Source: Candidatus Zhuqueibacterota bacterium
GTDB taxonomy: Bacteria > Zhuqueibacterota > Zhuqueibacteria > Thermofontimicrobiales > Thiofontviventaceae
DNA: 64,000 bases
Assembly (NCBI GenBank): GCA_036351795.1
Contig: JAZBPW010000125.1
Coordinates: 27,171 to 91,170, forward strand
Reading direction: 5' to 3'
The position numbers and the translations under genes were made by a program. Below the pieces are notes generated by a model, which saw only the letters and a list, made by a program, of their open reading frames with translations, was not told where the DNA came from and made no database searches. Below are positions 1-64,000 of this stretch, one piece after another. Within the stretch, counting starts at the first letter, position 1. Every line of letters starts with the position of its first letter.

Positions 1-435
1 TTCGTCTACGGCAAACTTTACAGCAAGATTTCCATAGCCATCATCCTTGATCAATTGCACCGGTATTTCACTCTCCGTGCCGTAGAAGTAATCGGTCAGC
101 TCCCACCTCCTGACAGTGGCGCCTTTCGTTGAGAAGACGGCTTTGTATTTACTCGTGTATATTTCTATATCCTCGCCGGTGCCGGTTGTCAGGTTACTTT
201 CAATCTGACTGGTCACATCATCACCGGCAGGTCCTGCCGTAGGAGACTGCATATCATCATCGGGTTTTTCTAGCGGCTTGACATCTTCAACAACTTTCTC
301 TTCAGATGGCATTTCCTGTTCGTATGTTGGCTCTACTTTTTCAAGACCCAACACCTTCTCTTTATAATAATCCGTTTGTGTGAAAACGAGAAGAGCGCCG
401 ATCAGTATAAATGCCAAAACAGTTCTTTTATCCAT
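1..435 (-). CDS. yidC: Membrane protein insertase YidC, 5' part (runs off the left edge)
   Basis: Not in the ORF track. Manual translation from the ATG at 435 gives MDKRTVLAFILIGALLVFTQTDYYKKKVLG..., open to base 1. YidC-like N-terminal TM segment and canonical position after rpmH-rnpA-yidD. Confidence 0.88.
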   Translation of the reverse strand, partial: MDKRTVLAFILIGALLVFTQTDYYKEKVLGLEKVEPTYEQEMPSEEKVVEDVKPLEKPDDDMQSPTAGPAGDDVTSQIESNLTTGTGEDIEIYTSKYKAVFSTKGATVRRWELTDYFYGTESEIPVQLIKDDGYGNLAVKFAVDE

Positions 436-454
436 GAGAATCCTTTACGATAAG

Positions 455-664
455 TCAATTTAACGGATCGTAACCACCCGCATTAAATGGATTACATCTC
501 AATATCCGCCATAGGGAAAGATACGTTCCTTTGATCACGCCATACTTTTTATATGCCTGTATTGCATAATTCGAACAACTCGGATAAAATCGGCATGTAG
601 GTGGAAACATCGGTGAAATGATTTTCTGGTATACTCTTATTATGAATATAAATACACTTTTCAT
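455..664 (-). CDS. yidD: Membrane protein insertion efficiency factor YidD
   Basis: [29 protein letters not shown]...[13 protein letters not shown] signature; synteny. Confidence 0.95.
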
Positions 665-984
665 AATCGAATTTTTTCCAGGATTTCCTTTCTTAAATCT
701 GAAAACGTCATTTCATATTTTTTTGCAAGAAGAATCAAATGCCTTTTTTCAGGAAAATACTGTTTATTGTTTCTGTAGATTTCCTTCATCATTCTCTTGA
801 GTCGATTTCTCCGGACACTCCCTTTCACCCTCCTGGATACAGCAAACCCAATCTTAAAGTCTGCTGAGCTGACGTGGAGAATATCGATCAAGTCTCCCCT
901 TTTAAATTTTCCTTGTTTAAATATGAAGTTGAACTCTCGTTTATCAGATAATATTTCACTTTTTGAAAGTGAATTTTCCTTCAT
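661..984 (-). CDS. rnpA: Ribonuclease P protein component
   Basis: [21 protein letters not shown] (RNR motif); lies between rpmH and yidD. Confidence 0.93.
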
Positions 985-1001
985 AGTTCAAGCGGCTCAC
1001 A

Positions 1002-1145
1002 CTATTCGTCACTAACCGAAAGTTTTTTTCTTCCCTTGGCTCTTCTTCTTTTGAGTACCAGACGACCACTTTTGGTTTTCATTCTCTCTCTGAAACCATG
1101 TTTGTTCTTTCTTTTTTTATTGCTGGGTTGATATGTGCGCTTCAT
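1002..1145 (-). CDS. rpmH: 50S ribosomal protein L34
   Basis: Below the ORF-track cutoff. Manual translation: [50 protein letters not shown]. Confidence 0.97.
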
Positions 1146-1333
1146 TTAATTTTCCTTTTCCTTGATTTACTCTGATTGATTTTGTTTTATCCTAGAAAAT
1201 TATTAATAATTTACATCAAAGTCAAGTGATTTTTATTCGTAAGCAGTATAAAAAAATCTTTTTTTTTCTTTGGGATTTATTTTTGATTTTCGTAAATTGA
1301 GTTTCGATGCTAAAAATGTGCATATTTATAACA

Positions 1334-1559
1334 TGTTGATAACTTAATGTGACTGCCATTTTTATTATATTCAAATTTTCATGTATTCCGGGCGTCTGAG
1401 AACTAGCTTTAGTCAATTTATCTTTTATCTATTTGATTATATTTGGGTTATCTATATTTATAGATAAACATGGAAGTTAAAATATTTTTTTTATCATTAT
1501 CGCTTTTAACTTATTGAAATTTTTACCCGGATATAAGAATGTGGATAAATTGTGAATAA
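1334..1559. promoter_or_regulatory. DnaA boxes upstream of dnaA (autoregulation and/or oriC part 1)
   Basis: TGTGGATAA at 1540-1548 (=TTATCCACA), TGTGAATAA at 1551-1559 (=TTATTCACA), TGTTGATAA at 1334-1342 (one mismatch), in an AT-rich spacer. Confidence 0.8.
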
Positions 1560-1581
1560 ACTACCACCAGGGAGATAGATC

Positions 1582-2928
1582 ATGTCACGAAACATTGATG
1601 AAATATGGGGAGAAATCCTGGATCTTGTGAAGGCCGAAATGACGGAGCAAACGTTCACAACATGGTTCAACCCGATTGTACCTCTCAAGTTGAAAAATAC
1701 AACAATTACGATTCAGGTCCCGAACCAGTTTTTTTATGAATTCATCGATAAGCATTATGGAACTTTGCTTGAGAATGCAATAAAACAGGTCCTTGGCACC
1801 AAGTTTATTGCAGACTTTTCTGTGGCTGTGAATCAACAGGATGAGATTCCAAAAGATCTGTCAGTCAAAAAAATTCCTTCCGTTGAACTGGATGATAAGA
1901 GTCAATTAAATGAAAGATACATCTTTGAAAATTTTGTAGAAGGAAACAGCAATCAATTCGCAAAGGCAGCTTCCCTTGCCGTTGCCGAAGCTCCCGGAAA
2001 AACATCTTTTAATCCACTGGTCATTTACGGCGGCGTTGGATTGGGAAAAACACATCTGATTCAGGCAGTCGGCAATCACATAAGGATAAAAGACCCTAGT
2101 AAAAAGATTTTATATGTATCAAGTGAAAAGTTCACCATAGAATTCATCGAGTCCGTACAACGAAACAGAATGAAAGAATTCAGTAATATCTACAGGTTGG
2201 TTGATATTCTCATCGTCGATGATATTCATTTCTTCATCAATAAAGAAAGAACTCAAGAAGAATTTTTTCACACATTCAATACGTTGCATCATAAGGGGAA
2301 GCAGATCATCATGTCATCGGACAGACCTCCCAAAGATTTGAAAGGGATGGAGGAAAGGTTGTTGTCGCGATTTCAGTGGGGTCTGGTTGTGGATATTCAA
2401 CCACCTGATCTTGAGACAAGAATCGCCATCCTTCAGAAAAAAGCCGAGGAAAACGGGATTGAGCTGGAGAATGATATTGTGGAATTATTTGCACAAAATA
2501 TTATTTCAAATATAAGAGAGCTTGAAGGCGCATTGATTCGTCTTCTTGCAAAATCTTCGCTTGATTCACAGGACATCAACATGGATCTTGCCAAAGGAGT
2601 GCTTAAAGATCTTCGATTGAACAAAAAGCAAAACCTCAGTATTGAAGAGATGCAGCGGATTGTAGCAGCTCATTTTGGAATTCCGGAGGACATGCTTCGG
2701 GCGAAAACCAGAAAAAAAGAGATCGTATATGCAAGGCAAGTGTGTATGTTTCTCTCTAAATATTATACCAAGCACTCTCTCAAGACAATCGGATTGCATT
2801 TTGGAGGGAGAGATCACAGCACTGTGATCCATGCAAATCATACAATTGAAGAGCTTGTCAAATCGGATAAACAGGTTAAAGAAGATATCAATGCGTTGAA
2901 AAGAAAAATTGAAATTGCAAGTTTGTAG
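1582..2928 (+). CDS. dnaA: Chromosomal replication initiator DnaA
   Basis: FNPLVIYGGVGLGKTHL Walker A, QEEFFHTFN, RLLSRFQWGL, domain IV FGGRDHSTVIHA. Confidence 0.99.
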   Translation: MSRNIDEIWGEILDLVKAEMTEQTFTTWFNPIVPLKLKNTTITIQVPNQFFYEFIDKHYGTLLENAIKQVLGTKFIADFSVAVNQQDEIPKDLSVKKIPSVELDDKSQLNERYIFENFVEGNSNQFAKAASLAVAEAPGKTSFNPLVIYGGVGLGKTHLIQAVGNHIRIKDPSKKILYVSSEKFTIEFIESVQRNRMKEFSNIYRLVDILIVDDIHFFINKERTQEEFFHTFNTLHHKGKQIIMSSDRPPKDLKGMEERLLSRFQWGLVVDIQPPDLETRIAILQKKAEENGIELENDIVELFAQNIISNIRELEGALIRLLAKSSLDSQDINMDLAKGVLKDLRLNKKQNLSIEEMQRIVAAHFGIPEDMLRAKTRKKEIVYARQVCMFLSKYYTKHSLKTIGLHFGGRDHSTVIHANHTIEELVKSDKQVKEDINALKRKIEIASL

Positions 2929-3337
2929 AAGTCCGCTGAGTTATGCACATACATAAATGAAACACATTGTTCATTTTAAATAAAAACAAATAATTAATTC
3001 TCTAATTTTATTCACACTGACATGTTATTATTGTGGATATCGTGTGTACCAAATGTTAATAACTTGATAATTTAAAAATTGGCGTATTTACCATGTCAAT
3101 AATAATAATCTTATCAACATCTATCCAACAGACTGCCGATATATTTATGTGTCCCTATTTCGCTTTTTTTTAAACATTTATAAATTTTTTCAACAAAGTT
3201 TTCAACATATCCACATTACTATAGACTACTAATTCTATAAATATATTATTTAATTTTTATTGATATATTATCAAATTTTTATTATATTGTATGGATGTTC
3301 TTAATATAATTATTCATATTATGATTGGGAGCTCATC
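2929..3337. other. Putative replication origin oriC (dnaA-dnaN intergenic region)
   Basis: Very AT-rich. Boxes TTATGCACA 2941-2949, TTATTCACA 3008-3016, TGTGGATAT 3032-3040, TTATCAACA 3111-3119, and tandem TTTTCAACA/ATATCCACA 3199-3215 followed by a TAC/CTA-rich trio-like stretch and an AT-rich run. Confidence 0.85.
3260..3288 (+). promoter_or_regulatory. Candidate sigma70 promoter for dnaN
   Basis: TTGATA (3260-3265)-N17-TATATT (3283-3288); the AT-rich context raises the chance of a random match. Confidence 0.45.
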
Positions 3338-4471
3338 ATGAACTTCACAATTTCAAAAAATGATTTCTATAAAAGCCTGCAAAAAGTTATTGGTGTTATT
3401 CCTTCCAAAACAACGATTCCGATTCTGGAAAATGTTCTTCTCGAGTTGAAAGAGGAAAAACTGCATCTGACCGGTACAGACCTCGAGATATGCGTTTCCA
3501 CAGAGATCAAAGTCAATGGTGTTCAAACCGGTACTTGTACAGTGCCTGCAAAAGCATTAAATGATATTTTAAGAGAATTGCCGGATGTCCCTATCGAGAT
3601 CACGTTGGATGGAAATAACATGCTGCACCTTAAAACCGAGAAGGGGTTGTACAAATTAGTTGCACAGCCCAAAGATGAATTCCCGAGCATCGTTGTTGAA
3701 GAGAGCGAAGGCAAATTGGAGATGGAGAGCAGTTCACTTTCCCGGTTGATCGATAAAACAATTTTCGCTGTATCCAGTGATGAATTACGTCCAACCTTGA
3801 TGGGGGTATATTTCCAGCTTCTGGAGGATGAATTAAGATGTGTCGCTACTGATGGCCATCGTCTTGTAAAGCTGTCGAACAGGAATTATAAATCGGAAGA
3901 ATTTCAGAAAAGCGTAATTGTCCCCACGAAAGCACTTTCACTGGTTCATAAAAATATAGATTCCCTTCCTAATAAAGATGAAAAAATGGTGAGTTTCTCA
4001 GTTGGTGAAAATCATGTGATATTCAGGATGTACGATACATTTATCTATTCGAAAATCATAGAAGGAAATTATCCGAAATATGAAAATGTGATTCCAATGA
4101 ACAATGACAAAAAACTGGTTGTCAACCGAGATGACCTGGCTGCTTCTGTGAAACGTGTGGCCATATTTTCAAATTTATTAACACATCAGATCAAATTTCA
4201 TGTTGAAGATAATAGAATGGTTGTATCCTCTGAAGATATTGAATTTGGCGGAGAAGGTAGTGAAGAGATCGCAGTGAAGTTCGACCATGAGAGTATGGAG
4301 ATAGGATATAACGCCATGTATATTCTTGATGTCCTCAGGCATTTGGATACTGATGAAGTTCACATCAAGCTGAGCGATGCGGTGAGCGCGGCAATTGTCT
4401 ATCCGTCGACTCAGCAGGAAAACGAAGATTTGATGATGCTGATTATGCCCATCCGGCTTAATGAGCAGTGA
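3338..4471 (+). CDS. dnaN: DNA polymerase III beta clamp
   Basis: LHLTGTDLEI, VATDGHRL, IEGNYPKYENVIP, IGYNAMYILDVL, LIMPIRL. Confidence 0.98.
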   Translation: MNFTISKNDFYKSLQKVIGVIPSKTTIPILENVLLELKEEKLHLTGTDLEICVSTEIKVNGVQTGTCTVPAKALNDILRELPDVPIEITLDGNNMLHLKTEKGLYKLVAQPKDEFPSIVVEESEGKLEMESSSLSRLIDKTIFAVSSDELRPTLMGVYFQLLEDELRCVATDGHRLVKLSNRNYKSEEFQKSVIVPTKALSLVHKNIDSLPNKDEKMVSFSVGENHVIFRMYDTFIYSKIIEGNYPKYENVIPMNNDKKLVVNRDDLAASVKRVAIFSNLLTHQIKFHVEDNRMVVSSEDIEFGGEGSEEIAVKFDHESMEIGYNAMYILDVLRHLDTDEVHIKLSDAVSAAIVYPSTQQENEDLMMLIMPIRLNEQ

Positions 4472-4519
4472 TACCATAAAAGTTAAAAGAGATACAGAGA
4501 AAATAGAACTGGTACTTTC

Positions 4520-5641
4520 ATGATCTTGCGTTCTCTTGAGCTACTCAGATTTAGAAATTATTCAAATGAACGCGTTCAGTTTGATGATCAAAGAAATATT
4601 TTTTGCGGCAAGAATGCACAGGGCAAATCAAATATACTCGAGGCCATTTATGTGCTCTGTATTTCAAGATCTTTCAGAACCAGATTTGAGAGAGAAGCGA
4701 TACAGTTTAAGGAACATGACTGCAGTGTTCGTGGTGAGTTTGTTCTGGATAGCGGCAGAACCAGGAATGTCGTTTTCTACTTCAATAGAAAGGAAGGAAA
4801 GCAGGTCAGCATCGATCGCAAGCGGATAACGCGAATGTCTGATTATATTGGACAGTTTCCAGTGGTTCTTTCATCACCGGAAGAGTATGATCTGACATCC
4901 GGTCCGCCCGCATCGAGAAGAAGGTTCATGGATATACTGTTTTCTCAATTGAGTACCAACTATCTCCATGAACTTCAGGACTATCTGCAGGTACTGAAAC
5001 AGCGCAATGCCATATTGAATGATGCGAAGTACAATCGACGCAATGTATCAGCAACGATAGAACCATGGAACGATTCACTGATTGAGAAGGGAAGCAGGAT
5101 CATCTGGAATAGATTAGCGTTTTCCGATCAGATCAATACTTTGGTGGGGTCGATATATTCACAGTTGTCCAATAATGATGAAAGACTACATTTTTCCTAT
5201 AGCAACTTCACAGGTATTGCTGAATTTGAAGAGTTAAGAGAAGCTTACATTGAAAGACTTTTGTCGAACCATCAGCAGGAAATAGAGCATGGAAAAACAT
5301 TGACAGGGCCTCATCGCGATGATTATATTTTTACAATCGATGGGAAGAATCTGAGAAAATACGGATCGAGGGGACAACATAAAACTGTTTTAATCGCTCT
5401 GATGATTGCTGAGTATAAAATGATTAAGGATAAAAAAAAGGAGACCCCCCTTATTCTTGTAGATGATCTATTTTCTGAACTGGATAAAACCAGGGAAGAG
5501 AAGATCATTCAATATCTTCAGAATATGGGACAGAATTTTTTAACGACGACACTGCCGGTGAAGGAATCGATTCATTATACAGGAATGAACAATATAACAC
5601 ACTTTGAAGTTAAAAACGGGTTATTAGAAAAGTCGATATGA
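4520..5641 (+). CDS. recF: DNA replication/repair protein RecF
   Basis: FRNY, GKNAQGKSNILEAI, GPPASRRRFMD, GPHRDD, GSRGQHK, LILVDDLFSELD. Confidence 0.97.
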   Translation: MILRSLELLRFRNYSNERVQFDDQRNIFCGKNAQGKSNILEAIYVLCISRSFRTRFEREAIQFKEHDCSVRGEFVLDSGRTRNVVFYFNRKEGKQVSIDRKRITRMSDYIGQFPVVLSSPEEYDLTSGPPASRRRFMDILFSQLSTNYLHELQDYLQVLKQRNAILNDAKYNRRNVSATIEPWNDSLIEKGSRIIWNRLAFSDQINTLVGSIYSQLSNNDERLHFSYSNFTGIAEFEELREAYIERLLSNHQQEIEHGKTLTGPHRDDYIFTIDGKNLRKYGSRGQHKTVLIALMIAEYKMIKDKKKETPLILVDDLFSELDKTREEKIIQYLQNMGQNFLTTTLPVKESIHYTGMNNITHFEVKNGLLEKSI

Positions 5642-5919
5642 AATACCAGAATTTGGGTAGTGTCATTGATCAATTACTGAAGAATCTTGGAATTGAAGAT
5701 CAGGTTCTTGAACATCAGGCAATTGCACTCTGGGATGAGATTGCCGGAAATAATATTTCAAAGAATACCAAAGCAATTCGAATTGAGGACGGTGTATTAT
5801 TTGTCCGGGTGACAAGTGATGCATGGAAAAATGAATTGCTTTTTTATAAACCGGAATTGATTCAGAAACTGAATGAGAAAATTGGTAAAAGTATTGTAAG
5901 AGATATTTATCTGGTTTAA
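5638..5919 (+). CDS. DUF721 / DciA-family protein (putative helicase loader)
   Basis: W.EIAG.NISKNTKA..IEDGVLFVRVTSDAWKNEL pattern; typical recF-DUF721-gyrB position. Confidence 0.8.
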   Translation: MKYQNLGSVIDQLLKNLGIEDQVLEHQAIALWDEIAGNNISKNTKAIRIEDGVLFVRVTSDAWKNELLFYKPELIQKLNEKIGKSIVRDIYLV

Positions 5920-6005
5920 TATGCGGGGCCTCTCTATTTTCCTTACCACCTCAGTCAATTCTTTTTTTATGAAGATTTCGGGACAGGTTTTGATTTACCA
6001 TATGA

Positions 6006-7940
<1,935 letters not shown>

Positions 7941-7958
7941 TATAGAGAGCAGAGCACA

Positions 7959-10394
7959 ATGGAAATAAGGCGAGAAAGAGTTCTACCGATATTAATTGAA
8001 GAGGAAATGAAAAAATCGTACATCGATTATTCGATGTCGGTGATTGTTTCACGTGCGCTTCCTGATGTGAGAGATGGCATGAAACCGGTTCACAGGCGCG
8101 TGCTTTACGGCATGCATGGTCTTGGACTTAGACCCAACAGCGCATATAAGAAAAGTGCGAGAATTGTGGGCGAGGTCTTGGGAAAATACCACCCGCATGG
8201 TGATTCAGCAGTATATGATACAATGGTCAGAATGGTTCAGGATTTTTCTTTGCGCTATCCACTTGTCGATGGCCAGGGAAATTTTGGATCAGTTGATGGC
8301 GATTCTCCTGCGGCAATGCGTTACACTGAAGCCCGTCTGTCGAAGATTGCCGAAGAATTGCTGCGCGACTTGGATAAGGAAACAGTTGATTTCGTTCCCA
8401 ATTTCGATGAATCTTTGAACGAACCGGTTGTACTTCCGTCTGTGCTGCCAAATTTGCTGGTGAATGGTTCCTCTGGTATTGCAGTTGGTATGGCGACAAA
8501 TATCCCGCCGCATAATCTTGGCGAGGTTGTGGATGCTCTGATCAAATTGATCGAGAAGCCGAATGCGTCAGTGGAAGTGCTGATGGAGCAGGTGAGAGGG
8601 CCAGATTTTCCAACCGGAGCCATCATCTATGGCGAGGAAGGAATAGACGAAGCATATAAATCGGGAAGAGGACGAATACTTCTTCGAGCCAGAGCAAACA
8701 TAGAAAATGTGCGCGGCGGACGACAGAATATTATCGTATCGGAATTGCCTTATCAGGTCAATAAAGCAAATTTAATAGCGAAAATAGCAGATCTGGTCAA
8801 TTCGAAAAAGATTGAAGGGATACCGGAAGTTCGTGACGAATCAGATAAAGATGGTATGAGAATCGTCATTGAGTTAAAAAGGGATGCAAACGCGAATGTG
8901 GTTTTAAATCAACTTTACAGACATACGCAGATGCAGGTGACTTTTGGCGTTATCATGCTCGCATTGGTGGATGGCGTGCCAAAGGTACTCAATTTGAAAC
9001 AGGTGCTTCAGCACTTCATCGATTTTAGACATGAGATCGTAATACGACGCACGAAGTTCGACCTGGACAAGGCTGAAAAGCGAGCCCATATACTCGAAGG
9101 GTTGAAAATTGCTCTCGATCATATCGATGCAATTATTGCGTTGATAAAAAAATCGAAAAATGTGGAGAATGCGCGAACAAACTTGATGAAACAGTTCAAA
9201 CTGTCGGAGATCCAGGCCCAGGCTATTCTGGATATGCGTCTTCAGAGATTAACGGGCTTGGAACGCAAGAAAATTGAAGACGAGTACCTAGCGACGATCA
9301 AGCTGATCGCAAAATTGAAATCCATTCTCGAGAGCCGCTCCAAGCGAATGCAGATCATCAAGGAAGAATTGTTTGAAATAAAAGAGAAATATGGTGATTC
9401 AAGAAAGACGGAGATCATTAAGAACGTCGAGGAGTTTTCAATTGAGGATATGATTGCCGAGGAGGATATGGTAATAACCATATCCAGAAGCGGTTTTATA
9501 AAGAGATTTCCAGTCTCTGGTTACAGACGGCAAAACCGTGGAGGAACAGGAAGCACGGGTGCTTCGACAAAAGCGGAAGATTTCATCGAACACCTGTTCA
9601 TAGCATCGACACATCACTATCTGCTCTTTTTCACGGATAAAGGAAAGTGTTACTGGCTGAAGGTGTACGAAATTCCCCAGGCTGGAAAAGGGGCTAAAGG
9701 CAGGGCAATCATAAATCTGATAAATATAAGCAAGGGCGAGAACATTGCTGCGATACTCAATGTGTCAAGTTTTGATGATCAACATTATATCGTGATGGCG
9801 ACGCAAAAGGGGCTCATCAAGAAAACAGTGCTTTCGGCATATGGTAATCCTCGAAAAGGGGGAATAAACGCGATCAATATCAGATCAGAAGATGATCTGA
9901 TAGGTGCCAAATTAACGGATGGGTCTCAGGAAATTGTTCTTGGAACGCGGAATGGGCAGGCAATACGTTTTTTGGAGACTGATGTCCGCGATATGGGGCG
10001 TACTGCGACAGGAGTCAACGGTATCAATTTATCGAAAGACGATGTTGTAATCGGTATGGTGACAGTCAAAAAAAGCAGTTCCTTGCTGGTAGTCACAGAA
10101 AAGGGATATGGCAAGAGAACGCCAGTTGAAGAGTATCGTATTACGCGCCGGGGCGGCAAGGGTATTTTGACGATGAAAACGACGGATCGTGTCGGCAAGA
10201 TGATTGCGATTAAGGAAGTGATAGATGATGATGATTTGATGCTCATAACGAAAAGCGGTGTTGTTATACGACAGAGTGTGGGGAAGATACGTAAAATTGG
10301 AAGGGCGACACAAGGCGTGAGATTGATAAAACTTCATGAAGAAGATTCACTGGCAGATGTTGCGCGGATCGTAAAAGATGAACAGGAAAACTGA
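7959..10394 (+). CDS. gyrA: DNA gyrase subunit A
   Basis: [40 protein letters not shown], GyrA-box-like QNRGGTG and C-terminal pinwheel blades. Confidence 0.98.
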
Positions 10395-10435
10395 TCTATC
10401 AGCAGACGAGTATCTATTTTCACAGGGGATGCATC

Positions 10436-11689
10436 ATGGATTTTACAACAGGAGAAAAACACAAGAAGGAATTGGCAGAGATACTGGAGAAGCGATTAGT
10501 CAAAGAGAAAAATACAGTCATTTACAAAGAACTCATAGAGGATAATTTACCATCCTTTTTCAAAAATTTTATTCAGAACAGGGTTCGAAAATTATTTCAT
10601 ACCGATGAACCCTTGCAAATCAAATACTCGAATCGATACGATTTCAATTACGAACGTATCAAAGAATTAAAAGCAAAGCTTCAGGAGGCGTTTGAGGAGG
10701 CGACTATTTTCTCCAAAGATGACCTCAAGGACATCATCGAGAGAACGGTATCACTTCAGTTTGATTTGCTGGTAAACCCACAAGATACATTACTGAATAT
10801 TTTTTACAAGAATAAATCCGAAAGAACGCAAACTGAAATCCTGCAGATTCTAGGCAATTTGGAGGATACAAGACTGTATACACAGCGACTGATCGACGAA
10901 ATAAAGGATTTCGATCATTTTCATATTGTGAAAGAAGATTTTAATAGTATATCGAAAAAAATTGCAGAAGATATATATGAGAATGAACTGACGAAGTCTT
11001 TCATTTCGGATGTAGAAGCCTATATCGATTTTCAAAATGTCATTGCTCAAAGCACAGAGAATGAGATAGGTTTGGATGTGCTCGGATTGCTTCTGAATGA
11101 AAGAGATCTCGAGAAATATGCGGATGCATTTGATCAGAAGTCGAATAAAGAAAAATTGGGTGTGAATGAGATCTATTCATTACTCAAAGATTATTCTGAA
11201 AAAGTATCGGAAAATTATATTGAACATGTTGAAGATGAAATAGAAGAATTCATCGTCTCCAGCGTTCAGACAAATGGATCCGATGATTCTGAAGAAGAAG
11301 AAGTCACTGTGGTAGAGGACGAATCTGAGAGTGCAGCAACTCCAGAGGAAAAAAGTGAAAAGCATCATCCAAAAATATTGTTCGGCAAGGAACCTCAGGA
11401 CTTTATTATCGATAAAAGTATTATAGAACATCAGCCGGATGTACAGTTACAGCCTCTGGATGTAATCTTTGATGACAAGAGCAAAAGGCTCATAGAAAGA
11501 AAAATTTTCAATAGAGACAGCGAAGCATTTGAAAATTTTCTGAATAAGCTGGAAGCTGTCGATAACTGGAAAGAGGCGAAGAAAATTATCGACAAGGAAT
11601 TAATGATTCGATCCATTCAACCATTTTCCAGAGAGGCTCTCAAACTGGGGGACCTGTTGTTCATCCGGTATTTCCCGGAAAAAAATTAA
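10436..11689 (+). CDS. Hypothetical acidic helical protein
   Basis: 417-aa ORF with an upstream GGGGA RBS-like site, an acidic linker and no recognisable catalytic motif. Confidence 0.8.
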   Translation: MDFTTGEKHKKELAEILEKRLVKEKNTVIYKELIEDNLPSFFKNFIQNRVRKLFHTDEPLQIKYSNRYDFNYERIKELKAKLQEAFEEATIFSKDDLKDIIERTVSLQFDLLVNPQDTLLNIFYKNKSERTQTEILQILGNLEDTRLYTQRLIDEIKDFDHFHIVKEDFNSISKKIAEDIYENELTKSFISDVEAYIDFQNVIAQSTENEIGLDVLGLLLNERDLEKYADAFDQKSNKEKLGVNEIYSLLKDYSEKVSENYIEHVEDEIEEFIVSSVQTNGSDDSEEEEVTVVEDESESAATPEEKSEKHHPKILFGKEPQDFIIDKSIIEHQPDVQLQPLDVIFDDKSKRLIERKIFNRDSEAFENFLNKLEAVDNWKEAKKIIDKELMIRSIQPFSREALKLGDLLFIRYFPEKN

Positions 11690-11701
11690 GCAGAGGTCAT
11701 C

Positions 11702-12463
11702 ATGAAAGTGAACAAAATATTTTTGGTACCCCTGATTCTTTTGATCGTTGGTACAAGCGCTGGACTGCTTTCGCAGCAGCCTGACAGCACCGACAAGAAA
11801 GGACTGGTCACCTATACGAATGGCAGAGTGAAGAAAAAGCAGATGGAAAAGGATGACTGGATCAATGCCGAGAAGAATACACCGGTAAATTCCGGCGAAC
11901 AGGTGAGAACCTATAAGAAATCCAGGGCTGAACTGGAACTGCTGCAGCTCGATATCATTCGCATGGCACCTGAAACGACCATTGATATAGTTAAATTGTA
12001 TGAAGAGACAAAGGATAAAGTCAAAGAGACAAAGCTTAATCTTCAGCAGGGTGATATCTGGGCAAAGCTGTCGGAAAAGAATTCAAAGATGACGTTCGAT
12101 ATCACAACGCCGGTGGCAGCTGCGGCCATCACTGGTACTGTATTGAGAATGGGAGTTGCTGAAGATTCGACGACTGAGTTGAAGGTATACAAGGGAGAAG
12201 TGAGAGTATCCAATGCCGTGACGCAACCTGTCAAATCACAGTTGGGTATTGGAAAACCGATGGAAGTTCCCGGACCGCACGAAGTACCCGGACCGAGGGA
12301 AGTCACGGTCGAGGAATGGTATTTTATCATTAAGGAAATGCAGAAAATTTCCATTTCAAAGAGCGGTGTTGTCCAGTATGTCGGAGAATTTCAATTAAAT
12401 GATGCAGATGAACAGACAGATTGGGTGAAGTGGAATTTATATAGAGAAAATTATTTCAGGTAG
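11702..12463 (+). CDS. Secreted FecR-domain protein
   Basis: Signal peptide; SGEQVRTYKKSRAELEL, LNLQQGDIWAKL, FDITTPVAAAAITGT, ELKVYKGEVRV match the FecR pattern. Confidence 0.75.
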   Translation: MKVNKIFLVPLILLIVGTSAGLLSQQPDSTDKKGLVTYTNGRVKKKQMEKDDWINAEKNTPVNSGEQVRTYKKSRAELELLQLDIIRMAPETTIDIVKLYEETKDKVKETKLNLQQGDIWAKLSEKNSKMTFDITTPVAAAAITGTVLRMGVAEDSTTELKVYKGEVRVSNAVTQPVKSQLGIGKPMEVPGPHEVPGPREVTVEEWYFIIKEMQKISISKSGVVQYVGEFQLNDADEQTDWVKWNLYRENYFR

Positions 12464-12495
12464 AATTTTCACTGAATAATTTTTGACATAGTCAG

Positions 12496-15114
12496 CTAAA
12501 ATTCATATCCTGCCGATAGATAAAACAGCTCTCTATCGTTAGCAGTCCGTCCATACGCCAGTGTGAGCGGACCCAGGAAGGTGTCTATGGAGAGAGCTGT
12601 TCCTATGGCATGCTGTATATCTTGAGGATTGATATCCGCGGCGTTTCCCCATGTCGCTCCAACATCATATCTCAGGCTCCAGAACACATCGAATGCAAAT
12701 CCAAAGGGAAAAAAGTACCTGTATTCAATACTGGATGAAAAAAGGTAGCGTCCGATATTTTCGTTATCGTGCAATCCATAGAAAGAAGTTAGTCCGCCCA
12801 TTCTGAATTGCTCCGAGTATGGAGTTGTCAGATCAGATATTCCCCAGGAAATTTTAGGATGTATCGTGTTGCGCCTCAGGAAGGTGTAATAGGATTCGAG
12901 CGAAGAGTAGAGCTTGAAAAATGATTGCTGGCTGTTGAAAAAACTGGCTGATGACACCTCGTAGAAAAACTTGTAGTATTTTCCATTGGCAGGAAAAGGA
13001 AACCTGTCTTGTGTGTCGATGATAGACTGAACGGCAAAGGTTTTCAATTCGAACTTCTCAGAGGGATATCCGTATCCGGACGTCCCTTTCAATTCAGTTG
13101 AAATGAGTCGAGCGATAAAAGAGAGATTGCCGAATCTTTGTATCTGCCGACCAAAAGAGGCTGATATTCCAGAAGATATATTTGAATAATTTCCAATTCG
13201 CTGTCCGTCATGATAGGTGTAATCCTTTATATTCCTGTAAAACATATCCAGTTGGAGCGACAGGTATGTCCGAAATATCCGGTCGGATCTGAATTGAAGT
13301 TTTGCGACGCGATCTCTAAGGCCGTAGCGGCCATGCAGACTCAAATTATTACCTGAACCCCGGATGTTTTCGTCGGCAATTTCCAGGAAAACGCTTCCTC
13401 TCCTTTCCGAATCATAGCGTGCGCTCATTCGCAAAAGGGAAAAGGGTTTTTCGAGTAACTTGATAATGACATCATAAGTGTTATTGATTTCCTGGATTTC
13501 AAAAGAGACATTGGTGAAGAAACCAGAGCTGTGAATATTTTGTATTCCTTCATTTGCCTGTTGAAGGTTGAAAATGTCTCCCCTTTTCAAAGGAAAATCT
13601 CTGAGAATCACATAATTCCTTGTTCTTTCATTTCCCTGCAAGACAATATTGGAAATGACCCCCTCGTTTATTTTTATCAACAGAGAATCTTTCCTTAACC
13701 GGATATCCTCTACACGCATCAGCGAATAGCCGCGTTCTCTGTATATGTTAATAATACTATCGACATCCCTCCTGCTTTGTTTATAGTGAATTGGAGTATT
13801 ATATCTGATTTTCATGGCACTGAGTATGACCGAATCCGGGATAACGGTATTCCCGATTATATCAACGGATTGAAATGAGGGATTCTCTTTCACAGATAGA
13901 TGGAGTATGTTCGAAGAATCAATGGTGGCATTAACATCTTCGAAAACGTCCAGTCGATGAATTTCTTCGAGCATTTCGTACACATCACGATAGCTCATCA
14001 CTTTATTGGCCAGAGAATCTGTTTTGGCTTCAATCAAAGGCCGTGTACTGTCGGAAGAGTTATGGATTTGGACTTTCTCTATTGTGAAAACAGTATAGGG
14101 AAGATCATATTTCAACAGATCTTTTATGGAATCGATCTTAGAAAGCGCAATCATTCTGCCCTGCTCTATCAGTTCGTCCATTTCCATGAAATTGTCAGAC
14201 TTCCGGTGTTCCATACCCAGAGTAATCAGCACATCTGCCTTTTCACGTTGATCCTTGAGTTTCTCTCTCTGCATGATCGATGTGACCTGATCCGCAATGA
14301 CCCATGGCGCCGTCAAGCGGTTTTTCTCATGCAGTTTGGATGTTGTGTCAAGGGCGATGACGATGTCGACACCACTTTCTTTTGCTTCATCTACCGGAAT
14401 GTTGTTGATGAGCCCCCCATCGACAAGCTGCATGTCATTCCGAACAACAGGCGAAAACAATAATGGAAAAGTAGCGGATGCCCGCATTGCTTCGGCGAGA
14501 TCCCCATCTTCGATGAGTACTTTTGATCCGCTAACCAGGTCGCAGGCAAGAGCGCGAAAAGGAACCTTTAAATCATCGAAATGATAAATGGGTTGATAGC
14601 CGGCCCGCCGGGTCAGATCTGTGAGAATCGATGATAATTTTTGACCCGCTGTGATAGATTGCGGAATGACTGGCTTAAGTCCCTGAAATCTTATCTGAAA
14701 GATCGGAATGTCGCTGTCCTCTTTCTGGCCGATGAACAGATTCTTTCTGGGAGGCGTGTCTTTGATGATATCATTCCAGTTGAGATCTTTGACAATTATT
14801 TCCATATCATGAGAGGAATAGCCGGCAGCGTATAGTCCACCGATAATGGCACCCATGCTGACACCGACGATGTGATCGATTGGAATGTTATTCTCTTCAA
14901 GCACCTGGAGAACACCAATTTGTGCAATCCCTCTGGCACCCCCGCCGCTCATTGCAAGTCCAACGCTTTTATGAGACAATGACCGGTGAGGATAAAAGCA
15001 GTGCGGCGGGCCGTCATTTCCGGAGTAGTTGAGCTCTATGAACTGGTCTGCAAAAACCGGCTTTAATAGAAAACAACATATATATATTAGAGTTAGCACA
15101 ATAATTTTCATCAT
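12496..15114 (-). CDS. Patatin-like phospholipase with POTRA domains and Omp85-type beta-barrel (PlpD / type Vd-like)
   Basis: Signal peptide; SGGGARG, GVSMG (GxSxG), DGG; POTRA-like segments (IIGNTVIPDSVI, LQGNERTRNYVILR); C-terminal YLSAGYEF. Confidence 0.88.
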   Translation of the reverse strand: MMKIIVLTLIYICCFLLKPVFADQFIELNYSGNDGPPHCFYPHRSLSHKSVGLAMSGGGARGIAQIGVLQVLEENNIPIDHIVGVSMGAIIGGLYAAGYSSHDMEIIVKDLNWNDIIKDTPPRKNLFIGQKEDSDIPIFQIRFQGLKPVIPQSITAGQKLSSILTDLTRRAGYQPIYHFDDLKVPFRALACDLVSGSKVLIEDGDLAEAMRASATFPLLFSPVVRNDMQLVDGGLINNIPVDEAKESGVDIVIALDTTSKLHEKNRLTAPWVIADQVTSIMQREKLKDQREKADVLITLGMEHRKSDNFMEMDELIEQGRMIALSKIDSIKDLLKYDLPYTVFTIEKVQIHNSSDSTRPLIEAKTDSLANKVMSYRDVYEMLEEIHRLDVFEDVNATIDSSNILHLSVKENPSFQSVDIIGNTVIPDSVILSAMKIRYNTPIHYKQSRRDVDSIINIYRERGYSLMRVEDIRLRKDSLLIKINEGVISNIVLQGNERTRNYVILRDFPLKRGDIFNLQQANEGIQNIHSSGFFTNVSFEIQEINNTYDVIIKLLEKPFSLLRMSARYDSERRGSVFLEIADENIRGSGNNLSLHGRYGLRDRVAKLQFRSDRIFRTYLSLQLDMFYRNIKDYTYHDGQRIGNYSNISSGISASFGRQIQRFGNLSFIARLISTELKGTSGYGYPSEKFELKTFAVQSIIDTQDRFPFPANGKYYKFFYEVSSASFFNSQQSFFKLYSSLESYYTFLRRNTIHPKISWGISDLTTPYSEQFRMGGLTSFYGLHDNENIGRYLFSSSIEYRYFFPFGFAFDVFWSLRYDVGATWGNAADINPQDIQHAIGTALSIDTFLGPLTLAYGRTANDRELFYLSAGYEF

Positions 15115-15164
15115 CGCTGAATATATTAAAATGAAAATAGAAAAGCAAGATGAAAAAATTGAAT

Positions 15165-15193
15165 TTGACTTTCATTAATTAATTTTGTATTAT
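15165..15193 (+). promoter_or_regulatory. Candidate sigma70 promoter for the bioY operon
   Basis: TTGACT (15165-15170)-N17-TATTAT (15188-15193). Confidence 0.6.
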
Positions 15194-15234
15194 AAAGGTT
15201 TATAATTTCTTAAGTATGGGCTGTCATATATCAA

Positions 15235-15798
15235 TTGAGAGCACGCAGTCACACTGTCATATTTGTCGGGCTGTTCGCAGCATTAACGGCGATTGGGGCA
15301 TATATCAGGATTCCGCTTCCTTATTATGTTCCCCTGACGCTTCAGACGTTTTTTGTTCTGATGGCCGCTAATCTCCTGGGGGGAAGAAGTGGTGCATTGA
15401 GTCAGCTGGTATACCTGTTGATTGGACTCGCTGGAATTCCGGTCTTTGCCCATGGCGGCGGACCGGGATATGTTGTTCAACCGACTTTCGGATATCTGCT
15501 AGGATATCCGATTGCTGCATATCTGAGTGGCAGATTGGTGACAAATGCCATTGCGAATGAAAAGCGATATATCTTTACCAGGGTATATTTGTCAAATGTG
15601 TTGGGCATTTTCCTGATTTTAGGCTCAGGAGCGTTATACCTTTTCATGAATATGCGTTTTCTCGTGGGTAAAAGTATTAACTTTGCGTCTGTATTCTGGT
15701 CTGGATTCATTGTATTTTTACCTGGAGAACTTTTAAAAATTTTACTGGTAACTATAATCGTCATGAAGTTGAATAGATATCGTACAACCATAGAGTGA
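15235..15798 (+). CDS. bioY: Biotin transporter S component BioY
   Basis: VPLTLQTFFV, YLLIGLAGIPVFAHGGGPGY..QPTFGYLLGY, FLPGELLKI; TTG start. Confidence 0.93.
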   Translation: MRARSHTVIFVGLFAALTAIGAYIRIPLPYYVPLTLQTFFVLMAANLLGGRSGALSQLVYLLIGLAGIPVFAHGGGPGYVVQPTFGYLLGYPIAAYLSGRLVTNAIANEKRYIFTRVYLSNVLGIFLILGSGALYLFMNMRFLVGKSINFASVFWSGFIVFLPGELLKILLVTIIVMKLNRYRTTIE

Positions 15799-16790
15799 GG
15801 GATGTTATGAACGAGTATGTTATCGGCGTAGACGGGGGTGGAACGAAGACCGAAGTGGCACTGGTGGATCGTCAGGGAAAGGTGATCGCCAAAATTCGTG
15901 GTGGCAGTACGAATCTGCAGGGCGTCGGCGCGGACAGGCTTAGATCTGAAATGCTGTCACTGTTCGACAAACTGACCCGGAAAACAAATGTGAGTCCTGA
16001 TAAAATAGGCGCGATTTATATGGGACTGGCAGGTGCGGGGAGGAAGAGTGATCAGGACACCATTTTGGCTCTGTTCAATAACACGGAGTATGAAGGCAAG
16101 ATTGTCGTGAACAGCGATGCCATCATTGCACTGGCAGGCGCTTTTGGGAATAAACCAGGGATTATTCTGATCGCTGGCACAGGATCCATCTGTTTTGGAA
16201 TGAGCGAAGAAGGGGATGTCGTAAGGTCCGGCGGATGGGGGTACATGCTTGGAGATGAGGGGAGCGGATATTTCATCGGCAGGGAGGCGATCATGGCTGC
16301 GCTAAAAGATCATGACGGCCGGGGTGAACAAACGATGTTGAAAGAAGAACTGGTCAGGAAACTGGACCTTAAAAGTATAGATCAGATTATTCCGCACATT
16401 TATCAGAATAAACTGGACCGTGTAGCTATCGCCAATCTGGCGCCACTGGTATTTGAGCTGGCGAAAAAGGACGATGATGTATCACAACAGATCGTAAAGA
16501 GAACCGGCAGTGAATTGGGCAGGATGGCTGGTGCGGTCGCCAGAAAGCTTAAATTCGAAAACAGCAAGATTCGTCTCGGATTGATTGGAAGTATATTCAA
16601 ACAGAAAGAAGTACTCACCAATGAAATCAGCAAAGAGTTGTACGAAATATCATGGGATATAGAAATATCAGATCCTGAATATGATCCGGCGATCGGCGCG
16701 GCCATTTTAGCGCTGGAGCAAATGGGGATTGATGTGAATGATCATATTCTGGATAATTTGAAAAATTCCGCCGGGATCGATAATAGTTAG
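15795..16790 (+). CDS. BadF/BcrAD-family sugar kinase (GlcNAc/MurNAc kinase-like)
   Basis: IGVDGGGTKT, GLAGAGR, NSDAIIAL, LIAGTGS, GGWGYMLGDEGSGYFIG. Confidence 0.85.
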   Translation: MRDVMNEYVIGVDGGGTKTEVALVDRQGKVIAKIRGGSTNLQGVGADRLRSEMLSLFDKLTRKTNVSPDKIGAIYMGLAGAGRKSDQDTILALFNNTEYEGKIVVNSDAIIALAGAFGNKPGIILIAGTGSICFGMSEEGDVVRSGGWGYMLGDEGSGYFIGREAIMAALKDHDGRGEQTMLKEELVRKLDLKSIDQIIPHIYQNKLDRVAIANLAPLVFELAKKDDDVSQQIVKRTGSELGRMAGAVARKLKFENSKIRLGLIGSIFKQKEVLTNEISKELYEISWDIEISDPEYDPAIGAAILALEQMGIDVNDHILDNLKNSAGIDNS

Positions 16791-16794
16791 AAAT

Positions 16795-17574
16795 ATGAGC
16801 ATGGACATGAACTGGGACAAAAGAGAGATAGAGGTTCAGCCCTACAGCAAGCTTGCCCTGATGTATGATAATGTAATGTCTCATGTCAATTACAAAGAGT
16901 GGTCGAGATTCATCAATGCGATCATTCGTAAATGGCATGCACCAACCAGGTCCATGCTCGATGTATCGTGCGGCAGTGGCAGTTTTCTGAAGAACATGAT
17001 GAGATCAGGCAATATCGAGCTATTCGGTTTCGACGGGTCCTATGAGATGGTGCAGCAGGCGAAAAAAAAGCTTGTGATGAAAACAGACAGTACTCCTGTA
17101 TGGCAGGGCGACATGGTCCAGTTCAGTATTAGAACTCCTGTTGACATTATTGTGAGCCTCTATGACAGCATCAATTATTTGATAGATGAAAAAGATATAG
17201 AGGCATTTCTGACATGCTGTCATCAAAACATACGCAATAATGGACTGCTTATTTTTGATATTTGCACGCGTAAAAATTCCATAGATCATTTCGATGATTA
17301 TTATGATACCGGTGGTGGCGCAGACTATGAGTACCGGAGAAAAAGTAAATTTGATAGAAAATTAAATCTGCATTATAATTATTTTAAACTGAATTTCAGG
17401 AAGTCTGATATGATATTCGCTGAAAATCATATTCAGAAGATATATTATATCCATGAAATATTGCAGCTGATTAGCCAATCCGGTTATGGGATCATCGCAA
17501 TCCTCGATGGGTTCTCTTTCAGGAATGCGTCTGAAGATTCATTCCGCGTACATTTTGTATTGAGGAAGGTTTAA
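16795..17574 (+). CDS. Class I SAM-dependent methyltransferase
   Basis: LDVSCGSG, FGFDGSYEMVQQA, QGDMV, DSINYL, GLLIFD. Confidence 0.85.
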   Translation: MSMDMNWDKREIEVQPYSKLALMYDNVMSHVNYKEWSRFINAIIRKWHAPTRSMLDVSCGSGSFLKNMMRSGNIELFGFDGSYEMVQQAKKKLVMKTDSTPVWQGDMVQFSIRTPVDIIVSLYDSINYLIDEKDIEAFLTCCHQNIRNNGLLIFDICTRKNSIDHFDDYYDTGGGADYEYRRKSKFDRKLNLHYNYFKLNFRKSDMIFAENHIQKIYYIHEILQLISQSGYGIIAILDGFSFRNASEDSFRVHFVLRKV

Positions 17575-18227
17575 TGGCTATCGTACAAATCAACAATGTG
17601 AGCTTTCGATATCCCAGTGGAGAAGGACTCTTCAGTGTGAATCTTAAAATCAATGCCGGCGATTTTATCTGTCTTATTGGTCCATCCGGTGCGGGGAAAA
17701 GTACGCTATTGAAACTCATATACATGGATATCATGCCCATGCGGGGACATGTGGTTTTTGAGAAGTACAATACAATGCACTTGAAGAAAAGTAAGATTCC
17801 TCTGCTGCGAAGACGGATCGGGATTGTGTTTCAGGATTTCAAACTTTTTAACGATCGCAGCGTTTACGACAACATTGCGTTTGTCCTGGAGGTCACCGGA
17901 ACGAAGAAGAACGATATCAAAAGAAAGGTGTTACGCGTACTGACCGAGGTTGGGCTGAATCATAAAAGAAGTAAAATACCACCTCAGCTTTCCGGGGGTG
18001 AGCAGCAACGGGTTGCCATCGCACGAGCTCTTGTAAACGATCCTGTCATTCTGCTGGCAGACGAGCCTACCGGTAACCTCGATCCGGAGGCTGCTGAGGA
18101 TATATTGCAATTGCTGGAGAAACTGAATATAAATGGAACCGCGGTTCTTATGGCGACACACAGTGAAAAATTGGCAAAGGGCGGAAATAAGAAAGTGGTC
18201 AACATAAATCACGGGAAGTTGATATAA
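17574..18227 (+). CDS. ftsE: Cell division ATP-binding protein FtsE
   Basis: [48 protein letters not shown]; followed by ftsX. Confidence 0.95.
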
Positions 18228-19075
18228 TGCCGTATAGTTTGCGAGAAGGTCTGGCTGGTCTGGCCAGAGCCAAGTTCTCAACCTTTTTCACGATTTCAGT
18301 GATTTGCATGTCATTGATCGTGATTGGACTATATTGTATTTTCGTGTACAATGCCAGGACTCTGGTGAACCAGATTGAAGAACGTATTTCACTTGAAGCC
18401 TTTATCGATAACTCGTCCGATTCATTGAAGACAGTTGAGATCCGACGCCAGTTGCTATCTATACAGGGCGTGCGGGACGTGAAATATATTTCCAAAGAGG
18501 ATGCGGCGAATTTTTTTAAAGCCCAGTTTGATGAAAACATTTTTGATATACTGGATGAAAATCCTCTGCCCGCCTCATTTCAGGTGACTCTGGCGGATGA
18601 ATACAGGACGACGAACAATGTCAATATCATCGTGAGCTATATCAAAGGTATAGAGGGTATTGATGATGTGATTTACCGTCAGGATATACTTGGATTCATT
18701 GAAAGATATTTAAAGGCTATCTATATCGCAGTGCTGGTGACTGCTGCCCTGCTGGCGATAGGCTCTATCTTTCTGGTATCGAATACAATTAAGCTGATCA
18801 TCATGTCCCGAATTCAGATCATCAATACCATGAAACTCGTTGGAGCAACGCGTGGATTCATCAGACGCCCGTTCATTATTGAAGGATTGGTCCAGGGAAT
18901 AGTGGGATCACTCCTTGCTGTTATCGCGCTATATTTTACGATGAAATTGATAAATATTGAAATTGAAAATCTGATCACTGTTCCAAATGAAATTTATTTG
19001 ATTGTAGCAGGAACAGGAGTGTTTCTCGGTTTCATTGGAAGTGTGTTCGCAATTCGAAGATTTCTAAAATATTAA
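18227..19075 (+). CDS. ftsX: Cell division permease FtsX
   Basis: TM1, periplasmic domain with ISKEDA and ENPLPASF, MKLVGATRGFIRRPFIIEG. Confidence 0.95.
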   Translation: MPYSLREGLAGLARAKFSTFFTISVICMSLIVIGLYCIFVYNARTLVNQIEERISLEAFIDNSSDSLKTVEIRRQLLSIQGVRDVKYISKEDAANFFKAQFDENIFDILDENPLPASFQVTLADEYRTTNNVNIIVSYIKGIEGIDDVIYRQDILGFIERYLKAIYIAVLVTAALLAIGSIFLVSNTIKLIIMSRIQIINTMKLVGATRGFIRRPFIIEGLVQGIVGSLLAVIALYFTMKLINIEIENLITVPNEIYLIVAGTGVFLGFIGSVFAIRRFLKY

Positions 19076-19087
19076 GCTAAATTTCAC

Positions 19088-19116
19088 TTGACAAAAGATT
19101 TTAAATTTGTTATCTT
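19088..19116 (+). promoter_or_regulatory. sigma70 promoter for hrcA-grpE-dnaJ
   Basis: TTGACA (19088-19093)-N17-TATCTT (19111-19116), with TG at the extended -10 position. Confidence 0.7.
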
Positions 19117-19151
19117 CTTTTGTTATTGGTGTTTAGTACCCTTAAAATACG

Positions 19152-20186
19152 ATGTCTGAAGTATTATCGAAGAGAGAAATTGAAGTATTAGAATCCGTTA
19201 TCAAAACCTTTATCCAAAAGGCCAGGCCGGTTGGTTCAAGATTTGTTTCGAAAAACTACAATTATGAGATCAGCCCGGCGACGATACGCAATGTGATGAT
19301 GGATTTGGAGGAAAAGGGGTTTATCACTCAGCCTCATACTTCTGCAGGCAGGATTCCCACGGATAAAGGGTATCGCTACTATGTTGATGGGTTGATGGGA
19401 ATTGAGGACCTTTCATCAGGAGAAAAACAAGAAATTCAAAAAGATCTCAGACGGTTAAACAATACCGTGGAGAGTATTCTGGATAAATCCTGCAAGGGTC
19501 TCAGTAAAATATCGAATTTGATCGGAATTGTACTTTCCCCTCGATTCTATAGTGGAAAGCTGAAAAAAATAGATGTTGTCAAGATAAATGAAAATATTCT
19601 GATGGTGATTCTGTCCATCGAATCTGGTCTGGTTAAGACGATCACCATGGAATTGAAGCATCAGATAAAAAGTAATGTTCTGGAAGAGACTGTACGTGTT
19701 TTGAATGAGCGCTTGCACGACTTGACGCTTAAAGAGATCCAGGACACGATATCAAATCGCATGCGGGATATCTCTCTGGAAGACGAAGATCTTATTCAGC
19801 AGTTTGTGAATTCGGCGGATAAATTATTCGTCATCGAAAATGAGCATATCCACCTCGGTGGAACGAAAAATCTGATGAATCAGCCCGAGTTCACGGACAG
19901 GCAGAAATTGGAAACAATACTTGAGCTTATTGATGACCAGAAAGTGCTCATACATAAGCTCAATGACTACAACGACGATGATGATATTACCATAATGATT
20001 GGAAGTGAAAATCAGGAAGAGAAGATGAGAGAGTGCAGTCTTGTGACTGCGAAATACAAAATAGGCAGTGTTTACGGGACGCTTGGAGTTATTGGTCCCA
20101 CTAGGATGAATTACCCCAAGATGATCTCATTGGTCGATTATCTTGCGAAAGAGATTGGCAATACATTTGACCTGAATTACTCATGA
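19152..20186 (+). CDS. hrcA: Heat-inducible transcription repressor HrcA
   Basis: PVGSR, SPATIRNVMMDLEEKGFITQPHTSAGRIPTDKGYRYYVD, GVIGPTRMNY. Confidence 0.97.
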   Translation: MSEVLSKREIEVLESVIKTFIQKARPVGSRFVSKNYNYEISPATIRNVMMDLEEKGFITQPHTSAGRIPTDKGYRYYVDGLMGIEDLSSGEKQEIQKDLRRLNNTVESILDKSCKGLSKISNLIGIVLSPRFYSGKLKKIDVVKINENILMVILSIESGLVKTITMELKHQIKSNVLEETVRVLNERLHDLTLKEIQDTISNRMRDISLEDEDLIQQFVNSADKLFVIENEHIHLGGTKNLMNQPEFTDRQKLETILELIDDQKVLIHKLNDYNDDDDITIMIGSENQEEKMRECSLVTAKYKIGSVYGTLGVIGPTRMNYPKMISLVDYLAKEIGNTFDLNYS

Positions 20187-20207
20187 ACCGGGAGGTAATA
20201 TTCCAAG

Positions 20208-20744
20208 GTGAAGGAAACAGCATCGAGTGCTGGTAAGTCTAAAAAAACAGCGAAGAAAAAAACAACAAGAAAGAAAGATAGAACGTCAGCCGATAAGAAG
20301 GAATTGCAAAAGCTAAAAAAAGAGTATGAGGATTTAAAAGATCAGTATTTGAGGGTTTTGGCCGAGTTCGATAATTACAGAAAGAGAAGGGATAAAGATT
20401 TTATTGCTCTTCGAGAGAGTGCAAACGTTGCATTGATCGAAGAGTTGTTACCCATCATAGATGATTTTGACAGATCTTTTGAAACGATTCAGAAGAAGAG
20501 ATCTTATAAATCCTTTTTCGAAGGCACAAAGCTCATTTTTACGAAATTCAAAGCAGTATTGGAAAGACATGGGCTGGAGGCTCTTGAAGCCAAAGAAGAA
20601 ACCTTTGATCCTGAGCTGCATGAGGCGATCATGCAGGTGGAAAATAATGAGTATGACTCCAATACCGTGCTGGAAGAAATTCAAAAGGGATATAAAATAA
20701 AGGATAAAGTGATCCGTCATTCTAAAGTTGTCGTGAGTAAATAG
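20208..20744 (+). CDS. grpE: Nucleotide exchange factor GrpE
   Basis: YLRVLAEFDNYRKR, LLPIIDDFDR, FDPELHEA, QKGYKIKDKVIR; GTG start. Confidence 0.96.
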   Translation: MKETASSAGKSKKTAKKKTTRKKDRTSADKKELQKLKKEYEDLKDQYLRVLAEFDNYRKRRDKDFIALRESANVALIEELLPIIDDFDRSFETIQKKRSYKSFFEGTKLIFTKFKAVLERHGLEALEAKEETFDPELHEAIMQVENNEYDSNTVLEEIQKGYKIKDKVIRHSKVVVSK

Positions 20745-20771
20745 AATGGTTGTGCATTGTGAAGAGTATAA

Positions 20772-21917
20772 ATGATGAAAAGAGATTATTATGATGTATT
20801 GGGTATTTCAAGAGATGCCAGTGAAAATGAAGTCAAGAAAGCGTATAGAAAGTTAGCAATGCAATATCACCCTGATAAAAATCAGGGGAATAGTGAGGCT
20901 GAAGAAAAATTCAAAGAGGTCTCGGAAGCATATGAAGTATTAAAGGATTCGCAAAAGAGACAGCAGTACGACCGTTTTGGTCATTCGGGTTTAAAGGGAG
21001 GATTTGAAGGTTTTGGTGCCGGCGGATTCGAATTTGATTTGAGCGACGCGCTGCGCACCTTCATGTCAGATTTCGGTTTTGGTGATTTCTTTGGTGGTGG
21101 AGCCTCCAGGTCTGGTGGATCCCGCAAGAAGCGGGGTGGCGATCTTCAGCTGCGTCTCAAGTTATCTTTGGAAGAGATCGCAACAGGCGTAGAAAAGACA
21201 ATTAAGCTGAAACGTTTTGCCGTTTGTGATACGTGTGAAGGAAAAGGTTCCAAGCCGGGATCGACACCGGTATCCTGTCCATATTGCAAGGGCAGTGGTG
21301 AGATTAGAAATGTATCAAGATCGATTTTTGGTCAGTTTGTGAATGTGACAACATGTTCGCAATGCCAGGGGGAGGGGCAGATCATCAGCGATCCTTGTTC
21401 GACATGTGGAGGACAGGGAAGAAAAAAAGAGACCAGCACGCTGAAGGTCAAAATTCCCGCCGGTGTATCGACGGGTAATTATCTGACTTTGAGTGGAGAG
21501 GGACATGTAGGACCTCAAAATGGTCCGCGTGGAAATGCAATCGTCATTATGGAGGAGGCTGATCATCCTCTCTTTGAGCGGCATGGCGATGACATCATAT
21601 ATGATCTGTATCTCAGTTTCGCCCAGGCCGCTCTTGGCGATCAGTTGGAAGTACCCACTCTCAATGGAAAGGCGAAATTAACAGTCGCCCCCGGAACGCA
21701 AGCAGGAAAAATTTTGCGGATGAAGGGAAAGGGTATTCAACATCTGAATAGTCATTCGAAAGGGGATCAGCTGGTTCGGGTCATGGTTTGGACGCCAACC
21801 AAACTGTCTGATAAAGAAAAGCAACTTTTTAAGAAATTGTCTGAATTCGACAGTATCAAACCGCCTGAAGGAGACAAAACGTTTTTTAAAAAGATAAAGG
21901 ATGCTTTGTTCCAGTAA
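20772..21917 (+). CDS. dnaJ: Chaperone DnaJ
   Basis: J domain with HPD, G/F region, four CxxCxGxG zinc motifs, C-terminal domain. Confidence 0.98.
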
Positions 21918-22362
21918 AAATACGTTCTTTTCCAATAGCGAGAAGCTGGTCGTTGTCGCTTTGCTCGTTTTGCTTCTCACGGGATCAGGGGTCCATATTT
22001 ATAAGAACGTGTTAAGCGCCGGTACTGAGGATTTTCAGGCCAAGTCACGGCTTGACGCTTTTGAAAATGATATTCAGGCGGTCATTGCCAAAGATAGGGT
22101 GAAGAAGAAGATCCCTGAAAAAAAAGGGACAGAGAGGAAGAGAAAAACTTCAATAGTGAAGACAATATCGCTGGATTTGAATCAAGCGACAAAAGAAGAG
22201 TTTGAACAGTTACCGCATATCGGGCCGGTGATTGCGCAAAGGATCATAGACTACAGGAAAGATGTTGGCAGATTCAATTCAGTGGATGAATTGGTGAAGG
22301 TGAAGGGTATTGGTATCAAAACCCTGAACAAGGTGAGTCCATATTTAAAAATTGTTAATTAA
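21901..22362 (+). CDS. comEA: ComEA-family helix-hairpin-helix DNA-binding protein
   Basis: N-terminal TM segment; [29 protein letters not shown]...[14 protein letters not shown]. Overlaps the end of dnaJ by 17 nt. Confidence 0.85.
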
Positions 22363-22376
22363 ATTCTGGAGGGAAA

Positions 22377-23276
22377 ATGGCAAAGGAAAAGGCAAAAGGA
22401 TCAATTCTTTTAGAATTACTTATCGTGGTTCTTGCGCTTGCATTGATCGGTACAATCATGTATCCCAAAAATGTGTGGGAGACCACAGAAAAGGAGACGC
22501 TTCAGTGCCGTGAAAACATGGAGAAAATTCTGAAAACAGAATTAATCTACTTAAAGTATCACAACACATACCAGGACACACTCGAAAAAGTGATCTCTTT
22601 CATTAAAGAAGATACAACTGGTGGATTGGTTCTAGAATATCTTTATGCCGATTCTTCGCTTGCGGAAGAGGTGTTGGCGGAATTGACAGGGACTATCGAG
22701 GGCGCAGACAATAAAATTCAAAATTTCTGGGCGGATACGCTGCTCACTACTGTTTTGCAAATGTCACGGTTTGACACAAACCTCGCCCGTGTGACCTTAA
22801 AAAGGCTCGAATCAACGGATGCATGGAAAGACACCGTAAAAAACCACATGGTATCGGACAGTAGTGAAGTCTTTATACTCAACGAAGTGGCGCAGAAAAT
22901 TTCGGCCCGCGATATCGTGAATGTCCTTGAGAATGATGATTCCCTGAAAATTGTGATGCAGAGGATCGCTCCTGAACTGACCACCGGATCGCTCGTAGAC
23001 ACGCTGTACAATCAGAGTCCGGAGTGGGCCGATAAGATCAATGAGGCTGTCTATGAAAATTTTGATGCAATGGTGACCTGCCCAACAAATGGCGAGCCAT
23101 ACGCGGTCACAGTCGTTGATACATCAGTGATAAAGATACTGAATTTAGGCTGTCCGATCGATGAAGACGATTTAAAGGCTTCCAAGAGCAATTTTCTCAA
23201 ATATCATATCGGGCATCAACGTCTCGAAAATCATGGGGCCATCAAGAGCGGAGAGAAGAGCTGGATCAAGGAATAG
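22377..23276 (+). CDS. Type IV pilin-like protein (class III signal peptide)
   Basis: MAKEKAKG|SILLELLIVVLAL: G(-1) and E(+5) followed by a hydrophobic helix; C-terminal Cys pair CPT...GCP; adjacent to pilM. Confidence 0.65.
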   Translation: MAKEKAKGSILLELLIVVLALALIGTIMYPKNVWETTEKETLQCRENMEKILKTELIYLKYHNTYQDTLEKVISFIKEDTTGGLVLEYLYADSSLAEEVLAELTGTIEGADNKIQNFWADTLLTTVLQMSRFDTNLARVTLKRLESTDAWKDTVKNHMVSDSSEVFILNEVAQKISARDIVNVLENDDSLKIVMQRIAPELTTGSLVDTLYNQSPEWADKINEAVYENFDAMVTCPTNGEPYAVTVVDTSVIKILNLGCPIDEDDLKASKSNFLKYHIGHQRLENHGAIKSGEKSWIKE

Positions 23277-23309
23277 CAAGAACACGATAATCAGCAAAAG
23301 GACTTGTGC

Positions 23310-24260
23310 ATGCATGATCTGAATACCAATGGCATTGTTGGTATCGTTTTGAATGAAAACCGAATGAAGTTGGTCGAGATCGAATCTTCCGGGGAAAATC
23401 TGTACCGGCTGACGAAGATTGCCGAAAAACAACTGGATTTCCCTTTCAATACGCATGCAATTGCAGAAAAATCACATGTTCATGAAATTGCTGATAGCTT
23501 GCGGGATGTGATTGAAAAGGAGAATTTCAGTAACCAGAATGCCGCATTCAGTCTGTCGAATAATCTTGTGATTGTCAAGAAGTATCCGATTGATTCCAGT
23601 ATGAATGAGGAAGAGATCGGAGAGCATGTAAAGTGGGAAGTGGGACAATTTTCATACTCCTCTCACGATGATTATATTTTTGATTATCAGAAACTGGATG
23701 ACAGAAAAAGTGAAATTGTTGTTGTCGCGGTCAAGACTCTGGTTGTACAATATATCAGGCAACTTTTCAGCAGAGCGCAAATCAAACTCCGGTATCTCGA
23801 CTCTGATATATTTTCCGCGATCAGGGCGATCAATAACAATTATGAGATGAGGCCGGGAGAACGGTCCGCACTTATCTGTGTGGAAAATTCTGGTATTCAA
23901 TTTACTCTGGTTGAAGGCGGCTTCTATTACTACTCGTATCATGTGTCGTTTGATTTTGAGAAGGAGTCATCAGAACAGTCACTTTCTGACGATATCATCA
24001 AGATTATTTCTAAAGAACTGAAACGTATCATAATTGATAATAAAATTGGTGACAAGATAGAGGATTTGTCACGAATTTTTATTTATGGGGAATTAATAAA
24101 AGACGAAACGTTGCGTTCACTTCAAAATATTTACAGCGTCAGAATCGATAGGGCGAATCCGTTCAGACAGCTGCGCTTCGCTCAGGATGTAGATATCGAT
24201 AAAAAAATATGGTCTCAACCAGAGACCTTTACAGTCTGTGTCGGGTCGGCACTGAGATAA
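23310..24260 (+). CDS. pilM: PilM-like pilus assembly protein
   Basis: VGIVLNENRMKLVE, VIVKKYPI, YIFDYQ, VVVAVK, LRYLDSDIFS, ANPF, VGSALR. ATG 23310 preferred (AAGGA RBS) over TTG 23304. Confidence 0.75.
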   Translation: MHDLNTNGIVGIVLNENRMKLVEIESSGENLYRLTKIAEKQLDFPFNTHAIAEKSHVHEIADSLRDVIEKENFSNQNAAFSLSNNLVIVKKYPIDSSMNEEEIGEHVKWEVGQFSYSSHDDYIFDYQKLDDRKSEIVVVAVKTLVVQYIRQLFSRAQIKLRYLDSDIFSAIRAINNNYEMRPGERSALICVENSGIQFTLVEGGFYYYSYHVSFDFEKESSEQSLSDDIIKIISKELKRIIIDNKIGDKIEDLSRIFIYGELIKDETLRSLQNIYSVRIDRANPFRQLRFAQDVDIDKKIWSQPETFTVCVGSALR

Positions 24261-24297
24261 TTAATTTTGGAGGGGCCTTACAGAAAAGGAGTGGGCC

Positions 24298-25281
24298 ATG
24301 AAAGATATAAATTTATTGGGTGAAGACAAGTTTCAGAACGAAGGGGATGACGATAGCGAAAATTTTTCTCAGACCTATAGTTCTGATTCCAGGGAGTTGA
24401 CATCAGATTCGAATGTTGCCGATTCTGATATGAATTCCAATTACTACGACAAAAGCTACACGAGAAGCAGCTCAAAGAAGGCGACGTATATTATCGGAGC
24501 GCTTTTCGTTATTGCAGCATTTATCATTGGCTATCTGTTATATAAGTTCACCAGTGATAAATCTGAATTTCCAACCACCACGGAGTCAGATGTCTCTGCT
24601 CCGGACAGGGAAAGCTCTTCTGCATTGGATTCGCCGACGGAAATGGGTATCATTGAGGCGGAATCTGCGGTAAACCTTCCTGCGTTTGAAAGGGAGTTGA
24701 TCTCCGCGACGAATAAAGGTGTTGCAGCAATCGAATCGATCTATGCGCTGGTACCACAAAATGTCAATTTTACTGTCATTCAATATCGTGATGGTAATTT
24801 TTTAGCGGAAATGCTTGGTAGCTCATCTGAAGATCTGTCCAGAATTCAGGAGAATTTGCTCAATGCATCAGTCACAGATAATGTGAATATTCTATCGCAG
24901 GAAGCTAAAAATGTGAATGGCGTGAACTATCAAAAGGCTTTGATCAATGGCATGGTGACCGGTAGTTCTGGAATTGGCATGAGAAGCCCGGAGTACCTCG
25001 ATGTGAATTCTGTGAAAGAAAGGTTCAGTCAGTACTGCGAAGAAGAAGGAATGCGGCTTAAGCAGTTTGATATTAAAAGCGAAATGGCGGGGACGGAATA
25101 TACAAAAATTCCGGTGATGTTCAAAGCTACCGGTGGGAAAGGCGCTGCGGTCAGTTTTCTCAAAAAACTGGTTGATAACAATATTAACGTCAACCTGTCC
25201 AAGATCGTATTGATCCAGAGAGTGCCGGGTGATTCGGAAATCAACCTGATTCTCAATATGGAAGTCTATACACCAATTTAG
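24298..25281 (+). CDS. PilN-like (possibly PilN-PilO fused) inner-membrane protein
   Basis: N-terminal DINLL (PilN INLL motif), one TM segment, two periplasmic alpha/beta-like segments; follows pilM. Confidence 0.55.
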   Translation: MKDINLLGEDKFQNEGDDDSENFSQTYSSDSRELTSDSNVADSDMNSNYYDKSYTRSSSKKATYIIGALFVIAAFIIGYLLYKFTSDKSEFPTTTESDVSAPDRESSSALDSPTEMGIIEAESAVNLPAFERELISATNKGVAAIESIYALVPQNVNFTVIQYRDGNFLAEMLGSSSEDLSRIQENLLNASVTDNVNILSQEAKNVNGVNYQKALINGMVTGSSGIGMRSPEYLDVNSVKERFSQYCEEEGMRLKQFDIKSEMAGTEYTKIPVMFKATGGKGAAVSFLKKLVDNNINVNLSKIVLIQRVPGDSEINLILNMEVYTPI

Positions 25282-25310
25282 TCGATGATCATTTTATGAA
25301 AAAGATGTGA

Positions 25311-25874
25311 ATGCGAATCATTTCCGGGTTGAAAAAGGGCAGAAGACTGGCTACGCCGAAGGACAGATCCATTCGGCCAACAACGGATAGAACAAAACAA
25401 TTCATCTTTGACTATCTCGGAGCAAATATCGTTGATGCGGATGTTCTGGACCTTTTCTCTGGTACCGGAAATCTGGGACTAGAGTCCCTGAGCCGGGGGG
25501 CTTCGCATGTTACATTCGTAGAGAACAGTCGGGTTGCTGTCAAGCTAATTGAAAAAAATCTGGATATCACCGGATTCGAAGCAAAGTCACGTATCGTTCG
25601 CAGCAATGTTTGGGACTATATGAGATATGCAGCCAGCAATGGCGTGCGTTATGATCTGATTTTCGCAGATCCTCCTTATCTTTTCAAACAATATCAAAAA
25701 CTCATTGAATTTGTTGATAGATCGTCTATGTTAAATCAAGGTGGACAGTTCATCCTTGAACACGAATCCGCGTTGAACACGGATTTTAATTTATCTGTGC
25801 TGAAAATGATTAAATCGAAAAAATCCGGCGTAACAACGGTCTCCTTTTTCGTAGAGGAGGAAAAGAAAAATTGA
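25311..25874 (+). CDS. rsmD: 16S rRNA (guanine966-N2)-methyltransferase RsmD
   Basis: MRIISG..KGR, IRPTTDR, LDLFSGTGNLGLESLSRGA, IFADPPY. Confidence 0.96.
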   Translation: MRIISGLKKGRRLATPKDRSIRPTTDRTKQFIFDYLGANIVDADVLDLFSGTGNLGLESLSRGASHVTFVENSRVAVKLIEKNLDITGFEAKSRIVRSNVWDYMRYAASNGVRYDLIFADPPYLFKQYQKLIEFVDRSSMLNQGGQFILEHESALNTDFNLSVLKMIKSKKSGVTTVSFFVEEEKKN

Positions 25875-26350
25875 AGATAGGTATTTATCCTGGAACATTC
25901 GACCCAATTACAAACGGTCACCTGGATATCATTGAGCGCTCCGTTCTGTTGTTTGATGAAGTCATCGTTGCGGTGACGACAAATCCACAGAAATCACCGC
26001 TTTTTTCCGTTGAAGACCGCATTGATATGATCACAAATGCGGTTCAGGGTAAGCAAAACATCGTGACTGACAGTTTCAATGAGTTGCTTGTATCCTATGC
26101 TCAACGGAGAGGGGCAACGGCAATCATACGGGGACTACGGGCAACATCGGATTTTGAATATGAATTTCAAATGGCGCTCGTTAACAGAAAGTTATCAAAG
26201 AATCTGCTCACTGTGTTCCTGATGCCGAATGAAAAGTACACATATTTGAATTCTACTATTGTCAAAGAGGTTGCAAGTCTGAATGGTGATATCAGCTGTT
26301 TTGTGCCTTCATATGTATTAAAAAAGATGAAAGAAAAGTTCAACAAATAG
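25871..26350 (+). CDS. coaD: Phosphopantetheine adenylyltransferase
   Basis: YPGTFDPITNGHLDII, IIRGLRATSDFEYE, SSTIVKE-like LNSTIVKE. Confidence 0.97.
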   Translation: MKIGIYPGTFDPITNGHLDIIERSVLLFDEVIVAVTTNPQKSPLFSVEDRIDMITNAVQGKQNIVTDSFNELLVSYAQRRGATAIIRGLRATSDFEYEFQMALVNRKLSKNLLTVFLMPNEKYTYLNSTIVKEVASLNGDISCFVPSYVLKKMKEKFNK

Positions 26351-26357
26351 ATCCGAT

Positions 26358-27476
26358 ATGAAAACGCAAGGACTAAATACCGAGATCAAAGCCGGCGGCA
26401 AAAAGTTTCATGTTCAGACGAACTACCTTGAGCCCGTGGAAAAGATTATTTCGAGCATCTATGAAGATGGACAAATTCTGTTCAAAAAAGAACGGCATGT
26501 CGACGAAGATAATGTAGAAAAAGCGTTAGAGAATGGAATTAAAGAGCTGCATAAAGAGACAATTGATGATATTGAATTACTCTACTACATATCTGTAAAA
26601 GTAAGTTCCATTCGGCACGCACCATCCAATTTACGCTTAGGCAAGATGTTCTTGCACTACAATCTGATTCAGGATGGCATCGAAGAATTTAAAAATGCAG
26701 TCAATCTCGATCCGGATTTGGTCGATGCGTATAAATACCTCAGCATCTCATATCTGTCTCAGAAAAATTATGAACAGGCATTGGAAACAGTCAATGCTGC
26801 GCTGGAGAAAGAGGATGCCTACCCGGATCTCTATTGCGTGCTTGGGAGAATACAATCTGAGAGAAAAGAGTACAGTGATTCAATCGTTTCGCTTAACAAG
26901 GCGCTGGAACTCAATCCGGATTACGAAGAGGCTGGCATTTATCTGATATACACGCTTCTTAAAAGCGTTGCAGATGAATACGAAGATGAAAGTCTGCCAG
27001 GGCTGGAGAATCGAAAAGAGATCGCAATTTCACAGCTTCAGAGATCAGAAAAATTTATACGCTCGGACAGGTTGATAGAGATCTACGAAATTCTTGAAAA
27101 AGGTGACTTTAATAAAACGTGCAATGTACTTCTTTCTGTGATTGATGAGGATCTGAAAAAAGATATTGGGTATCTGGAAAATGAATTTTATTTGAGATTC
27201 ATGTTTGGTGGTAAGGGAAAAAATGATGAGTTTGTGAAAAAATACGTAGAAGATATTCAGAAGACACTTGCGCAAAATCCACAATATGCAGACTTGAGAA
27301 ACAATCTTGGTATTGCGTACCTCATCCAATGTAGAAATCTATTTTTAAAAGCCCTTGATGAATTTCGCGAGGCGCTCAATATCAACGAGAAATACAATAA
27401 AGCGGAGAGAAATTTGAAGTTGGCCGAGAATGATGGCAAAGGGTTTCTTATCCTGCTCAGAGCCCTTTTGAAATAA
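26358..27476 (+). CDS. Tetratricopeptide repeat protein with an uncharacterised N-terminal domain
   Basis: Repeated TPR units (AVNLDPDLVDAY, ALELNPDYEEA, NPQYADLRNNLGIAY); N-terminal GLNTEIKAGGKKFHVQT. Confidence 0.8.
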   Translation: MKTQGLNTEIKAGGKKFHVQTNYLEPVEKIISSIYEDGQILFKKERHVDEDNVEKALENGIKELHKETIDDIELLYYISVKVSSIRHAPSNLRLGKMFLHYNLIQDGIEEFKNAVNLDPDLVDAYKYLSISYLSQKNYEQALETVNAALEKEDAYPDLYCVLGRIQSERKEYSDSIVSLNKALELNPDYEEAGIYLIYTLLKSVADEYEDESLPGLENRKEIAISQLQRSEKFIRSDRLIEIYEILEKGDFNKTCNVLLSVIDEDLKKDIGYLENEFYLRFMFGGKGKNDEFVKKYVEDIQKTLAQNPQYADLRNNLGIAYLIQCRNLFLKALDEFREALNINEKYNKAERNLKLAENDGKGFLILLRALLK

Positions 27477-27698
27477 TTCACCATAGATTCAACTTACCAT
27501 TCAATTCATTTTCCCGCAACACATAATTGGATTTTTCGATGCACATTCAGGTTTTTGAATGAAAGTGCGCTTGCCTGAGTGATGCATGGACTAAAACATA
27601 TATAAAATAAAATTTTATAATATCATATGGTATGGTTTTTGCATAAAAAAGCCTGCGTCCTGAAACGTTTTAAACAGATAATAAAGGGAGCGATGAAG

Positions 27699-28202
27699 AT
27701 GTATCCAAATGAAACAAAAAGAACTGCTGAGACAAGAAAAGTACTGACAACATTTTTATTTATTTCACTTTTCGTCTGTATGATGGCAGGGCATGCTCAG
27801 GGAGCCGATACGGTGAATATCATTGCAAAAAATCCAGAAGTCCTGGCTAAGTCAATTTATACTATAGAATTTGATATTTCCAAAGAGATTCCACCGCAGG
27901 CCACTATCGAAATTACATTTCCCGCCGAATTTGATCTGTCAGGAGTATTGATCGGAAGTTCAACGACGATCAACGGCGGATTTAAACTCGATGTGAATGA
28001 AACCAGAATCGTTCTCAAAAGGTCTGGTCTCGGTAGAATAATTGGAGCAAATGAGAAGGTCGATGTAAAATTTGCGAATGTCACAAATCCGCCGGAATCT
28101 AAAACTGATTTCGAGCTGAAGATAGAAATCAAGAATGATGCTGGTGAATCGATCATTCAGCAGACGGATAAATTGAGTATCATTGCTCCGTCGGAAAAAT
28201 AA
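27699..28202 (+). CDS. Small secreted Ig-like protein, paralogue of the N-terminal domain of the downstream giant protein
   Basis: ORF track gives 27627; ATG 27699 lies 8 nt after GGGAG. Signal peptide ending AHAQG; shares SIYT, FDLS, NGGF and ANV.N motifs with the next gene. Confidence 0.75.
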   Translation: MYPNETKRTAETRKVLTTFLFISLFVCMMAGHAQGADTVNIIAKNPEVLAKSIYTIEFDISKEIPPQATIEITFPAEFDLSGVLIGSSTTINGGFKLDVNETRIVLKRSGLGRIIGANEKVDVKFANVTNPPESKTDFELKIEIKNDAGESIIQQTDKLSIIAPSEK

Positions 28203-28287
28203 GCTTAGAGATAGACATATAATAGAACCCATCGGCAGAATCGACTTGGCTTGACATCTTTGAATTGACAACGAGAGAAAGCACTAA

Positions 28288-31200
28288 ATGAGAAGGAAGC
28301 ACCTTTGTGTATTTTTTGCAGCACTGGCAATTCTCATTGGAAATGGGAGTTATGCAACTGCGCAATCTACTGGTTCATTGGTAAATTTATCTGCAAGCGC
28401 CCAGAATGATGGGGCGGGTGCAGAATCGATATATACATTTACTTTCACGACATCGAATAACGGGAATGGCATTGATATCGGTATTCCAGCGAATGGAAAG
28501 ATATTCTTTGAATTTGAAGCCGATTTCGATCTCAGTCAGGTCTCTATTGCGTATGTCGTATCGGGAATGAATGGTGGCTTCGCATCGATCGTCGATACGA
28601 GCGGTACCGGACTGGAGTTGTTTATTACCCGTGATGGAACCGGAACTGCTGTTTCGAGAAATGCCACGGTAAGCATACGTATTGCAAATGTGGTGAACGC
28701 AACTACAGTCGGTGGCTCTTACAGAATCTATGTGAAGACCATGACGAATGCGAACACTCATATCGATCAGGGTACGGTTTCAGGTTTTGATATCAATGCC
28801 GGCCCGATGGATTATATAAGGATCGAGGACCTGCCGGATGGCATCGGTGCTGAGTTTGGATCAGCAACGCTTTCGTCCGGACAGACCCGAAACATGTATG
28901 CGGTTGGTTATGATGCATACGGAAATTATGCCGGCAACATGAATGTGGATTGGAGTGTTGCTGGTGGGATTGGTACGGTCTCTCCAGCTGTCAATTCCAG
29001 CATCACGCTGTTTACGGCGACAATTACAGGGACGGGGAATGTCGTTGCGGATGATGGAAGCAGAAATGTTGACAATACCGGCGAAATCACTGTCAATCCA
29101 GGAACGCTGAGTTATGTGAAGATCGTCGAGGGAGTGGCTGGAGATGGCAGCGAACTCACAACAAAATCGCTCACAACGGACCAGTCGCTTCTCGTACATG
29201 CGGCAGGATATGATCTGTACGATAACTATATCAACGATGTCGCCGTTGACTGGTCTGTGAATGACAGTCTCGGTTCGATCGCACCCGCCACAGGACCACA
29301 GGCAGTGTTCGAACCGGATAAAACAGGTACGGGTCAAATACTTGCTGATCATGCGACGGCAACGGATGATCAGACGGGAGATATTACTGTCAACGCTGGT
29401 GCATTGAAGCGTATCCGCATCGTTGACGGAGCGTCCGGGGACGGTATCGAACTGGGAACAAAGAATCTCTCCACCGGAGATACGCTGACAGTGCATGCAG
29501 CGGGATATGATGCAGATGGAAATTACAGGGAAGATCCGCAGGTGAGCTGGACAGTTGTCAATGATATCGGCACGGTGACCCCTGCGGCCAATTCTGAGAT
29601 AACGAATTTCGTCGCGACACGCATTGGTTCGGGATTTATCAAGGCGACGCATCCCGATGCCGGTAGTGACCTGACAGATGAAATTACAGTAGGCAGTGGA
29701 CAGTTGCATCGGATCCTCATACAGAATAAGCCCGGTGGTATGGGCACGACTGTTCAGGATACTGTCGTATATTTGAATCAGACGACTCGTTTTTACGCGG
29801 CCGGGTATGACGAATATGGTAACTATATTCGGGATATAGATGCTACGTGGAAGCATATCGGGAATTTCAGCTTTCCTGACTCTCTTGTTGCTGATGAAAT
29901 ATCAATAGCACCACAGCAGCTGGGTTTGAGTGGCCGGTTTACCGCAGATAGCGCCGGACTTGTTCCGGATACGACCGGTCTGATACAGGTTGCGGATATC
30001 AGCTACATTCGGATCAGTGAATCAGCAGAGGGCGGCGGTCAAAAGTACGCAGGGACTGTCCTGTCTGCTGATGATTCTGTGACATTGTTCGCTGCGGCAT
30101 ACGATGTCAGCGATAATTTCATTGATACGGTGACAGTAAATTGGGTTGTCGAGAATATGGAGCCGTCGGAGGGAGTCGCGGGGTCCAGGTTTACTTTTTC
30201 GCCCACTGTTGCACATCTGAGCGGAAGAATTATCGCGGACCACGCTTATGCGAGAGATGATTCCACCGGATTGATAACGATAGTGCCGGGCGTTCCTTTC
30301 GGACATTTTCAGATGAATGTCGATTCGACAGAGCTTTCTGCCAATGGCAGCGATCAGACCGGTATTATGTCGGACACAATTTATGATTATGACGGCAATG
30401 TGATTCAGCAAAACAGCCAATTCACTGTTGTTGCCAAACCGTCGAATCTTGGTTTAATGGTGACACCCGCAGATGTAAATAGCACGATAGCGGGGCACCA
30501 AATCAATTCAGATGCGCAGGGGCGCATTTCCTTTACTGTGAGAGCGGGTACTCTGGGGGGCACGGCATATATATCAGTGAACAGCGTAACCGGAAGTGCA
30601 CACGGCGACACGACGATCTCTTTGTCAGGCATCCGTCTGATATCAGTGACAGCAGAAAAGGAACGGGTGACGCGTAATCAGAATGATGTTCAGGTTCAGA
30701 TGCTCGTTAGGAACACGAGTCCCGAACCGGTTGATTCTCTAGAGGCAGATCTTAAATTTAAAACGTCAACCGGAGAGGATCGTCGGTCGGATTATGAGGT
30801 GTTCACAGGTACATTGCCAATACTCAATGGCGGAGAGCAGAGGATCATTGATCTTTCTGTGAATGTGAAAAGCAACGCGTTACTGGATAGCATTTTTATC
30901 GACGGAATTATCCGGGGCGCAACACAATCAAAGACGGTTGTTCAGGATACATCCGCTGCACAAAAGGATAGCTGGATTGTACAGGATCGGCCTATCCTCA
31001 GGATACTTGGCGTCACTGCGCCGGAGCTTGTAGAACAGGGGACGGTAACAACCGTGCGGTTAAGAGTGAAAAATGAAGGTGAGGCAGAGGCAAGCATAAC
31101 AAAGGACAGCCTCATGTTTTTCACGGCTGATCCGTTGATCGATGTAACGGATGAATACAGCCAGATACCGGAACACAGTTATCCCTATGTTTTAGGCTCT

Positions 31201-34200
31201 GATGAGATTCGGGACCTGCGTTACACAGTGACTGTCGGAGCAAATGCCACGCGAGGCGATGTGATTCTGGATGGATTCATCTCTGGCGTCGACGCGAATT
31301 CCGGCGTTGCTGTTTTTGATGATGACGCTGATACCACGGATACCTGGGAAGTAAAACGAATCGGAGAGATTGATATCACTGACTTTGAGGCGCAGCAGGA
31401 TTATGTCATCTCCGGACAGATGACGCCCTGGACCATTAGAATGAAAGTCGAAAACAAGTTTGAAACTGTCAATATGACTCTGGATAGTGCAGCGCTTCAG
31501 TTCTATACCGGAACCCAGGATATTACATCGGAATTTGAAGTAGAAAATCCAACAAAGTTTCAGGAATACGGCAGCACTGAAATTCTATATGCGGATACAA
31601 CAGAAACGCTTGTTTTCAGTGTCAGGAGCACAACGAATCAAAGAATAGGAAATATACGAATCACGGGCTCTGTCTATTTAAGTGATATTGCCCAATCACA
31701 GCTGACGGATTTTTCGGAGACGCAAATCATTGTGAAAACGCCATCGACACTGCAATTTGGGGAAATAAGCGTGTCGCAGACGGAAGTCACTCAAGCACAG
31801 AATAATGACTGGATGTTTACGGCGGCGGTGACAAATATCGGACAGTCAAATATCATTGCCGATCTGTCGTCCGATTCTACATATCTGGTGTTTTCAGGAT
31901 CCGATGATTTCAAGGTGATAAAACCGTCCAAATTTATCCTGTCTCAAAGCAATGTGATTTCGAGCGGAATGACGGATACGCTGCGGTTCATTGTCGATTC
32001 TACCGGTACTGTTCCGGGGCGCAGTGACATCAAGATTCAGGTGCTGTACGCGGATACGTATGCTGCGCAGGATTCCTTCTACGCCATTGATGCAGAAGCC
32101 TATGTCGATGTTCAAACGCCGGCATCGTTGAAAATATTGGACATGGTGAACATTGGGCCGAATTCGCCCTTTGTAAATACAGGACAGGATTTTCAATTGC
32201 GTGTGGATCTTGCCAATGAGGGTGGTGATGGCGCGCATGACATTCAACTGATTGTCAATACAGATGGGCAATCCACAGTAGTGCCAGTTGAGAATATTTC
32301 TATCGATGGTGAAAGCGTTGATTCTATCTTTGTGGATGTGCACGCTGCCGGTGATTGGAGCTATGGGGAAGTATTCTCAGCCGCCATTTCCGGAGCAGTG
32401 GGAGATAACACCAATGAATTTGATGCTGAAATTATCAAAGCAGCCGATGATGACAGCGCACTTGCTATTTTGCAGCGACCGGCAGAGCTCAGTATTACGA
32501 AAGTTATTCCTGAGTTTGGGACAGTGGAAGCGCTGAGCAGAGACTGGAAGATTTCTGTAGCTGTGCGCCGTGACGGGGCTGAGTCTGTCCGGATAAAGGA
32601 ACCGTCAGCCAATGATCTTCGCTTCTTGATCAATAGCGAAGAACAGGACGATTATATCATTATACCCCCTGAAGGATTCAAAAACTCCGGTGACCTGGTG
32701 TTGTCCGGATGGGATGTTGCAGAGGATACGCTGGTGTACACAGTGGATAAAACCGGTCTGCTGGGTGGAGATGCTTTGATAGAGGCGAATCTTGAAGCGA
32801 CGTATTTGAACAATGACAGTATTGTTTTCGTTCAAGAATCAGACTCCGTGTCCGTGGAAACAACTGCCAATCTGTCTATTTTGCAGACAACACCTGTTTG
32901 TCCGCGTCTGGAAGACGGGGTTGGTATTATCAGTACCGAACAGAATTACAGTATCCGCGTAACCCTGCAGAATTCTGGCGAAGAGGCGGTAGATAATGTG
33001 TGGGTGAGCCTTTTGGGACGGGAGACGTACAGTCAGATGCTCGACTCAATATCGGCGAAAGACCAGGCTTCATTGAGTTTCTTTCTTAAGGCGCCGGATA
33101 TCGAAAAGCGCATAGACTATGTCGCTGTCATTGATTCGGGGATCTCGAGGCTCAGCGGACAGCCGGCTCTTATCGGGTCTTCATACGATTCTGAAGCTTC
33201 GGTAGAGATTCAAAACAAGGCGAGGCTCTCTGTACAGGTAAATCCGGAAGATTCTGTAATGACAGTTGGGGTCTTGTCGTCAATGCGATTTAAGGTTGAA
33301 AATCTGGGTACTGCGAAAACAGACAGCCTGGGAAAGGTGATCATCACCATTCCAGAAAATTATAAAGTCATGAATGGAACGATGCTGGATTCAGTAACCA
33401 CAACGATTGATTTCGTCACCGGAAGAGAAGAGACGCTTCGGGTGGTTCCTCCGGGCGTCACCAGTTTCGGAGACCAGTTCAGAATTACAATGAGCACAAC
33501 TCCGAAAGATATGAATACAAATCTTCCGGCATTCGTGGAGAACCATACGGGAACGATCACAGTAAGCACCGTTGCCTCTGATTTCGATTTGTATACGCGG
33601 ATCACCTGGCCGAATGGCGCGAAAGACAACACCGTCTCCACAGAGCAGCTGTTTGATGTGCGGGTAGATTTTGACGTCTCACCAAATATCAAGCGAATAG
33701 AGGCCGGGTTGGATCTGGCAGATGGCTATCAATTCAGTAGTGGTGTTGAATCAATTCAGGTTGCTGAAAATGATGCTGTCGTCTGGCGTGTCAAAGCGCC
33801 TGTTGAAGAGAATTTGTTACCTGTTAATATGATGGTCACCGCTGTCGGCTATACCGGAACGGTGCAATATGAGCTCAGAGACACTATTGGTGTTGTATCC
33901 CAGAAAAAAGCACAACTGACTTTGGGAAGCCTGGGTATCGTATCGCCGTCGCAGACAGATAGTGTGCTGTCGCTTAATCAGGATTTTACGATTAGTACAA
34001 CCGTTGTGAATGATGGATCGGCGCCTGTCGTGGGGACGGGCACGCTGAGGATAGATTTCGGTGCCACAGGGGTGACAACACTGGAGAACCTGTCGAAAAC
34101 TTTTATAACGGGCACTCCGGTTCTCTGGCACGCGACGGCCCCCGGGAATGTGACTTCAAGAGACGATATATCAATATCCATTGAAAGCGTTCCCTTTGAC

Positions 34201-35802
34201 GGCAATACAACGGATTTTGCATCAGGGATTGGAAACAAACGCTCCTTTAACGTGCGTACGATTGAAGGAGGATTCGTCGAAATTGACAGCATTAAGATCG
34301 TCGATCCAATAGGCGCTACGGATCGTGTCCTTTCAACAAATCAGATATTTACAGTAAGGGCATATCTTCACTGGAACAATTGTGATGCATTGCCCACGAT
34401 GAGTATAAAGCTACCGCCTGGATTCCTCTCAGATATTGAGAGTCAAAATCCTGCAGGAGCCGCAAATCAAGGGATTGTCAGCTGGGAAATTTCAGCACCC
34501 TCCGGTGTTGCGGCAAACCAGATGATCTGGACGGAGGCCAGAGCGAATGATATCAATAGTGGAGCTCTGATCATTGATTCTTCGGATAACATCTCTGTCA
34601 GCGTGGTACGACAGGCTGAGATATGGCTCAACGCGGAAATTATCGAGCCGGACGATGCACTGGACGGGGTGGTTTCGACAGGTCAGCATTTCACGATAAA
34701 AGCGAATATTTTGAAATCAGGGGATGCAAGTCTTGAAGATTTTTATACAGCCCGGCTGACGATGCCAGCCGGACTTGGTTATGTTACAACAGATGCGCTG
34801 GATCAGCGTAAATTATATGACCAGACGGTTTACTGGGAGATTACAGCACCATCAGCGGCCAAAGATGCAGATATTTTTGTTATAAAGCTCGTTGAGCCGC
34901 CCAATGACGAGAATACGAACCAGGGAATTCAAGGCGAAGCCCTTATAGAGGATACCCGGGCCATTCCCATTACTACCGAAGAGAAGAGCGTCACGATATC
35001 CGTGTTACCGAAAAAGGCGAATAATTCTGTTGCAAAGGGAGACAGCAGTATCCCCATGCTCTCGCTGGAGATTCTGATCTCGGGAGATGAAGAGTCCAGT
35101 CATGTCCTGTTCAGCGGCATGAAAATTAAGCTGAAGGATAAATATGGGACGGTGATAGTCAATCCGACACACGCGATATCGAGAATATCGATAAAAAACG
35201 CCACCTTTTCGGAAACGATTTCACTTGGTGAAATAGAGAAAATTCCGGAAACAGAGGCAATTGACATCGCCTTTACAAATAAGGACACATTGATACCGGG
35301 TATATCAAATAAAATCGAATTCATGGTCGATATAGCGCCGGATGCTTCTTTGACGGACTTTCGTCTGAGCATCGATTCATTGAGCTATTTCGATATGATG
35401 GATATAGGCTCGGGACAGCGGCCCAGACTGCAACTCACTGACGGTGAGTCGATCGCCTCCGGATTTTCGGTGATTGTGCCACAGGATTTTGAGCGAGCGT
35501 TTTGGAATTATCCAAATCCATTTGGTTCAGACGGCAGAGAATTAACGACAATTCAATACTTCCTTGACCAGGATAGCGATATTGAGATCAGAATTTATAC
35601 ATTATTGGGCGAGCTGGTATGGTCGCGTCAGTATAGCGCGGATGAACCTCAGGGAAAGAGGGGGCTGCACGATGGTGCTACAGCCATCACATGGAATGGC
35701 AGGAATGAAGGTGGCAACACTGTTTTAAATGGCGTATATATCGCCTATTTAAATACGAGCTACGGAAAAACAGTTACAACCAAGATTGCTGTACTTAAAT
35801 AA
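28288..35802 (+). CDS. Giant (2504 aa) secreted multi-Ig-like surface protein with a FlgD-Ig / T9SS-like C-terminal domain
   Basis: Signal peptide; tandem beta-rich modules; C-terminal WNYPNPF...IQYFL...IRIYTLLGELV...TWNGRNEGGNTVLNGVYIAYL...KIAVLK. Confidence 0.85.
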   Translation: MRRKHLCVFFAALAILIGNGSYATAQSTGSLVNLSASAQNDGAGAESIYTFTFTTSNNGNGIDIGIPANGKIFFEFEADFDLSQVSIAYVVSGMNGGFASIVDTSGTGLELFITRDGTGTAVSRNATVSIRIANVVNATTVGGSYRIYVKTMTNANTHIDQGTVSGFDINAGPMDYIRIEDLPDGIGAEFGSATLSSGQTRNMYAVGYDAYGNYAGNMNVDWSVAGGIGTVSPAVNSSITLFTATITGTGNVVADDGSRNVDNTGEITVNPGTLSYVKIVEGVAGDGSELTTKSLTTDQSLLVHAAGYDLYDNYINDVAVDWSVNDSLGSIAPATGPQAVFEPDKTGTGQILADHATATDDQTGDITVNAGALKRIRIVDGASGDGIELGTKNLSTGDTLTVHAAGYDADGNYREDPQVSWTVVNDIGTVTPAANSEITNFVATRIGSGFIKATHPDAGSDLTDEITVGSGQLHRILIQNKPGGMGTTVQDTVVYLNQTTRFYAAGYDEYGNYIRDIDATWKHIGNFSFPDSLVADEISIAPQQLGLSGRFTADSAGLVPDTTGLIQVADISYIRISESAEGGGQKYAGTVLSADDSVTLFAAAYDVSDNFIDTVTVNWVVENMEPSEGVAGSRFTFSPTVAHLSGRIIADHAYARDDSTGLITIVPGVPFGHFQMNVDSTELSANGSDQTGIMSDTIYDYDGNVIQQNSQFTVVAKPSNLGLMVTPADVNSTIAGHQINSDAQGRISFTVRAGTLGGTAYISVNSVTGSAHGDTTISLSGIRLISVTAEKERVTRNQNDVQVQMLVRNTSPEPVDSLEADLKFKTSTGEDRRSDYEVFTGTLPILNGGEQRIIDLSVNVKSNALLDSIFIDGIIRGATQSKTVVQDTSAAQKDSWIVQDRPILRILGVTAPELVEQGTVTTVRLRVKNEGEAEASITKDSLMFFTADPLIDVTDEYSQIPEHSYPYVLGSDEIRDLRYTVTVGANATRGDVILDGFISGVDANSGVAVFDDDADTTDTWEVKRIGEIDITDFEAQQDYVISGQMTPWTIRMKVENKFETVNMTLDSAALQFYTGTQDITSEFEVENPTKFQEYGSTEILYADTTETLVFSVRSTTNQRIGNIRITGSVYLSDIAQSQLTDFSETQIIVKTPSTLQFGEISVSQTEVTQAQNNDWMFTAAVTNIGQSNIIADLSSDSTYLVFSGSDDFKVIKPSKFILSQSNVISSGMTDTLRFIVDSTGTVPGRSDIKIQVLYADTYAAQDSFYAIDAEAYVDVQTPASLKILDMVNIGPNSPFVNTGQDFQLRVDLANEGGDGAHDIQLIVNTDGQSTVVPVENISIDGESVDSIFVDVHAAGDWSYGEVFSAAISGAVGDNTNEFDAEIIKAADDDSALAILQRPAELSITKVIPEFGTVEALSRDWKISVAVRRDGAESVRIKEPSANDLRFLINSEEQDDYIIIPPEGFKNSGDLVLSGWDVAEDTLVYTVDKTGLLGGDALIEANLEATYLNNDSIVFVQESDSVSVETTANLSILQTTPVCPRLEDGVGIISTEQNYSIRVTLQNSGEEAVDNVWVSLLGRETYSQMLDSISAKDQASLSFFLKAPDIEKRIDYVAVIDSGISRLSGQPALIGSSYDSEASVEIQNKARLSVQVNPEDSVMTVGVLSSMRFKVENLGTAKTDSLGKVIITIPENYKVMNGTMLDSVTTTIDFVTGREETLRVVPPGVTSFGDQFRITMSTTPKDMNTNLPAFVENHTGTITVSTVASDFDLYTRITWPNGAKDNTVSTEQLFDVRVDFDVSPNIKRIEAGLDLADGYQFSSGVESIQVAENDAVVWRVKAPVEENLLPVNMMVTAVGYTGTVQYELRDTIGVVSQKKAQLTLGSLGIVSPSQTDSVLSLNQDFTISTTVVNDGSAPVVGTGTLRIDFGATGVTTLENLSKTFITGTPVLWHATAPGNVTSRDDISISIESVPFDGNTTDFASGIGNKRSFNVRTIEGGFVEIDSIKIVDPIGATDRVLSTNQIFTVRAYLHWNNCDALPTMSIKLPPGFLSDIESQNPAGAANQGIVSWEISAPSGVAANQMIWTEARANDINSGALIIDSSDNISVSVVRQAEIWLNAEIIEPDDALDGVVSTGQHFTIKANILKSGDASLEDFYTARLTMPAGLGYVTTDALDQRKLYDQTVYWEITAPSAAKDADIFVIKLVEPPNDENTNQGIQGEALIEDTRAIPITTEEKSVTISVLPKKANNSVAKGDSSIPMLSLEILISGDEESSHVLFSGMKIKLKDKYGTVIVNPTHAISRISIKNATFSETISLGEIEKIPETEAIDIAFTNKDTLIPGISNKIEFMVDIAPDASLTDFRLSIDSLSYFDMMDIGSGQRPRLQLTDGESIASGFSVIVPQDFERAFWNYPNPFGSDGRELTTIQYFLDQDSDIEIRIYTLLGELVWSRQYSADEPQGKRGLHDGATAITWNGRNEGGNTVLNGVYIAYLNTSYGKTVTTKIAVLK
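28807..30291 (+). repeat. Five tandem ~99-aa Ig-like repeats in the giant protein
   Basis: Each unit shows I.I...(G.G)...A.(G/A)YD..(G/D)N(Y/F)...W...TG.I.V; 1485 nt = 5 x 99 codons. Confidence 0.85.
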
Positions 35803-35815
35803 TAAAGGCCGGCGT

Positions 35816-37726
35816 ATGAAAAGACTAATTATATTGATTCTGTTGATGGGGGCATTGGTTTCGAATATCCATGCGGGTGGTGAAGCGGGAACGCTTCAGA
35901 TATTCAGTCGGGGAGGAGTCGGAGCCAGAGCCATGGCACTGGGTAATGCCTACGTGGCAATGCCTTTTGATGCAACGGCGATTTACTGGAATCCGGCAGG
36001 CATGGAATATGTTCAGCATAAATCAGTGAGCCTGTTCTATACGAATCTGTTGGAGTCTTCTCCATATAATTTCATTGCCTATGTCCATCCGACCGTTAAC
36101 ATCGGGACGTTTGGATTGGGCGCCATTCGCGTTGGATCCGGAGATATCAAGAGAACTGATTCGCAAAATGTTGACGAAGGCACTTTTTCGTATAACGAGA
36201 GTCAATTCTTATTCTCCTATGCGAAACGCCTACCGGCACACCTCGCTGCGGGTATCAATCTGAAGCTCCACTATTTTTATATGGATGGTTTCTCCGACAC
36301 CGGTGTCGGCGCGGATATCGGTCTATTGTACAGACCTTCATTTTCCAGTGCTTTGTTGCGCAATATATCATTCGGAGTGAATCTGCACAATATCCTGCAG
36401 CCTCAGCTGAAGCCGCTTGAATCAACGGATGTTCATCCGTACATCGTCAAATTTGGCCTGGCCAAGCCGTTGCTTTTTGGCGATGGTGGTAACAAAATGT
36501 CTCTTTTCATGGATCTGGAGCAAGGTGGGGGCAACAGTCCGTTTATGTTTCATTTGGGCAGTGAATACGTTTTCCAGGAGCGGGCCATGCTGCGGGCAGG
36601 TATCAACAATGGATATATTGCATTTGGCGCCGGAGTCAGCTATGGCATGTACCAACTGGACTATTCATACGGGAAGATGGCGCAGCATGAACTGAACGCG
36701 AGTCATCGTATATCACTGACATTTGACTTTGGAATGTCCCGATCGGATATGATGCGTATTGCCGAGGAGAAAAAGCTTCGGATCATCGAAGAACAGGTTG
36801 CCAAGAAGATCGAATGGGATCGTAATGAGAAAATCGCCCGCGCCATGGAAAACGGAAAGAGATACATGCAGGATGAGGATTATGTGCGCGCCCAAAGAGA
36901 GTTTAATATCGTGATCGGTTTTGAAAACGAGATTCCGGAAGCGTTGGAAATCAAGGAAGCGAAGGAACTGTACGCGCTCGCCACGGAAAAATACGAGGAC
37001 AAGACAAAGAAGGCTATTGCGGAGATACAGGCGAAAGATGCGCTGGACAGGAAGAAGAAGGAAGACCAGATATATATCAATGATCATTTCAAACGCGGAC
37101 TTGCCTTTTATGAGAACGAAGAGTATGAACGGGCAATTGGTGAATGGAATCGAATTCTCGATCGTGATCCCGATAACGAGTTGGCCAAAGAACATATCAA
37201 AAAGGCGCAGGTCGATTATCAGGCAAAGGTATATACGCTGATCAATAGAGCTGACGCATTCGGTAAGCAGGGTAAATATGTCGAAGCGATCAATATTCTG
37301 AACCAGGCGATCGGTTTGAATCCGGATGATCAGACCATCAAACAGGCGATTACGAGAAAGCGGTCTGCATATGAAAACAAGCTCAGTTTCCACGACCTCT
37401 ATGAACAGGGTCAGAATTATCAGCTACGAAAAGAGTATAAGAAAGCGATGGAAGCGTACGAACGGGCCCTGGCAATAGAACCAGATAATACGTTGGCTAA
37501 AAAGAGATACGAAGAAGTGAAGGCGCGTGCATTTGCACGAAGAGAACCCATGACGGAAGAGGTCAGATCAAAGTTTCTTCAAAGTCTTCGTTTAATTAAT
37601 CAGGGTAACTATAACGATGCATTGAAGATATTGGAAGAGATTCAGAAAATTCAGCCATATAACAAAGACATTCTTGATGGAATTGACACGGCCAGGGAAT
37701 ATCTGGAGAGACAAAACAGACAGTAG
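35816..37726 (+). CDS. PorV/PorQ-family outer-membrane beta-barrel fused to a C-terminal TPR region
   Basis: ATG 35816 gives a clean signal peptide; GVGARAMALGNAYVAMPFDATAIYWNPAG, GADIGLLY, last strand HRISLTFDF, then coiled coil and multiple TPRs. Confidence 0.82.
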   Translation: MKRLIILILLMGALVSNIHAGGEAGTLQIFSRGGVGARAMALGNAYVAMPFDATAIYWNPAGMEYVQHKSVSLFYTNLLESSPYNFIAYVHPTVNIGTFGLGAIRVGSGDIKRTDSQNVDEGTFSYNESQFLFSYAKRLPAHLAAGINLKLHYFYMDGFSDTGVGADIGLLYRPSFSSALLRNISFGVNLHNILQPQLKPLESTDVHPYIVKFGLAKPLLFGDGGNKMSLFMDLEQGGGNSPFMFHLGSEYVFQERAMLRAGINNGYIAFGAGVSYGMYQLDYSYGKMAQHELNASHRISLTFDFGMSRSDMMRIAEEKKLRIIEEQVAKKIEWDRNEKIARAMENGKRYMQDEDYVRAQREFNIVIGFENEIPEALEIKEAKELYALATEKYEDKTKKAIAEIQAKDALDRKKKEDQIYINDHFKRGLAFYENEEYERAIGEWNRILDRDPDNELAKEHIKKAQVDYQAKVYTLINRADAFGKQGKYVEAINILNQAIGLNPDDQTIKQAITRKRSAYENKLSFHDLYEQGQNYQLRKEYKKAMEAYERALAIEPDNTLAKKRYEEVKARAFARREPMTEEVRSKFLQSLRLINQGNYNDALKILEEIQKIQPYNKDILDGIDTAREYLERQNRQ

Positions 37727-37752
37727 AATATCATTAGGATGCGAGGACCAGA

Positions 37753-40700
37753 GTGTTAAAATCTGTAATCAAAGATGAAATAAAAGTCCCGGGGCATATC
37801 GATTATCTAGGTGAATTGCGAAATTTTGTCACCAAGACGGGTAAAAAATATAATTTTTCAGACAGTATTGTGAATGCGTTCAAACTTGCCATTGATGAAG
37901 CCGCGACTAACATCATCAAGCATGCGTATCGGGACATCGAAGGTGTAATCACGATGCGAATACTGGTCAAGAAAAGAAGCATGACAGTGATTCTGATTGA
38001 TCAGGGAAAATTTTTCGATCCGGCCAGAGTTCAGGCGCCCGATCTTCAGCGTTATGTTGATATCGGTAAAAAGGGAGGATTGGGCATATTTATTATGCGC
38101 AAGCTCATTGATGAGATCGATTACCGGCATACGGAAGAAGGAAATGAACTGCGGCTGACCAAATACCGGGATGGCGATTTCAGAAAAATGACGGATGATG
38201 ATGAGCTTCCCTCCGCATCCGCGCTTTCACTGAGTCTTAAAACGAGATATTCGCTCTTTGCCGCCGGTATACTGACGATCCTGATGAGTATTGGCTATAT
38301 CTATTTTTACTTCAGCCATGGACAGCAGACGCTAAACGAAGTGATCTCTGCGGCAAAGACAAATCTGGAGATGATTGCCAGAACAGTCGTTGCGCCCGGA
38401 GACACGACTCTGAATACAGTCTTTATCAATACGACGATACATGAAGCAATTGACCTGGATGAGCATGAAGAGGTCTACAGGATAATCATTACAGACAATA
38501 AAGATCTGACACTATTCAGCAGTGATGATGATATTTTTGGCACCTATTATCAGATACCTGAAGACCACAGGAAAGTGGAAAAATCTGTGTTTTTCTTCGA
38601 AGACAAGTCTTCCAATACCAAACTCTATGATGTTGTAAGCCCCATTCGTGCCGATAATCGGCAGCAACTCGGAGAAATTCATCTCCAGATCCACAATGAT
38701 TTTGTGAAGGATGAAATTGGTGCTTTGAGAGCAAAGGATCTTCGTCTGGCCATGTTGATTCTGGCTATCGGATACTTTGGGATCGCTTTATTGATCTATA
38801 TTGTGATGAACCCTTTTCGCAAGCTCTCCGACTGGGTGAAGCAGCTTGGGCACGGTGAGGTACAGGATGAGATCGATTTCGACACTGGCAATGAGCTGGG
38901 CGAGATAGCAAAAGCATTCAGCGAGATTACGGATAAATTCAGACGATCTCAGGAAAATCTGGCAGAGCAGGAGAGGCTCCAGAAGGAGATGCAGCTGGCT
39001 CAGGATATTCAGCAGACACTGCTTCCAAAACATATCCCTGAACTTGAAGGCTACATGATTTCTTCGCACTATGAAGCAGCCATGGAGGTCGGAGGAGACT
39101 ACTACGACTTTGTTGACGTCGACAAAGACTCGATCGGTATCGTGGTCGCTGATGTGTCGGGGAAGGGTGTTCCTGGTTCACTCATAATGACGATGATCCG
39201 TACCGCGCTCAGAACAGAGGCCCGGGGTGTGAAGTCTGCATCAGAAGTTCTGGCACGATTGAATGACTTTGTTGTCAAGGACATGAAGAAGGGCATGTTC
39301 GTCACGATCTTCTATGTGATCATAGATTCGAAGAGAAGGCGAGTGAATTACGCGAGCGCCGGACATAATCCCATGATCCTTTATCGGCAAAGCACTGAGA
39401 AAACCTATTATCTCAATCCGAAGGGTTTTCCCGTAGGGATTTCGTTGCCGGATCAGGAGTTGTTCAAAAAATCCATAGAATCGGACACCATTCAGCTCGC
39501 TGAAGATGATATTCTGCTCATCTATACCGATGGTATAACAGAAGCCATGAATTCACACAGAGAGTTGTTCGGTGAGGAGCGTCTGCTGGAGACGATTAGG
39601 AGGAACGCGGAATTACAGGCACAGCCGTTCATAGAAAAAGTGAAGGACGAGATCCATTCCTTTACTGAGGGATTTGAACAGAACGACGATATCACCATTG
39701 TGGCGATCAAAGAGAAGAGTTCTCCGGAAAAAATTGAATTATCACGCGCGCAAAATGCGCACCAGATGATCAATTCTACGGGTATCAGCATCAAGGATGC
39801 CTGTGAGGAGGCGGGAATTACCACATATGCCTATTACAATAAATACAAAAAAATCTTTGAAGAGGAAGGGATCGAAGCCTATTCTATTGATGATACAATC
39901 TCTGTGGAAGCGAAACATTTGAGCATCGAAGAAAAAACAAAGATCTATGACATCATCAAGACACATCCGGAGTATGGCGCAAAACGAATCAGTGAAGAAC
40001 TGCAATCGGAACGCTATGGAAGCACAGTGATCAACGAGAGTCGCATCTATGAAGAACTCGTCCGAAGCCGCCTGAATACACGCCAGCTAAGAGAGGCATA
40101 TATCGCAAGGGCCGGCAAGAAGAAGCGAATGAAACCGCCTGGAACACCAATGCTGACACTGGATGGACGCATTATACTCGATCGCGACTATTACGAACAT
40201 TATGAGGAAGAGAGACCGGAGAAGAGAGCGCCGGAAAAATTGAAGGAAAAGAAAAAGATAGATGCCGAGAAGACGGCAGCAGAGGATTCCGGCCAGGTAG
40301 CAGCAGAGGAGATATCGGGAGACCCGAACGAGAATTTCGACGAGGACTTTTACATTGAGAGCCTGATGACGGTTCCTTTGGAAAATCTCCTCGATAAGAG
40401 CAACAAGAAAAAGTCTGCTCCGAAAGTTGAAAAGACAGAAGATGAAGAAGTTGAAGAGGTGGATGAGAAAGCTGGGGGTGACGAAGAGATGGTTGAACCG
40501 GAACGCCAGGCAGGGGAAGAAGTGACTGCGGACGATACGACTGAAACTGAGTCGTCTGGCGAGGTTCCGGCGGATGATAATTTGAGTAATGAATATTCTG
40601 AAATAGATGAGGGGGATGAAGAATTCATTGATGCAATCGAAGAGAAGATCATCGCGGAGCTCGATGAAAAGGCCGGGCAGGATCTGTTTGATGATGATAT

Positions 40701-41706
40701 AGAGATGGTTGATCATGAGCAGAAGAAGAAAGAACCGGATGACATTGAAGAGCCGGACACACAGGGACTTGAAGAAGATGTGATTGACGATGAAACCGAC
40801 CTTGATCAGGAGTTCAGCTTCAAAGATGTCTGGGAAGACGATGATGAAGGTGTTGAAGAACTCAGTGACAGCGAAGATGTTGCAAACCTTGATAGCATCG
40901 ACGAAGATGTCGAGATGAATCTTGGTAATGCTGAAGATTCACAGGATATCATGGATGAAATTCTCAATGAGGATGAGATCACATTTGAAAACCTGGCGGA
41001 AGAGGACAATTTCGACCGGTCTTCATACGATAAAGATGACAATAATGGTTCGTATGAGGAAAAAGGTAAAAAGCGGGGGAAAAAGTCAAAGAAAAAGAAA
41101 AAAAGTGATGCCGGGGATGACGATCAGAAATCTGGTAATGAGGAAAAAGCCGAAGATGACGGGTTTACTTTTGGCACATTACTCGATGAAATTGAGCATG
41201 ATCTGTCGTATATCGATGACGATATCGGTTTTGATGAGGACGACCTGGTTGATTCAAATAAAATGGTTATCTCGGGCGAAAATATAGATATACAGGACAA
41301 TATCCAGTCGATGGATAAGAGAGAACTTGATCAGGCATTACAGAACGACAATTTATTATCCGGCCTGAAGCATTATAAAAATGATGATTTTGAAAAGGCG
41401 ATCGATGAGTTCAAAAAGGTTCTGGAACTCTATCCGGACTTCAAAGAGGTTCACACTATCATGGGAAACGCCTATTTTAAGAATGACATGAGCGATGAAG
41501 CATTGAAGGAATACATGCGCGTAATCGAAATTGATCCCTATGACGTAGATGCTTATGAAAATCTCGGTGTGATCTATGCCAATCAGGGAGAATATACAAA
41601 GGCGATTGAAGAATGGAAAAAACTTCTGGAAATTGATCCCGAGCGAGGTGATATAAAAGATAATTTGGAGCGCGCGCAGAATATTATTGACGGAGACAAA
41701 GGCTAA
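37753..41706 (+). CDS. Membrane-bound hybrid: RsbW-type Ser kinase + sensor + HAMP + SpoIIE/PP2C phosphatase + HTH + acidic tract + TPR
   Basis: LAIDEAATNIIKHAY, IDQG..FDP, GGLGIFIMRKL; two TM segments; HAMP; VGGDYYD, ADVSGKG, SAGH, YTDGITEA, DDIT; D/E-rich tract; C-terminal TPRs. GTG start. Confidence 0.88.
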   Translation: MLKSVIKDEIKVPGHIDYLGELRNFVTKTGKKYNFSDSIVNAFKLAIDEAATNIIKHAYRDIEGVITMRILVKKRSMTVILIDQGKFFDPARVQAPDLQRYVDIGKKGGLGIFIMRKLIDEIDYRHTEEGNELRLTKYRDGDFRKMTDDDELPSASALSLSLKTRYSLFAAGILTILMSIGYIYFYFSHGQQTLNEVISAAKTNLEMIARTVVAPGDTTLNTVFINTTIHEAIDLDEHEEVYRIIITDNKDLTLFSSDDDIFGTYYQIPEDHRKVEKSVFFFEDKSSNTKLYDVVSPIRADNRQQLGEIHLQIHNDFVKDEIGALRAKDLRLAMLILAIGYFGIALLIYIVMNPFRKLSDWVKQLGHGEVQDEIDFDTGNELGEIAKAFSEITDKFRRSQENLAEQERLQKEMQLAQDIQQTLLPKHIPELEGYMISSHYEAAMEVGGDYYDFVDVDKDSIGIVVADVSGKGVPGSLIMTMIRTALRTEARGVKSASEVLARLNDFVVKDMKKGMFVTIFYVIIDSKRRRVNYASAGHNPMILYRQSTEKTYYLNPKGFPVGISLPDQELFKKSIESDTIQLAEDDILLIYTDGITEAMNSHRELFGEERLLETIRRNAELQAQPFIEKVKDEIHSFTEGFEQNDDITIVAIKEKSSPEKIELSRAQNAHQMINSTGISIKDACEEAGITTYAYYNKYKKIFEEEGIEAYSIDDTISVEAKHLSIEEKTKIYDIIKTHPEYGAKRISEELQSERYGSTVINESRIYEELVRSRLNTRQLREAYIARAGKKKRMKPPGTPMLTLDGRIILDRDYYEHYEEERPEKRAPEKLKEKKKIDAEKTAAEDSGQVAAEEISGDPNENFDEDFYIESLMTVPLENLLDKSNKKKSAPKVEKTEDEEVEEVDEKAGGDEEMVEPERQAGEEVTADDTTETESSGEVPADDNLSNEYSEIDEGDEEFIDAIEEKIIAELDEKAGQDLFDDDIEMVDHEQKKKEPDDIEEPDTQGLEEDVIDDETDLDQEFSFKDVWEDDDEGVEELSDSEDVANLDSIDEDVEMNLGNAEDSQDIMDEILNEDEITFENLAEEDNFDRSSYDKDDNNGSYEEKGKKRGKKSKKKKKSDAGDDDQKSGNEEKAEDDGFTFGTLLDEIEHDLSYIDDDIGFDEDDLVDSNKMVISGENIDIQDNIQSMDKRELDQALQNDNLLSGLKHYKNDDFEKAIDEFKKVLELYPDFKEVHTIMGNAYFKNDMSDEALKEYMRVIEIDPYDVDAYENLGVIYANQGEYTKAIEEWKKLLEIDPERGDIKDNLERAQNIIDGDKG

Positions 41707-41713
41707 ATTTTTA

Positions 41714-41742
41714 TTGACTTTTATCAATTTTTCTATTATATT
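41714..41742 (+). promoter_or_regulatory. Internal sigma70 promoter upstream of the STAS gene
   Basis: TTGACT (41714-41719)-N17-TATATT (41737-41742). Confidence 0.6.
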
Positions 41743-41791
41743 TTTCTAATTGAGAGTTTTTTCTCACCCCAAAGATATCAGGAGTTAAAAA

Positions 41792-42466
41792 ATGGAAGGA
41801 ATCCAACTTTCTGTAAAGCAGACAGGAGCGAACAATGATATATCAATCATAAAAGTTGGTGGATATATAGATACAACGACATCTGCAGAGCTTGAGCACT
41901 CATTGGATACATTATTAAAATCGAACAATTACAATATTATTATTGACCTGGAAAACGTTGACTATATCAGCAGCGCCGGTTGGGGAATTTTCATAAGCGA
42001 ATTGAAGGGGATTCGCGACAGGGGAGGCGACCTAAAACTCGTTAAAATGATGCCGGATGTATACGAGGTCTTTGAGCTGCTCGAATTTCATTATATTCTT
42101 AAGGCATTTGATTCCATAGAAGATGCGATAGCTGACTTTGACAAGCGAAAAGTATTTGATGATTCAAGAGCATATGCGGACTCAGATGTGCCCATGCAAG
42201 GGACTGAGATACAGGAAAAGGTGGGGAGAGACTCTTCGGACCAGCCTCATGAATTACATGACAAGGCGATGTCCGTGGATGACAAAATCAGAAAGCTGGT
42301 CATGGAAAATCCGGAAATAAGCAGTATAACCATGTTCCAGAGGTTGAAGTCAGCCAGGTTCGGAAATCAGAAAATCGGGTACTTTCAATTGTTGAAAGTA
42401 TTGAAGAAGATGAATTTGAATTCCAAAAAGAAGAGAGTGGAATTTTTCAAAAAGCAGAACGCCTGA
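41792..42466 (+). CDS. STAS (anti-sigma-factor antagonist) protein with a C-terminal HTH-like extension
   Basis: GGYIDTTTS, IIIDLENVDYISSAGWG (phospho-acceptor Ser motif), GGDLKL, VYEVFELL; ~100 extra C-terminal residues. Confidence 0.9.
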   Translation: MEGIQLSVKQTGANNDISIIKVGGYIDTTTSAELEHSLDTLLKSNNYNIIIDLENVDYISSAGWGIFISELKGIRDRGGDLKLVKMMPDVYEVFELLEFHYILKAFDSIEDAIADFDKRKVFDDSRAYADSDVPMQGTEIQEKVGRDSSDQPHELHDKAMSVDDKIRKLVMENPEISSITMFQRLKSARFGNQKIGYFQLLKVLKKMNLNSKKKRVEFFKKQNA

Positions 42467-42496
42467 TAGAGGTATTTACATATACGTTATTCGAAA

Positions 42497-42528
42497 GGAG
42501 TCGGTTGTTTCAGCTGACTCCTTTTTTT
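42497..42528 (+). terminator. Rho-independent terminator ending the giant-protein operon
   Basis: GGAGTCGGTTG-TTT-CAGCTGACTCC (11-bp stem with two G-U pairs) followed by T7. Confidence 0.85.
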
Positions 42529-42583
42529 AATTCATTTACAAAATAAAATCCAAATAATGTGCAATTTGAGAAAAAATTGAATC

Positions 42584-43573
42584 ATGTTTATAGACTATGC
42601 AAAGATCACAGTGCGGGCAGGAAACGGGGGGAATGGATGCTTATCGTTCAGACGGGAAAAGTTTGTACCAAAAGGCGGGCCAGATGGCGGCGATGGGGGT
42701 GACGGCGGAAATGTCGTTTGCAAGGCTTCCCGGCATTTGCAAACGCTGTTAGATTTTCGATACCGCAGAGAATATAAGGCGAAAAATGGCCGCCATGGAC
42801 AGGGTGCCAATAAATTTGGCAAGCGTGGAGAGGATCTGGTTATCGAACTCCCCATGGGAACGGTTATAAAGGATGATATTACCGGGGAGCTGATCGGAGA
42901 CCTGGTGGACGATCAACAAACGATTGTGGTGGCAAGGGGAGGTAAAGGCGGGCGAGGCAATGCCAGGTTCGCCACATCGACAAATCAGGCGCCCCGGGAA
43001 TTCGAAGTTGGGTCCAAGGGAGAGTTTCGAACAATCCAGCTCGAACTGAAACTATTGGCAGATGTTGGTCTTGTTGGATTACCGAATGCAGGTAAATCAA
43101 CAATGCTGTCCGTTATTTCGGCGGCCCGCCCGAAAATCGCCGATTATCCTTTTACAACGCTTCAACCTAACCTGGGAATCGTAAAATATCGAGACCACAC
43201 CAGCTTTGTCGTTGCGGATATCCCGGGTCTGATCGAGGGCGCGCATCAAGGCAAGGGGCTCGGCATTCAGTTTATCCGGCATATAGAGCGAACACGTATC
43301 ATCGCGTATCTGATCGACTCGCAATCTGATGATATTATGGGTGATCATAAAATATTAAGAGAAGAGCTGGGAAAATACAATGAGAATTTATTGAAAAAAG
43401 CCTCTTGTGTTTTTCTGACAAAAATAGATACAATTTCCAGTGAGGAGCTGGGTAAAATGACGTCGAAAATACCAGGTTCTATAAAATGGGTGGCGATCTC
43501 ATCGGTGACCGGAGAAGGGATTGATGCTGCGGTATCTGTTTTGTGGGAACTATTGGAAGAGAGCGGGGATTGA
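42584..43573 (+). CDS. obgE: GTPase ObgE
   Basis: FRREKFVPKGGPDGGDGGDGG, GLPNAGKST, ADYPFTT, ADIPGLIEGA. Confidence 0.98.
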   Translation: MFIDYAKITVRAGNGGNGCLSFRREKFVPKGGPDGGDGGDGGNVVCKASRHLQTLLDFRYRREYKAKNGRHGQGANKFGKRGEDLVIELPMGTVIKDDITGELIGDLVDDQQTIVVARGGKGGRGNARFATSTNQAPREFEVGSKGEFRTIQLELKLLADVGLVGLPNAGKSTMLSVISAARPKIADYPFTTLQPNLGIVKYRDHTSFVVADIPGLIEGAHQGKGLGIQFIRHIERTRIIAYLIDSQSDDIMGDHKILREELGKYNENLLKKASCVFLTKIDTISSEELGKMTSKIPGSIKWVAISSVTGEGIDAAVSVLWELLEESGD

Positions 43574-44673
43574 TGTATATAGACATTCCGGATTTGATCA
43601 ATCTTACTGAGATCAATGGTCTCGGGCCTACACGAATTCGATCATTGATCGCAAAATTTCGCAGTGCATCACAGGTGTTTAAAGCGAGTAAAGACGCGTT
43701 GTGCCGTGTAGAGGGGATTGACGTAAAAATTGCAGAGAGCATTAAAACATATAGAAATTTTGATTTCGGAAAAAAGCAGGTGGATCGGATAGATGCTTAT
43801 GGGGGGCGGATATTCACCTTCTGGGACGAAGGGTATCCGTCGATTCTGAAAAGCATATACGACCCGCCGGTAATGCTCTATGTCAAAGGCAATTTTTCTG
43901 ATCAGGATAGATATGCGTTGGGAATTGTGGGAACTCGCCAGCCGACAAATTATGGCAAGCTGGTCACAGAGAAATTATCAAAGGCGCTGGTCAATTTAGG
44001 GATTACGGTCGTGAGCGGGCTCGCGCGGGGGGTCGATACCATCGCCCATTCTGTGGCGGTCAACGGAGGTGGACGCACACTGGCAGTCATTGGATCCGGC
44101 ATCGATGTGATTTATCCTGCTGAGAACAAAGCGCTTGTGGACATAATCATAGAGAATGGGGCCATCATTTCTGAATTTCCTCTGGGGTCATCTCCTGATG
44201 CAGGAAATTTTCCAAGGAGAAATCGCATTATCGCCGGGCTGACGCTCGGAACAGTGGTGACGGAAGCAGGGAAACGAAGCGGGGCCTTGATAACAACGAG
44301 TTTTGCCCTTGATTACAACAGAGAGGTTTTTGCTGTCCCGGGAAATGTAAACAGCAGCAAAAGCATAGGAACGAATGAGCTGATAAAGGCAGGGGCCAAG
44401 CTGGTGTGTGATGTGGATGATATCATTGCGGAAATATCGAGCAAGATCGCTCCATATCTGAATGGAAAACCTGCGGCAGATAGATCGTATGGTGATTTGA
44501 GTCAATTCGAAAAGGAAATACTGGCGATTCTGGAGGATGCTCCGGTGCATATTGATGTTATTTCAAGAAAGCTGGAAAGAAAAACAAATGAGATTCTGGC
44601 CTGTCTCCTCAAGCTTGAGTTCAATGATATCGTGAAACAGCTGCCCGGCAAACAATTCGCAAAGATGATGTGA
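43573..44673 (+). CDS. dprA: DNA-processing protein DprA
   Basis: ATG 43573 overlaps the obgE TGA; YPSILKSIYDPP, IVGTR, SGLARGVD, FPRRNRIIAGL, SGALIT, VFAVPG. Confidence 0.95.
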   Translation: MYIDIPDLINLTEINGLGPTRIRSLIAKFRSASQVFKASKDALCRVEGIDVKIAESIKTYRNFDFGKKQVDRIDAYGGRIFTFWDEGYPSILKSIYDPPVMLYVKGNFSDQDRYALGIVGTRQPTNYGKLVTEKLSKALVNLGITVVSGLARGVDTIAHSVAVNGGGRTLAVIGSGIDVIYPAENKALVDIIIENGAIISEFPLGSSPDAGNFPRRNRIIAGLTLGTVVTEAGKRSGALITTSFALDYNREVFAVPGNVNSSKSIGTNELIKAGAKLVCDVDDIIAEISSKIAPYLNGKPAADRSYGDLSQFEKEILAILEDAPVHIDVISRKLERKTNEILACLLKLEFNDIVKQLPGKQFAKMM

Positions 44674-44752
44674 GTGTTTATGTGCTCGGAGTATATGATA
44701 TATCGAGATCTGAAAATACCATTAACAAAGCCATCCTCAAAAAGGCCTGTCA

Positions 44753-45883
44753 ATGTCAACTGAGAAAAGCATTGTTGCGATCGCTGAGTGCGCCAGGTAT
44801 CATGATGAAGATGTCCGAACGGCTCTACAGAAGAACTTCAAAGCTGTGGGAGGCATTGAGCGTTTCATTCGACCATCTGACAGGGTCTTCATAAAACCAA
44901 ACCTGCTAACCACCAAAGGGCCTGAAAGTGCGGCCACGACGCACCCTTCAATCGTCCGTACTCTTGCGTTCATGGTCAAGGATATCGGAGCCAAAGCATT
45001 CATTGGCGACAGCCCGGCAGGGATTTCCAAGCCAATTCAACAGTACTGGAAAGCGACGGGCATGGCTGAGGTTGCTGAACAAACCGGAGCGCGACTGGTT
45101 CCCTTTGAAAATAAAGGTGTGATTGAGCGTATTGTTCTGGGTAGAAAATATTACATTGCCAAAGATGTGGCAGAGGCGGACATTGTCATTAATGTATGCA
45201 AAATGAAGACGCATGGATTGACGCTGTTTACCGGAGCAGTGAAGAATATGTTCGGCGTGATACCGGGTTTCAAAAAGGGTGAGTATCATATGATCGCCCC
45301 AAAAGTGGAAGACTTTTCAGAGATTCTGGTGGATGTTTATCAGGCCTCACAACCCGGATTAAACATAATGGATGCTGTCATTGCCATGGAAGGCAATGGA
45401 CCGTCATCAGGAATACCGAAACAGGTTGGATATATTGCCATGAGCACAGACGGTATTGCGCTTGATTCAGTAATGTCCTCGATTGCGGGATTCCAGAATG
45501 ATGAGATCCATACGACAAGGATTGCGACAGAAAGGGGGATTGGTGTCAGTTTACCGGGCAATGTAGTCGTGTCCGGGGTAGCGCTGGAGGAGATGAGGCA
45601 GAATTCATTTCAATTCCCATCAATTCGTATCCAGCAATTTTTACCCGGCTTCCTGACGAAGCTACTGGGGCACTTTATCTGGGTGCGACCGTATCCGAAT
45701 GGAAACAGGTGCCAGAAGTGTGGACTGTGTATTAGAAATTGTCCTGTACAAGCCATGAAAAGTGCGGATGGTTTTCCTGAAATCGATTATAGCCTATGTA
45801 TCAAATGCTTTTGCTGTGATGAGATCTGCCCTCACGATGCGATCGAACAGCGGGCCAGCTGGCTGGTGGAAAAATTCATGTAG
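44753..45883 (+). CDS. DUF362-domain protein with a C-terminal 2x[4Fe-4S] ferredoxin
   Basis: VFIKPNLL, TTHPSIV, KMKTHGLTLFTGAVKNMFG, MDAVIAMEGNGP; CQKCGLCIRNCP and CIKCFCCDEICP. Confidence 0.88.
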   Translation: MSTEKSIVAIAECARYHDEDVRTALQKNFKAVGGIERFIRPSDRVFIKPNLLTTKGPESAATTHPSIVRTLAFMVKDIGAKAFIGDSPAGISKPIQQYWKATGMAEVAEQTGARLVPFENKGVIERIVLGRKYYIAKDVAEADIVINVCKMKTHGLTLFTGAVKNMFGVIPGFKKGEYHMIAPKVEDFSEILVDVYQASQPGLNIMDAVIAMEGNGPSSGIPKQVGYIAMSTDGIALDSVMSSIAGFQNDEIHTTRIATERGIGVSLPGNVVVSGVALEEMRQNSFQFPSIRIQQFLPGFLTKLLGHFIWVRPYPNGNRCQKCGLCIRNCPVQAMKSADGFPEIDYSLCIKCFCCDEICPHDAIEQRASWLVEKFM

Positions 45884-46033
45884 ATATTGTTCTCATTAAC
45901 AATCTGGTACAGAGATATATATGTCATGCATTCGAATTCCTGATGTTGTACTTTCAGGGATCCTGCAGCATGTTGCACGATGTCTTGAGTGCTATTTTTA
46001 CATCCACCGAGTAAAGGACAGGCAAAAAAAATA

Positions 46034-46062
46034 TTGACTAAATCGTTAGAATTTTGTATATT
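46034..46062 (+). promoter_or_regulatory. sigma70 promoter for the tRNA-Ser pair
   Basis: TTGACT (46034-46039)-N17-TATATT (46057-46062), 9 nt before the tRNA. Confidence 0.7.
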
Positions 46063-46071
46063 ATTGGTTCT

Positions 46072-46155
46072 GGAGGGCTAGACCTAATTGGTAAGGCAGC
46101 GGTCTTGAAAACCGCCGGGCTTACGCCCTTGGGGGTTCGAGTCCCTCGCCCTCCG
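46072..46155 (+). tRNA. tRNA-Ser(TGA)
   Basis: GGAGGGC/GCCCTCC acceptor stem, anticodon loop CT-TGA-AA, long variable arm, GTTCGAGT; CCA not encoded. Confidence 0.95.
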
Positions 46156-46168
46156 CGGAAAGAGGTAT

Positions 46169-46257
46169 GGAGAGGTGCCGGAGCTGGCTGAACGGGGCGG
46201 CCTGCTAAGTCGTTGTAGGTCTTTGATCTACCGAGGGTTCGAATCCCTCCCTCTCCG
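46169..46257 (+). tRNA. tRNA-Ser(GCT)
   Basis: GGAGAGG/CCTCTCC acceptor stem, loop CT-GCT-AA, long variable arm, GTTCGAAT. Confidence 0.95.
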
Positions 46258-46305
46258 CTAAAATGATTATCATGACAATTGTATCACTCTTAAGCGACGC
46301 AAACT

Positions 46306-46653
46306 ATGGAATATGAGATACGCCGAATACAAGTTTGGTCGGTGGTAAAGATTGTATTTATCATCTTTTTCATCGTCGGTGCCGTCGTCGGAATATTTTA
46401 CGCCATGATGACGGCTGTCGTGAGTAATTTGTTCATGGAAATGTCTGGTGATGAGCTTGAATATGGACAACGTGTCGTGGGATTATTCAGTCCGTTTTTT
46501 ATGATACTGTTCTTTGCAATATTTTCGGCGACAGTCAATACTGTTCTAAGCGCATTTATTGTTCTGTTTTACAATGTTTTTGCACAGTTGGCCGGCGGTT
46601 TACGTGTCAATCTGAGCGTTCCGGGGGAGCTTGATGGGGCAGACCACGCGTGA
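46306..46653 (+). CDS. DUF3566-like small transmembrane protein
   Basis: EIRRIQVWSVVKI...two TM helices...FYNVFAQLAGGLRV. Confidence 0.7.
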   Translation: MEYEIRRIQVWSVVKIVFIIFFIVGAVVGIFYAMMTAVVSNLFMEMSGDELEYGQRVVGLFSPFFMILFFAIFSATVNTVLSAFIVLFYNVFAQLAGGLRVNLSVPGELDGADHA

Positions 46654-46671
46654 TGTGATGATTCATTCGGT

Positions 46672-48108
46672 ATGTCTATGAGTGTAGAAAAAAAAGACAT
46701 TCGCGTTCGATTTGCACCAAGTCCGACGGGTTTTCTTCATATCGGCGGAGCACGGACTGCGGTGTTCAATTGGTTGTACGCAAAATATCACGGTGGACAA
46801 TTTCTTCTGCGCATAGAGGATACCGATGCCGCGCGCTCTGACCAGAAGATGGTCGATGCAATTTTGAACGGATTGCAATGGCTTGGCATAGAGTGGGATG
46901 ATGTGCCAGTATATCAGTCTGGAAGGCTGGATTATTATCGAAATGTCTGCCAGACATTGATGAATGCAGGCAGGGCTTATAAATGCTTTTGCACTCATGA
47001 GAGACTGGCTGCGTCGAAATCTAATTATCGATATGATGGACATTGCAGAAACTTGTCGCCGACAGGGATCCGCGAACTTGAAAACTCGGGTACGCCCTAT
47101 GTCGTTCGGTTCAAAGTGACTGAAGGAAAGACGGTTTTCGATGATAAAGTGCACGGTTCTTTGACATTTGACAACAGTGAGATTGAAGATTTTGTCATTC
47201 TTCGATCAGATGGTATGCCCACTTACCACCTGGCTGTCGTTGCCGACGACAGGGATATGGGAATATCAACGGTCATTCGGGGAGACGATCATATATCAAA
47301 TACACCGAAGCAGGTGATGCTCTATGATGCCCTCGGATGGAAGGCGCCCGAGATGGCACATGTCCCGCTGATTCTGGGTGAGGACCGAAAGCGTCTGAGT
47401 AAACGGCACGGGGCCACGTCAGTTGACGAATACAGAAAGGCCGGTTATCAGCCTGAGGCTGTATTCAATTTTCTTGCACTGATGGGATGGTCACCGGGCG
47501 ATGACAGGGAGATACTCAGCAAAAAAGAGCTCGTCGATTGTTTCTCGCTAAATGGCGTGTCCAAAAGCAATGCTGTTTTTGATGAGAAGAAACTTCTTTG
47601 GCTGAATGGTGTTTATATCAGTAAAATGAAGGATTCGGATATTGTTGAAAGCATAATTCCGCTATTGCGTGATAGCGGCTTGATAGAACCGGCCCATGTC
47701 GATATCTCTTATGTGGAAAAGGTGGTCGCACTGCTGAAGCAGAAAATTCGGATGATCAACGATTTCGTTAACCTTGGATCTTATTTTTTCAGAGATCCTG
47801 AGGCGTTTGAGCCAAAGGCTGTTCAAAAGCATTGGAAAGACGCAAAACAGGCTGCCGGAAGGTTGCATGCGCTTTCAGGAGCATTGAAAAAGTTGAGTCG
47901 GTTCGATGAAGAATCCCTTGAAGATGCATTGAGGAGGCTGGCAGATGATATGGAAATTGGTGCTGGAAAATTGATTCATCCGGCAAGGTTGGCGCTCACC
48001 GGATACGGCGTTTCTCCAGGTATCTTCGAGTTGATGGAAGTACTTGGCAGAGAAAGGGTGTTGACAAGGCTGGATAAAGCAGTCGCCATATTGGAGCAGA
48101 AAGAATAG
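46672..48108 (+). CDS. gltX: Glutamate--tRNA ligase
   Basis: RVRFAPSPTGFLHIGG, LRIEDTD, VIRGDDH, LSKRHGA, SPGIFE. Confidence 0.97.
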   Translation: MSMSVEKKDIRVRFAPSPTGFLHIGGARTAVFNWLYAKYHGGQFLLRIEDTDAARSDQKMVDAILNGLQWLGIEWDDVPVYQSGRLDYYRNVCQTLMNAGRAYKCFCTHERLAASKSNYRYDGHCRNLSPTGIRELENSGTPYVVRFKVTEGKTVFDDKVHGSLTFDNSEIEDFVILRSDGMPTYHLAVVADDRDMGISTVIRGDDHISNTPKQVMLYDALGWKAPEMAHVPLILGEDRKRLSKRHGATSVDEYRKAGYQPEAVFNFLALMGWSPGDDREILSKKELVDCFSLNGVSKSNAVFDEKKLLWLNGVYISKMKDSDIVESIIPLLRDSGLIEPAHVDISYVEKVVALLKQKIRMINDFVNLGSYFFRDPEAFEPKAVQKHWKDAKQAAGRLHALSGALKKLSRFDEESLEDALRRLADDMEIGAGKLIHPARLALTGYGVSPGIFELMEVLGRERVLTRLDKAVAILEQKE

Positions 48109-48147
48109 TTGAACTCCCTCTTCGTAGAGAGGGGGGTAATAATAAAT

Positions 48148-48218
48148 TGGGGAGTCGTCCAGTGGCAGGACACACGGCTCTGGACCGTGGAACCGGGGTT
48201 CGAATCCCTGCTCCCCAG
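48148..48218 (+). tRNA. tRNA-Gln(CTG)
   Basis: TGGGGAG/CTCCCCA acceptor stem, CACGG-CTCTGGA-CCGTG anticodon arm. Confidence 0.95.
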
Positions 48219-48240
48219 CAAAGTGAGCGAATGTTATTGC

Positions 48241-48314
48241 GCGCCCGTAGCTCAATTGGATAGAGCATCTGACTTCGGATCAGAGGGTTGGGGGTTCGAT
48301 TCCCTCCGGGCGTA
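48241..48314 (+). tRNA. tRNA-Arg(TCG)
   Basis: GCGCCCG/CGGGCGT, TCTGA-CTTCGGA-TCAGA. Confidence 0.95.
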
Positions 48315-48334
48315 CGTTCTTGCAATAAAAATAT

Positions 48335-48407
48335 GGCGCGTTCGTCTAGTGGCCTAGGACGCCGGCCTCTCACGCCGGTAACACGGGTTCGATTCCCGTA
48401 CGCGCTA
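48335..48407 (+). tRNA. tRNA-Glu(CTC)
   Basis: GGCGCGT/ACGCGCT, CCGGC-CTCTCAC-GCCGG. Confidence 0.95.
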
Positions 48408-48471
48408 CAAGTAGATCGGTAAGCAATACTGATCAGGGTTTGACCGGACATGATGTCTGTAAAGACCAGTT

Positions 48472-48545
48472 GCGCCCGTAGCTCAATTGGATAGAGCGTC
48501 TGGCTACGGACCAGGAGGTTGGGGGTTCGATTCCCTCCGGGCGTA
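48472..48545 (+). tRNA. tRNA-Arg(ACG)
   Basis: GCGCCCG/CGGGCGT, anticodon loop CT-ACG-GA. Confidence 0.95.
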
Positions 48546-48577
48546 CACAAAGATGCTGCACGAATCGGATAACGGGT

Positions 48578-49036
48578 ATGTCGGAACACGAAAAATGGAT
48601 GTCACTGGCTTTTGCTGAAGCGGAAAAAGCCTACGAAAAGGGTGAAGTGCCGGTGGGTGCAGTCGTTGTTTCTGAAAACAGAATTATCGGTCGTGGACAT
48701 AATCTGATAGAGACATTGCAGGATCCGACGGCGCATGCAGAAATGCTGGCCATTACAGCCGCGGCAAATCATTTTGCCTCCTGGCGGCTGGAAGATACTG
48801 CTCTCTATGTCACTCTGGAACCCTGTCCCATGTGCGCGGGTGCAATACTCCTCGCGCGTATTGACAGTGTTTACTATGGTGCTCAAGATCCAAGACTTGG
48901 TGCCTGTGGAACAACACTTAATCTGTGTAATAATGCAGCGCTGGATCTGTCGGCGCCTGTAACAGGTGGCATACTCGAAGAAAAATGTCGGGCGATTTTA
49001 CAGGAATTTTTTACAAGAATTCGAAACAAAAATTAG
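48578..49036 (+). CDS. tadA: tRNA adenosine(34) deaminase TadA
   Basis: GEVPVGAV, DPTAHAE, TLEPCPMCAGA. Confidence 0.95.
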   Translation: MSEHEKWMSLAFAEAEKAYEKGEVPVGAVVVSENRIIGRGHNLIETLQDPTAHAEMLAITAAANHFASWRLEDTALYVTLEPCPMCAGAILLARIDSVYYGAQDPRLGACGTTLNLCNNAALDLSAPVTGGILEEKCRAILQEFFTRIRNKN

Positions 49037-49124
49037 GAGAGGTGCCGGAGCTGGCTTAACGGGGCGGTCTCGAAAACCGTTGTACCTTCGGGTACCGGGG
49101 GTTCGAATCCCTCCCTCTCCGCCA
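49036..49124 (+). tRNA. tRNA-Ser(CGA)
   Basis: GGAGAGG/CCTCTCC, loop CT-CGA-AA, long variable arm, encoded CCA; G1 is the last base of the tadA stop codon. Confidence 0.95.
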
Positions 49125-49132
49125 TAATATTT

Positions 49133-49227
49133 GGAGAGATGTCCGAGTTGGTCGAAGGAGCACGATTGGAAATCGTGTGAGGGGCCACAAGCTTCCTCCG
49201 AGGGTTCGAATCCCTCTCTCTCCGCCA
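49133..49227 (+). tRNA. tRNA-Ser(GGA)
   Basis: GGAGAGA/TCTCTCC, CACGA-TTGGAAA-TCGTG, long variable arm, encoded CCA. Confidence 0.95.
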
Positions 49228-49231
49228 CGAT

Positions 49232-49304
49232 GGGGCAGTAGCTCAGTTGGGAGAGCGCCAGAATCGCACTCTGGAGGTCGTGGGTTCAACTCCCATCTGC
49301 TCCA
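49232..49304 (+). tRNA. tRNA-Ala(CGC)
   Basis: GGGGCAG/CTGCTCC with the G3-U70 alanine identity pair; CCAGA-ATCGCAC-TCTGG. Confidence 0.92.
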
Positions 49305-49307
49305 CAA

Positions 49308-49578
49308 GCTGTGCTAGACGGGGAGCTAGCGGTGCCCTGTAACCTGCAATCCGCTATAGCAGGGTTGAATTCCCTTCCTGAGGTTAGCTCGTCGAATAAG
49401 AAATATCAGTAAGCGATGTTGATGGTTCAAGTCCTGCGCAATAGAATGCTGCCCAACCCCGTCAGGACCGGAAGGTAGCAGCGGTAAGTATGCAATTCTA
49501 TGTGCCGCGGGATTGCTTGACTGGAGTTGGCTGCTGATTTTCTCATTTGAAAAGAGAGATCGAAGTGGGGTGCACAGC
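49308..49578 (+). ncRNA. ffs: Large (Alu-domain-containing, Bacillus scRNA-type) signal recognition particle RNA
   Basis: Terminal pairing GCTGTGC/GCACAGC; Alu-like GCGGTGCCCTGTAACCTGCAATCCGC; S-domain GTCAGGACCGGAAGGTAGCAGC; ~271 nt; directly upstream of dnaX. Confidence 0.92.
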
Positions 49579-49664
49579 ATATATTTAAAAATGAAACCTA
49601 TCAATACGGGACTTAAGCAATCGTCCCGTATCTTGTATGGCGGCAGTATGCAGAAGGAGCTCTT

Positions 49665-51302
49665 ATGTCTTATCTGGTCCTGGCACGCAAATGGCGTCCG
49701 ATGACATTTGAGGAGGTTATTGGTCAAAAACATGTCGTGATAACCATCCAAAACGCGATTAAGAGCAACCGTCTCGCGAACGCTTATCTCTTCGCCGGTC
49801 CGAGGGGCGTTGGTAAAACCACTGTCGCCCGGATTCTCGCCAAAGCAATCAACTGTGAAAATGGACCAACCCCTACGCCATGCAACGAATGTGCCTACTG
49901 TCAGGATATCACACAGGGCAGAAGTCTTGATGTACTTGAAATTGACGGAGCTTCAAATCGCGGGATCGATGAGGTCCGCAATCTGAGAGAGAATATCAAG
50001 TATGCGCCGTCCCGGGGCAAGCACAAGATCTATATAATCGATGAAGTTCATATGCTCACAGATCCGGCGTTCAATGCGTTGTTGAAAACGCTTGAAGAAC
50101 CGCCCAAAAATGTGATGTTTATTTTTGCGACAACAGAACCGCATAGAATTTTACCGACCATTCTTTCCAGATGCCAGCGCTTCGATTTCAAGCGTATCAC
50201 GCATGCAGAGATCATGGAACATTTGAAAAATATGAGCGAAAAGGAATCTATCAAGATCGAAGCCGAGGCTCTTCATTTGATCGCAACAAAATCTGACGGA
50301 AGCATGCGTGACGCACAGAGCCTGCTGGATCAGGCGGTCTCTTTCTCCGGAGAAGAGATAACCTCAAAAGAAGTGGCAGAGCTTCTTGGTGTGATTGACC
50401 AGGAAATTTTCTTCAGAACAACACAACTGTTATCGAAAAAGGACAGAAAAGCTGGACTTGAACTTATCGATGAAATCTTTAAGAGTGGATTTGATCTCAC
50501 TGAGTATCTCGCCGGTCTGAATGAACACCTCAGAAATATATTGTTGGTCAAGGCAACGCATTCAGTCGACCTGTTGGAAACATCGGATAGCATCACTGAT
50601 AAATACAGATCCGGCGCAGAGGATTTTGGTGAGCAAGATCTGCTCAGACTCATTAACATCATTTCAGACACAGAGTATCTTATTAAGAGAAGCGCAAATA
50701 AAAGATTAACATTAGAAATTGCTTTAATGAAATTAATTAATGTTTCTTTTACCAAAGAAATAGATGTGCTTCTGACTGAAATAGGAGATATAAAGAATCA
50801 GATATCCAATACTGATCTCCGGGCATCAGTGAATGTGACTGAAAATAAACAGACCCCTGAAAAAAAAAATGATAATCCAGTCAGAATCGCAGAAAAAGTA
50901 ACAACGAAAGCTGAAAATAATAGCAAAACAGTACGCATCGAAGATGTACAGGAGCGTTGGCCGGAAATTGTCGATGAGGTGAAGAAGATCAAGATTGCCA
51001 TGGGGTCATTCTTGAACGAAGGTGTTCCTACGAAAATCGAGGATAATACTGTGGTGATATCGTTTGGTACCCAGAATGGATTCCATATGGAAAATGTCAT
51101 GAAAAATCCCCGCATCATCGAGAATATGATGAACAAGCTCTTGCAAGCCGATTTAAGGATAAGGTGTATTAAAGACAGCAGCCTTGTCACCGATGAAAAG
51201 GCTGTTGATCAGGGAAGAGACATTATACTGGAGAAACTGGCCTCGGAGGTATCTCAGGTAAAAACAATACTCGAAGTGTTCGATGTGGAAATTATTCGAT
51301 AG
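49665..51302 (+). CDS. dnaX: DNA polymerase III subunit tau/gamma
   Basis: YLVLARKWRP, GPRGVGKTT, CNECAYC zinc motif, EIDGASNRGID, IIDEVHML, ALLKTLEEPP, SRCQRF. Confidence 0.98.
   Translation: MSYLVLARKWRPMTFEEVIGQKHVVITIQNAIKSNRLANAYLFAGPRGVGKTTVARILAKAINCENGPTPTPCNECAYCQDITQGRSLDVLEIDGASNRGIDEVRNLRENIKYAPSRGKHKIYIIDEVHMLTDPAFNALLKTLEEPPKNVMFIFATTEPHRILPTILSRCQRFDFKRITHAEIMEHLKNMSEKESIKIEAEALHLIATKSDGSMRDAQSLLDQAVSFSGEEITSKEVAELLGVIDQEIFFRTTQLLSKKDRKAGLELIDEIFKSGFDLTEYLAGLNEHLRNILLVKATHSVDLLETSDSITDKYRSGAEDFGEQDLLRLINIISDTEYLIKRSANKRLTLEIALMKLINVSFTKEIDVLLTEIGDIKNQISNTDLRASVNVTENKQTPEKKNDNPVRIAEKVTTKAENNSKTVRIEDVQERWPEIVDEVKKIKIAMGSFLNEGVPTKIEDNTVVISFGTQNGFHMENVMKNPRIIENMMNKLLQADLRIRCIKDSSLVTDEKAVDQGRDIILEKLASEVSQVKTILEVFDVEIIR
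50859..50872 (+). other. Candidate programmed slippage/frameshift site in dnaX (A10 followed by a -1 frame TGA)
   Basis: GAA AAA AAA AAT GAT: A run at 50860-50869, TGA at 50870-50872 in the -1 frame, at codon ~400 after domain III. Confidence 0.6.
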
Positions 51303-51319
51303 AGAGCAGGAGAGATTGA

Positions 51320-51661
51320 ATGAATATTGGTGATTTTGGATCAATTTTTAAAAACATGCAAAAACTCAAAGATGAAATTGCGAAGGTACAGCAGCAACTG
51401 GAGCAGATAGAGGTGCAGGGAAGTGCCGGTGGCGGTATGGTGACTGTAACAGCGAACGCACGGATGCAAATATTGCAGGTGAAGATTGAGGATGACGTGT
51501 ACAAGTCTGATGACAGGGAAATGCTGGAAAATCTGATCGTATCCGCTATGAACCAGGCGATCGAGAACGCTCAGAAAAAAGCAAATGAACAGATGAGTGA
51601 AGCAACAGGCGGATTACTCAGGAATTTGCCGGAAGGGCTGAACATCCCGGGTATTATTTGA
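51320..51661 (+). CDS. ebfC: YbaB/EbfC nucleoid-associated protein
   Basis: GSAGGGMVTVTAN, EMLENLIVSAMNQA; lies between dnaX and recR. Confidence 0.93.
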   Translation: MNIGDFGSIFKNMQKLKDEIAKVQQQLEQIEVQGSAGGGMVTVTANARMQILQVKIEDDVYKSDDREMLENLIVSAMNQAIENAQKKANEQMSEATGGLLRNLPEGLNIPGII

Positions 51662-51668
51662 GGGGAAT

Positions 51669-52268
51669 GTGATGCCTTATTTTGCAGAATCGGTTCAGAA
51701 AGCGGTGGATGAATTATCGAAGTTGCCCGGAATTGGTAAAAAATCTGCTCAACGACTTGTCTTTTATCTGATGAAGTTACCAAAAACCGAGGTTGAATCA
51801 CTCACCGATGCGTTGATAGAGATCAAGGACAAAGCGAAGTATTGTTCAATATGCTTCAACATCACGGAAGAAGATCCATGTCCAATATGTTCGAATAACA
51901 GACGTGACCACAGAACAATTTGCGTCGTTGAAGAGGCAAGAGATGTCGTCGCTCTTGAGAAGACAGGGGAATTCAGAGGATTGTATCATGTTCTCGGCGG
52001 GGCTCTATCCCCACTCGACGGAATCGGGCCTGACGATTTGAAAATCAAAGAGTTGATGACACGCTTGAAGGATGAGGTACAGGAAATTATCATTGCGACG
52101 AATCCGAATACTGAGGGCGAGGCAACGGCCATTTATCTGTCAAGACTCATAAAGAATCTTGATATACGAGTAACAAGGATTGCCAGAGGGATTCCGATGG
52201 GGACGGATCTTGAATATGCCGATGAAATTACGTTAACGCGTGCCATTGAAGGTAGAACGCGTTATTAA
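51669..52268 (+). CDS. recR: Recombination mediator RecR
   Basis: LPGIGKKSAQRL, CSICFN...CPIC, CVVE, YHVLGG.LSPLDG, ATNPNTEGEAT. Confidence 0.98.
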   Translation: MMPYFAESVQKAVDELSKLPGIGKKSAQRLVFYLMKLPKTEVESLTDALIEIKDKAKYCSICFNITEEDPCPICSNNRRDHRTICVVEEARDVVALEKTGEFRGLYHVLGGALSPLDGIGPDDLKIKELMTRLKDEVQEIIIATNPNTEGEATAIYLSRLIKNLDIRVTRIARGIPMGTDLEYADEITLTRAIEGRTRY

Positions 52269-52343
52269 TGTTAATCAAGGAATATTCTACATACATAACT
52301 GATTTAAAATCGAACGGTTGAAAGAGGATAACAAGGGAAGCGA

Positions 52344-52970
52344 ATGAACATACCCACTCAGTTGACAGTGCTTCGAATAATCCTGACACCGGTTTTTTGC
52401 TATACGCTGTTTGTTGAACAAATATTAGCCAAATATCTGTCTTTTCTCATATTTGGTATCGCAAGTCTGACCGATCTATACGATGGCCATATCGCTAAAA
52501 AGTATGGATATGTAACAAAATGGGGTAAATTCCTCGATCCTCTTGCGGACAAGATTCTGATCTCGACTGCATTGGTCGCTTTCCACATTCTCGGATATGT
52601 TCAATTATGGGTTGTCATCGCGATTGTTGGCAGAGATTTTCTTATAACCGGCCTTCGATCCTATGCGCTATATAAGAATCATCCCATTGTGACACGAGAG
52701 TGGGCAAGGTGGAAGACCTTTCTGCAAATGACTTCGATATTTGTTGTCTTCATATTTCTTTTGCTCGATCAACACTCTATTTTCTATGAGAAAAAGATAC
52801 CCGTCGTTACTTTCCTCAAGAGAATAGACTTTACGGAGCATTTGATGTCATTCGTTGCAATTGTGACGCTGACAACGGGCGTGATGTATTTTATCGAGAA
52901 TCGAGATCAGTTGAAACATATCTTAACATCATTTTATAAACTCTTCGCACCTTACTCCGATGTTGAATAA
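52344..52970 (+). CDS. pgsA: CDP-diacylglycerol--glycerol-3-phosphate 3-phosphatidyltransferase
   Basis: NIPTQLTVLRI, TDLYDGHIAKKYG.VTKWGKFLDPLADK. Confidence 0.9.
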   Translation: MNIPTQLTVLRIILTPVFCYTLFVEQILAKYLSFLIFGIASLTDLYDGHIAKKYGYVTKWGKFLDPLADKILISTALVAFHILGYVQLWVVIAIVGRDFLITGLRSYALYKNHPIVTREWARWKTFLQMTSIFVVFIFLLLDQHSIFYEKKIPVVTFLKRIDFTEHLMSFVAIVTLTTGVMYFIENRDQLKHILTSFYKLFAPYSDVE

Positions 52971-53418
52971 ATTGATATCCACGGCATTGGGAGCGGGATA
53001 TTCTCCAATCGCTCCTGGGACAGCAGGCTCACTCGTAGCTGTAGCGCTGTATTGGTTTGTACCGTGGCCAAATGCAACGCTTTTTCTCGCTACGATTGTA
53101 GTGCTGTTTGTGATTGGTCTACTGTCCTCAACAATGACGGAAAAAGAGAGTGTCCGTCGATTGGGTGAGAAGGGGCATGATCCCCAAATCGTTGTGATAG
53201 ATGAAGTTGTGGGTATGTTTATTGCCTGCCTTTCTATGAGAAAGACGGTCTGGTTTATTCTTGCAGGCTTTGTACTCTTCCGCTTTTTTGATATTACGAA
53301 GCCGTTTCCGATCAATAAGTCTCAACATCTTCCAGGGGGGTGGGGAATCATGATGGATGACGTCATCGCTGGATTGTATGCCTTTCTATTGATAGAAGCA
53401 TTTTACCTTCTCACCTGA
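52960..53418 (+). CDS. pgpA: Phosphatidylglycerophosphatase A
   Basis: GAGYSPIAPGTAGSL, DPQIVVIDEVVG, FRFFDITKPFPI, GGWGIMMDDVIAG. Confidence 0.93.
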   Translation: MLNKLISTALGAGYSPIAPGTAGSLVAVALYWFVPWPNATLFLATIVVLFVIGLLSSTMTEKESVRRLGEKGHDPQIVVIDEVVGMFIACLSMRKTVWFILAGFVLFRFFDITKPFPINKSQHLPGGWGIMMDDVIAGLYAFLLIEAFYLLT

Positions 53419-53550
53419 ATAAACCGTCACTAGCCAGGAACGTGAACCGCTCTAGAAAGTTTCGCTGCTGATTTCGTCGCGTAGGAACGGCAACCAAATT
53501 TATTTATGGATTTTCATGTATATTCTTATCTTATTGAAGGATGGCTTTAG

Positions 53551-54777
53551 ATGATTGCAGAAATTGTATCTATCGGGGATGAAATTCTCGTCGGCCAAAC
53601 GATAAACACGAATGCGGCTTATATTGGTAAAAGGCTGCAGGAGACGGGAGTCGAAGTCAAGTGGATGACTGCCATTGGCGATAATGAGGCAGATTTGATC
53701 ACTCTGCTGAAATATGCAGAAGAGAGATCGGATGTGATCATCTTTACAGGCGGATTGGGACCGACTCATGATGATATGACGAAAAATGTATTTGCAAAAT
53801 ATTTTCATTCTCATTTGAAGCTGAATGAACAGATTTTGAAGAATATCAAGGACTTTTTCGATAAACGGGGCGTCGAAATGCCGAAGATAAACGAAGAACA
53901 GGCGATGATACCGGATAATGCTATTGTTTTTGAGAACGAAAATGGCACGGCACCCGGATTATTTTTCAAAAACAGGAATGCCATGTTTTTCGTGCTGCCC
54001 GGAGTACCACTGGAAATGAAAGCCATGATCGATACCAAAGTAATTCCTCTGCTTAAAGATCTGACAAACGATTTCATCAGAATTAAAAAGATCAAAACCT
54101 TTGGAATAGGAGAATCATCTCTCTTTGAAAAACTCGGTAACATACAAGATTATGAGCGATTTGTAAAAGTCGCATTCCTCCCTAAGATTGAGGGCGTCGA
54201 GATGCGCCTTACAGCCACTGCACTTGATGAGAAGACATCTCTGAGAAATATCGAACAGGCAGAATCGATGATCCGGCTACGGGTCGGTGACTATATTTGG
54301 GGTGTAGATGACGATACGATCGAAGAGCGCGTATCCCGTCAATTGCTGAACCAAGACAAAAGAGTATCGCTGGTGGAGTCGGTCACAGGGGGGAAAGTCG
54401 TGGATAAGCTATCGAACCATTCAGATAGTTCACAGTTCATGGATCAGGGGATGGTATTCTCAAATGAGAGGGATGCTTTGATGGCTTTGGGGTTGGATAA
54501 GCTCAGCGGCATGGCAGATGAGTTGGAAATCGTATCAGCGATCGCTTCTCGAGCCAGGGAACAGGGCAATTCCGATTATGGCGTGGCAACCAGCGGTCTC
54601 GCAAGCACGGAATCCAAGGACACATTTGGTTACGTGAATGTAGCGATCGTCGATGAAAATAGTTTTCATACCGCTCGAATGATATTGAAACGGGACAGGC
54701 AATTGAACAAGGCGAGAGCCGCGAATTTCGCATTGTATGAATTCCTGCGCTTCCTTATGCAAAAAAATAAGACTTGA
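53551..54777 (+). CDS. cinA: CinA-family competence/damage-inducible protein (MocF-like domain + degenerate PncC domain)
   Basis: GDEILVGQTINTN, GGLGPTHDDMT, NGTAPG, LPGVP.EM; C-terminal ESVTGG, but other PncC motifs are eroded. Confidence 0.9.
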   Translation: MIAEIVSIGDEILVGQTINTNAAYIGKRLQETGVEVKWMTAIGDNEADLITLLKYAEERSDVIIFTGGLGPTHDDMTKNVFAKYFHSHLKLNEQILKNIKDFFDKRGVEMPKINEEQAMIPDNAIVFENENGTAPGLFFKNRNAMFFVLPGVPLEMKAMIDTKVIPLLKDLTNDFIRIKKIKTFGIGESSLFEKLGNIQDYERFVKVAFLPKIEGVEMRLTATALDEKTSLRNIEQAESMIRLRVGDYIWGVDDDTIEERVSRQLLNQDKRVSLVESVTGGKVVDKLSNHSDSSQFMDQGMVFSNERDALMALGLDKLSGMADELEIVSAIASRAREQGNSDYGVATSGLASTESKDTFGYVNVAIVDENSFHTARMILKRDRQLNKARAANFALYEFLRFLMQKNKT

Positions 54778-54802
54778 CTCGATTATAATATTTGGTTATA
54801 TT
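54774..54802 (+). promoter_or_regulatory. Candidate sigma70 promoter for thpR-recA-recX
   Basis: TTGACT (54774-54779)-N17-TATATT (54797-54802), 7 nt before ATG 54810. Confidence 0.6.
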
Positions 54803-54809
54803 CATTGAA

Positions 54810-55373
54810 ATGAATAAGATAAGAACATTTATAGCGATTGAGATACCGCCTCACATCAAAAAAGAAATCTCTGAATTTCAACGACATCTCATGGTCAGAG
54901 ATACGCGTATCAGCTGGCCAAAACCGGACAATATTCATATTACGCTGAAATTTGTCGGAGATGTAGAAACGAATGCTATTACAGCAATCACCGAAGCAGT
55001 TGAAAAGGGAGTAGAACAGATACCCCCGTTCAATGTCAAAATTGTGGGTGTCGGAACTTTTCCCTCTGGTCGAAAGCCGAGAATACTTTGGATCGGAGCG
55101 AAGAGTGAGAATAGCTTGATGGTTAAGTGCGCTGATAATATCGACCAAAAGCTCGAAGAATTGGGATACGAAAAGGAGACAAGGCCATTCAGAGCCCATC
55201 TCACGCTGGGCAGGGTCAAATCGCAGTTCAAAATAGATGAGGTATTGGACAGATTGAATGAGAGTCGTGATTTTGAATGCGACGATTTTCTTGCGTCCGA
55301 AATTATCGTTGTGCAGAGCACGTTACACGCATCCGGGGCAATTTATACCCCACTGAAACGAATCAGATTATAA
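54810..55373 (+). CDS. thpR: RNA 2',3'-cyclic phosphodiesterase (2H family)
   Basis: RTFIAI, HITLKF and HLTLGR 2H motifs, GAIYTPL. ATG 54810 preferred over TTG 54792. Confidence 0.92.
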
Positions 55374-55392
55374 CAAACGATCGGAGAACACT

Positions 55393-56454
55393 ATGGCCGA
55401 TGTAATGAATGAAAAGAAAAAGGCACTGGAATTGGCTTTGGGCCAGATCGACAGACAGTTCGGCAAGGGATCTGTCATGAAGCTGGGAGAGAAGCCTGTA
55501 GACGATTCGATAAGGATCATTCCCACAGGTTCCATCTCTATTGATGCCGCGCTGGGAATAGGTGGTGTTCCGCGGGGACGGATTATTGAGATTTACGGAC
55601 CAGAATCTTCCGGTAAAACCACGCTTGCGTTACATATTATTGCTGAGTCACAAAAACTCGGAGGACTGGCGGCATTTATAGACGCGGAGCATGCGCTTGA
55701 TGCTGCCTATGCAAAGAATCTTGGTGTGAACACGGATGAACTTCTGATCTCTCAGCCGGATTCAGGTGAACAGGCGCTGGAGATAACCGAGACGCTGGTA
55801 CGCAGTGGCGCTCTGGATGTCGTTGTTGTGGACTCTGTTGCCGCACTTGTACCGCGCGCCGAACTGGAAGGCGAAATGGGAGATGCTCAGATGGGTCTGC
55901 AGGCAAGACTGATGTCTCAGGCAATGAGAAAACTGTCCGGAGCAATCAGCAAATCCAACACCTGTGTTGTATTCATCAACCAGATCAGGGAAAAGATCGG
56001 CATCATGTTTGGAAGTCCGGAGACGACCACCGGTGGAAGAGCTTTGAAGTTTTACTCGACTGTACGCATGGATGTCCGCCGGATATCGTCGATCAAGGAT
56101 AAGGAGGTGATCATCGGCAACAGGACAAAAGTAAAAGTAGTGAAAAATAAGGTGGCGCCACCATTCAGAGAGGCTGAATTCGATATCATGTATGGAACCG
56201 GCATTTCCAAAGAGGGGGATATCATTGATGTCGCCGTAAAATACAATATTATCGAGAAAAGTGGTACGTGGTTTTCCTACGGAGAGGAGCGTCTCGGCCA
56301 GGGACGGGAAAATGTGAAAAGATTTTTACTGGAGAACCCGGATATTTATGCGGACGTCGAAAAAAAGGTGAGAAATACGCTTGGATTATCACCGGATACG
56401 AAAAAACAAAACGAAGGTAAAAAATCTGACGAAACGGAAAATAACAAAGATTGA
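55393..56454 (+). CDS. recA: Recombinase RecA
   Basis: [53 protein letters not shown]. Confidence 0.99.
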
Positions 56455-57058
56455 GATTCAAAAAAAGCGCAAGAATCGTTGTTCGGTATTTCTTGACGAA
56501 GAATTTGCCTTTGGAATCGACCAGGAACTTCTCATTGAATTTGGCCTCGTAAACGGGGCCTTTTTATCTGATACAGATGTCGAAGCCATTCTCGAGGCTG
56601 AGAACAAGCGAGCGGCAAAGACACGCGCCTTTGGATTGCTCGCCTATCGCGATAGAAGTGAAAAGGAGATCCATGATCGTCTGAAAAAGATCGGATACGA
56701 TGAGGAGACAACCAATTGGGTTGTGTCGGAGCTGAAGCGGCTGAATCTGATTAATGATAAGCGTTTTGCCGTTTCATTTGCCAAATCGAAAATGATATCA
56801 AAACCGATGGGACGCTTTCTTCTCAAGCAGGAGCTATTACAAAAAGGTCTTAGTGATACAATTATTGAAATTACACTGGCTGAAGTGTATCAGGAGACGA
56901 GTGAGTCGTCGCTTGCGTTCGAACTCGCAGAAAAGCAGATGAAGAAGTACCGAACTCTTGAACAGCCCAAGGCGAAAAAAAGACTTAGCGATTTCCTAAT
57001 AAGGCGTGGCTTCAGCTGGGAAATTGTGAAAAATATTACACATCAGTTAAAATTATGA
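56381..57058 (+). CDS. recX: Regulatory protein RecX (start codon uncertain)
   Basis: [34 protein letters not shown]; overlaps the recA 3' end. Confidence 0.88.
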
Positions 57059-57111
57059 ATGTGGAATAGAATTTGTATGTTCAATAACCAACGTAGGAGT
57101 AAAATGTATTT

Positions 57112-59736
57112 ATGAAATCTGTCGATATACGAAATACGTTTATACAATTCTTTGAGGAACACAATCACAAGTTTGTGAAAAGTGCACCGGTTGTCCCGTT
57201 TGAGGATCCATCATTGCTTTTCACGAATGCGGGTATGAATCAGTTCAAGAACATCTTTCTCGGGTTGGAAAAACGTGATTACAACCGGGTAGCCAATACG
57301 CAAAAGTGCATACGGGTTAGCGGTAAACATAATGATCTCGAGGAAGTTGGAAAAGATACATACCATCATACATTTTTTGAAATGCTTGGAAACTGGTCTT
57401 TTGGTGATTACTATAAAAAAGAGGCCATTGTATGGGCATGGGAGTTGTTGACAGATGTCTGGAATCTTCCCAAAGACAAACTATATGCGACTGTATTCCG
57501 GGATGACGATGAAGCGGAAACATTGTGGCGAACGATGACCGATATCAAGAAGGACCATGTGCTGCGTTACGATGAAAAAGATAATTTCTGGGAAATGGGA
57601 GAAATCGGTCCCTGCGGGCCGTGTTCAGAGATTCATATCGATCTTGGACCGGAAGCTTGCGACAAGAAGCATGAGAAAGGACATCGATGCGAGATAAATG
57701 GCGGGTGTGCAAGATATATTGAGCTGTGGAATCTGGTTTTTATTCAATTCAACAGGGATGAAAGCGGAGAGTTGAAGGAACTTGCATCTAAACATATTGA
57801 TACCGGAATGGGATTTGAAAGAATAACCGCGGTGCTTCAGGGTGTTGGCTCAAATTATGAAACAGACCTCTTTATTCCAATTATCGATAAAATTTGTGAA
57901 ATGAGCGGTCATCAATACAGTTCCGAAGAGTCCGGGACACCGCATCGTGTGATAGCGGATCATGTCCGTGCTCTTACATTTGCCATCGCGGATGGAGCGC
58001 TGCCTTCGAATGAGGGACGAGGCTATGTATTGAGAAGAATTTTGCGCCGGGCTTCGCGTTTCGCCAGAAAATTGAATATGCATGAGCCGATAATATACAA
58101 GCTTGTCCCGGTGATCGTTGACGTGATGGGAGAGGCTTTTCCAGAGATATCAGAAAAGCATCAGTACGTATCCATGGTGATCAAGGCAGAAGAAGAGGGT
58201 TTTAATCAGACCGTTGACCGGGGTATTGAACTATTCGATAAATTGATCATAGATTTGAAAAGATCGGGAAAATCACAAATACCTGGAAAAGATGCATTCA
58301 AACTGTACGACACCTACGGCTTTCCATTGGATTTGACAATGCTGATGGCCGAAGAGAATCAATTTACTGTAGACACCGATGAGTTCAGTAAAGAGATGGA
58401 TGCCCAAAGGCAGCGGGCGCGGAAGTCGGGTAAATGGGAATATGCGGTGGACTTCAATTACGATAATTGGGATACCGTGACGCCAGGGATTGATTCTGTT
58501 TTTTGCGGCTACGATAAAATGGAGACAGGCGCGGAGATCAGAAAAGTCAAACGCGAAGAGGATGTTATCTTTCTTACGTTGAGCGAGACGCCGTTTTATG
58601 GCGAATCCGGTGGTCAGATCGGCGATATAGGGGAGATTCAGGGACGAAATTTCAAATTACAAATCGTGAACACTCTGAAAGAAGGAGAAAGGATCATACA
58701 TATCGCCAAAGGTAAGCTTCCTGACGGTGATATCGATCCATCTGTGACCGCAGTCATTGATAAAGAGAGGAGAACGCGCACAGCCCGTAACCATACGGCG
58801 ACGCACCTGTTGCAGGCGGCGCTGAGGAGTGTGCTGGGTGACCATGTTCACCAGACAGGGTCCTATGTATCACCGGAACGTTTGCGTTTCGATTTGACAC
58901 ACTTTGAGAAAATATCGAAAAATGAGCTGGAAAAAATAGAGAAGATAGTGAACAGTAAGATCATGGAAAATCTGGATGTCACACCTGTTGAATTATCGCT
59001 TGATGACGCGAGAAATGAAGGCGCGATGATGTTATTCGGGGAAAAATATGATGAGCAGGTACGCATGATCAAAATAGATGATTACAGCAAAGAACTGTGT
59101 GGTGGTACGCATCTACGAATGACGGGGGAAATGGGGTCCTTTCGAATCGTCTCTGAGGCAAGCGTTGCATCAGGAGTGAGAAGAATTGAGGCGATCACCG
59201 GCGATTATGCCTATGAGCATGCCGTGAAGGAAAAGGAAATCATAGAATCGCTCAAGGAGAAACTCAACGTCATACCTGATGAACTTGTCACTCGTGTGGA
59301 AACCATGATCACGGAGAAAAAGAATCTCGAAAAAGAGATTCAGACTATGAAAGCAGAAGAGGCTCAGGACGATATTCAGAAGATAGTTGATAGTGCCAAG
59401 TCCTTGAACGGCATGAAAATTGTATTATCAGAGATTAAGACCTCGGATATCGAGAGCCTGAAAACAACGGGCGATATTCTGCGCAACAGTTTGAAATCAG
59501 GCGTGGGGGTTCTGGCCACTGTCATTCATGGAAAGGTCAATTTTCTTTGCGTTGTGACCGACGATCTGGTCAAGGACAAGAAATTCCACGCCGGCGAAAT
59601 CGTGAAGAAGGTGGCGGCAATTGCAGGTGGTTCCGGAGGCGGAAGACCACACCTGGCTTTGGCCGGAGCGCGGGATGCAGGCAAGATCGCTAAAGCGCTG
59701 GAAGAGGCGGAAGAAATTATTCGGGGGATTGCATGA
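57112..59736 (+). CDS. alaS: Alanine--tRNA ligase
   Basis: LLFTNAGMNQFK, HHTFFEMLGNWSFGDY, IDTGMGFER, NHTATHLLQ, ELCGGTH, GGSGGGRP. Confidence 0.99.
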   Translation: MKSVDIRNTFIQFFEEHNHKFVKSAPVVPFEDPSLLFTNAGMNQFKNIFLGLEKRDYNRVANTQKCIRVSGKHNDLEEVGKDTYHHTFFEMLGNWSFGDYYKKEAIVWAWELLTDVWNLPKDKLYATVFRDDDEAETLWRTMTDIKKDHVLRYDEKDNFWEMGEIGPCGPCSEIHIDLGPEACDKKHEKGHRCEINGGCARYIELWNLVFIQFNRDESGELKELASKHIDTGMGFERITAVLQGVGSNYETDLFIPIIDKICEMSGHQYSSEESGTPHRVIADHVRALTFAIADGALPSNEGRGYVLRRILRRASRFARKLNMHEPIIYKLVPVIVDVMGEAFPEISEKHQYVSMVIKAEEEGFNQTVDRGIELFDKLIIDLKRSGKSQIPGKDAFKLYDTYGFPLDLTMLMAEENQFTVDTDEFSKEMDAQRQRARKSGKWEYAVDFNYDNWDTVTPGIDSVFCGYDKMETGAEIRKVKREEDVIFLTLSETPFYGESGGQIGDIGEIQGRNFKLQIVNTLKEGERIIHIAKGKLPDGDIDPSVTAVIDKERRTRTARNHTATHLLQAALRSVLGDHVHQTGSYVSPERLRFDLTHFEKISKNELEKIEKIVNSKIMENLDVTPVELSLDDARNEGAMMLFGEKYDEQVRMIKIDDYSKELCGGTHLRMTGEMGSFRIVSEASVASGVRRIEAITGDYAYEHAVKEKEIIESLKEKLNVIPDELVTRVETMITEKKNLEKEIQTMKAEEAQDDIQKIVDSAKSLNGMKIVLSEIKTSDIESLKTTGDILRNSLKSGVGVLATVIHGKVNFLCVVTDDLVKDKKFHAGEIVKKVAAIAGGSGGGRPHLALAGARDAGKIAKALEEAEEIIRGIA

Positions 59737-60476
59737 CAACATTCGAAAAGATGCTCAGGATTAAAGAAGAGATGGGTGCTGGGTACATCGTTCTCATCGA
59801 TCCAGATAAACAATCGATTGAGGACAGCGTAAAGATCGCAAAAAGAGCGGAGGAGGAGGGGGCGGATTTAATATTTATTGGTGGAAGCCTTATCTTTTTC
59901 TCGGTTTTCGATGAACTCGTGAGGAATGTCAAGGAGAGCGTCGACATCCCGGTAATCATCTTTCCCGGAGGAACGAACCAGATATCAGGACATGCGGATG
60001 CGATCCTGTTTATGTCAATCATCAGTGGTCGCAATCCTGATGCCCTGATCGGTCAACAGGTCCTGGGCGCACCGGTTATTAAATTATTGAACCTGGAAGC
60101 AATCTCGATGGGTTATATGATCATCGAGTCAGGAAAAATGACGTCTACAGAGTTCATGAGCAATACGAAACCGATTCCACGTGATAAGGGAGATATTGCG
60201 GTCGCACATGGTTTGGCCGCAGAGTATCTGGGTATGAAAATTCTCTACCTTGAGGCCGGAAGTGGGGCAGAGCATCCGGTACCGGATGAGATGATAAAGA
60301 AAATGTCACAGATTGTCTCTCTGCCGCTGATCGTCGGCGGTGGTATCCGGACCCCGGAAATCGCACGACAAAAAGTAGAGGCAGGAGCATCATTCATTGT
60401 TACCGGCAATGTACTGGAAAAGGCTTCAAAAAAAGGCGTCATAAATGAATTTGCCTCCATGATACATAATAGATAA
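59733..60476 (+). CDS. Geranylgeranylglyceryl/heptaprenylglyceryl phosphate synthase (PcrB/GGGPS family, group II-like)
   Basis: LIDPDK, IFIGGS, IFPG, SGRNP..LIG, YLEAGSGA, VGGGIR, VTGN. ATGA overlap with alaS. Confidence 0.88.
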   Translation: MTTFEKMLRIKEEMGAGYIVLIDPDKQSIEDSVKIAKRAEEEGADLIFIGGSLIFFSVFDELVRNVKESVDIPVIIFPGGTNQISGHADAILFMSIISGRNPDALIGQQVLGAPVIKLLNLEAISMGYMIIESGKMTSTEFMSNTKPIPRDKGDIAVAHGLAAEYLGMKILYLEAGSGAEHPVPDEMIKKMSQIVSLPLIVGGGIRTPEIARQKVEAGASFIVTGNVLEKASKKGVINEFASMIHNR

Positions 60477-60494
60477 AGGGATACAGAAGATAAG

Positions 60495-61295
60495 ATGATA
60501 GATATACATTCACATATAATACCATATGTCGATGATGGCGCGCAAAGTTGGGATGAGGCGATCGAACTATTGCGGCAGGGTGAGCAAGCCGGAGTGGAGG
60601 CTGTGGTTGCTACGCCGCACATTCTGGCAGAGAGTGACTATGAAAAAGTCGAGTCTGATATAATCTCCAAGTTCGGAAAACTGAGAGATAAAGCGAGAGC
60701 TGCCGGAATTAAGATGGAGATGTATCTGGGTTGTGAAATATATATACAACCGGATATGACGCTTACTCATAAAATATCTACGTTCAATAATAACGAATTG
60801 TACTTTCTGGTTGAGTTTCCGATGAGCAGTATTCCCAAATTTGCTGCGGAGAAATTTTTCACTTACATCGTTGAAGGGAAACTCCCAATCATCGCGCATC
60901 CAGAGAGAAATGCCGGTTTCATCGAACGCCGTCATCTGGCATATGAATTTGTCCAACGGGGTGCCCTGATGCAGGTCAATGCATCAAGCCTGTTGGGAAG
61001 ACACGGGAATGAAGTTAGGGAGACTGCACTGAATTTAGTAGAACACAATTTAGTACATTTCGTAGCAAGCGATTGTCATGGATTGAATCATCGAACCATG
61101 AAATCACTTGCAACAGCATATGAACTCGTTTGTGATCAGTTTGGAGTCGATACAGCTAATAGATTATTTAAAATAAATCCATTAAAAGTAATACAGGGGG
61201 AAAAAATAGATACAGCAGAGCCAGTTCCGATGCGCACTCAAACAAATAATTCTTTCTGGCAGAAAATGGGAGATTTAATCAGATCCCATTCTTAA
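60495..61295 (+). CDS. CpsB/CapC (YwqE)-family PHP protein-tyrosine phosphatase
   Basis: MIDIHSHIIPYVDDGA, VATPH, GCEIY, IIAHPERN, ASDCHG. Confidence 0.88.
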   Translation: MIDIHSHIIPYVDDGAQSWDEAIELLRQGEQAGVEAVVATPHILAESDYEKVESDIISKFGKLRDKARAAGIKMEMYLGCEIYIQPDMTLTHKISTFNNNELYFLVEFPMSSIPKFAAEKFFTYIVEGKLPIIAHPERNAGFIERRHLAYEFVQRGALMQVNASSLLGRHGNEVRETALNLVEHNLVHFVASDCHGLNHRTMKSLATAYELVCDQFGVDTANRLFKINPLKVIQGEKIDTAEPVPMRTQTNNSFWQKMGDLIRSHS

Positions 61296-61401
61296 AACGG
61301 TGGTGGTGTGCGGTGTGGCGGATGAGGTAGTTTTAAGAATTTAGTACCTCCAGGCTCTTATTAGTTACTATTCAAAATTCATCTTACTAGGGATGCAAGC
61401 T

Positions 61402-64000
61402 ATGAATGTAGAAAAGAGTGCTAAACGAGCCCTGTACGTGATTTTTGCAACGCTGTTAATTTTATCGGTTTCTGCACAAGCCCAAACACCGGATAATTTC
61501 GATTTGATGATCGTATTACCCGAAACAACCGGTGTACAGGCAATTCAGAACGGATGGGACGGTGCAGTGCGTGCAGAAGTCATTGATACAACTCTACAGG
61601 TTGCCGGTTATTATCACTTTTTCCCAAAAGTGCTATATAACAGCGGGAACGAACAGACAAATGAATCCTTCTACCTGCTCGCTTATTCAGCTGACGGGGA
61701 TTCCATCTATCCTGAAGATGCAAATGCGGGCAAATTTAAGGTTGTAGAGGATGATTCCCTTCCCAATCGCCACACAAATGTCCGTGATGCCGGCATTTTT
61801 CTGTTACCTCTCGGCCGAAACAGACTTCAATTGAATCACTACGACCTCATCGATCATATTTATCCACAGTTCTTAAATGGTCCGATGACAGGTACGCAGA
61901 GTGTTAAATTTCCGGATATGATTGGAGTATTCATAGACACTGTCATTGATGGCACAATTGAAATCGAAGCGGACGCTCCAAGAACAGAGGAAATCAATGG
62001 TGAAGTCCGGGAAGTGCTTTACCTGAATGAGACGGTGGTATATCGTTTTACTGTGAGAAATATTTTCGGAAATGTCGTAACAGGTGCAACACTAACCAAT
62101 TTCTTCCCCCCCAGCCTGGAACCATACGAATTTTCTCTGGCGCCGATTCACCATGACGCTGACTCTACTGTATGGGAATTGCCTGATATAGAGTATCTGA
62201 ATAGTTACGATATTACTGTCAAGGCCAGGTTGAAAGAGGCTGTTCCCAATACATATATCCCGCTCGCAGATAGTGCCGTTTTGCGCGCGCCCAAGGATTA
62301 TGTGCTGGAGAACAATGTCGCCAATAATATTATTTACTCCTATTCAGAAACAAAACTGGAAAATATAGTCAAGTCAGATCTTTTTCTGGATTCAAATGGT
62401 GATAATCTGTTGACCCCGGGTGATCGGATTGATTACACGATTACTTTTATCAACAACGGGGATGCGGTCGCAGGGGCTGTGACTTTTACGGATTCAATCC
62501 CTCAAAATACAGAATATGTGCCAGGCTCTGCAACCACATCCAGGGGAACGATCACCGCGACATCCCCGGTATTAGTGATTCAGATCGGTGATATGGCACC
62601 AGGTGATGATGTGACGATCGGTTTTCAGGTTGAACTAACAGCTGCTGTGGATAGCGTTTCGAATCAGGGATATGTTGAAGAGGCCGGCTTGACTCCCGTT
62701 CCCACAGACGACCCAAAGACGATTGAAGAAAAGGATCCAACGATCACAAAGGCCAATCCGGCTTTTAATGGGAGCGCAGATGTCACTCTGAAAGATCGGC
62801 TGCAGGATGTGAACGATGATGGTGCTCTTTCAAACGGGGATATCATTTCGTATACAGTGAAAATAGAAAACTCTGGGGGTGAGGATGCAACCAATGTGAC
62901 ATACCTGAATCCCATACCGGAGAACACAGCCTACGTAGCTGGATCGGTAACGACCAGCAAAGGAACGATTTTCTCGGTTTCTCCTTCACTTCAGATAAAT
63001 ATTGGCTCCATTGCTGGCCGAAACCGGGAGACAGTCACAGTTACATATAATGTTCGTGTCACAGCCGATGTCGATAGCATTGTTAATCAAGGCGAAGTGA
63101 CCAACGATGAGACTTCTGCTGAACCGACAGACGATCCGGATACACCAGCGGATAACGACCCGACGGTCACAACGGATCCTCCAAGATTCAGTGTATCTGA
63201 TGACATCATCAAATCTGATTCAATCCAGGACGTCGATGGAAACTTCCGCATTTCTCAGGGAGATATAATCACCTATGAAATACAGCTGAAAAATTCCGGT
63301 CAAGGTGTTGCGCATCAGGTTGTTTTTGAAGATACGATTCCACAATACACCGAACTGTTCGGCAGTGTCGATGTTTCAAAAGGCCTGGTCATCAATACCT
63401 CTCCGGTGATTCAGATCGAGATCGGAGACATGAACCCGCAGGAAACAGTGACGATTCAGTTTTCGGTCATTGTCACCGCCGTGATCGCAGAGAGGGTCAT
63501 GATTCGGCTGGAAGCTGAAGCGGACAGCATAGTGAATCAGGGAACATTGCGATGTCTCGAAATTGATCCGGAACCGACAGATGATCCGGATACACCGGAA
63601 GATGACGATCCCACTGTCAGCAGACTTTTTCTGCCGCCGAATTTCAGCGGGCAGGGTGATGTATTCCTGACAGATATATTTGAGAATACCAATCGCGATG
63701 ATAAAATTTCCATTGGGGAAACCATTAGTTATGAGGTCACAATTCAGAATTCCGGCGAGGAGACGGCAAACAACGTGGTCTACACCAATCCTGTCCCGGA
63801 AAATACGGCCTACAGGGCAGGATCACTCGTTACAAGTAAAGGAACGATTGTAAGCACGTCGCCTGGGCTGCAGGTGGATATTGGGACACTGGCCCCCAAT
63901 GAGTCTGAAGTTGTCACGATATCCTATGTTGTGGAAGCCATTGCCGATGTGGACAGTGTGGTGAATCAGGGACTCCTGACCAGTGCTGAGACGCCGGACG
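61402..64000 (+). CDS. Large secreted DUF11 (conserved repeat domain) surface protein, truncated by the window edge
   Basis: Not in the ORF track (no stop in the window). Manual translation from ATG 61402: signal peptide MNVEKSAKRALYVIFATLLILSVSAQAQ, then repeats G(D/E).I.Y.(I/V)...N.G...A..V...(D/N).IP..T.Y..GS. Confidence 0.85.
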   Translation, partial: MNVEKSAKRALYVIFATLLILSVSAQAQTPDNFDLMIVLPETTGVQAIQNGWDGAVRAEVIDTTLQVAGYYHFFPKVLYNSGNEQTNESFYLLAYSADGDSIYPEDANAGKFKVVEDDSLPNRHTNVRDAGIFLLPLGRNRLQLNHYDLIDHIYPQFLNGPMTGTQSVKFPDMIGVFIDTVIDGTIEIEADAPRTEEINGEVREVLYLNETVVYRFTVRNIFGNVVTGATLTNFFPPSLEPYEFSLAPIHHDADSTVWELPDIEYLNSYDITVKARLKEAVPNTYIPLADSAVLRAPKDYVLENNVANNIIYSYSETKLENIVKSDLFLDSNGDNLLTPGDRIDYTITFINNGDAVAGAVTFTDSIPQNTEYVPGSATTSRGTITATSPVLVIQIGDMAPGDDVTIGFQVELTAAVDSVSNQGYVEEAGLTPVPTDDPKTIEEKDPTITKANPAFNGSADVTLKDRLQDVNDDGALSNGDIISYTVKIENSGGEDATNVTYLNPIPENTAYVAGSVTTSKGTIFSVSPSLQINIGSIAGRNRETVTVTYNVRVTADVDSIVNQGEVTNDETSAEPTDDPDTPADNDPTVTTDPPRFSVSDDIIKSDSIQDVDGNFRISQGDIITYEIQLKNSGQGVAHQVVFEDTIPQYTELFGSVDVSKGLVINTSPVIQIEIGDMNPQETVTIQFSVIVTAVIAERVMIRLEAEADSIVNQGTLRCLEIDPEPTDDPDTPEDDDPTVSRLFLPPNFSGQGDVFLTDIFENTNRDDKISIGETISYEVTIQNSGEETANNVVYTNPVPENTAYRAGSLVTSKGTIVSTSPGLQVDIGTLAPNESEVVTISYVVEAIADVDSVVNQGLLTSAETPD
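62371..64000 (+). repeat. Tandem ~140-aa DUF11-like repeats
   Basis: Units start near 62371, 62791, 63211 and 63670 (periods 420, 420, 459 nt); linkers PTDDP(D/K)T. Confidence 0.8.

Follow-up and report, generated by a model that had tools for sequence, protein, structure and literature searches.

The question raised by this locus of a Candidatus Zhuqueibacterota bacterium is why genes for a giant secreted protein and an outer-membrane barrel stand directly beside genes for a kinase, a phosphatase and a STAS protein of the kinds that elsewhere make up partner-switching systems. The locus was analysed within a window of 64 kb (the whole stretch of 64,000 nucleotides). Our preferred reading, to which we give about even chances of being right, is that the region comprises a sigma-54-dependent operon of five genes (g1 to g5) together with the adjacent gene g00, and that it encodes a giant T9SS-exported surface protein, a dedicated barrel of the PorV/PorQ type, and a built-in post-translational switch akin to SypE/SypA.

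The five co-oriented genes span 27693–42466 (Table 1), with gaps of 85, 13, 26 and 85 nt in order from g1 to g5. The tight spacing claimed in a preliminary description of this DNA is thus real, as is the strong terminator that closes the gene series (a hairpin followed by a T run); obg starts downstream of it, at 42584. Gaps of 13–85 nt, with a single promoter and a single terminator, are what one operon would show, and g1 to g5 probably constitute one. The start of g1 was placed at the ATG at 27693, which has a ribosome-binding site ahead of it (AAAGGGAG), with 27699 as an alternative start. The ATG at 27627, called by the ORF finder, was rejected because it overlaps the promoter. g1 matches no Pfam or NCBIfam family, and its orthologues were found in most loci. 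It is 31% identical to the N-terminal domain of g2 (BLASTP E 7e-12) and, on that alignment, is a stand-alone copy of this domain.

Table 1. Features of the locus, in window coordinates
Feature	Position	Strand	Description
g00	26358..27476	+	372-aa cytoplasmic TPR protein, no signal peptide; Pfam TPR matches
Sigma-54-type promoter (-24/-12)	27628..27643	+	TGGTATGGTTTTTGCA, GG-N10-GC, ahead of g1
g1	27693..28202	+	Small secreted protein: signal peptide, one ~135-aa domain
g2	28288..35802	+	2504-aa secreted repeat protein, signal peptide
g2 g1-like N-domain	28375-28782	+	BLASTP to g1
g2 five tandem repeats, ~100 aa each	28792-30291	+	Residues 169-668
g2 CARDB-like modules	30820-34917	+	Divergent ~120-aa modules, CARDB matches
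g2 type-A CTD	35509-35799	+	TIGR04183
g3	35816..37726	+	PorV/PorQ-family outer-membrane barrel, C-terminal coiled-coil/TPR extension
g3 barrel domain	35915-36730	+	NF033709, residues 44-315
g3 coiled-coil/TPR extension, ~330 aa	36773-37723	+	TPR matches
g4	37753..41706	+	1317-aa inner-membrane protein, kinase and phosphatase domains; Pfam, NCBIfam matches
g4 RsbW-like kinase	37798-38163	+	HATPase_c_2, residues 16-137
g4 TM1	38248-38313	+	Predicted TM segment
g4 periplasmic Cache-like loop, ~145 aa	38314-38745	+	Weak Cache matches
g4 TM2	38746-38808	+	Predicted TM segment
g4 HAMP	38791-38919	+	Residues 347-389
g4 PP2C (SpoIIE)	39124-39711	+	Residues 458-653
g4 bipartite HTH	39724-40122	+	IS481-like HTH region, residues 672-792
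g4 acidic tract	40240-41322	+	
g4 TPR	41350-41652	+	Residues 1200-1300
g5	41792..42466	+	STAS protein, disordered linker, helical HTH-like tail
g5 STAS domain	41831-42127	+	Residues 14-112
g5 putative phospho-acceptor Ser60	41969-41971	+	Within DYISSAG, residues 57-63
g5 HTH-like tail	42245-42463	+	Homologous to HTH2 of g4
Intrinsic terminator	42493..42525	+	15-bp stem, 6 GC pairs, 3-nt loop, then T run TTTTTTTAATT

The CTD of g2 is marginal, scoring 21.2 bits in the protein scan and 26 bits when the genome was searched in six frames, on either side of the TIGR04183 cut-off of 23, and the Pfam matches to Por_Secre_tail, CHU_C and FlgD_ig all fall under their cut-offs. Of the earlier picture of g2 as a chain of Ig domains, the CARDB and FlgD_ig-type matches are what remains, as the first 700 residues match no family. 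The genome has T9SS machinery (SprA at 712 bits), 102 CTD matches to TIGR04183 above cut-off, and at least 11 PorV-family paralogues above cut-off. g3 is a PorV-like barrel with a TPR tail, as had been proposed: it passes the PorV/PorQ family model NF033709 (141.8 bits in the protein scan and 142.6 bits in the genome search; cut-off 90) and has TPR matches in its extension, which is presumably periplasmic. It fails the PorV/PorQ equivalog models NF033710 (60 bits; cut-off 250) and NF033711 (83.6 bits; cut-off 220). The barrel adjoins g2; PorV-like barrels next to CTD cargo genes, without signalling genes, are common in this genome.

The preliminary description had staked its proposal on the five genes being conserved together, and they do form one conserved unit. 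All 20 loci of the class have g00-g1-g2-g3-g4-g5 in this order, despite g2 orthologues (2360–3899 aa) being only 23–45% identical, and full-length g4 orthologues are present in all 40 class genomes. Conservation in order extends to at least six further lineages of the FCB group, the series giant-barrel-g4-STAS being kept in KSB1, Calditrichota, Latescibacterota, Eisenbacteria, FCPU426, Zixibacteria and Krumholzibacteria; where synteny breaks on the obg side, the cluster itself is intact. g00 adjoins the cluster in class loci and follows it through changes of order: it lies directly after the STAS gene in three loci (L068, L076, L079), after a g4-STAS fusion in three (L063, L064, L069), about 4 kb downstream of the cluster in four (L070, L072, L073, L082), and before the giant gene in Calditrichia (L132). 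g00 is probably a sixth member of the cluster, transcribed separately upstream of the sigma-54 promoter.

Such adjacency might also arise if the cargo-barrel pair and the signalling pair were two independent units, kept side by side by chance synteny and without functional coupling. The housekeeping genes on either side (upstream rsmD and coaD; downstream obg and dprA) also show partial synteny within the class, the g4–g5 gap contains a match to a sigma-70-like consensus (41714–41742), and there is an orphan g4 paralogue (L060) without a neighbouring barrel or STAS gene. However, the adjacency persists over phylum-level distances at which the flanking genes are different and g2 can hardly be aligned, the linkage is also seen in a locus where kinase and phosphatase are unfused (L091: giant-barrel-[sCache-HAMP-PP2C]-STAS-RsbW), and the layout with its short gaps fits one operon. 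We hold mere coincidence to be highly improbable.

What drives the operon is probably a sigma-54 promoter, with a predicted transcription start ahead of g1. GG and GC doublets 10 nt apart lie within TGGCAC-N5-TTGCW, and this element is the sole match to TGGYAYN5TTGCW in the window (0.23 expected). In 16 of 20 class loci, the motif occurs once per 20-kb locus, identically placed ahead of the first gene and always on the same strand, and variants stand at the matching place in L041, L047, L140 and L141; the sequence flanking the element is not conserved. Ahead of the giant gene, Eisenbacteria (L066) and Latescibacterota (L139) have comparable elements, and none was found in Calditrichia L132, the Zixibacteria-like L070, L072 and L073, or another KSB1 locus (L135). 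Genome-wide, 17 of 26 strict matches fall in gaps between long ORFs, which cover 88% of the match-bearing contigs. rpoN was found in 41 of 41 genomes, and the bacterium's own genome has at least 28 PF00158 genes (AAA+ enhancer-binding proteins); none of these was found on the operon's own contig, which counts against the preferred reading. The preliminary description saw no sigma factor here, which holds for factors of the sigma-70 type (the whole 92-kb contig carries no gene of that family) but overlooked the conserved sigma-54 promoter. Thus, an alternative sigma factor is probably involved after all, as the input of transcription, although the switch would not target it.

The switch itself would reside in g4 and g5. 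The domains of g4 follow each other in the order RsbW-like kinase, TM segment, Cache-like periplasmic domain, TM segment, HAMP, PP2C, bipartite HTH, acidic tract and TPR; the arrangement of kinase and PP2C around a periplasmic sensor and HAMP agrees with what had been described, and the catalytic residues are intact and invariant. The kinase domain passes PF13581 (86.3 bits; cut-off 27.4) and scores below the RsbW equivalog models (68 bits for NF003144 and 60 bits; cut-offs 145–155), so that g4 is a member of the HATPase_c_2 family, not an RsbW equivalog. Its residues E49, N53, H57, D83, G85 and G108–G111 (the N-box and the G1/G2 ATP boxes) are invariant in 18 orthologues. The phosphatase domain matches PF07228 at 177.9 bits, and its metal-binding residues D449, D452, D467, D593, D645 and D646 are likewise invariant. 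By sequence, the PDB entries matched by g4 are RsbW (6m36, E 7e-14), RssB and Rv1364c.

g5 passes TIGR00377 (65.9 bits; cut-off 53.45), and its AlphaFold model (pLDDT 88) matches RsbV and SpoIIAA in Foldseek with TM 0.84–0.91. The DYISSAG site reported earlier is intact, and neither S60 nor S61 varies among 20 orthologues. The tail of g5, a conserved extra domain, is related to the second HTH of g4 (hhalign probability 96%, E 1.5e-9), which bears out the earlier observation of a related HTH in both signalling proteins. The best structural matches of the HTH model are DNA-binding paired and transposase HTH domains; with a best E of 0.16 and none under 0.001, these matches are weak, so DNA binding is only putative. 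In the orthologue of L064, the HTH is recognised by Pfam as HTH_28/HTH_29. The Latescibacterota-like loci L063, L064 and L069 have the STAS protein fused to g4 in one polypeptide, and this fusion speaks for g4 acting on the STAS protein.

Canonical partner switching has a sigma factor encoded with the module or controlled by it, and this bears on a further reading, in which the switch works in the classical manner in trans: the RsbW-like domain of g4 would, as an anti-sigma factor, hold a sigma-70-type factor of about 290–300 aa, unphosphorylated g5 would free it, and the HTH would be accessory. Four full-length non-ECF sigma-70-type genes of this size are present elsewhere in the genome (on contigs C141, C176, C114 and C102), and that their products could be targets in trans counts against the preferred reading; the kinase domain does resemble RsbW, and the g5 orthologues of L068, L081 and L091 are plain STAS proteins without a tail. 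Yet in none of the roughly 50 loci examined does a sigma gene accompany the cassette, no SigB/F/G equivalog was found in the 41 genomes searched, and one of the four candidate factors already has its own adjacent RsbW-like gene. By analogy with SypE/SypA, moreover, the fusion of kinase and phosphatase in a membrane protein suggests that the output is the STAS protein. We consider classical switching decidedly improbable.

What does g4 sense? The preliminary description held that the surface protein and its barrel relay a signal through periplasmic TPRs to the sensor. In such an outside-in relay, the giant protein would be held on the g3 barrel by its CTD, and load, loss or contact would pass through the TPR arm of g3 to the periplasmic domain of g4 and flip the phosphorylation of the STAS protein. 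A full-length gene for the barrel with its TPR extension lies directly upstream of g4 in about 25 of the 29 loci carrying the g4-type fusion, in several phyla, and also in the unfused L091; the topology would allow contact, as the TPR arm and the g4 loop are both predicted to be periplasmic; and a TPR-rich protein directly precedes a HAMP-PP2C gene in L086, L088 and L089. A precedent exists in Porphyromonas gingivalis, where PorA, a surface protein with a CTD and an interaction partner of PorV, influences a sensor kinase in the cytoplasmic membrane and hence gene expression, via PorXY and SigP (PMC7712824). The periplasmic domain of g4, however, is the least conserved part of the protein and is Cache-like in relatives: sCache_3_2 scores 36.4 bits in L091 and 27.9 bits in L064 (cut-off 28.4), weak Cache matches occur in 7 of 18 class orthologues, and in the window the loop has only a weak dCache_1 match (E 0.044). 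Cache-type domains usually bind small ligands. Moreover, the orphan g4 paralogue manages without a neighbouring barrel, and the genome's many barrels beside CTD cargo do so without signalling genes. The relay is possible but not directly supported, and we regard it as unlikely.

According to the preferred reading, then, an AAA+ enhancer-binding protein would turn the operon on; g2 would leave the cell through the T9SS, its CTD being received by the g3 barrel; and g4 would be an inner-membrane protein whose two catalytic domains face the cytoplasm. Acting through HAMP, the periplasmic Cache-like domain would tip g4 towards phosphorylating or dephosphorylating Ser60 of g5. The output would be the phosphorylation state of g5, acting via the HTH-like tail (by DNA binding or partner docking) and not by release of a sigma factor, its probable targets being the surface protein's expression, export or assembly. 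A bolder version, which we hold unlikely, would see in the locus an ancient, FCB-wide trans-envelope device: a T9SS fibre held by the barrel, a TPR arm touching the Cache-like domain, and the condition of the fibre recorded in the phosphorylation of a STAS-HTH protein with a direct action on DNA, all made only when the sigma-54 activator fires.

The combination of five genes, which the preliminary description did not recognise, was indeed not found in the literature searched, but SypE/SypA and PorA-PorV-PorXY are partial precedents. Newly added here are the conserved sigma-54 promoter, the travelling of g00 with the cluster, the Cache-like sensor, and the g4-STAS fusion in Latescibacterota. 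The syp locus is itself sigma-54/SypG-dependent. SypE of Vibrio fischeri has an N-terminal RsbW/HPK-like serine kinase of about 140 aa, with a conserved Asn (N52), and a C-terminal PP2C (PMC3610818). In its architecture, g4 likewise joins an N-terminal serine kinase (with N53 for N52) and a more C-terminal PP2C in one polypeptide, beside a STAS gene. In both cases, kinase and phosphatase act (for g4, by analogy) on the STAS protein from the same locus (PMC3610818, PMC10120452, PMC8256260), the output is not a known sigma factor, and what the locus makes is a cell-surface product. SypE has a cytoplasmic receiver as its regulatory module, whereas no REC domain match was found in g4, where TM, Cache-like domain, TM and HAMP occupy its place and make a membrane receptor. 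g4 additionally has the bipartite HTH, acidic tract and TPRs; SypA lacks the HTH-like tail of g5; and the syp product is a polysaccharide, in contrast to a giant T9SS protein with a PorV-like barrel.

With RsbU-RsbV-RsbW and SpoIIE-SpoIIAA-SpoIIAB, the locus shares the same three domain families, the phospho-serine at the equal place in the STAS domain, and the STAS fold, and the unfused L091 has the classical three genes; partner switching with a periplasmic sensor is known for chlamydial RsbU (PMC11619594). It differs in having no linked sigma factor, in the fusion of kinase and phosphatase around a membrane sensor, and in the extra domain of its STAS protein. Rv1364c of Mycobacterium tuberculosis (PDB 3ke6) is also a multidomain partner-switching fusion, and L064 likewise joins kinase, phosphatase and STAS; Rv1364c has another domain order, is cytoplasmic with a PAS sensor, and has neither an HTH nor envelope genes. 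It regulates SigF. In the HenR/STAS module of Anabaena, a PP2C and a STAS protein control formation of an envelope layer and not a sigma factor; that module is cytoplasmic, has no kinase fusion and no HTH tail, and targets a glycosyltransferase (PMC13555669). On the envelope side, the PorA system also ties a CTD-bearing surface protein to PorV and a membrane sensor, but its sensor is a two-component histidine kinase, its output is an ECF sigma factor, PorA is a small protein, PorV serves as the general shuttle and has no TPR tail, and the genes are not in one operon. Within the PorV/PorQ family, g3 is at home by its NF033709 match, its place beside a CTD cargo gene and a genome with SprA and more than 100 CTD proteins; it is set apart by failing the PorV, PorQ and PorV2 equivalog models and by bearing its long coiled-coil/TPR extension.

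The cassette consists of five genes, g1 to g5, which encode a small secreted protein, a giant protein, a barrel-TPR protein, a kinase/phosphatase and a STAS protein, respectively. The preliminary description of this region was correct as to the genes, and an Rfam scan of 26000-43000 gave no relevant match. Positions of the features are listed in the table.

Positions of features in the window (part of contig C125, 27171-91170; MAG of 3.15 Mb, 75% complete) and of related features elsewhere
Feature	Position	Remarks
PilM-like gene region	22377-25281	immediately before rsmD and coaD; the PilM-like gene has on either side an ORF (~300-330 aa) without family match
PilM-like gene	23304-24260	
Upstream flanking genes		rsmD and coaD; housekeeping
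Conserved 16-mer, g00-g1 spacer	27628-27643	TGGTATGGTTTTTGCA
Start of g1	27693 or 27699	ATG
Genes g1 to g5	27693-42466	co-oriented; intergenic gaps 85, 13, 26 and 85 nt
Sigma-70-like consensus match, g4-g5 spacer	41714-41742	TTGACT-17-TATATT, 10/12
Terminator hairpin	42493-42525	15-bp stem and T run; closes the five-gene set
Downstream flanking genes		obg and dprA; housekeeping
Orphan g4 paralogue, Calditrichaceae MAG	L060:2407-6168	kinase-HAMP-PP2C-TPR, 1253 aa
RsbW-like gene and sigma factor gene, same MAG as window	C141:254-1849 (L007:218-1849)	156 aa and 300 aa
Stand-alone paralogue of g4 kinase domain, same MAG as window	C47 (L003:1417-3391)	161 aa, 50% identity
Tandem ~70-nt units, Latescibacterota	L139:9250-9600	four to five copies (…GATGTGGCAGAGCGGTTCCTACAGCCCGTTGATGCTTCTCCTG…), upstream of giant gene

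The named relatives are candidate division KSB1 and Calditrichota, the former (Zhuqueibacterota) being an uncultured phylum of the FCB group with one class (PMC11683472). Within this phylum the cassette is single-copy and near-universal, a full-length g4 orthologue being present in 40/40 genomes of the class. The order g00-g1-g2-g3-g4-g5, where g00 encodes a cytoplasmic TPR protein, has been kept in all 20 class neighbourhoods (20 kb each, from ten families), across which g2 falls to 23-45% identity and obg is the next gene in some loci only. Outside the class, profile HMMs made from the class orthologues recovered the block of giant, barrel, g4 and STAS genes in Calditrichota, Latescibacterota, Eisenbacteria, FCPU426, Zixibacteria and Krumholzibacteria-labelled loci, and the cassette was found in at least six poorly known lineages of the FCB group other than KSB1. 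In one of the related loci (L091), the genes for the giant and the barrel-TPR protein are followed by a classical, unfused trio: sCache-HAMP-PP2C, STAS and RsbW. As g00 remains with the cluster even where gene order is altered, it is probably a sixth member. Thus, the signalling genes and the surface genes, which had been proposed to form one system, are co-conserved across the class and beyond. A counter-example is the orphan g4 paralogue of a Calditrichaceae MAG, which lies amid metabolic genes without a barrel, giant or STAS gene as neighbour. That the cluster is a mere synteny of uncoupled units is one of the less likely readings.

Alignment of the g00-g1 spacers revealed a single conserved 16-mer, which in the window reads TGGTATGGTTTTTGCA; its GG and GC are separated by ten bases, the spacing of the -24/-12 consensus of sigma-54 promoters, TGGCAC-N5-TTGCW. 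The pattern matches once in the 64-kb window (0.23 matches expected) and once per 20-kb locus, with position and strand unchanged, in 16/20 class loci; the other four loci with a visible spacer have one-base variants in place (L041, L047, L140 and L141, the last two standing in for L038 and L046 in this comparison). A Bacteroidetes-type -7 motif (TAnnTTTG) was rejected as an identity for the 16-mer, because the GG and GC doublets are the invariant positions. The sequence flanking the element differs from family to family; the region upstream was read by eye for an activator-binding site (UAS), and there too the flanks lack conservation across families. A position matrix derived from the class sites was then applied outside the class against background scores: it matched TGGCATGCCTCTTGCG ~100 nt ahead of the giant gene in an Eisenbacteria locus (L066; above the 99th percentile of background) and GGGCATGGGACTTGCT before the giant gene of the Latescibacterota locus L139 (above the 95th percentile), and found nothing comparable in Calditrichia L132, Zixibacteria-like L070, L072 and L073, or L135. 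The gene rpoN is present in 41/41 genomes, and the 28 sigma-54-activator genes of the MAG all lie on other contigs. Strict sigma-54 matches throughout the genome fall in gaps between long ORFs in 17 of 26 cases, on contigs that are 88% covered by long ORFs. Given the position of the promoter, the true start of g1 is one of the two ATGs in the table, which agrees with the start originally assigned.

Several other features of non-coding sequence were seen. The tandem units in L139 lie ~250-600 nt upstream of its sigma-54-like element and might serve as a series of binding sites for an activator. In four loci of one family (L031, L032, L034, L035), the leader from promoter to g1 is ~180-200 nt long and contains a conserved stretch, …GAAAATCACCCA…GAAAATAA(T/A)CCA…; the shorter g1 leader of the window matched no Rfam family. 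The sigma-70-like match between g4 and g5 might, on its sequence, be a basal promoter of g5's own.

The surface side of the cassette begins with g1, which has a signal peptide and a single domain. The giant protein g2 (2504 aa) also has a signal peptide, and its N-terminal domain is 31% identical to g1 (E 7e-12). Self-BLAST of g2 fragments revealed five tandem repeats of ~100 aa at residues 169-668, after which follow divergent modules of ~120 aa with CARDB matches; g1 and the first 700 residues of g2 matched no Pfam family. The earlier designation of g2 as an Ig chain is based on a few CARDB/FlgD_ig-type matches only. At its C-terminus, g2 has a marginal T9SS type-A sorting domain (CTD), which scores at the family threshold (21.2 and 26 bits in two scans, cut-off 23). 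With the PorV/PorQ family model the g3 protein scores 141.8 bits, above the cut-off of 90, whereas it stays below the cut-offs of the PorV and PorQ equivalog models. A coiled-coil/TPR extension of ~330 residues follows the barrel. A search of g00 against PDB returned generic TPR matches only. The MAG has SprA, 102 CTD matches above cut-off and at least 11 PorV-family paralogues, several of which share contigs with CTD genes, so a cargo gene with a neighbouring barrel is usual here; what is unusual in this cassette is the TPR tail of the barrel, together with the signalling pair. The CTD matches and PorV-family genes are joined by many SpoIIE phosphatases and the 28 sigma-54 activators, a very heavy regulatory and secretory load for a MAG of this size and completeness.

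The g4 protein (1317 aa) comprises a HATPase_c_2 kinase domain (16-137), a first transmembrane segment, a loop of ~145 residues (188-331), a second transmembrane segment, HAMP and a SpoIIE/PP2C domain (458-653), followed by an IS481-like HTH region, an acidic tract of ~350 residues and TPRs. Its sequence matches in PDB are RsbW (6m36), RssB, Rv1364c and SiaA. Residues N53, H57, D83, G85 and G108-G111 of the kinase and D449, D452, D467, D593, D645 and D646 of the PP2C domain are kept in 18 orthologues, among which g4 varies most in its periplasmic loop. In the loop, sCache_3_2 exceeds its cut-off in L091 and scores borderline for L064, and weak Cache matches occur in 7/18 class members, the sole match of the window's g4 having an E-value of 0.044; these matches make it probable that the loop is a single-Cache domain that has diverged. 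This bears on the relay envisaged in the preliminary description, in which the surface protein signals through the barrel-TPR protein to the g4 sensor. Such a relay would be possible, in view of the striking adjacency of the barrel-TPR and sensor genes and the precedent of PorA-PorV-PorXY (PMC7712824); however, it is not the favoured reading, as a Cache-like fold suggests a small ligand instead. The nearest paralogue of the g4 kinase domain in the same genome is a stand-alone protein whose gene adjoins one for a CHAT-domain protein of 445 aa, which has a transmembrane segment at its C-terminal end.

In the g5 protein, a STAS domain that carries DYISSAG (residues 57-63) is followed by a helical tail of 70 residues. 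The g5 model (pLDDT 88) has the RsbV/SpoIIAA fold (TM 0.84-0.91), and S60 and S61 are invariant among 20 orthologues. As STAS domains are joined to the C-terminus of g4 in three Latescibacterota-like loci, the STAS protein is the predicted substrate of g4. The g5 tail, which is absent from L068, L081 and L091, is homologous to the second HTH subdomain of g4 (hhalign 96%, E 1.5e-9). The region after PP2C in g4 was modelled as two three-helix subdomains (pLDDT 84); Foldseek gave weak matches only (E 0.16 or worse), headed by the bipartite paired domain of Pax (E 0.16) and the RED subdomain of Sleeping Beauty transposase, and a sequence search of PDB gave no significant match. The label “HTH” is used because of the predicted helices, the IS481 NCBIfam match and the assignment of the first subdomain to HTH_28/HTH_29 (Pfam) in the L064 orthologue.

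The best-supported reading has four steps. Some enhancer-binding protein would turn on the sigma-54 operon; the T9SS would export the giant protein, to be received by its own PorV-type barrel; g4 would control phosphorylation of Ser60 of g5, with Cache-like/HAMP input tipping the balance between kinase and phosphatase; and g5 would be the output, through its HTH-like tail. Of this scheme, the genes, the promoter element, the conserved residues, the g4-STAS fusion and the conservation were observed, whereas export of the giant protein, its binding by the barrel, phosphotransfer, what the g5 tail does and what g5 targets are inferred. A target of g4/g5 that is instead a sigma factor held in trans is less likely. 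All 12 sigma-70-family genes of the MAG lie on other contigs; four of them, on contigs C141, C176, C114 and C102, encode factors of ~290-300 aa. A search of 41 genomes found no SigB/F/G equivalog, although unclassified sigma factors of ~260-300 aa exist. In the same MAG, an RsbW-like HATPase_c_2 protein is encoded directly upstream of a sigma-70-type factor with regions 1.2, 2, 3 and 4; thus, a canonical anti-sigma/sigma unit exists apart from g4/g5.

Full-text literature searches found no description of the cassette. It brings sigma-54 control together with a partner-switching phospho-switch and with a T9SS cargo protein and its PorV-type barrel, three well-studied modules that to our knowledge have not been seen joined thus in model organisms. 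All of its parts are from known families; its novelty lies in how they are combined, in a dual enzyme built as a membrane receptor, in a STAS-HTH protein and in control by sigma-54. The sigma-54 promoter is a practical starting point for experiments and for tracing the activator. If the barrel signals to the sensor, this would be a new mode of cell-surface sensing. Should the STAS-HTH protein prove to be the output, this would be a partner-switching system whose last component has a DNA- or protein-binding domain of its own, with bearing on the targets of SypA and other non-canonical STAS proteins. SypE/SypA of Vibrio fischeri is a working switch of this type (PMC3610818, PMC8256260), and the proposed g4-g5 switch would work in the same way, with two differences: g4 has a transmembrane sensor in place of the receiver domain of SypE, and g5, unlike SypA, is a STAS protein that bears an effector-like domain.

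Follow-up and report, generated by a model that had tools for sequence, protein, structure and literature searches.

A membrane sensor of KSB1 bacteria that carries both a kinase and a phosphatase beside a candidate STAS partner

Does a single membrane protein of an uncultivated bacterium carry two opposing enzymes, and if so, what would they act on? The question arises from a gene in a 64,000-nucleotide stretch of Candidatus Zhuqueibacterota DNA (the window), which a preliminary description read as a kinase and a phosphatase fused on one membrane sensor. Read from the N-terminus, the product of the gene, here named KinPhos for bifunctional membrane kinase/phosphatase sensor, comprises an RsbW-type Ser kinase, TM1, a periplasmic Cache/PDC domain, TM2, HAMP, an RsbU/SpoIIE-type PP2C, an IS481-like HTH module, an acidic tract and three TPRs (Table 1; feature coordinates were confirmed by translation). 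The protein is genuine: a membrane sensor of 1,317 residues carrying both enzymes. Judging from its domains and gene order, kinase and phosphatase would have as their target the small STAS switch protein of the neighbouring gene.

Table 1. Features of KinPhos and its neighbourhood (nucleotide positions counted from the first letter of the window)
Feature	Position	Strand	Basis
TPR protein, 372 aa	26358..27476	+	TPR matches; accompanies the cassette in other phyla
Giant surface protein, 2504 aa, upstream; probable T9SS type-A C-terminal sorting domain	28288..35802	+	Por_Secre_tail
PorV/PorQ-family outer-membrane barrel, upstream; C-terminal extension of ~330 aa with TPRs	35786..37726	+	NF033709
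KinPhos (whole gene)	37753..41706	+	single uninterrupted ORF, 1317 aa, GTG start
RsbW/SpoIIAB-type GHKL Ser kinase domain, aa 16-137	37798..38163	+	PF13581, E 2e-24
TM1, aa 166-187	38248..38313	+	hydropathy peak
Periplasmic single Cache/PDC sensor domain, aa 188-328	38314..38736	+	AF2, Foldseek
TM2, aa 329-355	38737..38817	+	hydropathy peak 2.56
HAMP (aa 347-389) and conserved helical connector (aa 390-430) to phosphatase	38791..39042	+	PF00672
RsbU/SpoIIE/SiaA-type PP2C phosphatase, aa 431-655	39043..39717	+	PF07228
Two-part transposase-type HTH module, aa 658-790	39724..40122	+	Pfam in homologues, IS481 model, AF2
Near-invariant motif KPPGTPMLTLDG, aa 794-805	40132..40167	+	invariant K, PPG, P, T, L, G columns in 16 homologues
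Acidic low-conservation tract, aa 813-1195	40189..41337	+	383 aa, 37% D/E, 11% K/R, net -99
Basic patch KGKKRGKKSKKKKK, aa 1104-1117	41062-41103	+	non-conserved; comparable patch in 11/117 homologues
Three C-terminal TPRs, aa 1196-1305	41338..41667	+	TPR_1 and TPR_2, E about 1e-19
Sigma-70-type promoter of the STAS gene (TTGACT, 17 nt, TATATT)	41714..41742	+	10/12 consensus matches
STAS protein, 224 aa, candidate partner/substrate	41792..42466	+	PF01740, E 2e-17
Intrinsic-terminator-like hairpin (15 bp stem, then T run) closing the cassette	42493..42525	+	sequence

The source genome is a MAG (75% complete, 195 contigs) and unfused RsbU-RsbW-STAS operons are known at two loci (L016 and L061), as might be expected if misassembly or a sequencing frameshift had joined separate kinase, phosphatase and TPR genes, an artefact that the preliminary description had itself considered. 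However, the same collinear architecture is repeated in more than 115 independent assemblies, the homologue alignment is continuous and gap-free across all domain junctions, and the ORFs that are not cut by contig ends range from about 1,080 to 1,790 aa in 161 species genomes. These conservation data effectively refute an assembly or gene-fusion artefact, to which we give almost no credence. More than 115 full-length homologues share 55–75% identity over aa 1–700, and of the 167 genomes sampled from the uncultivated KSB1 phylum, 161 have a member of the family, including all 105 of high quality. The architecture is thus common, one half of what the preliminary description had named as a reason to discard its reading; as to the other half, we found no characterised example of it. 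Outside KSB1, MAGs labelled Ignavibacteria, Eisenbacteria, Latescibacterota, Calditrichia and Zixibacteria contain a minimal core of kinase, sCache, HAMP and PP2C (about 640–680 aa), with a GGDEF or polysaccharide-export gene after it in some of them.

Both catalytic domains had been proposed at the outset, and both are borne out. The kinase passes the curated cut-off of HATPase_c_2 (86.3 bits versus 27.4) and matches RsbW (6m36, E 6e-15), with which its N-box (E49/N53/H57), G1 box (D83-x-G85, here D83-Q-G85) and G2 box (G107-G108-L-G110) align. RsbW is also the top NCBIfam match, at scores that miss the equivalog cut-offs for an RsbW orthologue, i.e. an anti-sigma-B factor (67.9 versus 145 bits and 60 versus 155 bits; NF003144 / TIGR01924). 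The PP2C match is strong (PF07228 at aa 458–653, E 3e-52, 177.9 bits versus a cut-off of 25) and the domain aligns to RssB (3eq2), Rv1364c (3ke6) and SiaA (6k4e); the SiaA model NF038263 is the second-best NCBIfam match of KinPhos (aa 333–652) and its equivalog cut-off is missed (67.3 versus 700 bits). The PP2C motifs GGD449, AD467VSGKG, TD593G and D645-D646-IT are all present, so that the metal-binding Asp motifs are intact as described, and both these motifs and the equivalents of the kinase N, G1 and G2 boxes are invariant in distant relatives (A3). We take GGD449, D467, D593 and D645/D646 to be the SpoIIE metal ligands. The hydropathy-based topology places the two enzymes at opposite cytoplasmic ends of the sensor, the kinase preceding TM1 and the phosphatase following TM2 and HAMP, and the hydropathy peaks agree with the membrane helices located earlier.

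Between the two helices, the periplasmic domain is predicted to be of the Cache/PDC fold. The AF2 model of aa 186–336 (pLDDT 90.7, pTM 0.82) resembles the sensor domains of WalK, KinD, CitA and DcuS, with 19 PDB matches at E<=1e-3 in Foldseek. Sequence conservation of the domain is only about 20%, and sCache_3_2 matches KinPhos itself weakly (E 0.15), while relatives score 29.8–53.8 bits, above the 28.4-bit cut-off. Likewise, the HAMP domain directly after TM2 is marginal in KinPhos (25.1 bits versus a cut-off of 25) and clearer in relatives (32–52 bits). The two enzymes differ in how they are joined to this sensor. A tether of ~25 poorly conserved residues (aa 141–165) leads from the kinase to TM1, with 19% identity and gaps at aa 141–160, whereas the connector region on the phosphatase side (aa 381–420) is 79–83% identical among homologues and free of gaps. 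This difference argues that the phosphatase arm would be the mechanically coupled one.

The STAS protein is the candidate substrate of both. It consists of a STAS domain (aa 14–112), a variable linker and a basic HTH_21-like tail (aa 158–221, nt 42263–42454), and passes the cut-offs of PF01740 (63.3 bits versus 22.6) and TIGR00377 (65.9 versus 53.45). In alignment, its predicted phospho-acceptor, Ser61 (nt 41972–41974), occupies the position of the phosphorylated Ser in SpoIIAA and RsbV, and such a Ser is conserved in the adjoining STAS gene at every locus examined. In each of the 14 KSB1 loci that lie on a contig extending beyond KinPhos, the STAS gene adjoins it, as it does in other phyla; in Latescibacterota-type relatives (L029 and L036), three fused STAS domains stand in place of the acidic tract and TPRs of the KSB1 proteins. 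Because both catalytic centres are intact and invariant, the topology puts both in the cytoplasm, a STAS gene adjoins and STAS domains are fused in some relatives, a bifunctional switch, as first suggested, appears to be the best reading. The source genome encodes six STAS proteins, four HATPase_c_2 kinases and four PP2Cs, so cross-talk is possible. The genome also has a paralogous STAS-tail gene, which stands at the head of a Wza/Wzc/Bac_transf polysaccharide cluster.

The cassette, in the order giant surface protein, PorV/PorQ-like barrel with TPRs, KinPhos and STAS protein, is syntenic in all loci examined. The STAS promoter, TTGAC(T/A), 16–17 nt, TATATT, is kept in 13 of 13 intergenic regions inspected, which are otherwise divergent, and no hairpin comparable in strength to the closing one was found between the cassette genes. 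The barrel passes the NF033709 subfamily cut-off (141.8 bits versus 90), has TPR matches and misses the PorV and PorQ equivalog cut-offs. The giant protein scores just under the cut-off of Por_Secre_tail/TIGR04183 (21.2 bits versus 23, aa 2408–2501), and its C-terminal 100 aa are found again in many proteins from this genome. The 372-aa TPR protein is homologous to a TPR gene that follows STAS at L025 and L027 and lies between ParA and STAS at L029 and L036. In relatives, a GGDEF gene directly follows STAS (L025, L026, L033, L039, L043), and Poly_export follows at L026 and L033; at L041, the arrangement is split, and a separate kinase gene intervenes between STAS and GGDEF.

A kinase closest to RsbW raises the prospect of an anti-sigma switch, in which the membrane-tethered kinase would hold an alternative sigma factor at the membrane until dephosphorylated STAS displaced it, as with RsbW, RsbV and sigma-B. 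The kinase domains of HsbR and CrsR bind RpoS (PMC6482189), and dimerisation through HAMP would pair two kinase domains in the manner of RsbW dimers; the domain could sequester a sigma factor. However, across about 30 loci the cassette contains no sigma gene, the kinase scores below the RsbW equivalog cut-off, the STAS protein has a conserved output-like tail of its own, and GGDEF or polysaccharide-export genes adjoin STAS in relatives. We regard this alternative as unlikely.

Fusion of a kinase to a phosphatase is not new as a principle: SypE is a kinase-REC-PP2C fusion (PMC3610818), HsbR and CrsR are REC-PP2C-kinase fusions (PMC6482189) and Rv1364c (PDB 3ke6) is a further known case. SiaABCD (PMC7647112, PMC8457831) and the HenR/STAS module of Anabaena (PMC13555669) are further precedents for the control proposed here. 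The SypE/SypA pair of Vibrio fischeri (PMC3610818, PMC8256260) has the same order: an RsbW-like Ser kinase of ~140 aa at the N-terminus, then a regulatory module in the middle and a PP2C at the C-terminus. As in SypE, these three are found in one KinPhos chain with an adjoining STAS gene, and SypE acts on a single-domain STAS protein (SypA), as we propose for KinPhos; its output is polysaccharide and biofilm, below the level of syp transcription. The centre of SypE, however, is formed by a cytoplasmic REC domain that receives its input from a phosphorelay, whereas that of KinPhos consists of TM1, the periplasmic Cache, TM2 and HAMP, and no Response_reg match was found in KinPhos with Pfam. SypE lacks the HTH, acidic tract and TPRs, and SypA lacks the HTH-like tail, all of which are present in the KSB1 pair.

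The other precedents each share a part. SiaA of Pseudomonas aeruginosa (PMC7647112, PMC8457831) is a membrane HAMP-PP2C protein resembling aa 333–652 of KinPhos, and the kinase SiaB and switch protein SiaC control the diguanylate cyclase SiaD, much as cassette relatives have a GGDEF gene right after STAS; in the Sia system, however, kinase and phosphatase are separate proteins, and the KSB1 cassette has no adjoining GGDEF. HsbR/HsbA (P. aeruginosa), CrsR/CrsA (Shewanella) and Rv1364c (M. tuberculosis) combine PP2C and RsbW-type kinase in one polypeptide acting on STAS, and Rv1364c also fuses a STAS domain, like the relatives at L029 and L036. Their order is reversed (sensor-PP2C-kinase), and they are cytoplasmic with REC or PAS inputs, in contrast to the membrane-bound kinase-to-PP2C order of KinPhos. 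Membership of KinPhos in the HsbR/CrsR family was rejected on this order and the lack of a REC domain in Pfam. In the RsbU-RsbV-RsbW and SpoIIE-SpoIIAA-SpoIIAB systems of Bacillus, homologues of all three catalytic or partner domains are present, as is the conserved phospho-Ser, but these are separate proteins controlling a sigma factor. KinPhos is an uncharacterised variant of known fusions, with unusual add-ons.

The first of these add-ons is the HTH region, recognised in the preliminary description. In KinPhos itself the matches are weak (HTH_32/HTH_21 at aa 697–767), and they are backed by Pfam matches across homologues: HTH_28 in 14 of 16, HTH_23 in 13 of 16 (best E 1.7e-8), HTH_21 in 13 of 16 and HTH_32 in 12 of 16. 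N-terminal positions 8–122 of the NCBIfam IS481-transposase model align with aa 672–792 (E 4e-6), which likens the module to the paired-like two-part HTH of IS481/IS3/IS630-type transposases. Only this DNA-binding module is in common; KinPhos was rejected as an IS481-family transposase (26.5 bits versus a cut-off of 224, no rve match in Pfam), and unlike those enzymes it has no rve/DDE catalytic domain, its HTH sits inside a signalling protein, and the second half of the module recurs as the tail of the STAS partner (aa 721–786; BLASTP E 6e-4; hhalign probability 96%, E 3e-9). The AF2 model (pLDDT 77.5) has two helical bundles, HTH1 at about aa 658–705 and HTH2 at about aa 725–788; in Foldseek it gave no significant match, the top ones being TnsB, Pax paired domains and the Sleeping Beauty RED subdomain.

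The acidic tract, somewhat longer than the ~350 aa first estimated, is conserved in composition and not in sequence (281–542 aa, 17–40% D/E and net -29 to -178 in homologues). The basic patch noted within it is present; it is not a conserved feature. Its composition and low conservation suggest that the tract is disordered, and it is not built of tandem repeats. Three short hydrophobic motifs form conserved islands: ESLMTVPLENLLDK (nt 40357–40398), SF.D (aa 1022–1025) and TFGTLLDEIEHDLSY (nt 41167–41211). The TPRs that follow, also as first described, are 43–74% identical among homologues.

Acidic autoinhibitory tails that mimic DNA, such as sigma-70 region 1.1 and the HMGB1 tail, bind the DNA-binding surface of an adjacent domain and compete with DNA. 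If the KinPhos tract worked in this way, the HTH would bind DNA and the membrane protein would itself be a regulated transcription factor. The HTH does derive from a transposase DNA-binding module and is 56–87% conserved among homologues, HTH2 (+4) and the KPPG region (+5) are basic, and long C-terminal tails are confined to HTH-containing proteins. On the other hand, HTH1 is net acidic, HTH-bearing homologues without the tract exist (L014, 900 aa; L028; L030), the tract holds conserved hydrophobic motifs, and three STAS domains take its position at L029 and L036. To our knowledge, a tract of 280–540 aa also far exceeds known autoinhibitory acidic tails in length. DNA mimicry is weakly disfavoured as the main role of the tract, and as an account of the whole protein it seems quite improbable; the tract-less HTH homologues, the hydrophobic motifs and the STAS domains at the tract position fit better with a disordered scaffold, the other role proposed for the tract at the start.

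A scaffold could serve the STAS protein itself: the acidic tract, TPRs and HTH2, the last shared with the STAS tail, would keep the basic tail near both catalytic domains, as a functional equivalent of the Latescibacterota-type STAS fusion. The strongly acidic tract contrasts with STAS tails that are markedly basic (+4 to +11), and free STAS proteins are tail-less at L029 and L036, where STAS is fused. More negative tracts tend to pair with more positive tails (rho -0.47), but this correlation, uncorrected for phylogeny, falls short of significance (p 0.087, n 14), and at L025 and L027 STAS proteins have tails although KinPhos has none. We entertain such tethering tentatively, as a somewhat doubtful possibility.

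Taken together, KinPhos is probably a one-polypeptide partner-switching controller of the inner membrane that sets, in response to an envelope signal, the phosphorylation of the adjoining STAS protein at predicted Ser61. In such push-pull control, the loosely tethered kinase would add the phosphate, probably constitutively, and the PP2C, rigidly joined to the Cache domain through TM2, HAMP and the helical connector, would remove it in the right sensor state. The signal would be extracytoplasmic and, judging from synteny, probably tied to the pair encoded upstream, a giant surface protein of probable T9SS type and the barrel. The IS481-like HTH, acidic tract and TPRs may form a lineage-specific C-terminal platform that probably recruits or retains partners, possibly including the STAS protein. 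Output would run through the basic HTH-like tail of the STAS protein and not necessarily through a sigma factor. Because obg and dprA, and no GGDEF or polysaccharide gene, follow the cassette in the KSB1 loci examined, its output is extrapolated: SypE/SypA, SiaABCD and HsbR/HsbA/HsbD as analogues, together with gene neighbourhoods, make surface polysaccharide, adhesion or c-di-GMP the most likely target of control.

KinPhos, the membrane kinase/phosphatase sensor, is the 1317-aa product of a single unbroken ORF that starts with GTG; the start codon is correct, since alignments with homologues begin at residue 1. The coordinates of its parts were confirmed by translation. Pfam domains, two transmembrane helices, intact PP2C motifs, an acidic tract and TPRs were all recovered, which confirms the layout observed in the preliminary description. 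Hydropathy analysis identified exactly two transmembrane helices, with Lys/Arg residues flanking TM1 on its N-terminal side and TM2 on its C-terminal side. This placement indicates that the kinase and everything after TM2 are cytoplasmic and that aa 188-328 are periplasmic.

The kinase was aligned with Bacillus subtilis RsbW (6m36, E 6e-15) and with SpoIIAB, and its N-box (E49, N53, H57), G1 box (D83-x-G85) and G2 box (GGLG, 107-110) are in register with those of RsbW. The phosphatase, aligned with RssB (3eq2), Rv1364c (3ke6) and SiaA (6k4e), carries the PP2C motifs GGD449, AD467VSGKG, TD593G and D645-D646-IT. In an alignment of 12 relatives with only 27-37% identity, the motif positions of both domains are among the few invariant columns. 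Thus, we conclude that both active sites are under selection. The earlier interpretation of the protein as a bifunctional switch is supported to this extent, that two intact opposing catalytic domains lie on the cytoplasmic ends of one sensor. KinPhos misses the NCBIfam equivalog cut-offs for RsbW, SiaA and SpoIIE and attains that of no other model, and no curated family name was found for it.

The periplasmic domain is poorly conserved in sequence (about 20%) and barely touches the Pfam model sCache_3_2, a cut-off that its relatives attain. Its AF2 model is confident (pLDDT 90.7, pTM 0.82) and resembles the extracytoplasmic PDC/Cache domains of WalK, KinD, CitA, DcuS and Tlp3 (19 matches at E<=1e-3). 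The input to KinPhos is extracytoplasmic. Among homologues, the connector from HAMP to PP2C is ungapped and 79-83% identical, whereas the 25-aa stretch from the kinase to TM1 is gapped and 19% identical, a difference that points to the phosphatase as the arm under mechanical control. The kinase would then be a tethered, largely constitutive counter-activity. A regulated phosphatase set against a constitutive kinase agrees with Bacillus paradigms.

In a database search, full-length homologues numbered more than 115; they are 1150-1475 aa long and 55-75% identical over aa 1-700, and all have kinase, PP2C and TPR. Where named, their genomes are mostly candidate division KSB1 (Zhuqueibacterota). 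Of the 167 sampled genomes of the phylum, 161 contain the gene when searched with a profile built on the HTH region; they include all 105 high-quality genomes, and the six without it are 70-85% complete. ORFs not cut by contig ends span about 1,080-1,790 aa. The possibility that the architecture is a misassembly or fusion artefact, raised earlier, is excluded by this conservation across phylum genomes.

We searched for the wider family exhaustively and without profiles, using KinPhos aa 1-460 as the query. Collinear matches were obtained in proteins of 637-2253 aa, the most distant at 26-30% identity, and the forms that they take are listed in the table together with the other features. Genome records that contain this collinear core bear the labels Ignavibacteria, Eisenbacteria, Latescibacterota, Calditrichia, Zixibacteria or KSB1, or in a few cases a doubtful label. 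At loci L016 and L061 the kinase, phosphatase and STAS are separate genes.

Features of KinPhos, its homologues and their gene neighbourhoods (L, loci in other genomes; P, homologous proteins; C, contigs of the same genome, GCA_036351795.1)
Feature	Position or length	Evidence or content	Locus or protein
KinPhos gene	37753-41706 (+)		window
HATPase_c_2	aa 16-137	Pfam, E 2e-24	KinPhos
TM1; TM2	aa 166-187; aa 329-355	hydropathy	KinPhos
HAMP	aa 347-389	Pfam, 25.1 bits vs cut-off 25	KinPhos
SpoIIE/PP2C	aa 458-653	Pfam, E 3e-52	KinPhos
HTH_32 / HTH_21	aa 697-767	Pfam, weak, below cut-off	KinPhos
TPR x3	about aa 1200-1300	Pfam, E about 1e-19	KinPhos
Minimal form	637-681 aa	HATPase_c_2, sCache_3_2, HAMP, SpoIIE	P0199, P0212, P0225, P0233, P0263
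Core + transposase-type HTH	819-965 aa		P0164, P0182, L039
Core + long acidic-leaning tail + TPRs	up to 2253 aa	HTH not scored at E<=0.001	P0155, P0163
Core + HTH + three STAS domains		STAS domains replace acidic tract and TPRs	L029, L036
Latescibacterota-type STAS-fused homologues	6950-11353, 1468 aa; 6947-11206, 1420 aa		L029; L036
GAAAAA x4 microrepeat	41079-41102 (+)	codes for KKSKKKKK	window
STAS-gene promoter	41714-41742 (+)	sigma-70-type	window
Terminator-like hairpin	42493-42525	15 bp stem + T run	window
TPR protein gene	26358-27476 (+)	372 aa	window
hrcA-grpE-dnaJ	19152-21917 (+)		window
Minimal homologue, then hrcA-grpE-dnaK-dnaJ	8103-13606		L023
STAS-tail paralogue and cluster	8720-15026 (-)	outside window	C35
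Stand-alone RsbW-like kinase, second PorV-like barrel, HAMP-cyclase	5423-9307 and 19122-19607	outside window	C47
Copy of giant protein N-terminal domain	4740-5153 (-)	same contig, outside window	C125
Paralogous giant protein	51658-57447		C44

The HTH region (aa 655-812) is among the best-conserved parts of KinPhos (56-87% identity), and is followed, at aa 794-805, by the near-invariant motif KPPGTPMLTLDG. When this region was scanned with Pfam in 16 homologues, HTH_28 was found in 14, HTH_23 in 13 (best E 1.7e-8), HTH_21 in 13 and HTH_32 in 12. Positions 8-122 of the NCBIfam IS481 transposase model correspond to KinPhos aa 672-792 (E 4e-6). The AF2 model (pLDDT 77.5) consists of two helical bundles joined by a flexible linker. 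Neither a profile search against PDB sequences (best E 0.09) nor a Foldseek search of the model against PDB folds (best E 0.59) gave a significant match; the Foldseek list is headed, without significance, by TnsB, Pax paired domains and the Sleeping Beauty RED subdomain, which are in keeping with a transposase-type HTH but are no proof of it. We read the region as a domesticated two-part transposase module with a putative DNA-binding role.

The 224-aa protein encoded directly downstream of KinPhos has a STAS domain by Pfam and exceeds the TIGR00377 cut-off. Its Ser61 aligns without gaps with the phospho-Ser of SpoIIAA, RsbV and TM1442, and its motif VDYISSAGWGIF is virtually invariant across phyla. 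After a variable linker it ends in a basic 60-aa tail (net charge +4 to +11), which is homologous to the HTH2 of KinPhos, aa 721-786 (BLASTP E 6e-4; hhalign probability 96%, E 3e-9). The tail is also present where KinPhos stops right after PP2C (L025, L027), and is the older of the two. The STAS protein with its acceptor Ser is co-conserved with KinPhos, and the homologues at L029 and L036, with their fused STAS domains, serve as Rosetta-stone evidence for STAS as the partner of KinPhos. In these fusions the three STAS domains come after the HTH module, and nearby free STAS genes lack the basic tail. We infer that KinPhos sets the phosphorylation state of Ser61. The genome also encodes, on contig C47, a stand-alone 161-aa RsbW-like kinase that shares 50% identity with the kinase domain of KinPhos, as well as a second PorV-like barrel (755 aa, with a long TPR tail) and a HAMP-adenylate/guanylate cyclase.

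The acidic tract of KinPhos (aa 813-1195) is 37% D/E and 11% K/R, with a net charge of -99. Across 117 full-length homologues it is 281-542 aa long (median 361), with 17-40% D/E and a net charge of -29 to -178; other branches have longer acidic tails of 600-900 aa (25-40% D/E). Identity among homologues is only 4-29%, in gap-rich alignments, while the charge persists, so what is conserved is the presence and composition of the tract, not its sequence. Exceptions are three islands, ESL...P.E.LL.K (aa 869-882), SF.D (aa 1022-1025) and sF.DLL..IE..I (aa 1139-1153), which look like short binding motifs. The basic patch noted earlier is indeed present (aa 1104-1117) but is not a conserved functional element, as only 11 of 117 homologues have a counterpart. 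It is idiosyncratic, given the GAAAAA x4 run that underlies it, and fits a lineage-specific slippage product. A tandem-repeat origin of the whole tract was ruled out; apart from that run, only a 9-nt repeat of 2.3 copies was found.

Two roles had been proposed for the tract, a DNA mimic that autoinhibits the HTH and a disordered scaffold. Composition and low conservation suggest that the tract is probably disordered. Its charge and that of the STAS tail give a correlation of rho -0.47 that falls short of significance (p 0.087 with n 14, phylogeny not corrected for). We favour a C-terminal platform that recruits partners over a DNA mimic, as a ranking and not a demonstration.

The gene neighbourhood is conserved. 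A PorV/PorQ-like barrel with TPR precedes the full-length KinPhos gene in 15/15 KSB1 loci, the giant surface protein lies upstream wherever the contig extends far enough, and the STAS gene follows in all 14 loci whose contig continues past KinPhos (L012 ends too soon). In the window, the barrel exceeds its family cut-off (141.8 vs 90 bits) and the giant protein comes near the threshold for a T9SS type-A sorting domain (21.2 vs 23 bits). A strong terminator-like hairpin lies 3' of the STAS gene, and none of comparable strength lies between the cassette genes. Within the cassette, the STAS gene has a conserved promoter of its own: TTGAC(T/A), 16-17 nt, then TATATT, followed about 35-45 nt downstream by GGAG and ATGGAA. 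This arrangement is present in 13/13 inspected KinPhos-STAS intergenic regions (from L001-L013 and L019), which range from 86 to about 280 nt and are otherwise unalignable.

The same gene order is found in non-KSB1 lineages with the core, extended by a ParA/MinD-like ATPase (often), a TPR protein, a GGDEF cyclase or a Poly_export gene. The ATPase gene directly follows KinPhos in L026, L029, L036, L039, L040 and L043, directly precedes the STAS gene in L026, L039 and L043, and is limited to lineages with an HTH-bearing KinPhos. No copy adjoins KinPhos in KSB1, and searches of the genome for orthologues of the cassette-linked GGDEF and ParA-like genes gave just generic domain matches elsewhere. 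The 372-aa TPR protein encoded in the window belongs to the wider cassette, because its homologues accompany it, after STAS in L025 and L027 and between ParA and STAS in L029 and L036; its match to the RomY N-terminal domain is weak and sub-threshold (32 vs 50 bits). A 42%-identical copy of aa 43-186, the N-terminal domain of the giant protein, lies elsewhere on the same contig, and contig C44 encodes a giant paralogue that is 28% identical over 1675 aa. The hrcA-grpE-dnaJ genes lie 16 kb upstream of KinPhos, and at L023 a minimal homologue is immediately followed by hrcA-grpE-dnaK-dnaJ; this proximity may be coincidence.

Partner-switching modules rank among the main signalling devices of bacteria and are increasingly tied to non-sigma outputs such as biofilm, polysaccharide and c-di-GMP. 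A sigma-factor output is disfavoured here, because no sigma-factor gene lies alongside the cassette in about 30 loci, GGDEF and polysaccharide-export genes directly follow STAS in relatives, and a paralogue of the STAS-tail protein heads a polysaccharide export cluster on contig C35. This paralogue (248 aa, 37% identity over its full length) keeps the VNYISSAGWG motif and the basic tail, and directly downstream are Poly_export/SLBB (Wza-like), Wzz-GNVR-AAA_31 (Wzc-like), epimerase-like and Bac_transf genes. The output of KinPhos and STAS is thus probably not, or not only, a sigma factor, a reading that echoes SypE/SypA (PMC3610818), SiaABCD (PMC7647112, PMC8457831), HsbR/HsbA/HsbD (PMC6482189) and the Anabaena HenR module (PMC13555669).

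Among known systems, SypE comes closest to KinPhos: its kinase, regulatory module and PP2C are arranged in the same order, but a central REC domain takes the place of the transmembrane Cache-HAMP sensor; the nearest relatives of the KinPhos phosphatase are of the SiaA/RsbU type. Kinase-phosphatase fusion on a STAS switch is already known, and no new principle is involved. What is new is the topology, with a catalytic domain preceding TM1, the transposase-derived HTH common to KinPhos and its predicted substrate, the very long polyacidic linker plus TPRs, the near-universal occurrence in sampled KSB1 genomes and the conserved linkage to a cassette with a T9SS-type surface protein. Full-text literature searches found no description of this architecture, nor of partner switching in KSB1.

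Synteny suggests that the input to KinPhos may be tied to the surface protein and barrel. We consider it rather unlikely, though conceivable, that the TPR protein, giant protein, barrel, KinPhos and STAS-HTH protein form one trans-envelope signalling device in FCB-group bacteria. In such a device, the state of the giant protein at the cell surface would be passed through the long periplasmic TPR arm of the barrel to the Cache domain, whose signal would be converted by push-pull Ser phosphorylation into release of the STAS-HTH effector, which would act on DNA or on the machinery for polysaccharide or c-di-GMP. If true, this would resemble FecA-FecR-FecI in logic but be built of partner-switching parts.

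The KinPhos family is a compact partner switch, with kinase and phosphatase on opposite cytoplasmic ends of one extracytoplasmic sensor, and in several FCB phyla its gene stays firmly linked to those for a giant surface protein and a T9SS-type barrel. It illustrates that bacterial signalling proteins can naturally include a domesticated transposase HTH and a very long polyacidic linker, and it offers a defined, testable entry to how these poorly known bacteria sense their envelope or surroundings.

Follow-up and report, generated by a model that had tools for sequence, protein, structure and literature searches.

A transposase-type helix-turn-helix module in a membrane kinase/phosphatase sensor and its STAS partner protein

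Introduction

In a 64,000-nucleotide stretch of a Candidatus Zhuqueibacterota genome (the whole stretch is referred to here as the window), a membrane sensor combining a serine kinase and a phosphatase is encoded next to a small STAS protein, and both carry helix-turn-helix (HTH) segments. An earlier note, made from the sequence alone, held that the two segments are alike and represent a domesticated transposase module. The locus thereby raises the question of where this module comes from, and what it might do in an enzyme and in the probable substrate of that enzyme.

Results

The sensor gene (positions 37753-41706, plus strand) is an open reading frame of 1317 residues, which encodes in order an RsbW-type Ser kinase, a transmembrane segment, a periplasmic region, a second transmembrane segment, HAMP, PP2C, two HTH units, a KPPG motif, an acidic tract and TPR. 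The RsbW/SpoIIAB-like kinase domain (residues 16-137, 37798-38163) matches Pfam HATPase_c_2 over profile positions 5-127 of 127 (E 2.3e-24, 86 bits against a cut-off of 27.4), the HAMP domain covers residues 347-389 (Pfam), and the SpoIIE-type PP2C phosphatase (residues 458-653, 39124-39711; Pfam SpoIIE 2.8e-52, 177.9 bits) is conserved equally to any other part of the sensor. HTH1 (residues about 672-712, 39766-39888), with the helix-turn-helix sequence ACEEAG-ITTYAYYNKYKK, is of the HTH_28/HTH_23 type according to Pfam, the IS481 model and AlphaFold2, while HTH2 (residues 722-790, 39916-40122), assigned to the HTH_32/HTH_21 type by hhalign, Pfam and AlphaFold2, follows the pattern SIEEK...HPEYGAKRISEEL...YG...I...LVRSRLNTRQLR and is the unit in common with the STAS tail. 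Directly after HTH2 lies the motif KPPGTPMLTLDGRII (residues 794-808, 40132-40176), in which K140, P142, G143, T144, P145, T148, L149, D150 and G151 do not vary across alignment A1. A KPPG-type motif is kept at this place in most KSB1-type sensors; two short strands are predicted for it by AlphaFold2, and its distance from HTH2 may equal the one at which IS481-like transposases have their first catalytic-Asp strand. The subsequent acidic tract (residues 812-1185, 40186-41307, net charge -99) is poorly conserved, with low column conservation and many gaps, and has a median length of 368 residues and a median charge of -79 in 116 homologues. The protein ends in a TPR domain (residues 1197-1300, 41341-41652; Pfam TPR_1, TPR_2 and TPR_11); in other lineages a TPR protein of about 375 residues is encoded separately, adjoining the STAS gene. 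The full architecture is common to 383 sensor homologues, and the HTH pair is very strongly conserved (66-88% identity), to the same degree as the catalytic PP2C core.

The partner gene (41792-42466, plus strand) encodes a 224-residue STAS-HTH protein. Its STAS domain (residues 14-112, Pfam STAS 2e-17) has an SSAGWG loop (S60/S61) that is invariant among homologues, and resembles SpoIIAA/RsbV in structure (Foldseek E 3e-8, TM 0.8). A variable linker (residues 118-160) leads to the HTH_21/HTH_32-like tail (residues 161-224, 42272-42463, plus strand); in 1956 STAS homologues with a tail, the tail is conserved and the linker is not. Upstream of the gene, a scan finds a predicted sigma-70-type promoter, TTGACT-17-TATATT (41714-41742, plus strand, 10/12 positions matched), and the block TATTGACTTTTA...TATTATATT is visibly conserved in most of 40 related loci. 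In these loci, the conserved stretch ahead of the STAS gene looks like an ordinary promoter, and no operator was found in it. A predicted intrinsic terminator, a 15-pair stem followed by a T run, lies 3′ of the gene (42493-42525, plus strand). The Pfam results agree with the domain context claimed earlier for both proteins. The kinase, the PP2C and the STAS domain with its invariant Ser loop are likely active switch parts, and the small STAS protein is most likely the target that the membrane kinase/phosphatase sensor switches on and off.

The strings on which the claimed similarity rested are exact: 39781-40110 reads GISIKDACEEAGITTYAYYNKYKK...LNTRQLREAYIAR (residues 677-786 of the sensor), and 42269-42466 reads MSVDDKIRKLVMENPE...KKKRVEFFKKQNA up to and including the stop (residues 160-224 of the STAS protein). 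Sensor HTH2 and the STAS tail are homologous copies of one HTH_32/HTH_21-type module, about 65 residues long. BLASTP already aligns them at 22% identity over 68 residues (E 8e-6), and hhalign profile-profile comparison pairs 69 columns with a probability of 97% (E 9e-11; 95.7% and E 9.8e-9 with independent subsets), the real score of 54.7 standing against 18.4 (E 5e-3) for the best of 30 column shuffles and 12.3 for the reversed alignment. With a profile made from sensors alone, a search of 1.84e9 proteins recovers the STAS-tail protein P0344 (E 5.5e-9). A tail-only profile finds the sensor in its own genome and in 18 out of 20 searched relatives. As the earlier note had it, only the second sensor unit corresponds to the tail: HTH1 matches neither the tail nor HTH2 in hhalign. 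Conservation across the two families is strongest in the first two helices and the intervening turn (S-I/V-E-E/D-K...NPE/HPE.G...I...L-N-T), not in the predicted recognition helix, where ESRIYEELVRS in the sensor and GYFQLLKVLKK in the tail differ at polar and charged positions, so that the two units probably do not recognise a common DNA sequence.

The likeness to the two N-terminal HTHs of IS3/IS481-like transposases was likewise recovered. The sensor segment matches the NCBIfam IS481 transposase model (NF033577) at E 1.4e-7 over profile positions 8-116 of 284, from window position 39766 within HTH1, and the IS3 model (NF033516) at E 2.9e-7 over positions 91-198; the former covers the N-terminal part of the transposase and the latter an internal stretch preceding the catalytic core. 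The two models are matched by 24/24 and 23/24 sensor homologues, respectively, with E-values down to 1.5e-10, and the IS481 model matches the sensor of every related genome at profile positions 2-122. Pfam HTH_32, HTH_21 and HTH_28 are found below threshold in 24, 23 and 22 of the 24 homologues (HTH_28 best 3.3e-6), and more distant sensors exceed the thresholds for HTH_28 (P0291 30.5 bits, cut-off 25) and HTH_23 (P0291 26.5, cut-off 24.6). Among 30 STAS tails, HTH_21 is seen in eight (best 1.3e-6) and the IS3 model in seven (best 5.3e-7), and a more distant tail retains the motif YPRYGPWRIKRIL. Since an HTH_28-type unit is retained ahead of HTH2, the sensor holds the entire two-part N-terminal DNA-binding region of an IS481/IS3-type transposase, without the catalytic core. 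The absence of a DDE core, noted earlier, is upheld both by Pfam, which finds no transposase catalytic family in the sensor or the STAS protein, and by profile searches for sensor relatives: among about 75 scanned of the 150 listed profile hits, where one of the outputs gives just its 25 commonest families, no rve/DDE family occurs, and the nearest relatives outside the system carry an HTH pair, in some cases joined to a GT2 glycosyltransferase.

AlphaFold2 predicts helical HTH-type units in both segments, as had been expected, with three to four helices per unit and a pLDDT of 80-91 within domains. The predicted helices lie at segment positions 26-33 and 37-51 in HTH1 (pLDDT 82-87), at 71-83, 89-96, 108-117 and 122-133 in HTH2, and at residues 162-172, 178-185, 197-206 and 212-223 in the STAS tail (pLDDT 84-91). 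The top Foldseek matches of the sensor segment include Pax5 (prob 0.90), Pax6 (0.89), Pax8, CENP-B and SETMAR, none significant (best PDB E 0.075), and the top BFVD match is a giant-virus transposase (prob 0.95), also non-significant (best E 0.013), since the model places the two units at an arbitrary angle to each other (pTM 0.35). PDB sequence-profile searches with the module returned nothing meaningful.

The sensor/STAS locus is single-copy and belongs to a four-gene block, consisting of a giant surface protein, a PorV-like protein, the sensor and STAS-HTH, whose synteny extends over 80 KSB1/Calditrichota species; the capture must therefore be ancient. Of the domesticated transposase module proposed earlier, the transposase-type origin stands, whereas the domestication has to be read as this ancient capture, real IS481-like transposases of related genomes being only marginally similar to the module (hhalign E 1.7e-3, Prob 15%). 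In the genome at hand, the sensor HTH region is the sole match to the IS481 model. The number of module copies is exactly three in nearly all related genomes: one lies in the sensor, one in the STAS-HTH next to it and one in a paralogue of the latter, which is the first gene of a Wza/Wzc exopolysaccharide cluster in 10/10 genomes checked; the three-copy pattern and this paralogue are new. Some sensors carry three fused STAS domains yet retain HTH1-HTH2, and the free STAS neighbours of these have no tails.

The charge pattern differs along the two proteins. STAS tails carry a strong positive charge (median +9 over 65 residues, +11 in the protein of the window) and the STAS domain is acidic (about -12), while the HTH pair of the sensor is close to neutral (HTH1 -2, HTH2 +3) and is followed by the acidic tract of about -80.

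Discussion

For the function of the module in the switch we infer, with roughly even confidence, that the best explanation is a partner switch built on a shared transposase-type module, with STAS-HTH as the DNA-binding output and the sensor copy docking or sequestering it; no sigma factor gene is present within the locus. Input through the periplasmic region and HAMP would shift the balance between kinase and PP2C on one polypeptide, as in SypE, and this balance would determine how far the conserved serine (S60/S61) is phosphorylated in each of the two STAS-HTH proteins. The acidic STAS domain might then control its own basic HTH tail within one polypeptide, the tail binding DNA as the output, as in the STAS-wHTH repressor CapS. 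The sensor HTH pair, together with the acidic tract and TPR, would serve as a site where the basic tails dock or are sequestered, and could possibly act as a weak DNA tether without being the main output. A counterpoint to DNA-binding output is that SypA-type STAS proteins act post-transcriptionally, and a sigma-factor target might lie elsewhere in the genome. The arrangement is nevertheless conserved throughout an uncultured phylum of bacteria and points to a signalling switch that works without a sigma factor.

The presence of the module in both enzyme and substrate is equally expected of a same-domain docking pair, and it is conceivable, though rather unlikely, that the module has lost DNA binding, with HTH2-tail heterodimers recruiting both STAS substrates to the membrane enzyme for specificity and the output passing via another STAS surface, as proposed for SypA, which probably works through protein contact. 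Such a role would fit the exactly three copies per genome in the enzyme and both substrates, the near-neutral HTH pair, atypical for a DNA binder, the concentration of conservation outside the predicted recognition helix and the loss of tails from free STAS proteins where STAS domains are fused to the sensor. However, the tails are as basic as expected of nucleic-acid binders, and since STAS-fused sensors still hold both HTH units, the sensor HTH appears to have a role beyond docking tails. Conversely, all three proteins might bind DNA, the sensor being a membrane-tethered transcription factor of the ToxR/CadC kind that uses its two-part HTH, with the STAS-HTH proteins binding beside it or competing at the same promoters. 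The complete two-HTH unit, in the order of the IS481 N-terminus and at high identity, the two-part DNA-binding domains among its top structural analogues and the HTH of the DNA-activated kinase CapK speak for this reading, but it is improbable, as a pair of about zero net charge is followed by an acidic tract (-79 to -99) expected to mimic DNA or push it away, the putative DNA-binding part sits mid-way in a 1317-residue membrane protein and no operator was found upstream of the STAS gene.

Two further readings concern the origin of the module. That its transposase likeness is convergent or generic, and the module simply a common winged helix such as the MarR/ArsR-like one of CapS, seems very improbable. 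In its favour, all Pfam matches of the module in the window's own protein fall below curated cut-offs, the PDB profile searches gave nothing meaningful and local IS481-like transposases are only marginally similar. Against it, the IS481 and IS3 matches are specific, with 23-24 of 24 homologues keeping the order of the models; the HTH families that recur are all transposase-associated; relatives exceed Pfam thresholds; no MarR or ArsR family is matched; and no CapS-like chain of the PDB is retrieved with a whole-protein STAS profile. A recent IS remnant fused in frame would also be transposase-like, but is ruled out by conservation across the phylum, with the same architecture and synteny in 80 species and more than 550 species hits, a module as conserved as the catalytic PP2C core, and neither a DDE core nor another IS481-model match in the genome.

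In IS481/IS3 transposases, two consecutive HTH units stand in the same order as in the sensor (HTH_28/HTH_23 plus HTH_32/HTH_21), the homologous unit of about 65 residues sits between the first HTH and the DDE core, and the signature hP-x-[YW]-G-x-[KR]-R-I...L...G...[IV]...[IV]-Y-x-L is common to both; in contrast to them, the module has no rve/DDE, belongs to signalling proteins and occupies a single-copy locus at a fixed position. Pax, CENP-B and SETMAR are classic cases of host reuse of transposase DNA-binding domains. They have a two-part HTH architecture and rank highest among the structural matches of the sensor segment, none of which is significant, but are eukaryotic and derived from Tc1/mariner or pogo elements, and the likeness to the module seen here is one of structure. 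With RsbW-RsbV-RsbU and SpoIIAB-SpoIIAA-SpoIIE the locus has in common the same three catalytic or regulatory domain families, and its STAS protein matches SpoIIAA/RsbV in fold and Ser loop. Unlike in these classical partner switches, kinase and phosphatase are here fused across the membrane, the locus has no sigma factor gene and the STAS protein has its own effector-type domain.

The first gene of the syp locus is sypA, and the STAS paralogue in this phylum similarly opens a Wza/Wzc polysaccharide cluster. In Vibrio fischeri, the kinase-phosphatase enzyme SypE and the STAS protein SypA belong to the syp polysaccharide locus (PMC4517449, PMC3610818). SypE likewise joins an RsbW-like Ser kinase and a PP2C phosphatase on one polypeptide, with a STAS substrate and no sigma factor as known target; however, it belongs to the soluble response regulators, with a receiver domain at its centre in place of the transmembrane, periplasmic sensor and HAMP regions, and has no HTH, acidic tract or TPR, while SypA is a single-domain STAS protein without an HTH tail. 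A STAS switch also controls an EPS enzyme in Anabaena (bioRxiv 10.64898/2026.04.08.717354).

In the CapK/CapS system, the STAS-wHTH repressor CapS is freed from its promoter upon phosphorylation by CapK, which carries an HTH (Chambers et al., EMBO J 2026, PMC13373217). The HTH of CapS is a MarR/ArsR-like winged helix, whereas the STAS tail is of the HTH_21/HTH_32 type, and a whole-protein STAS profile run against the PDB shows no sequence relationship between the two proteins beyond the STAS domain. CapK further differs from the sensor in its HTH-STAS-GHKL order, in being soluble and ssDNA-activated and in having no phosphatase, and the CapK/CapS genes, unlike the present locus, adjoin anti-phage operons. 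In both systems, nevertheless, a GHKL anti-sigma-type kinase that itself has an HTH is paired with a STAS protein with a C-terminal HTH, which is the DNA-binding output in CapS and the proposed one here.

Domain organization of the sensor and STAS-1

The sensor gene (window 37753..41706, + strand) encodes a protein of 1317 residues that begins with an RsbW-type GHKL serine kinase domain (HATPase_c_2, residues 16-137; PF13581, 86.3 bits against a cut-off of 27.4), continues through a HAMP domain (residues 347-389, Pfam) into a SpoIIE-family PP2C phosphatase (residues 458-653; PF07228, 177.9 bits) and ends in C-terminal TPR repeats (residues 1197-1300, Pfam). A periplasmic region lies between two hydrophobic, presumed transmembrane segments and is recognizable as a single-Cache domain (sCache_3_2) in more distant sensor relatives, while no response regulator receiver domain (Response_reg) was matched in the sensor by Pfam. 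The kinase and the phosphatase are found on one polypeptide both here and in 383 homologues. The window belongs to a bacterium of the KSB1/Calditrichota type, as homologues are named. Alignments were made of 119 sensor and 117 STAS homologues, and in the former the sensor residues 655-805, encompassing the two helix-turn-helix units HTH1 (approximately 672-712) and HTH2 (722-790), are conserved to the same degree as the PP2C core. The HTH pair is separated from the TPR domain by a little conserved acidic tract (window 40186-41307) with a net charge of -99 in 374 residues and a median charge of -79 over approximately 370 residues across 116 homologues, which could act as a DNA mimic or as an electrostatic trap for the STAS tails with their charge of +9 to +11.

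The adjacent STAS-1 gene (window 41792..42466, + strand) encodes 224 residues with a STAS domain at residues 14-112 (PF01740, 2e-17). The residues of its serine loop, S60, S61, A62, G63, W64 and G65, are invariant among 50 homologues, and the STAS part of the AlphaFold2 model matches SpoIIAA/RsbV (Foldseek E 3e-8, TM 0.8); the protein accordingly has the features of a STAS antagonist with a conserved serine loop that is predicted to be phosphorylatable at S60/S61. In the STAS alignment the tail (161-220) is conserved and the linker (118-160) is not, and STAS-HTH proteins are encoded by more than 550 species. A promoter-like block, TTGACT-17-TATATT, was located by sequence scan upstream of the gene (window 41714-41742) and is visibly kept in most of the related loci displayed, and a strong terminator with a 15-bp stem follows the gene (window 42493-42525), so that STAS-1 is probably transcribed by itself, as a single gene next to that of the sensor. 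A comparison of 75 loci revealed no conserved operator ahead of the STAS gene, only the promoter-like block being conserved.

The second HTH unit of the sensor is homologous to the STAS tail

The earlier note had proposed that the sensor and its STAS partner share an HTH module, and translation of the window reproduced exactly both the coordinates and the peptides on which the proposal was based. The homology of the second sensor unit and the STAS tail is clear at the level of both single sequences and profiles: the sensor segment and the tail match in BLASTP with an E-value of 8e-6, and the profile-profile alignment of sensor residues 712-790 with the tail extends over 69 columns with a probability of 97% and an E-value of 9e-11 (hhalign). 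The match persists when independent subsets of sequences are used (hhalign E 9.8e-9), and chance similarity is ruled out by 30 column shuffles, of which the best scored 18.4 (E 5e-3) as compared to 54.7 for the real alignment. The searches also agree in both directions. A profile built solely from sensor segments gave only 216 matches at E <=1e-3 in 1.84 billion representative proteins, among them STAS-plus-tail proteins such as P0344 (E 5.5e-9), and a profile built from tails alone retrieved the sensor of the genome itself (E 2.7e-6) as well as those of 18 out of 20 related genomes that were searched. HTH1 matches neither the tail nor HTH2 in profile-profile comparison, and the sensor HTH pair is therefore not the product of an internal duplication.

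Both segments are predicted to adopt the expected fold. The AlphaFold2 model of the sensor segment consists of two helical units, the first with helices at segment positions 26-33 and 37-51 and the second with helices at 71-83, 89-96, 108-117 and 122-133, with a pLDDT of 80-87 within the units. The STAS tail (residues 161-224) is modelled as four helices (pLDDT 84-91) separated by a disordered linker from a canonical STAS fold. The expectation that structural comparison would point to HTH proteins was borne out only in part, as two-part HTH DNA-binding proteins did come out on top for the two-unit sensor model, including Pax5, Pax6, Pax8, CENP-B and SETMAR and, in BFVD, transposases of giant viruses and virophages, but none of these matches had a significant E-value, since the orientation of the two units to each other is not fixed in the model. 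Foldseek with the STAS-protein model matched only STAS domains and so yielded no structural fold class for the tail. When the PDB was searched with sequence profiles of the two modules, only spurious matches were returned, to acetyltransferases and to a short repeated stretch of tandem-fusion RecA chains.

Kinship with the DNA-binding region of transposases

The clearest evidence for a predicted transposase-type HTH in the sensor is provided by the NCBIfam transposase models. The IS481 model NF033577 is matched by all 24 sensor segments examined (best E 1.5e-10) and the IS3 model NF033516 by 23 of the 24, in line with the suggested resemblance to the N-terminal HTH pair of these families. In the present sensor, segment residues 18-129 align with positions 8-116 of the 284 in the IS481 profile (E 1.4e-7), and the IS3 profile (E 2.9e-7 for the same segment) is matched at positions 91-198 of 369; both matches sit ahead of the catalytic core. 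The Pfam matches of this segment are all sub-threshold (HTH_32, 1e-3; HTH_21, 4e-3; HTH_28, 2e-2), and the same three families recur in 22-24 of the 24 sensor homologues with best values of 3e-6 to 8e-5, while more distant sensors pass the curated thresholds for HTH_28 and HTH_23. Among family models the STAS tail matches only HTH_21, HTH_Tnp_Tc3_2 and IS3; HTH_21 is matched by 8 of 30 tails (best 1.3e-6) and the IS3 model by 7 of 30 (best 5.3e-7).

No rve/DDE family was matched in the sensor or STAS-1 by Pfam, which agrees with the reported absence of a catalytic core, and none was found in approximately 75 scanned relatives among the families listed, which in one of the outputs are the 25 commonest. 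Without a DDE core or any sign of mobility, neither protein can be regarded as a transposase. There are no multiple copies in variable positions: the IS481 model is matched nowhere in the genome but at window 39766-40128, and the position of the module is fixed in 80 species, which together rule out a recent IS remnant. Outside three of the 20 related genomes, where matches to the IS481 model are only transposase-sized or fragmentary, the model is matched at its positions 2-122 by an open frame of sensor size (approximately 1150-1420 residues), and the match ends at position 122 of 284.

The capture of the module appears to be old. True IS481-like transposases encoded in related genomes resemble it only marginally (hhalign E 1.7e-3), and its nearest relatives outside the system, among the matches listed, carry two HTH_28+HTH_32 pairs in tandem, either alone or fused to a GT2 glycosyltransferase. 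In the metagenomic proteins P0331, P0334, P0352, P0355, P0363 and P0323 the tandem pairs are located N-terminally to the GT2 domain, an odd joining of a DNA-binding-type module with a polysaccharide synthase. Immediately after HTH2 the sensors carry an invariant motif, KPPGTPMLTLDGRII (window 40132-40176), and since the first catalytic-Asp strand of IS481-like transposases lies equally far from the HTH, the KPPGTPxLTLDG motif may speculatively be a remnant of the lost catalytic core; however, hhalign comparison with three such transposases of related genomes was weak (E 1.7e-3, Prob 15%) and left the Asp unaligned. Judged from sequence, a transposase-type origin of the shared module holds.

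Conservation of the locus and its variants

The sensor and STAS-HTH genes are part of a conserved block, in which they are preceded by genes for a giant Ig-repeat protein and a PorV-like protein in 80 out of 80 fetched KSB1/Calditrichota loci where the flank allows. In the window these two are a 2504-residue Ig-repeat surface protein and a 646-residue PorV-like protein with TPR (28288-37726), always ahead of the sensor in the 80 loci, and the same order recurs in lineages with other sensor architectures (loci L091 and L108). The STAS gene is followed in most related loci by the genes for the Obg GTPase and DprA (window 42584-44673), sometimes separated from it by a 1.5-3 kb insert. In Bacillus, Obg is needed for sigma-B to be activated by stress. 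The recognised neighbours of the block in the 80 loci are the giant protein, the PorV-like protein, the sensor, STAS, Obg and DprA, and no sigma factor gene was seen among them.

The architecture of the sensor varies between lineages, with forms that lack HTH1 and have a double TPR, forms without TPR, and forms in which the HTH pair is followed by three fused STAS domains, and some STAS proteins have two tail modules. In a lineage with a TPR-less sensor the neighbouring STAS protein (219 residues) keeps its tail, which there displays a clearer transposase-like motif, YPRYGPWRIKRIL; the tail is missing from the free STAS proteins next to the sensor in a lineage with fused STAS domains. In the non-KSB1 lineages represented by loci L108, L109 and L091 the sensor gene overlaps at its end with a gene for a ParA/MinD-like ATPase (11533-12303, 4925-5692 and 8546-9361, respectively), and a separate TPR protein of approximately 375 residues adjoins the STAS gene or genes, whereas the KSB1 sensors contain the TPR as a fused domain.

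A third copy of the module heads a polysaccharide cluster

Search with the tail profile revealed exactly three copies of the module in the genome, the third being STAS-2, a STAS-plus-tail protein of 248 residues on contig C35 (E 6e-19). Its gene (locus L097, 9281-10027, - strand) directly precedes a polysaccharide cluster on the same strand (L097 1057-9188, Wza to GT4), which opens with Wza (Poly_export/SLBB), Wzc (GNVR plus a ParA-like domain) and an epimerase and further holds an initiating sugar transferase (Bac_transf), a UDP-glucose dehydrogenase and a GT4 glycosyltransferase. Exactly three copies are likewise present in 17 of the 20 related genomes searched (18 of 21 with the present one), and the three exceptions are 77-85% complete. 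A STAS-2 counterpart heads the same cluster in all ten relatives checked, a placement parallel to that of sypA, which heads the syp locus of Vibrio fischeri. STAS-1 in the window is not in a polysaccharide locus.

A sigma-54 -24/-12-like element, TGGCAT-N5-TTGCT (L097 10076-10091, - strand), is situated ahead of STAS-2, with its end 49 nt before the GTG start codon. It was the one well-placed match, with two mismatches, in a pattern scan of the locus that gave no more matches in total than expected by chance, and by itself the element is not statistically distinguishable from chance.

Possible role of the shared module

The proposal of a domesticated transposase module acting as the output or pairing domain of the switch is partly supported, as the homology and the transposase-type origin hold and the DNA-binding or pairing role is putative. 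A clue to this role comes from the distribution of charge. With a median charge of +9 (range 6-13) in approximately 65 residues the STAS tails are strongly basic, and the STAS domains are acidic (median -11.5); HTH1 and HTH2 of the sensor are near neutral at -2 and +3. On account of this pattern of basic tails, near-neutral sensor HTHs and an acidic tract, the favoured reading, to which about an even chance may be given, is that the tails bind DNA as the output and that the HTH pair, acidic tract and TPR of the sensor dock or sequester them. As in SypE, a kinase and a phosphatase would work against each other within one enzyme, here a membrane protein, and would set the phosphorylation of the serine loop (S60/S61) in the two STAS-HTH proteins, and their basic tails would contact DNA as in the STAS-wHTH repressor CapS. 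Pure HTH-HTH docking between the sensor and the tails seems rather doubtful by comparison; it would accommodate the near-neutral sensor units, but sensors with fused STAS domains retain both HTH units, which argues that the sensor HTH does more than catch the tails. A model in which all three proteins bind DNA and the sensor is a membrane-tethered factor appears improbable.

An extension of the favoured tail-output reading, at present an unlikely conjecture, is a new class of partner switch that works without a sigma factor and contains its own output, in which one membrane sensor sets two STAS-HTH transcription factors whose tails are held at the membrane until a signal arrives. One of these proteins would be tied to the locus of the giant T9SS-type surface protein and the other heads the exopolysaccharide operon; the sensor copy of the HTH, the acidic tract as a DNA mimic (approximately -80) and the TPR would hold the basic tails until the signal releases them, and the choice of partner would lie between DNA and the sensor. 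If true, this would constitute a third general route from envelope signals to transcription besides two-component and classical anti-sigma systems, and one built from an exapted transposase DNA-binding domain.

Comparison with known systems

No description of the sensor/STAS-HTH family was found in the literature searched. Relative to the IS481 and IS3 transposases, the sensor keeps the N-terminal HTH pair (HTH_28/23 plus HTH_32/21) without the DDE core. It offers a clean bacterial case, conserved across KSB1/Calditrichota, in which the DNA-binding region of a transposase has been put to use in signalling. The sensor and STAS-1 share the GHKL kinase, the PP2C phosphatase and a STAS domain with a serine loop with the RsbW/RsbV/RsbU partner-switching system, but have no sigma factor at the locus. 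Partner-switching modules are widespread and for many, SypA included, the output is unknown; in the STAS-HTH proteins a likely output domain is built into the STAS protein and is also present in the enzyme, so that DNA binding and pairing can be tested against each other.

SypE is a single enzyme with opposing kinase and phosphatase activities (PMC3610818, PMC4517449), and the present system resembles SypE/SypA in having both on one polypeptide and a STAS gene, that of STAS-2, in a polysaccharide locus. The sensor lacks the central REC domain of SypE; it spans the membrane with two TM segments, a periplasmic region and a HAMP domain and has HTH, acidic and TPR parts in addition. The STAS-HTH protein, unlike SypA, is not single-domain. 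One sensor would connect two cell-surface systems, the giant T9SS-type protein locus and the Wza/Wzc polysaccharide operon.

CapS is a STAS-wHTH repressor that is freed from its promoter upon phosphorylation by CapK (PMC13373217), and the likeness to CapK/CapS lies in a substrate with a STAS domain followed by a C-terminal HTH and in the presence of an HTH on the kinase. However, the HTH of CapS is winged and MarR/ArsR-like, in contrast to the HTH_21/HTH_Tnp_Tc3_2/IS3-type tail found here, and no sequence link to CapS beyond the STAS domain was found, as the whole-protein STAS profile retrieves no CapS-like chain. CapK has the order HTH-STAS-GHKL, from which the sensor differs, the latter also having a phosphatase, and CapK/CapS is located beside immune operons, the present genes beside those for surface proteins and EPS. 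Together with the recently described CapK/CapS, the present system suggests that the combination of STAS and HTH is a recurrent route to an analogue of a response regulator that is switched by serine phosphorylation.

Follow-up and report, generated by a model that had tools for sequence, protein, structure and literature searches.

The dnaX gene of the analysed stretch of DNA (64 kb in length, hereafter the window) is a single open frame on the forward strand (49665–51302, +), and the ORF list, Pfam domains and matches to PDB structures agree on a tau protein of 545 aa and 61.7 kDa. Its product begins with the domains DNA_pol3_delta2 (aa 21–178) and DNAX_ATPase_lid (aa 183–229), followed by domain III (DNA_pol3_gamma3, PF12169; aa 232–361, 50358–50747, +), which is the last domain common to gamma and tau, and by the tau-specific domain DnaX_C (PF20964; aa 419–499, 50919–51161, +), both assigned by Pfam. 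Residues 1–296 are collinear, one-to-one, with the gamma/tau structures of E. coli (PDB matches, E 7e-82). The neighbourhood shows the usual ffs-dnaX-ybaB-recR order, with the SRP RNA gene ffs upstream (49309–49577, +; Rfam RF01854, 173.8 bits) and ybaB (51320–51661) and recR (51669–52268) downstream according to the ORF list. The region 5' of dnaX is a dense RNA gene cluster (48148–49577), in which seven tRNA genes are arranged around tadA (48578–49036) and are followed by the large SRP RNA, located 88 nt upstream of the dnaX start.

The open frame of dnaX passes through a run of ten A residues (A10; 50860–50869, +), the proposed slippage site, which was located by reading the sequence and by script. 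The run covers codons 399–402 with its first A at codon position 2, in the context CCT GAA AAA AAA AAT GAT (0 frame, P398-E-K-K-N-D). The run thus falls into the linker, 38 residues past the end of domain III (aa 361) and 20 before DnaX_C. It is followed by stop codons in both shifted frames, namely a TGA in the -1 frame 0 nt past the run (50870–50872, +) and a TAA in the +1 frame 29 nt past it (50899–50901, +). In addition, the run contains an in-phase heptamer A_AAA_AAA (50861–50867), with the -1 stop one codon further on. A transcript with eleven A's, or a -1 shift of the ribosome, would yield a product of 402 aa and 45.4 kDa with the end ...QTPEKKK. Transcripts with nine or twelve A's would yield products of 411 or 412 aa (46.4–46.6 kDa) ending in ...EKK(K)MIIQSESQKK at the TAA; for the A9 product (411 aa, 46.4 kDa) the predicted C-terminal end before the stop is ...PEKKMIIQSESQKK, and the two kinds of predicted shifted-frame peptides are ...QTPEKKK and ...EKKMIIQSESQKK. 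Transcripts with ten or thirteen A's would encode full-length tau of 545 or 546 aa and 61.7 kDa. A two-ORF layout, in which the 0 frame ends just past the run, does not occur in the window. The initial annotation, made from the letters and their open reading frames, had described the A10 run with stops in both shifted frames, had placed it in the linker past domain III, had given a product of about 402 aa and about 45 kDa (E399-K-K-K-TGA) for one extra A or a -1 shift and termination at 50899 for one A fewer, and had called the run the longest homopolymer noticed in the window; the computed anatomy bears out all of these points, the second longest homopolymer being a T9 at 1259–1267.

Selection against A/T runs has been reported to appear at a length of nine nucleotides in many genomes (PMC1088944). 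The host assembly (3.15 Mb in 195 contigs, about 75% complete, 48% GC and mesophilic-looking) contains 6 A/T runs of length 10 and 49 of length 9, and sense-strand runs of at least nine A's are present in about a dozen plausible genes. Judged on the host genome alone, the A10 run in dnaX is therefore only mildly unusual. The presence of A9–A10 runs in about a dozen other host genes also implies that slippage at such runs would be either modest in this organism or tolerated. For example, sense-strand A10 runs occur early in the coding sequences of pth (C83:1898–1907, aa 77) and of a gamma-glutamyltranspeptidase-like gene (C12:19196–19205, aa 81); at these two sites slippage may be tolerated, or the runs may be recent mutations or assembly quirks.

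The comparison with related genomes gives a different measure of the run. We used dnaX from 40 genomes of 10 families in the same class, with 37 of the genes complete, and found a homologous run of A9–A13 in 18 of these 37. All 19 runs of at least nine A's in the dnaX genes of relatives are confined to the linker past domain III, corresponding to 19 per 12.2 kb of linker versus 0 per 53 kb elsewhere in dnaX; the dnaX flanks, counted on both strands, hold 4 per 88 kb. Carriers of the run are distributed over six families (f1, 5/5; f4, 4/4; f9, 3/3; f7, 1/1; f8, 1/1; f2, 4/12). In the window's own family the run is present in all five genes, with lengths of A10, A11, A10, A11 and A13, at 37–38 residues past domain III. 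By comparison, the A10 run of pth, which served as a control, is present in 0 of 29 relatives. Because it is conserved among relatives, and there in the linker only, the A10 run of dnaX lies beyond chance. In one gene of the set (L019), a single linker holds two separate A9 runs (aa 414 and aa 439) together with two A7 runs, and close stops in both shifted frames follow after each.

Several features of these runs indicate that selection acts on the nucleotides and not on the encoded peptide. The runs of relatives begin at codon position 1, 2 or 3, and even within the window's family three codon phases occur and the sequences flanking the run are unalignable, with tau in frame every time. Furthermore, the run is retained in dnaX genes of 61–65% GC, in which the remaining Lys codons are mostly AAG (for example, 4 AAA versus 17 AAG in L006). 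When the longest A run past domain III is compared over 110 complete dnaX genes, its length distribution is bimodal, with a mode of 10 and few runs of 7–8, while the longest run inside domains I–III does not exceed 8 in any gene. On a DnaX tree built from domains I–III alone the trait is clustered, requiring 6 changes versus about 13 with shuffled labels (0 of 500 shuffles as low), and the run is fixed in two deep clades. Accordingly, the 19 runs are not independent events, as the tree requires about 4–6 changes.

The stop codons behind the run show a related pattern. Among the relatives, the median distance from the run to the next stop is 12 nt in the -1 frame and 13 nt in the +1 frame, versus 42 and 42 nt at other linker positions (Mann-Whitney p of 3e-5 for the -1 frame, 1e-3 for the +1 frame and 2e-6 for the farther of both), and a whole-gene null gave a similar result. 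The sequences that supply these stops vary from genome to genome; therefore, the stops must have arisen anew many times. Their closeness in both frames points to a mechanism populating both frames, as only such a mechanism needs both. Conservation of run and stop in orthologues, which the initial annotation had suggested as a check on its reading, is thus seen for both elements.

In E. coli, dnaX uses programmed -1 ribosomal frameshifting at A_AAA_AAG, supported by an upstream Shine–Dalgarno (SD) element and a downstream stem-loop. The window shares with this system the gene and the boundary, a -1 stop one codon past an A-rich slippery site and a gamma length of about 400–430 aa. It differs by the absence of AAG, of an SD stimulator and of a stem-loop, by two tRNA-Lys species and by stops in both shifted frames. 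We found neither a hairpin downstream of the run (50870–50960, z -0.05) nor structure upstream of it (z +0.39) in the window, and the 30 nt preceding it lack an SD-like motif, as the initial annotation had supposed when it saw no upstream SD and no downstream hairpin. Similarly, the downstream 60 nt of 44 run-bearing genes gave no hairpin signal (median z -0.12), and an SD-like 5-mer lies upstream in 1 of the 44 versus 5% at control positions. A search for an intrinsic terminator near the A10 run found none. Stimulators of the E. coli type were therefore rejected for the window and for the 44 run-bearing genes, and slippage of the type described for Thermus thermophilus is favoured over -1 frameshifting of the E. 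coli type.

Altogether, we consider it probable that programmed transcriptional slippage of the kind described for T. thermophilus dnaX takes place at the A10 run and that the short product is chiefly made in this way. RNA polymerase would transcribe ten template T's, and the weak rA:dT hybrid could realign, giving mRNAs with ten A's or a few more or fewer. Translation would then yield tau from A10 or A13 transcripts, the 402-aa product from A11 and the 411- or 412-aa products from A9 or A12. These short products would retain domains I–III as the clamp-loader core but be devoid of the tau-specific C-terminal domain, including DnaX_C, and would thus be gamma equivalents. Slippage in this organism, its efficiency and the use of the short products are what we infer from features directly established at the DNA level, i.e. 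the sequence anatomy, the domain position, the conserved run with stops in both frames and the absence of frameshift stimulators.

One alternative takes -1 programmed ribosomal frameshifting at A_AAA_AAA (50861–50867), with the stop at TGA 50870–50872, to be the main source of gamma, as in E. coli but minus the stimulators. The phase of the heptamer is right, every run of at least nine A's includes an in-phase A_AAA_AAA, the -1 stop adjoins the run and -1 stops are more strongly enriched than +1 stops (see the p values above); the sole two-ORF relative (L024) also requires the -1 frame for tau. However, neither an SD-like element nor a hairpin accompanies the run in the window or in the 44 run-bearing genes, and A_AAA_AAA is far less shift-prone than A_AAA_AAG in E. 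coli (PMC5009743). The host encodes tRNA-Lys(CUU) in addition to tRNA-Lys(UUU), +1-frame stops are enriched as well although a -1 model has no need of them, and run lengths of 9–13 with a mode of 10 and few of 7–8 exceed what a heptamer requires. We therefore regard this route as unlikely to be the main one, while unstimulated -1 ribosomal slippage on A_AAA_AAA may make a minor contribution. The run might also be devoid of any function in expression, with tau alone made in meaningful amounts; it would then be a Lys-rich part of a disordered linker, or mutation bias would maintain it as a hypermutable tract. The linker is indeed of low complexity and rich in Lys and Glu, the host genome favours A at Lys codons (24 AAA to 17 AAG in the window's dnaX), other host genes contain A9–A10 and half of the phylum manages without the run. 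Against this stand the linker-specific enrichment, the GC-rich carriers, the bimodal lengths, the independence of codon phase, the enriched stops of the two shifted frames and the pth control run, which is not conserved. We consider an absence of function very improbable; chance or a Lys-rich linker as the cause of the run was rejected on the linker-specific enrichment, the GC-rich carriers, the bimodal length and the pth control.

A further explanation places the role of the run at the DNA level, where replication slippage would alter its length heritably and switch between alleles with tau in frame and alleles with gamma in frame, thereby tuning the tau:gamma ratio. The lengths within the window's family do vary (A10, A11, A10, A11, A13), with tau still in frame. 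In addition, there is a pair of near-identical congeners in genus g18, L006 (G031) and L024 (G026:C8, approximately 39.6–41.3 kb), whose dnaX genes differ by one base beside an A9 run. Tau is encoded by one uninterrupted ORF in L006, whereas in L024 the 0 frame gives 401 aa, stopping 25 codons past the run, and 489 nt of the -1 frame encode the tau C-terminus. The L024 gene, the only one of this kind among the relatives, thus has the two-ORF layout of Antonov et al. 2013, and represents either a real role reversal within a genus or a homopolymer assembly error. There is one such pair, of which one member may be such an error, and we consider the DNA-level role rather improbable as the main explanation. 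Moreover, a two-ORF allele would still need slippage at the level of RNA or the ribosome for its essential tau; a DNA-level role would therefore add to transcriptional slippage and not replace it.

The run is absent from a considerable part of the class. No linker run exceeds 8 in families f3, f5, f6 and f10 or in most of f2. The interruption of the run by AAG codons in relatives, which the initial annotation had named as a point against its reading, is accordingly found in these families, but not in the window's family, where all five genes keep A10–A13. As about half of the phylum is without the run, gamma made by means of it is either dispensable or replaced by something else. In the run-less relatives we also looked for another in-phase slippery heptamer closely followed by a -1 stop, and found nothing consistent. 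In Caulobacter crescentus, DnaX is processed by ClpXP to a gamma-like form (bioRxiv 10.1101/2022.11.10.516041). This product resembles the short products predicted here in being gamma-like and lacking the C-terminal part, but it arises post-translationally and without a slippery sequence. By analogy, the run-less families could use proteolysis of the Caulobacter type.

The closest known counterpart of transcriptional slippage at the A10 run is the dnaX gene of T. thermophilus. According to two later accounts (PMC1088944 and PMC5009743, describing Larsen et al. 2000 PNAS 97:1683; Yurieva et al. 1997), RNA polymerase slips there on an A9 run that is closely followed by stops in both shifted frames, and gamma results; both-frame stops are given there as a hallmark of this gene. 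The window resembles it in that tau is a single ORF, that a sense-strand run of at least nine A's lies past the clamp-loader core, that stops are close in both shifted frames, that the predicted short products are gamma-like and that ribosomal stimulators are unneeded. The two differ in run length (A9 in Thermus, A10 here) and host, which here belongs to KSB1/Zhuqueibacterota of the FCB superphylum and has a mesophilic-looking genome of 48% GC, and in the kind of evidence, which is experimental for Thermus slippage and derived from sequence in the present case. A second group of genes was reported by Antonov et al. 2013 (PMC3711429, Fig. S3), who listed A10 runs in dnaX of Chlorobium, Prosthecochloris, Pelodictyon, Flavobacterium, Cytophaga, Capnocytophaga and Coraliomargarita. 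These genes have a two-ORF layout in which tau needs recoding, and transcriptional realignment was proposed for them (PMC3711429). They share with the window an A10 run at the same boundary, and the Chlorobi and Bacteroidetes also belong to the FCB superphylum; unlike them, with gamma in the 0 frame and tau by slipping, the window encodes tau in the 0 frame.

Poly-A dnaX genes are hence known by experiment from Thermus (according to the accounts cited above) and by prediction from Chlorobi, Bacteroidetes and Verrucomicrobia (PMC3711429). In the literature compared, the single-ORF kind is documented for Thermus only, because the survey of Baranov et al. 2005 deliberately omitted truncating cases of the window's type. 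The initial annotation had proposed slippage-type gamma production in a further lineage. The comparative evidence fits the slippage part of this proposal, with the mechanism inferred, while the lineage is less distant than it implied, because the phylum KSB1, for which the name Zhuqueibacterota has been proposed, is placed in the FCB superphylum (PMC11683472), and dnaX genes with poly-A runs were already reported from the FCB groups Chlorobi and Bacteroidetes in 2013 (PMC3711429). The case is one of a known mechanism in another lineage, which a recoding specialist would expect and not find surprising.

In addition, we looked at 80 dnaX genes of other phyla among the matches listed. Runs of A9–A11 past domain III are present in 18 of the 80 and a C-terminal variant in 6 of the 80, the resulting 30% being no measure of prevalence as the sample is similarity-ranked and non-random. 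In nearly all carriers among the matches listed, stops in both shifted frames follow within 45 nt. The nearest named sequences among these matches are two 'candidate division KSB1' MAGs (45–49% identity), and both have an A10 run at the same boundary. Single ORFs with a run and two stops were found, among the matches listed, in Ignavibacteriaceae, Omnitrophota, Zixibacteria, Verrucomicrobia, Leptospirales and several Bacteroidota, the last including the cultured Rufibacter hautae (L083), Hymenobacter sp. IS2118 (L088) and Sphingobacterium thermophilum (L102).

The six genes with the C-terminal variant (L070, L082, L085, L113, L114 and L118, from Desulfobacterales, Trichlorobacter and related MAGs) have no run past domain III. 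They carry A10–A11 runs at aa 514–535 of dnaX, 36–45 codons before the tau stop, with stops in both shifted frames 6–44 nt away; L082 has two such runs. To judge from the sequences, slippage at these sites would delete just a conserved C-terminal peptide (...kqkalshPlvadaieiFdgklidvk), and such a position of the run is not described in the literature compared. From the distribution across phyla one could speculate, as a tentative and rather doubtful extension, that poly-A slippage is the commonest bacterial route to a gamma-like DnaX, beyond Thermus and the FCB superphylum. As part of the same speculation, the run might also be a heritable dial, in which one-base changes flip a lineage between a state with tau in the template and gamma from slippage (L006 and the window) and the reverse state (L024), and the device might have been relocated C-terminally in genes of the Desulfobacterota type.

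In three further dnaX genes the frame is divided and an A run is absent. L109 (Cystobacter fuscus Cbf 10, a complete genome) and L115 (Pyxidicoccus sp.) each have a 0 frame of 404 aa, and their tau C-terminus lies in the +1 frame; in L106 (a delta proteobacterium MAG), the 0 frame ends at 392 aa at the junction ATT TGA and the +1 frame continues tau. Just upstream of the junction, the two Myxococcota genes (L109 and L115) share a conserved hairpin, GGAGCG-CCAGGAGGT-CGCTCC, with an SD-like loop. The three junctions are possible +1 recoding sites, or indels.

The finding has consequences for annotation as well as for the biology of the clamp loader. Annotation pipelines call a gene of this kind plain tau and miss its second product, and homopolymer errors at the run can make it mistakable for a pseudogene. 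It is a matter of continuing debate why DnaX is maintained in two forms in bacteria (bioRxiv 10.1101/2022.11.10.516041), and every added lineage with a dedicated device for the short form would give more weight to the view that gamma matters. In this uncultured phylum several families keep the device while others have lost it, which offers a natural comparison of lineages with and without the run.
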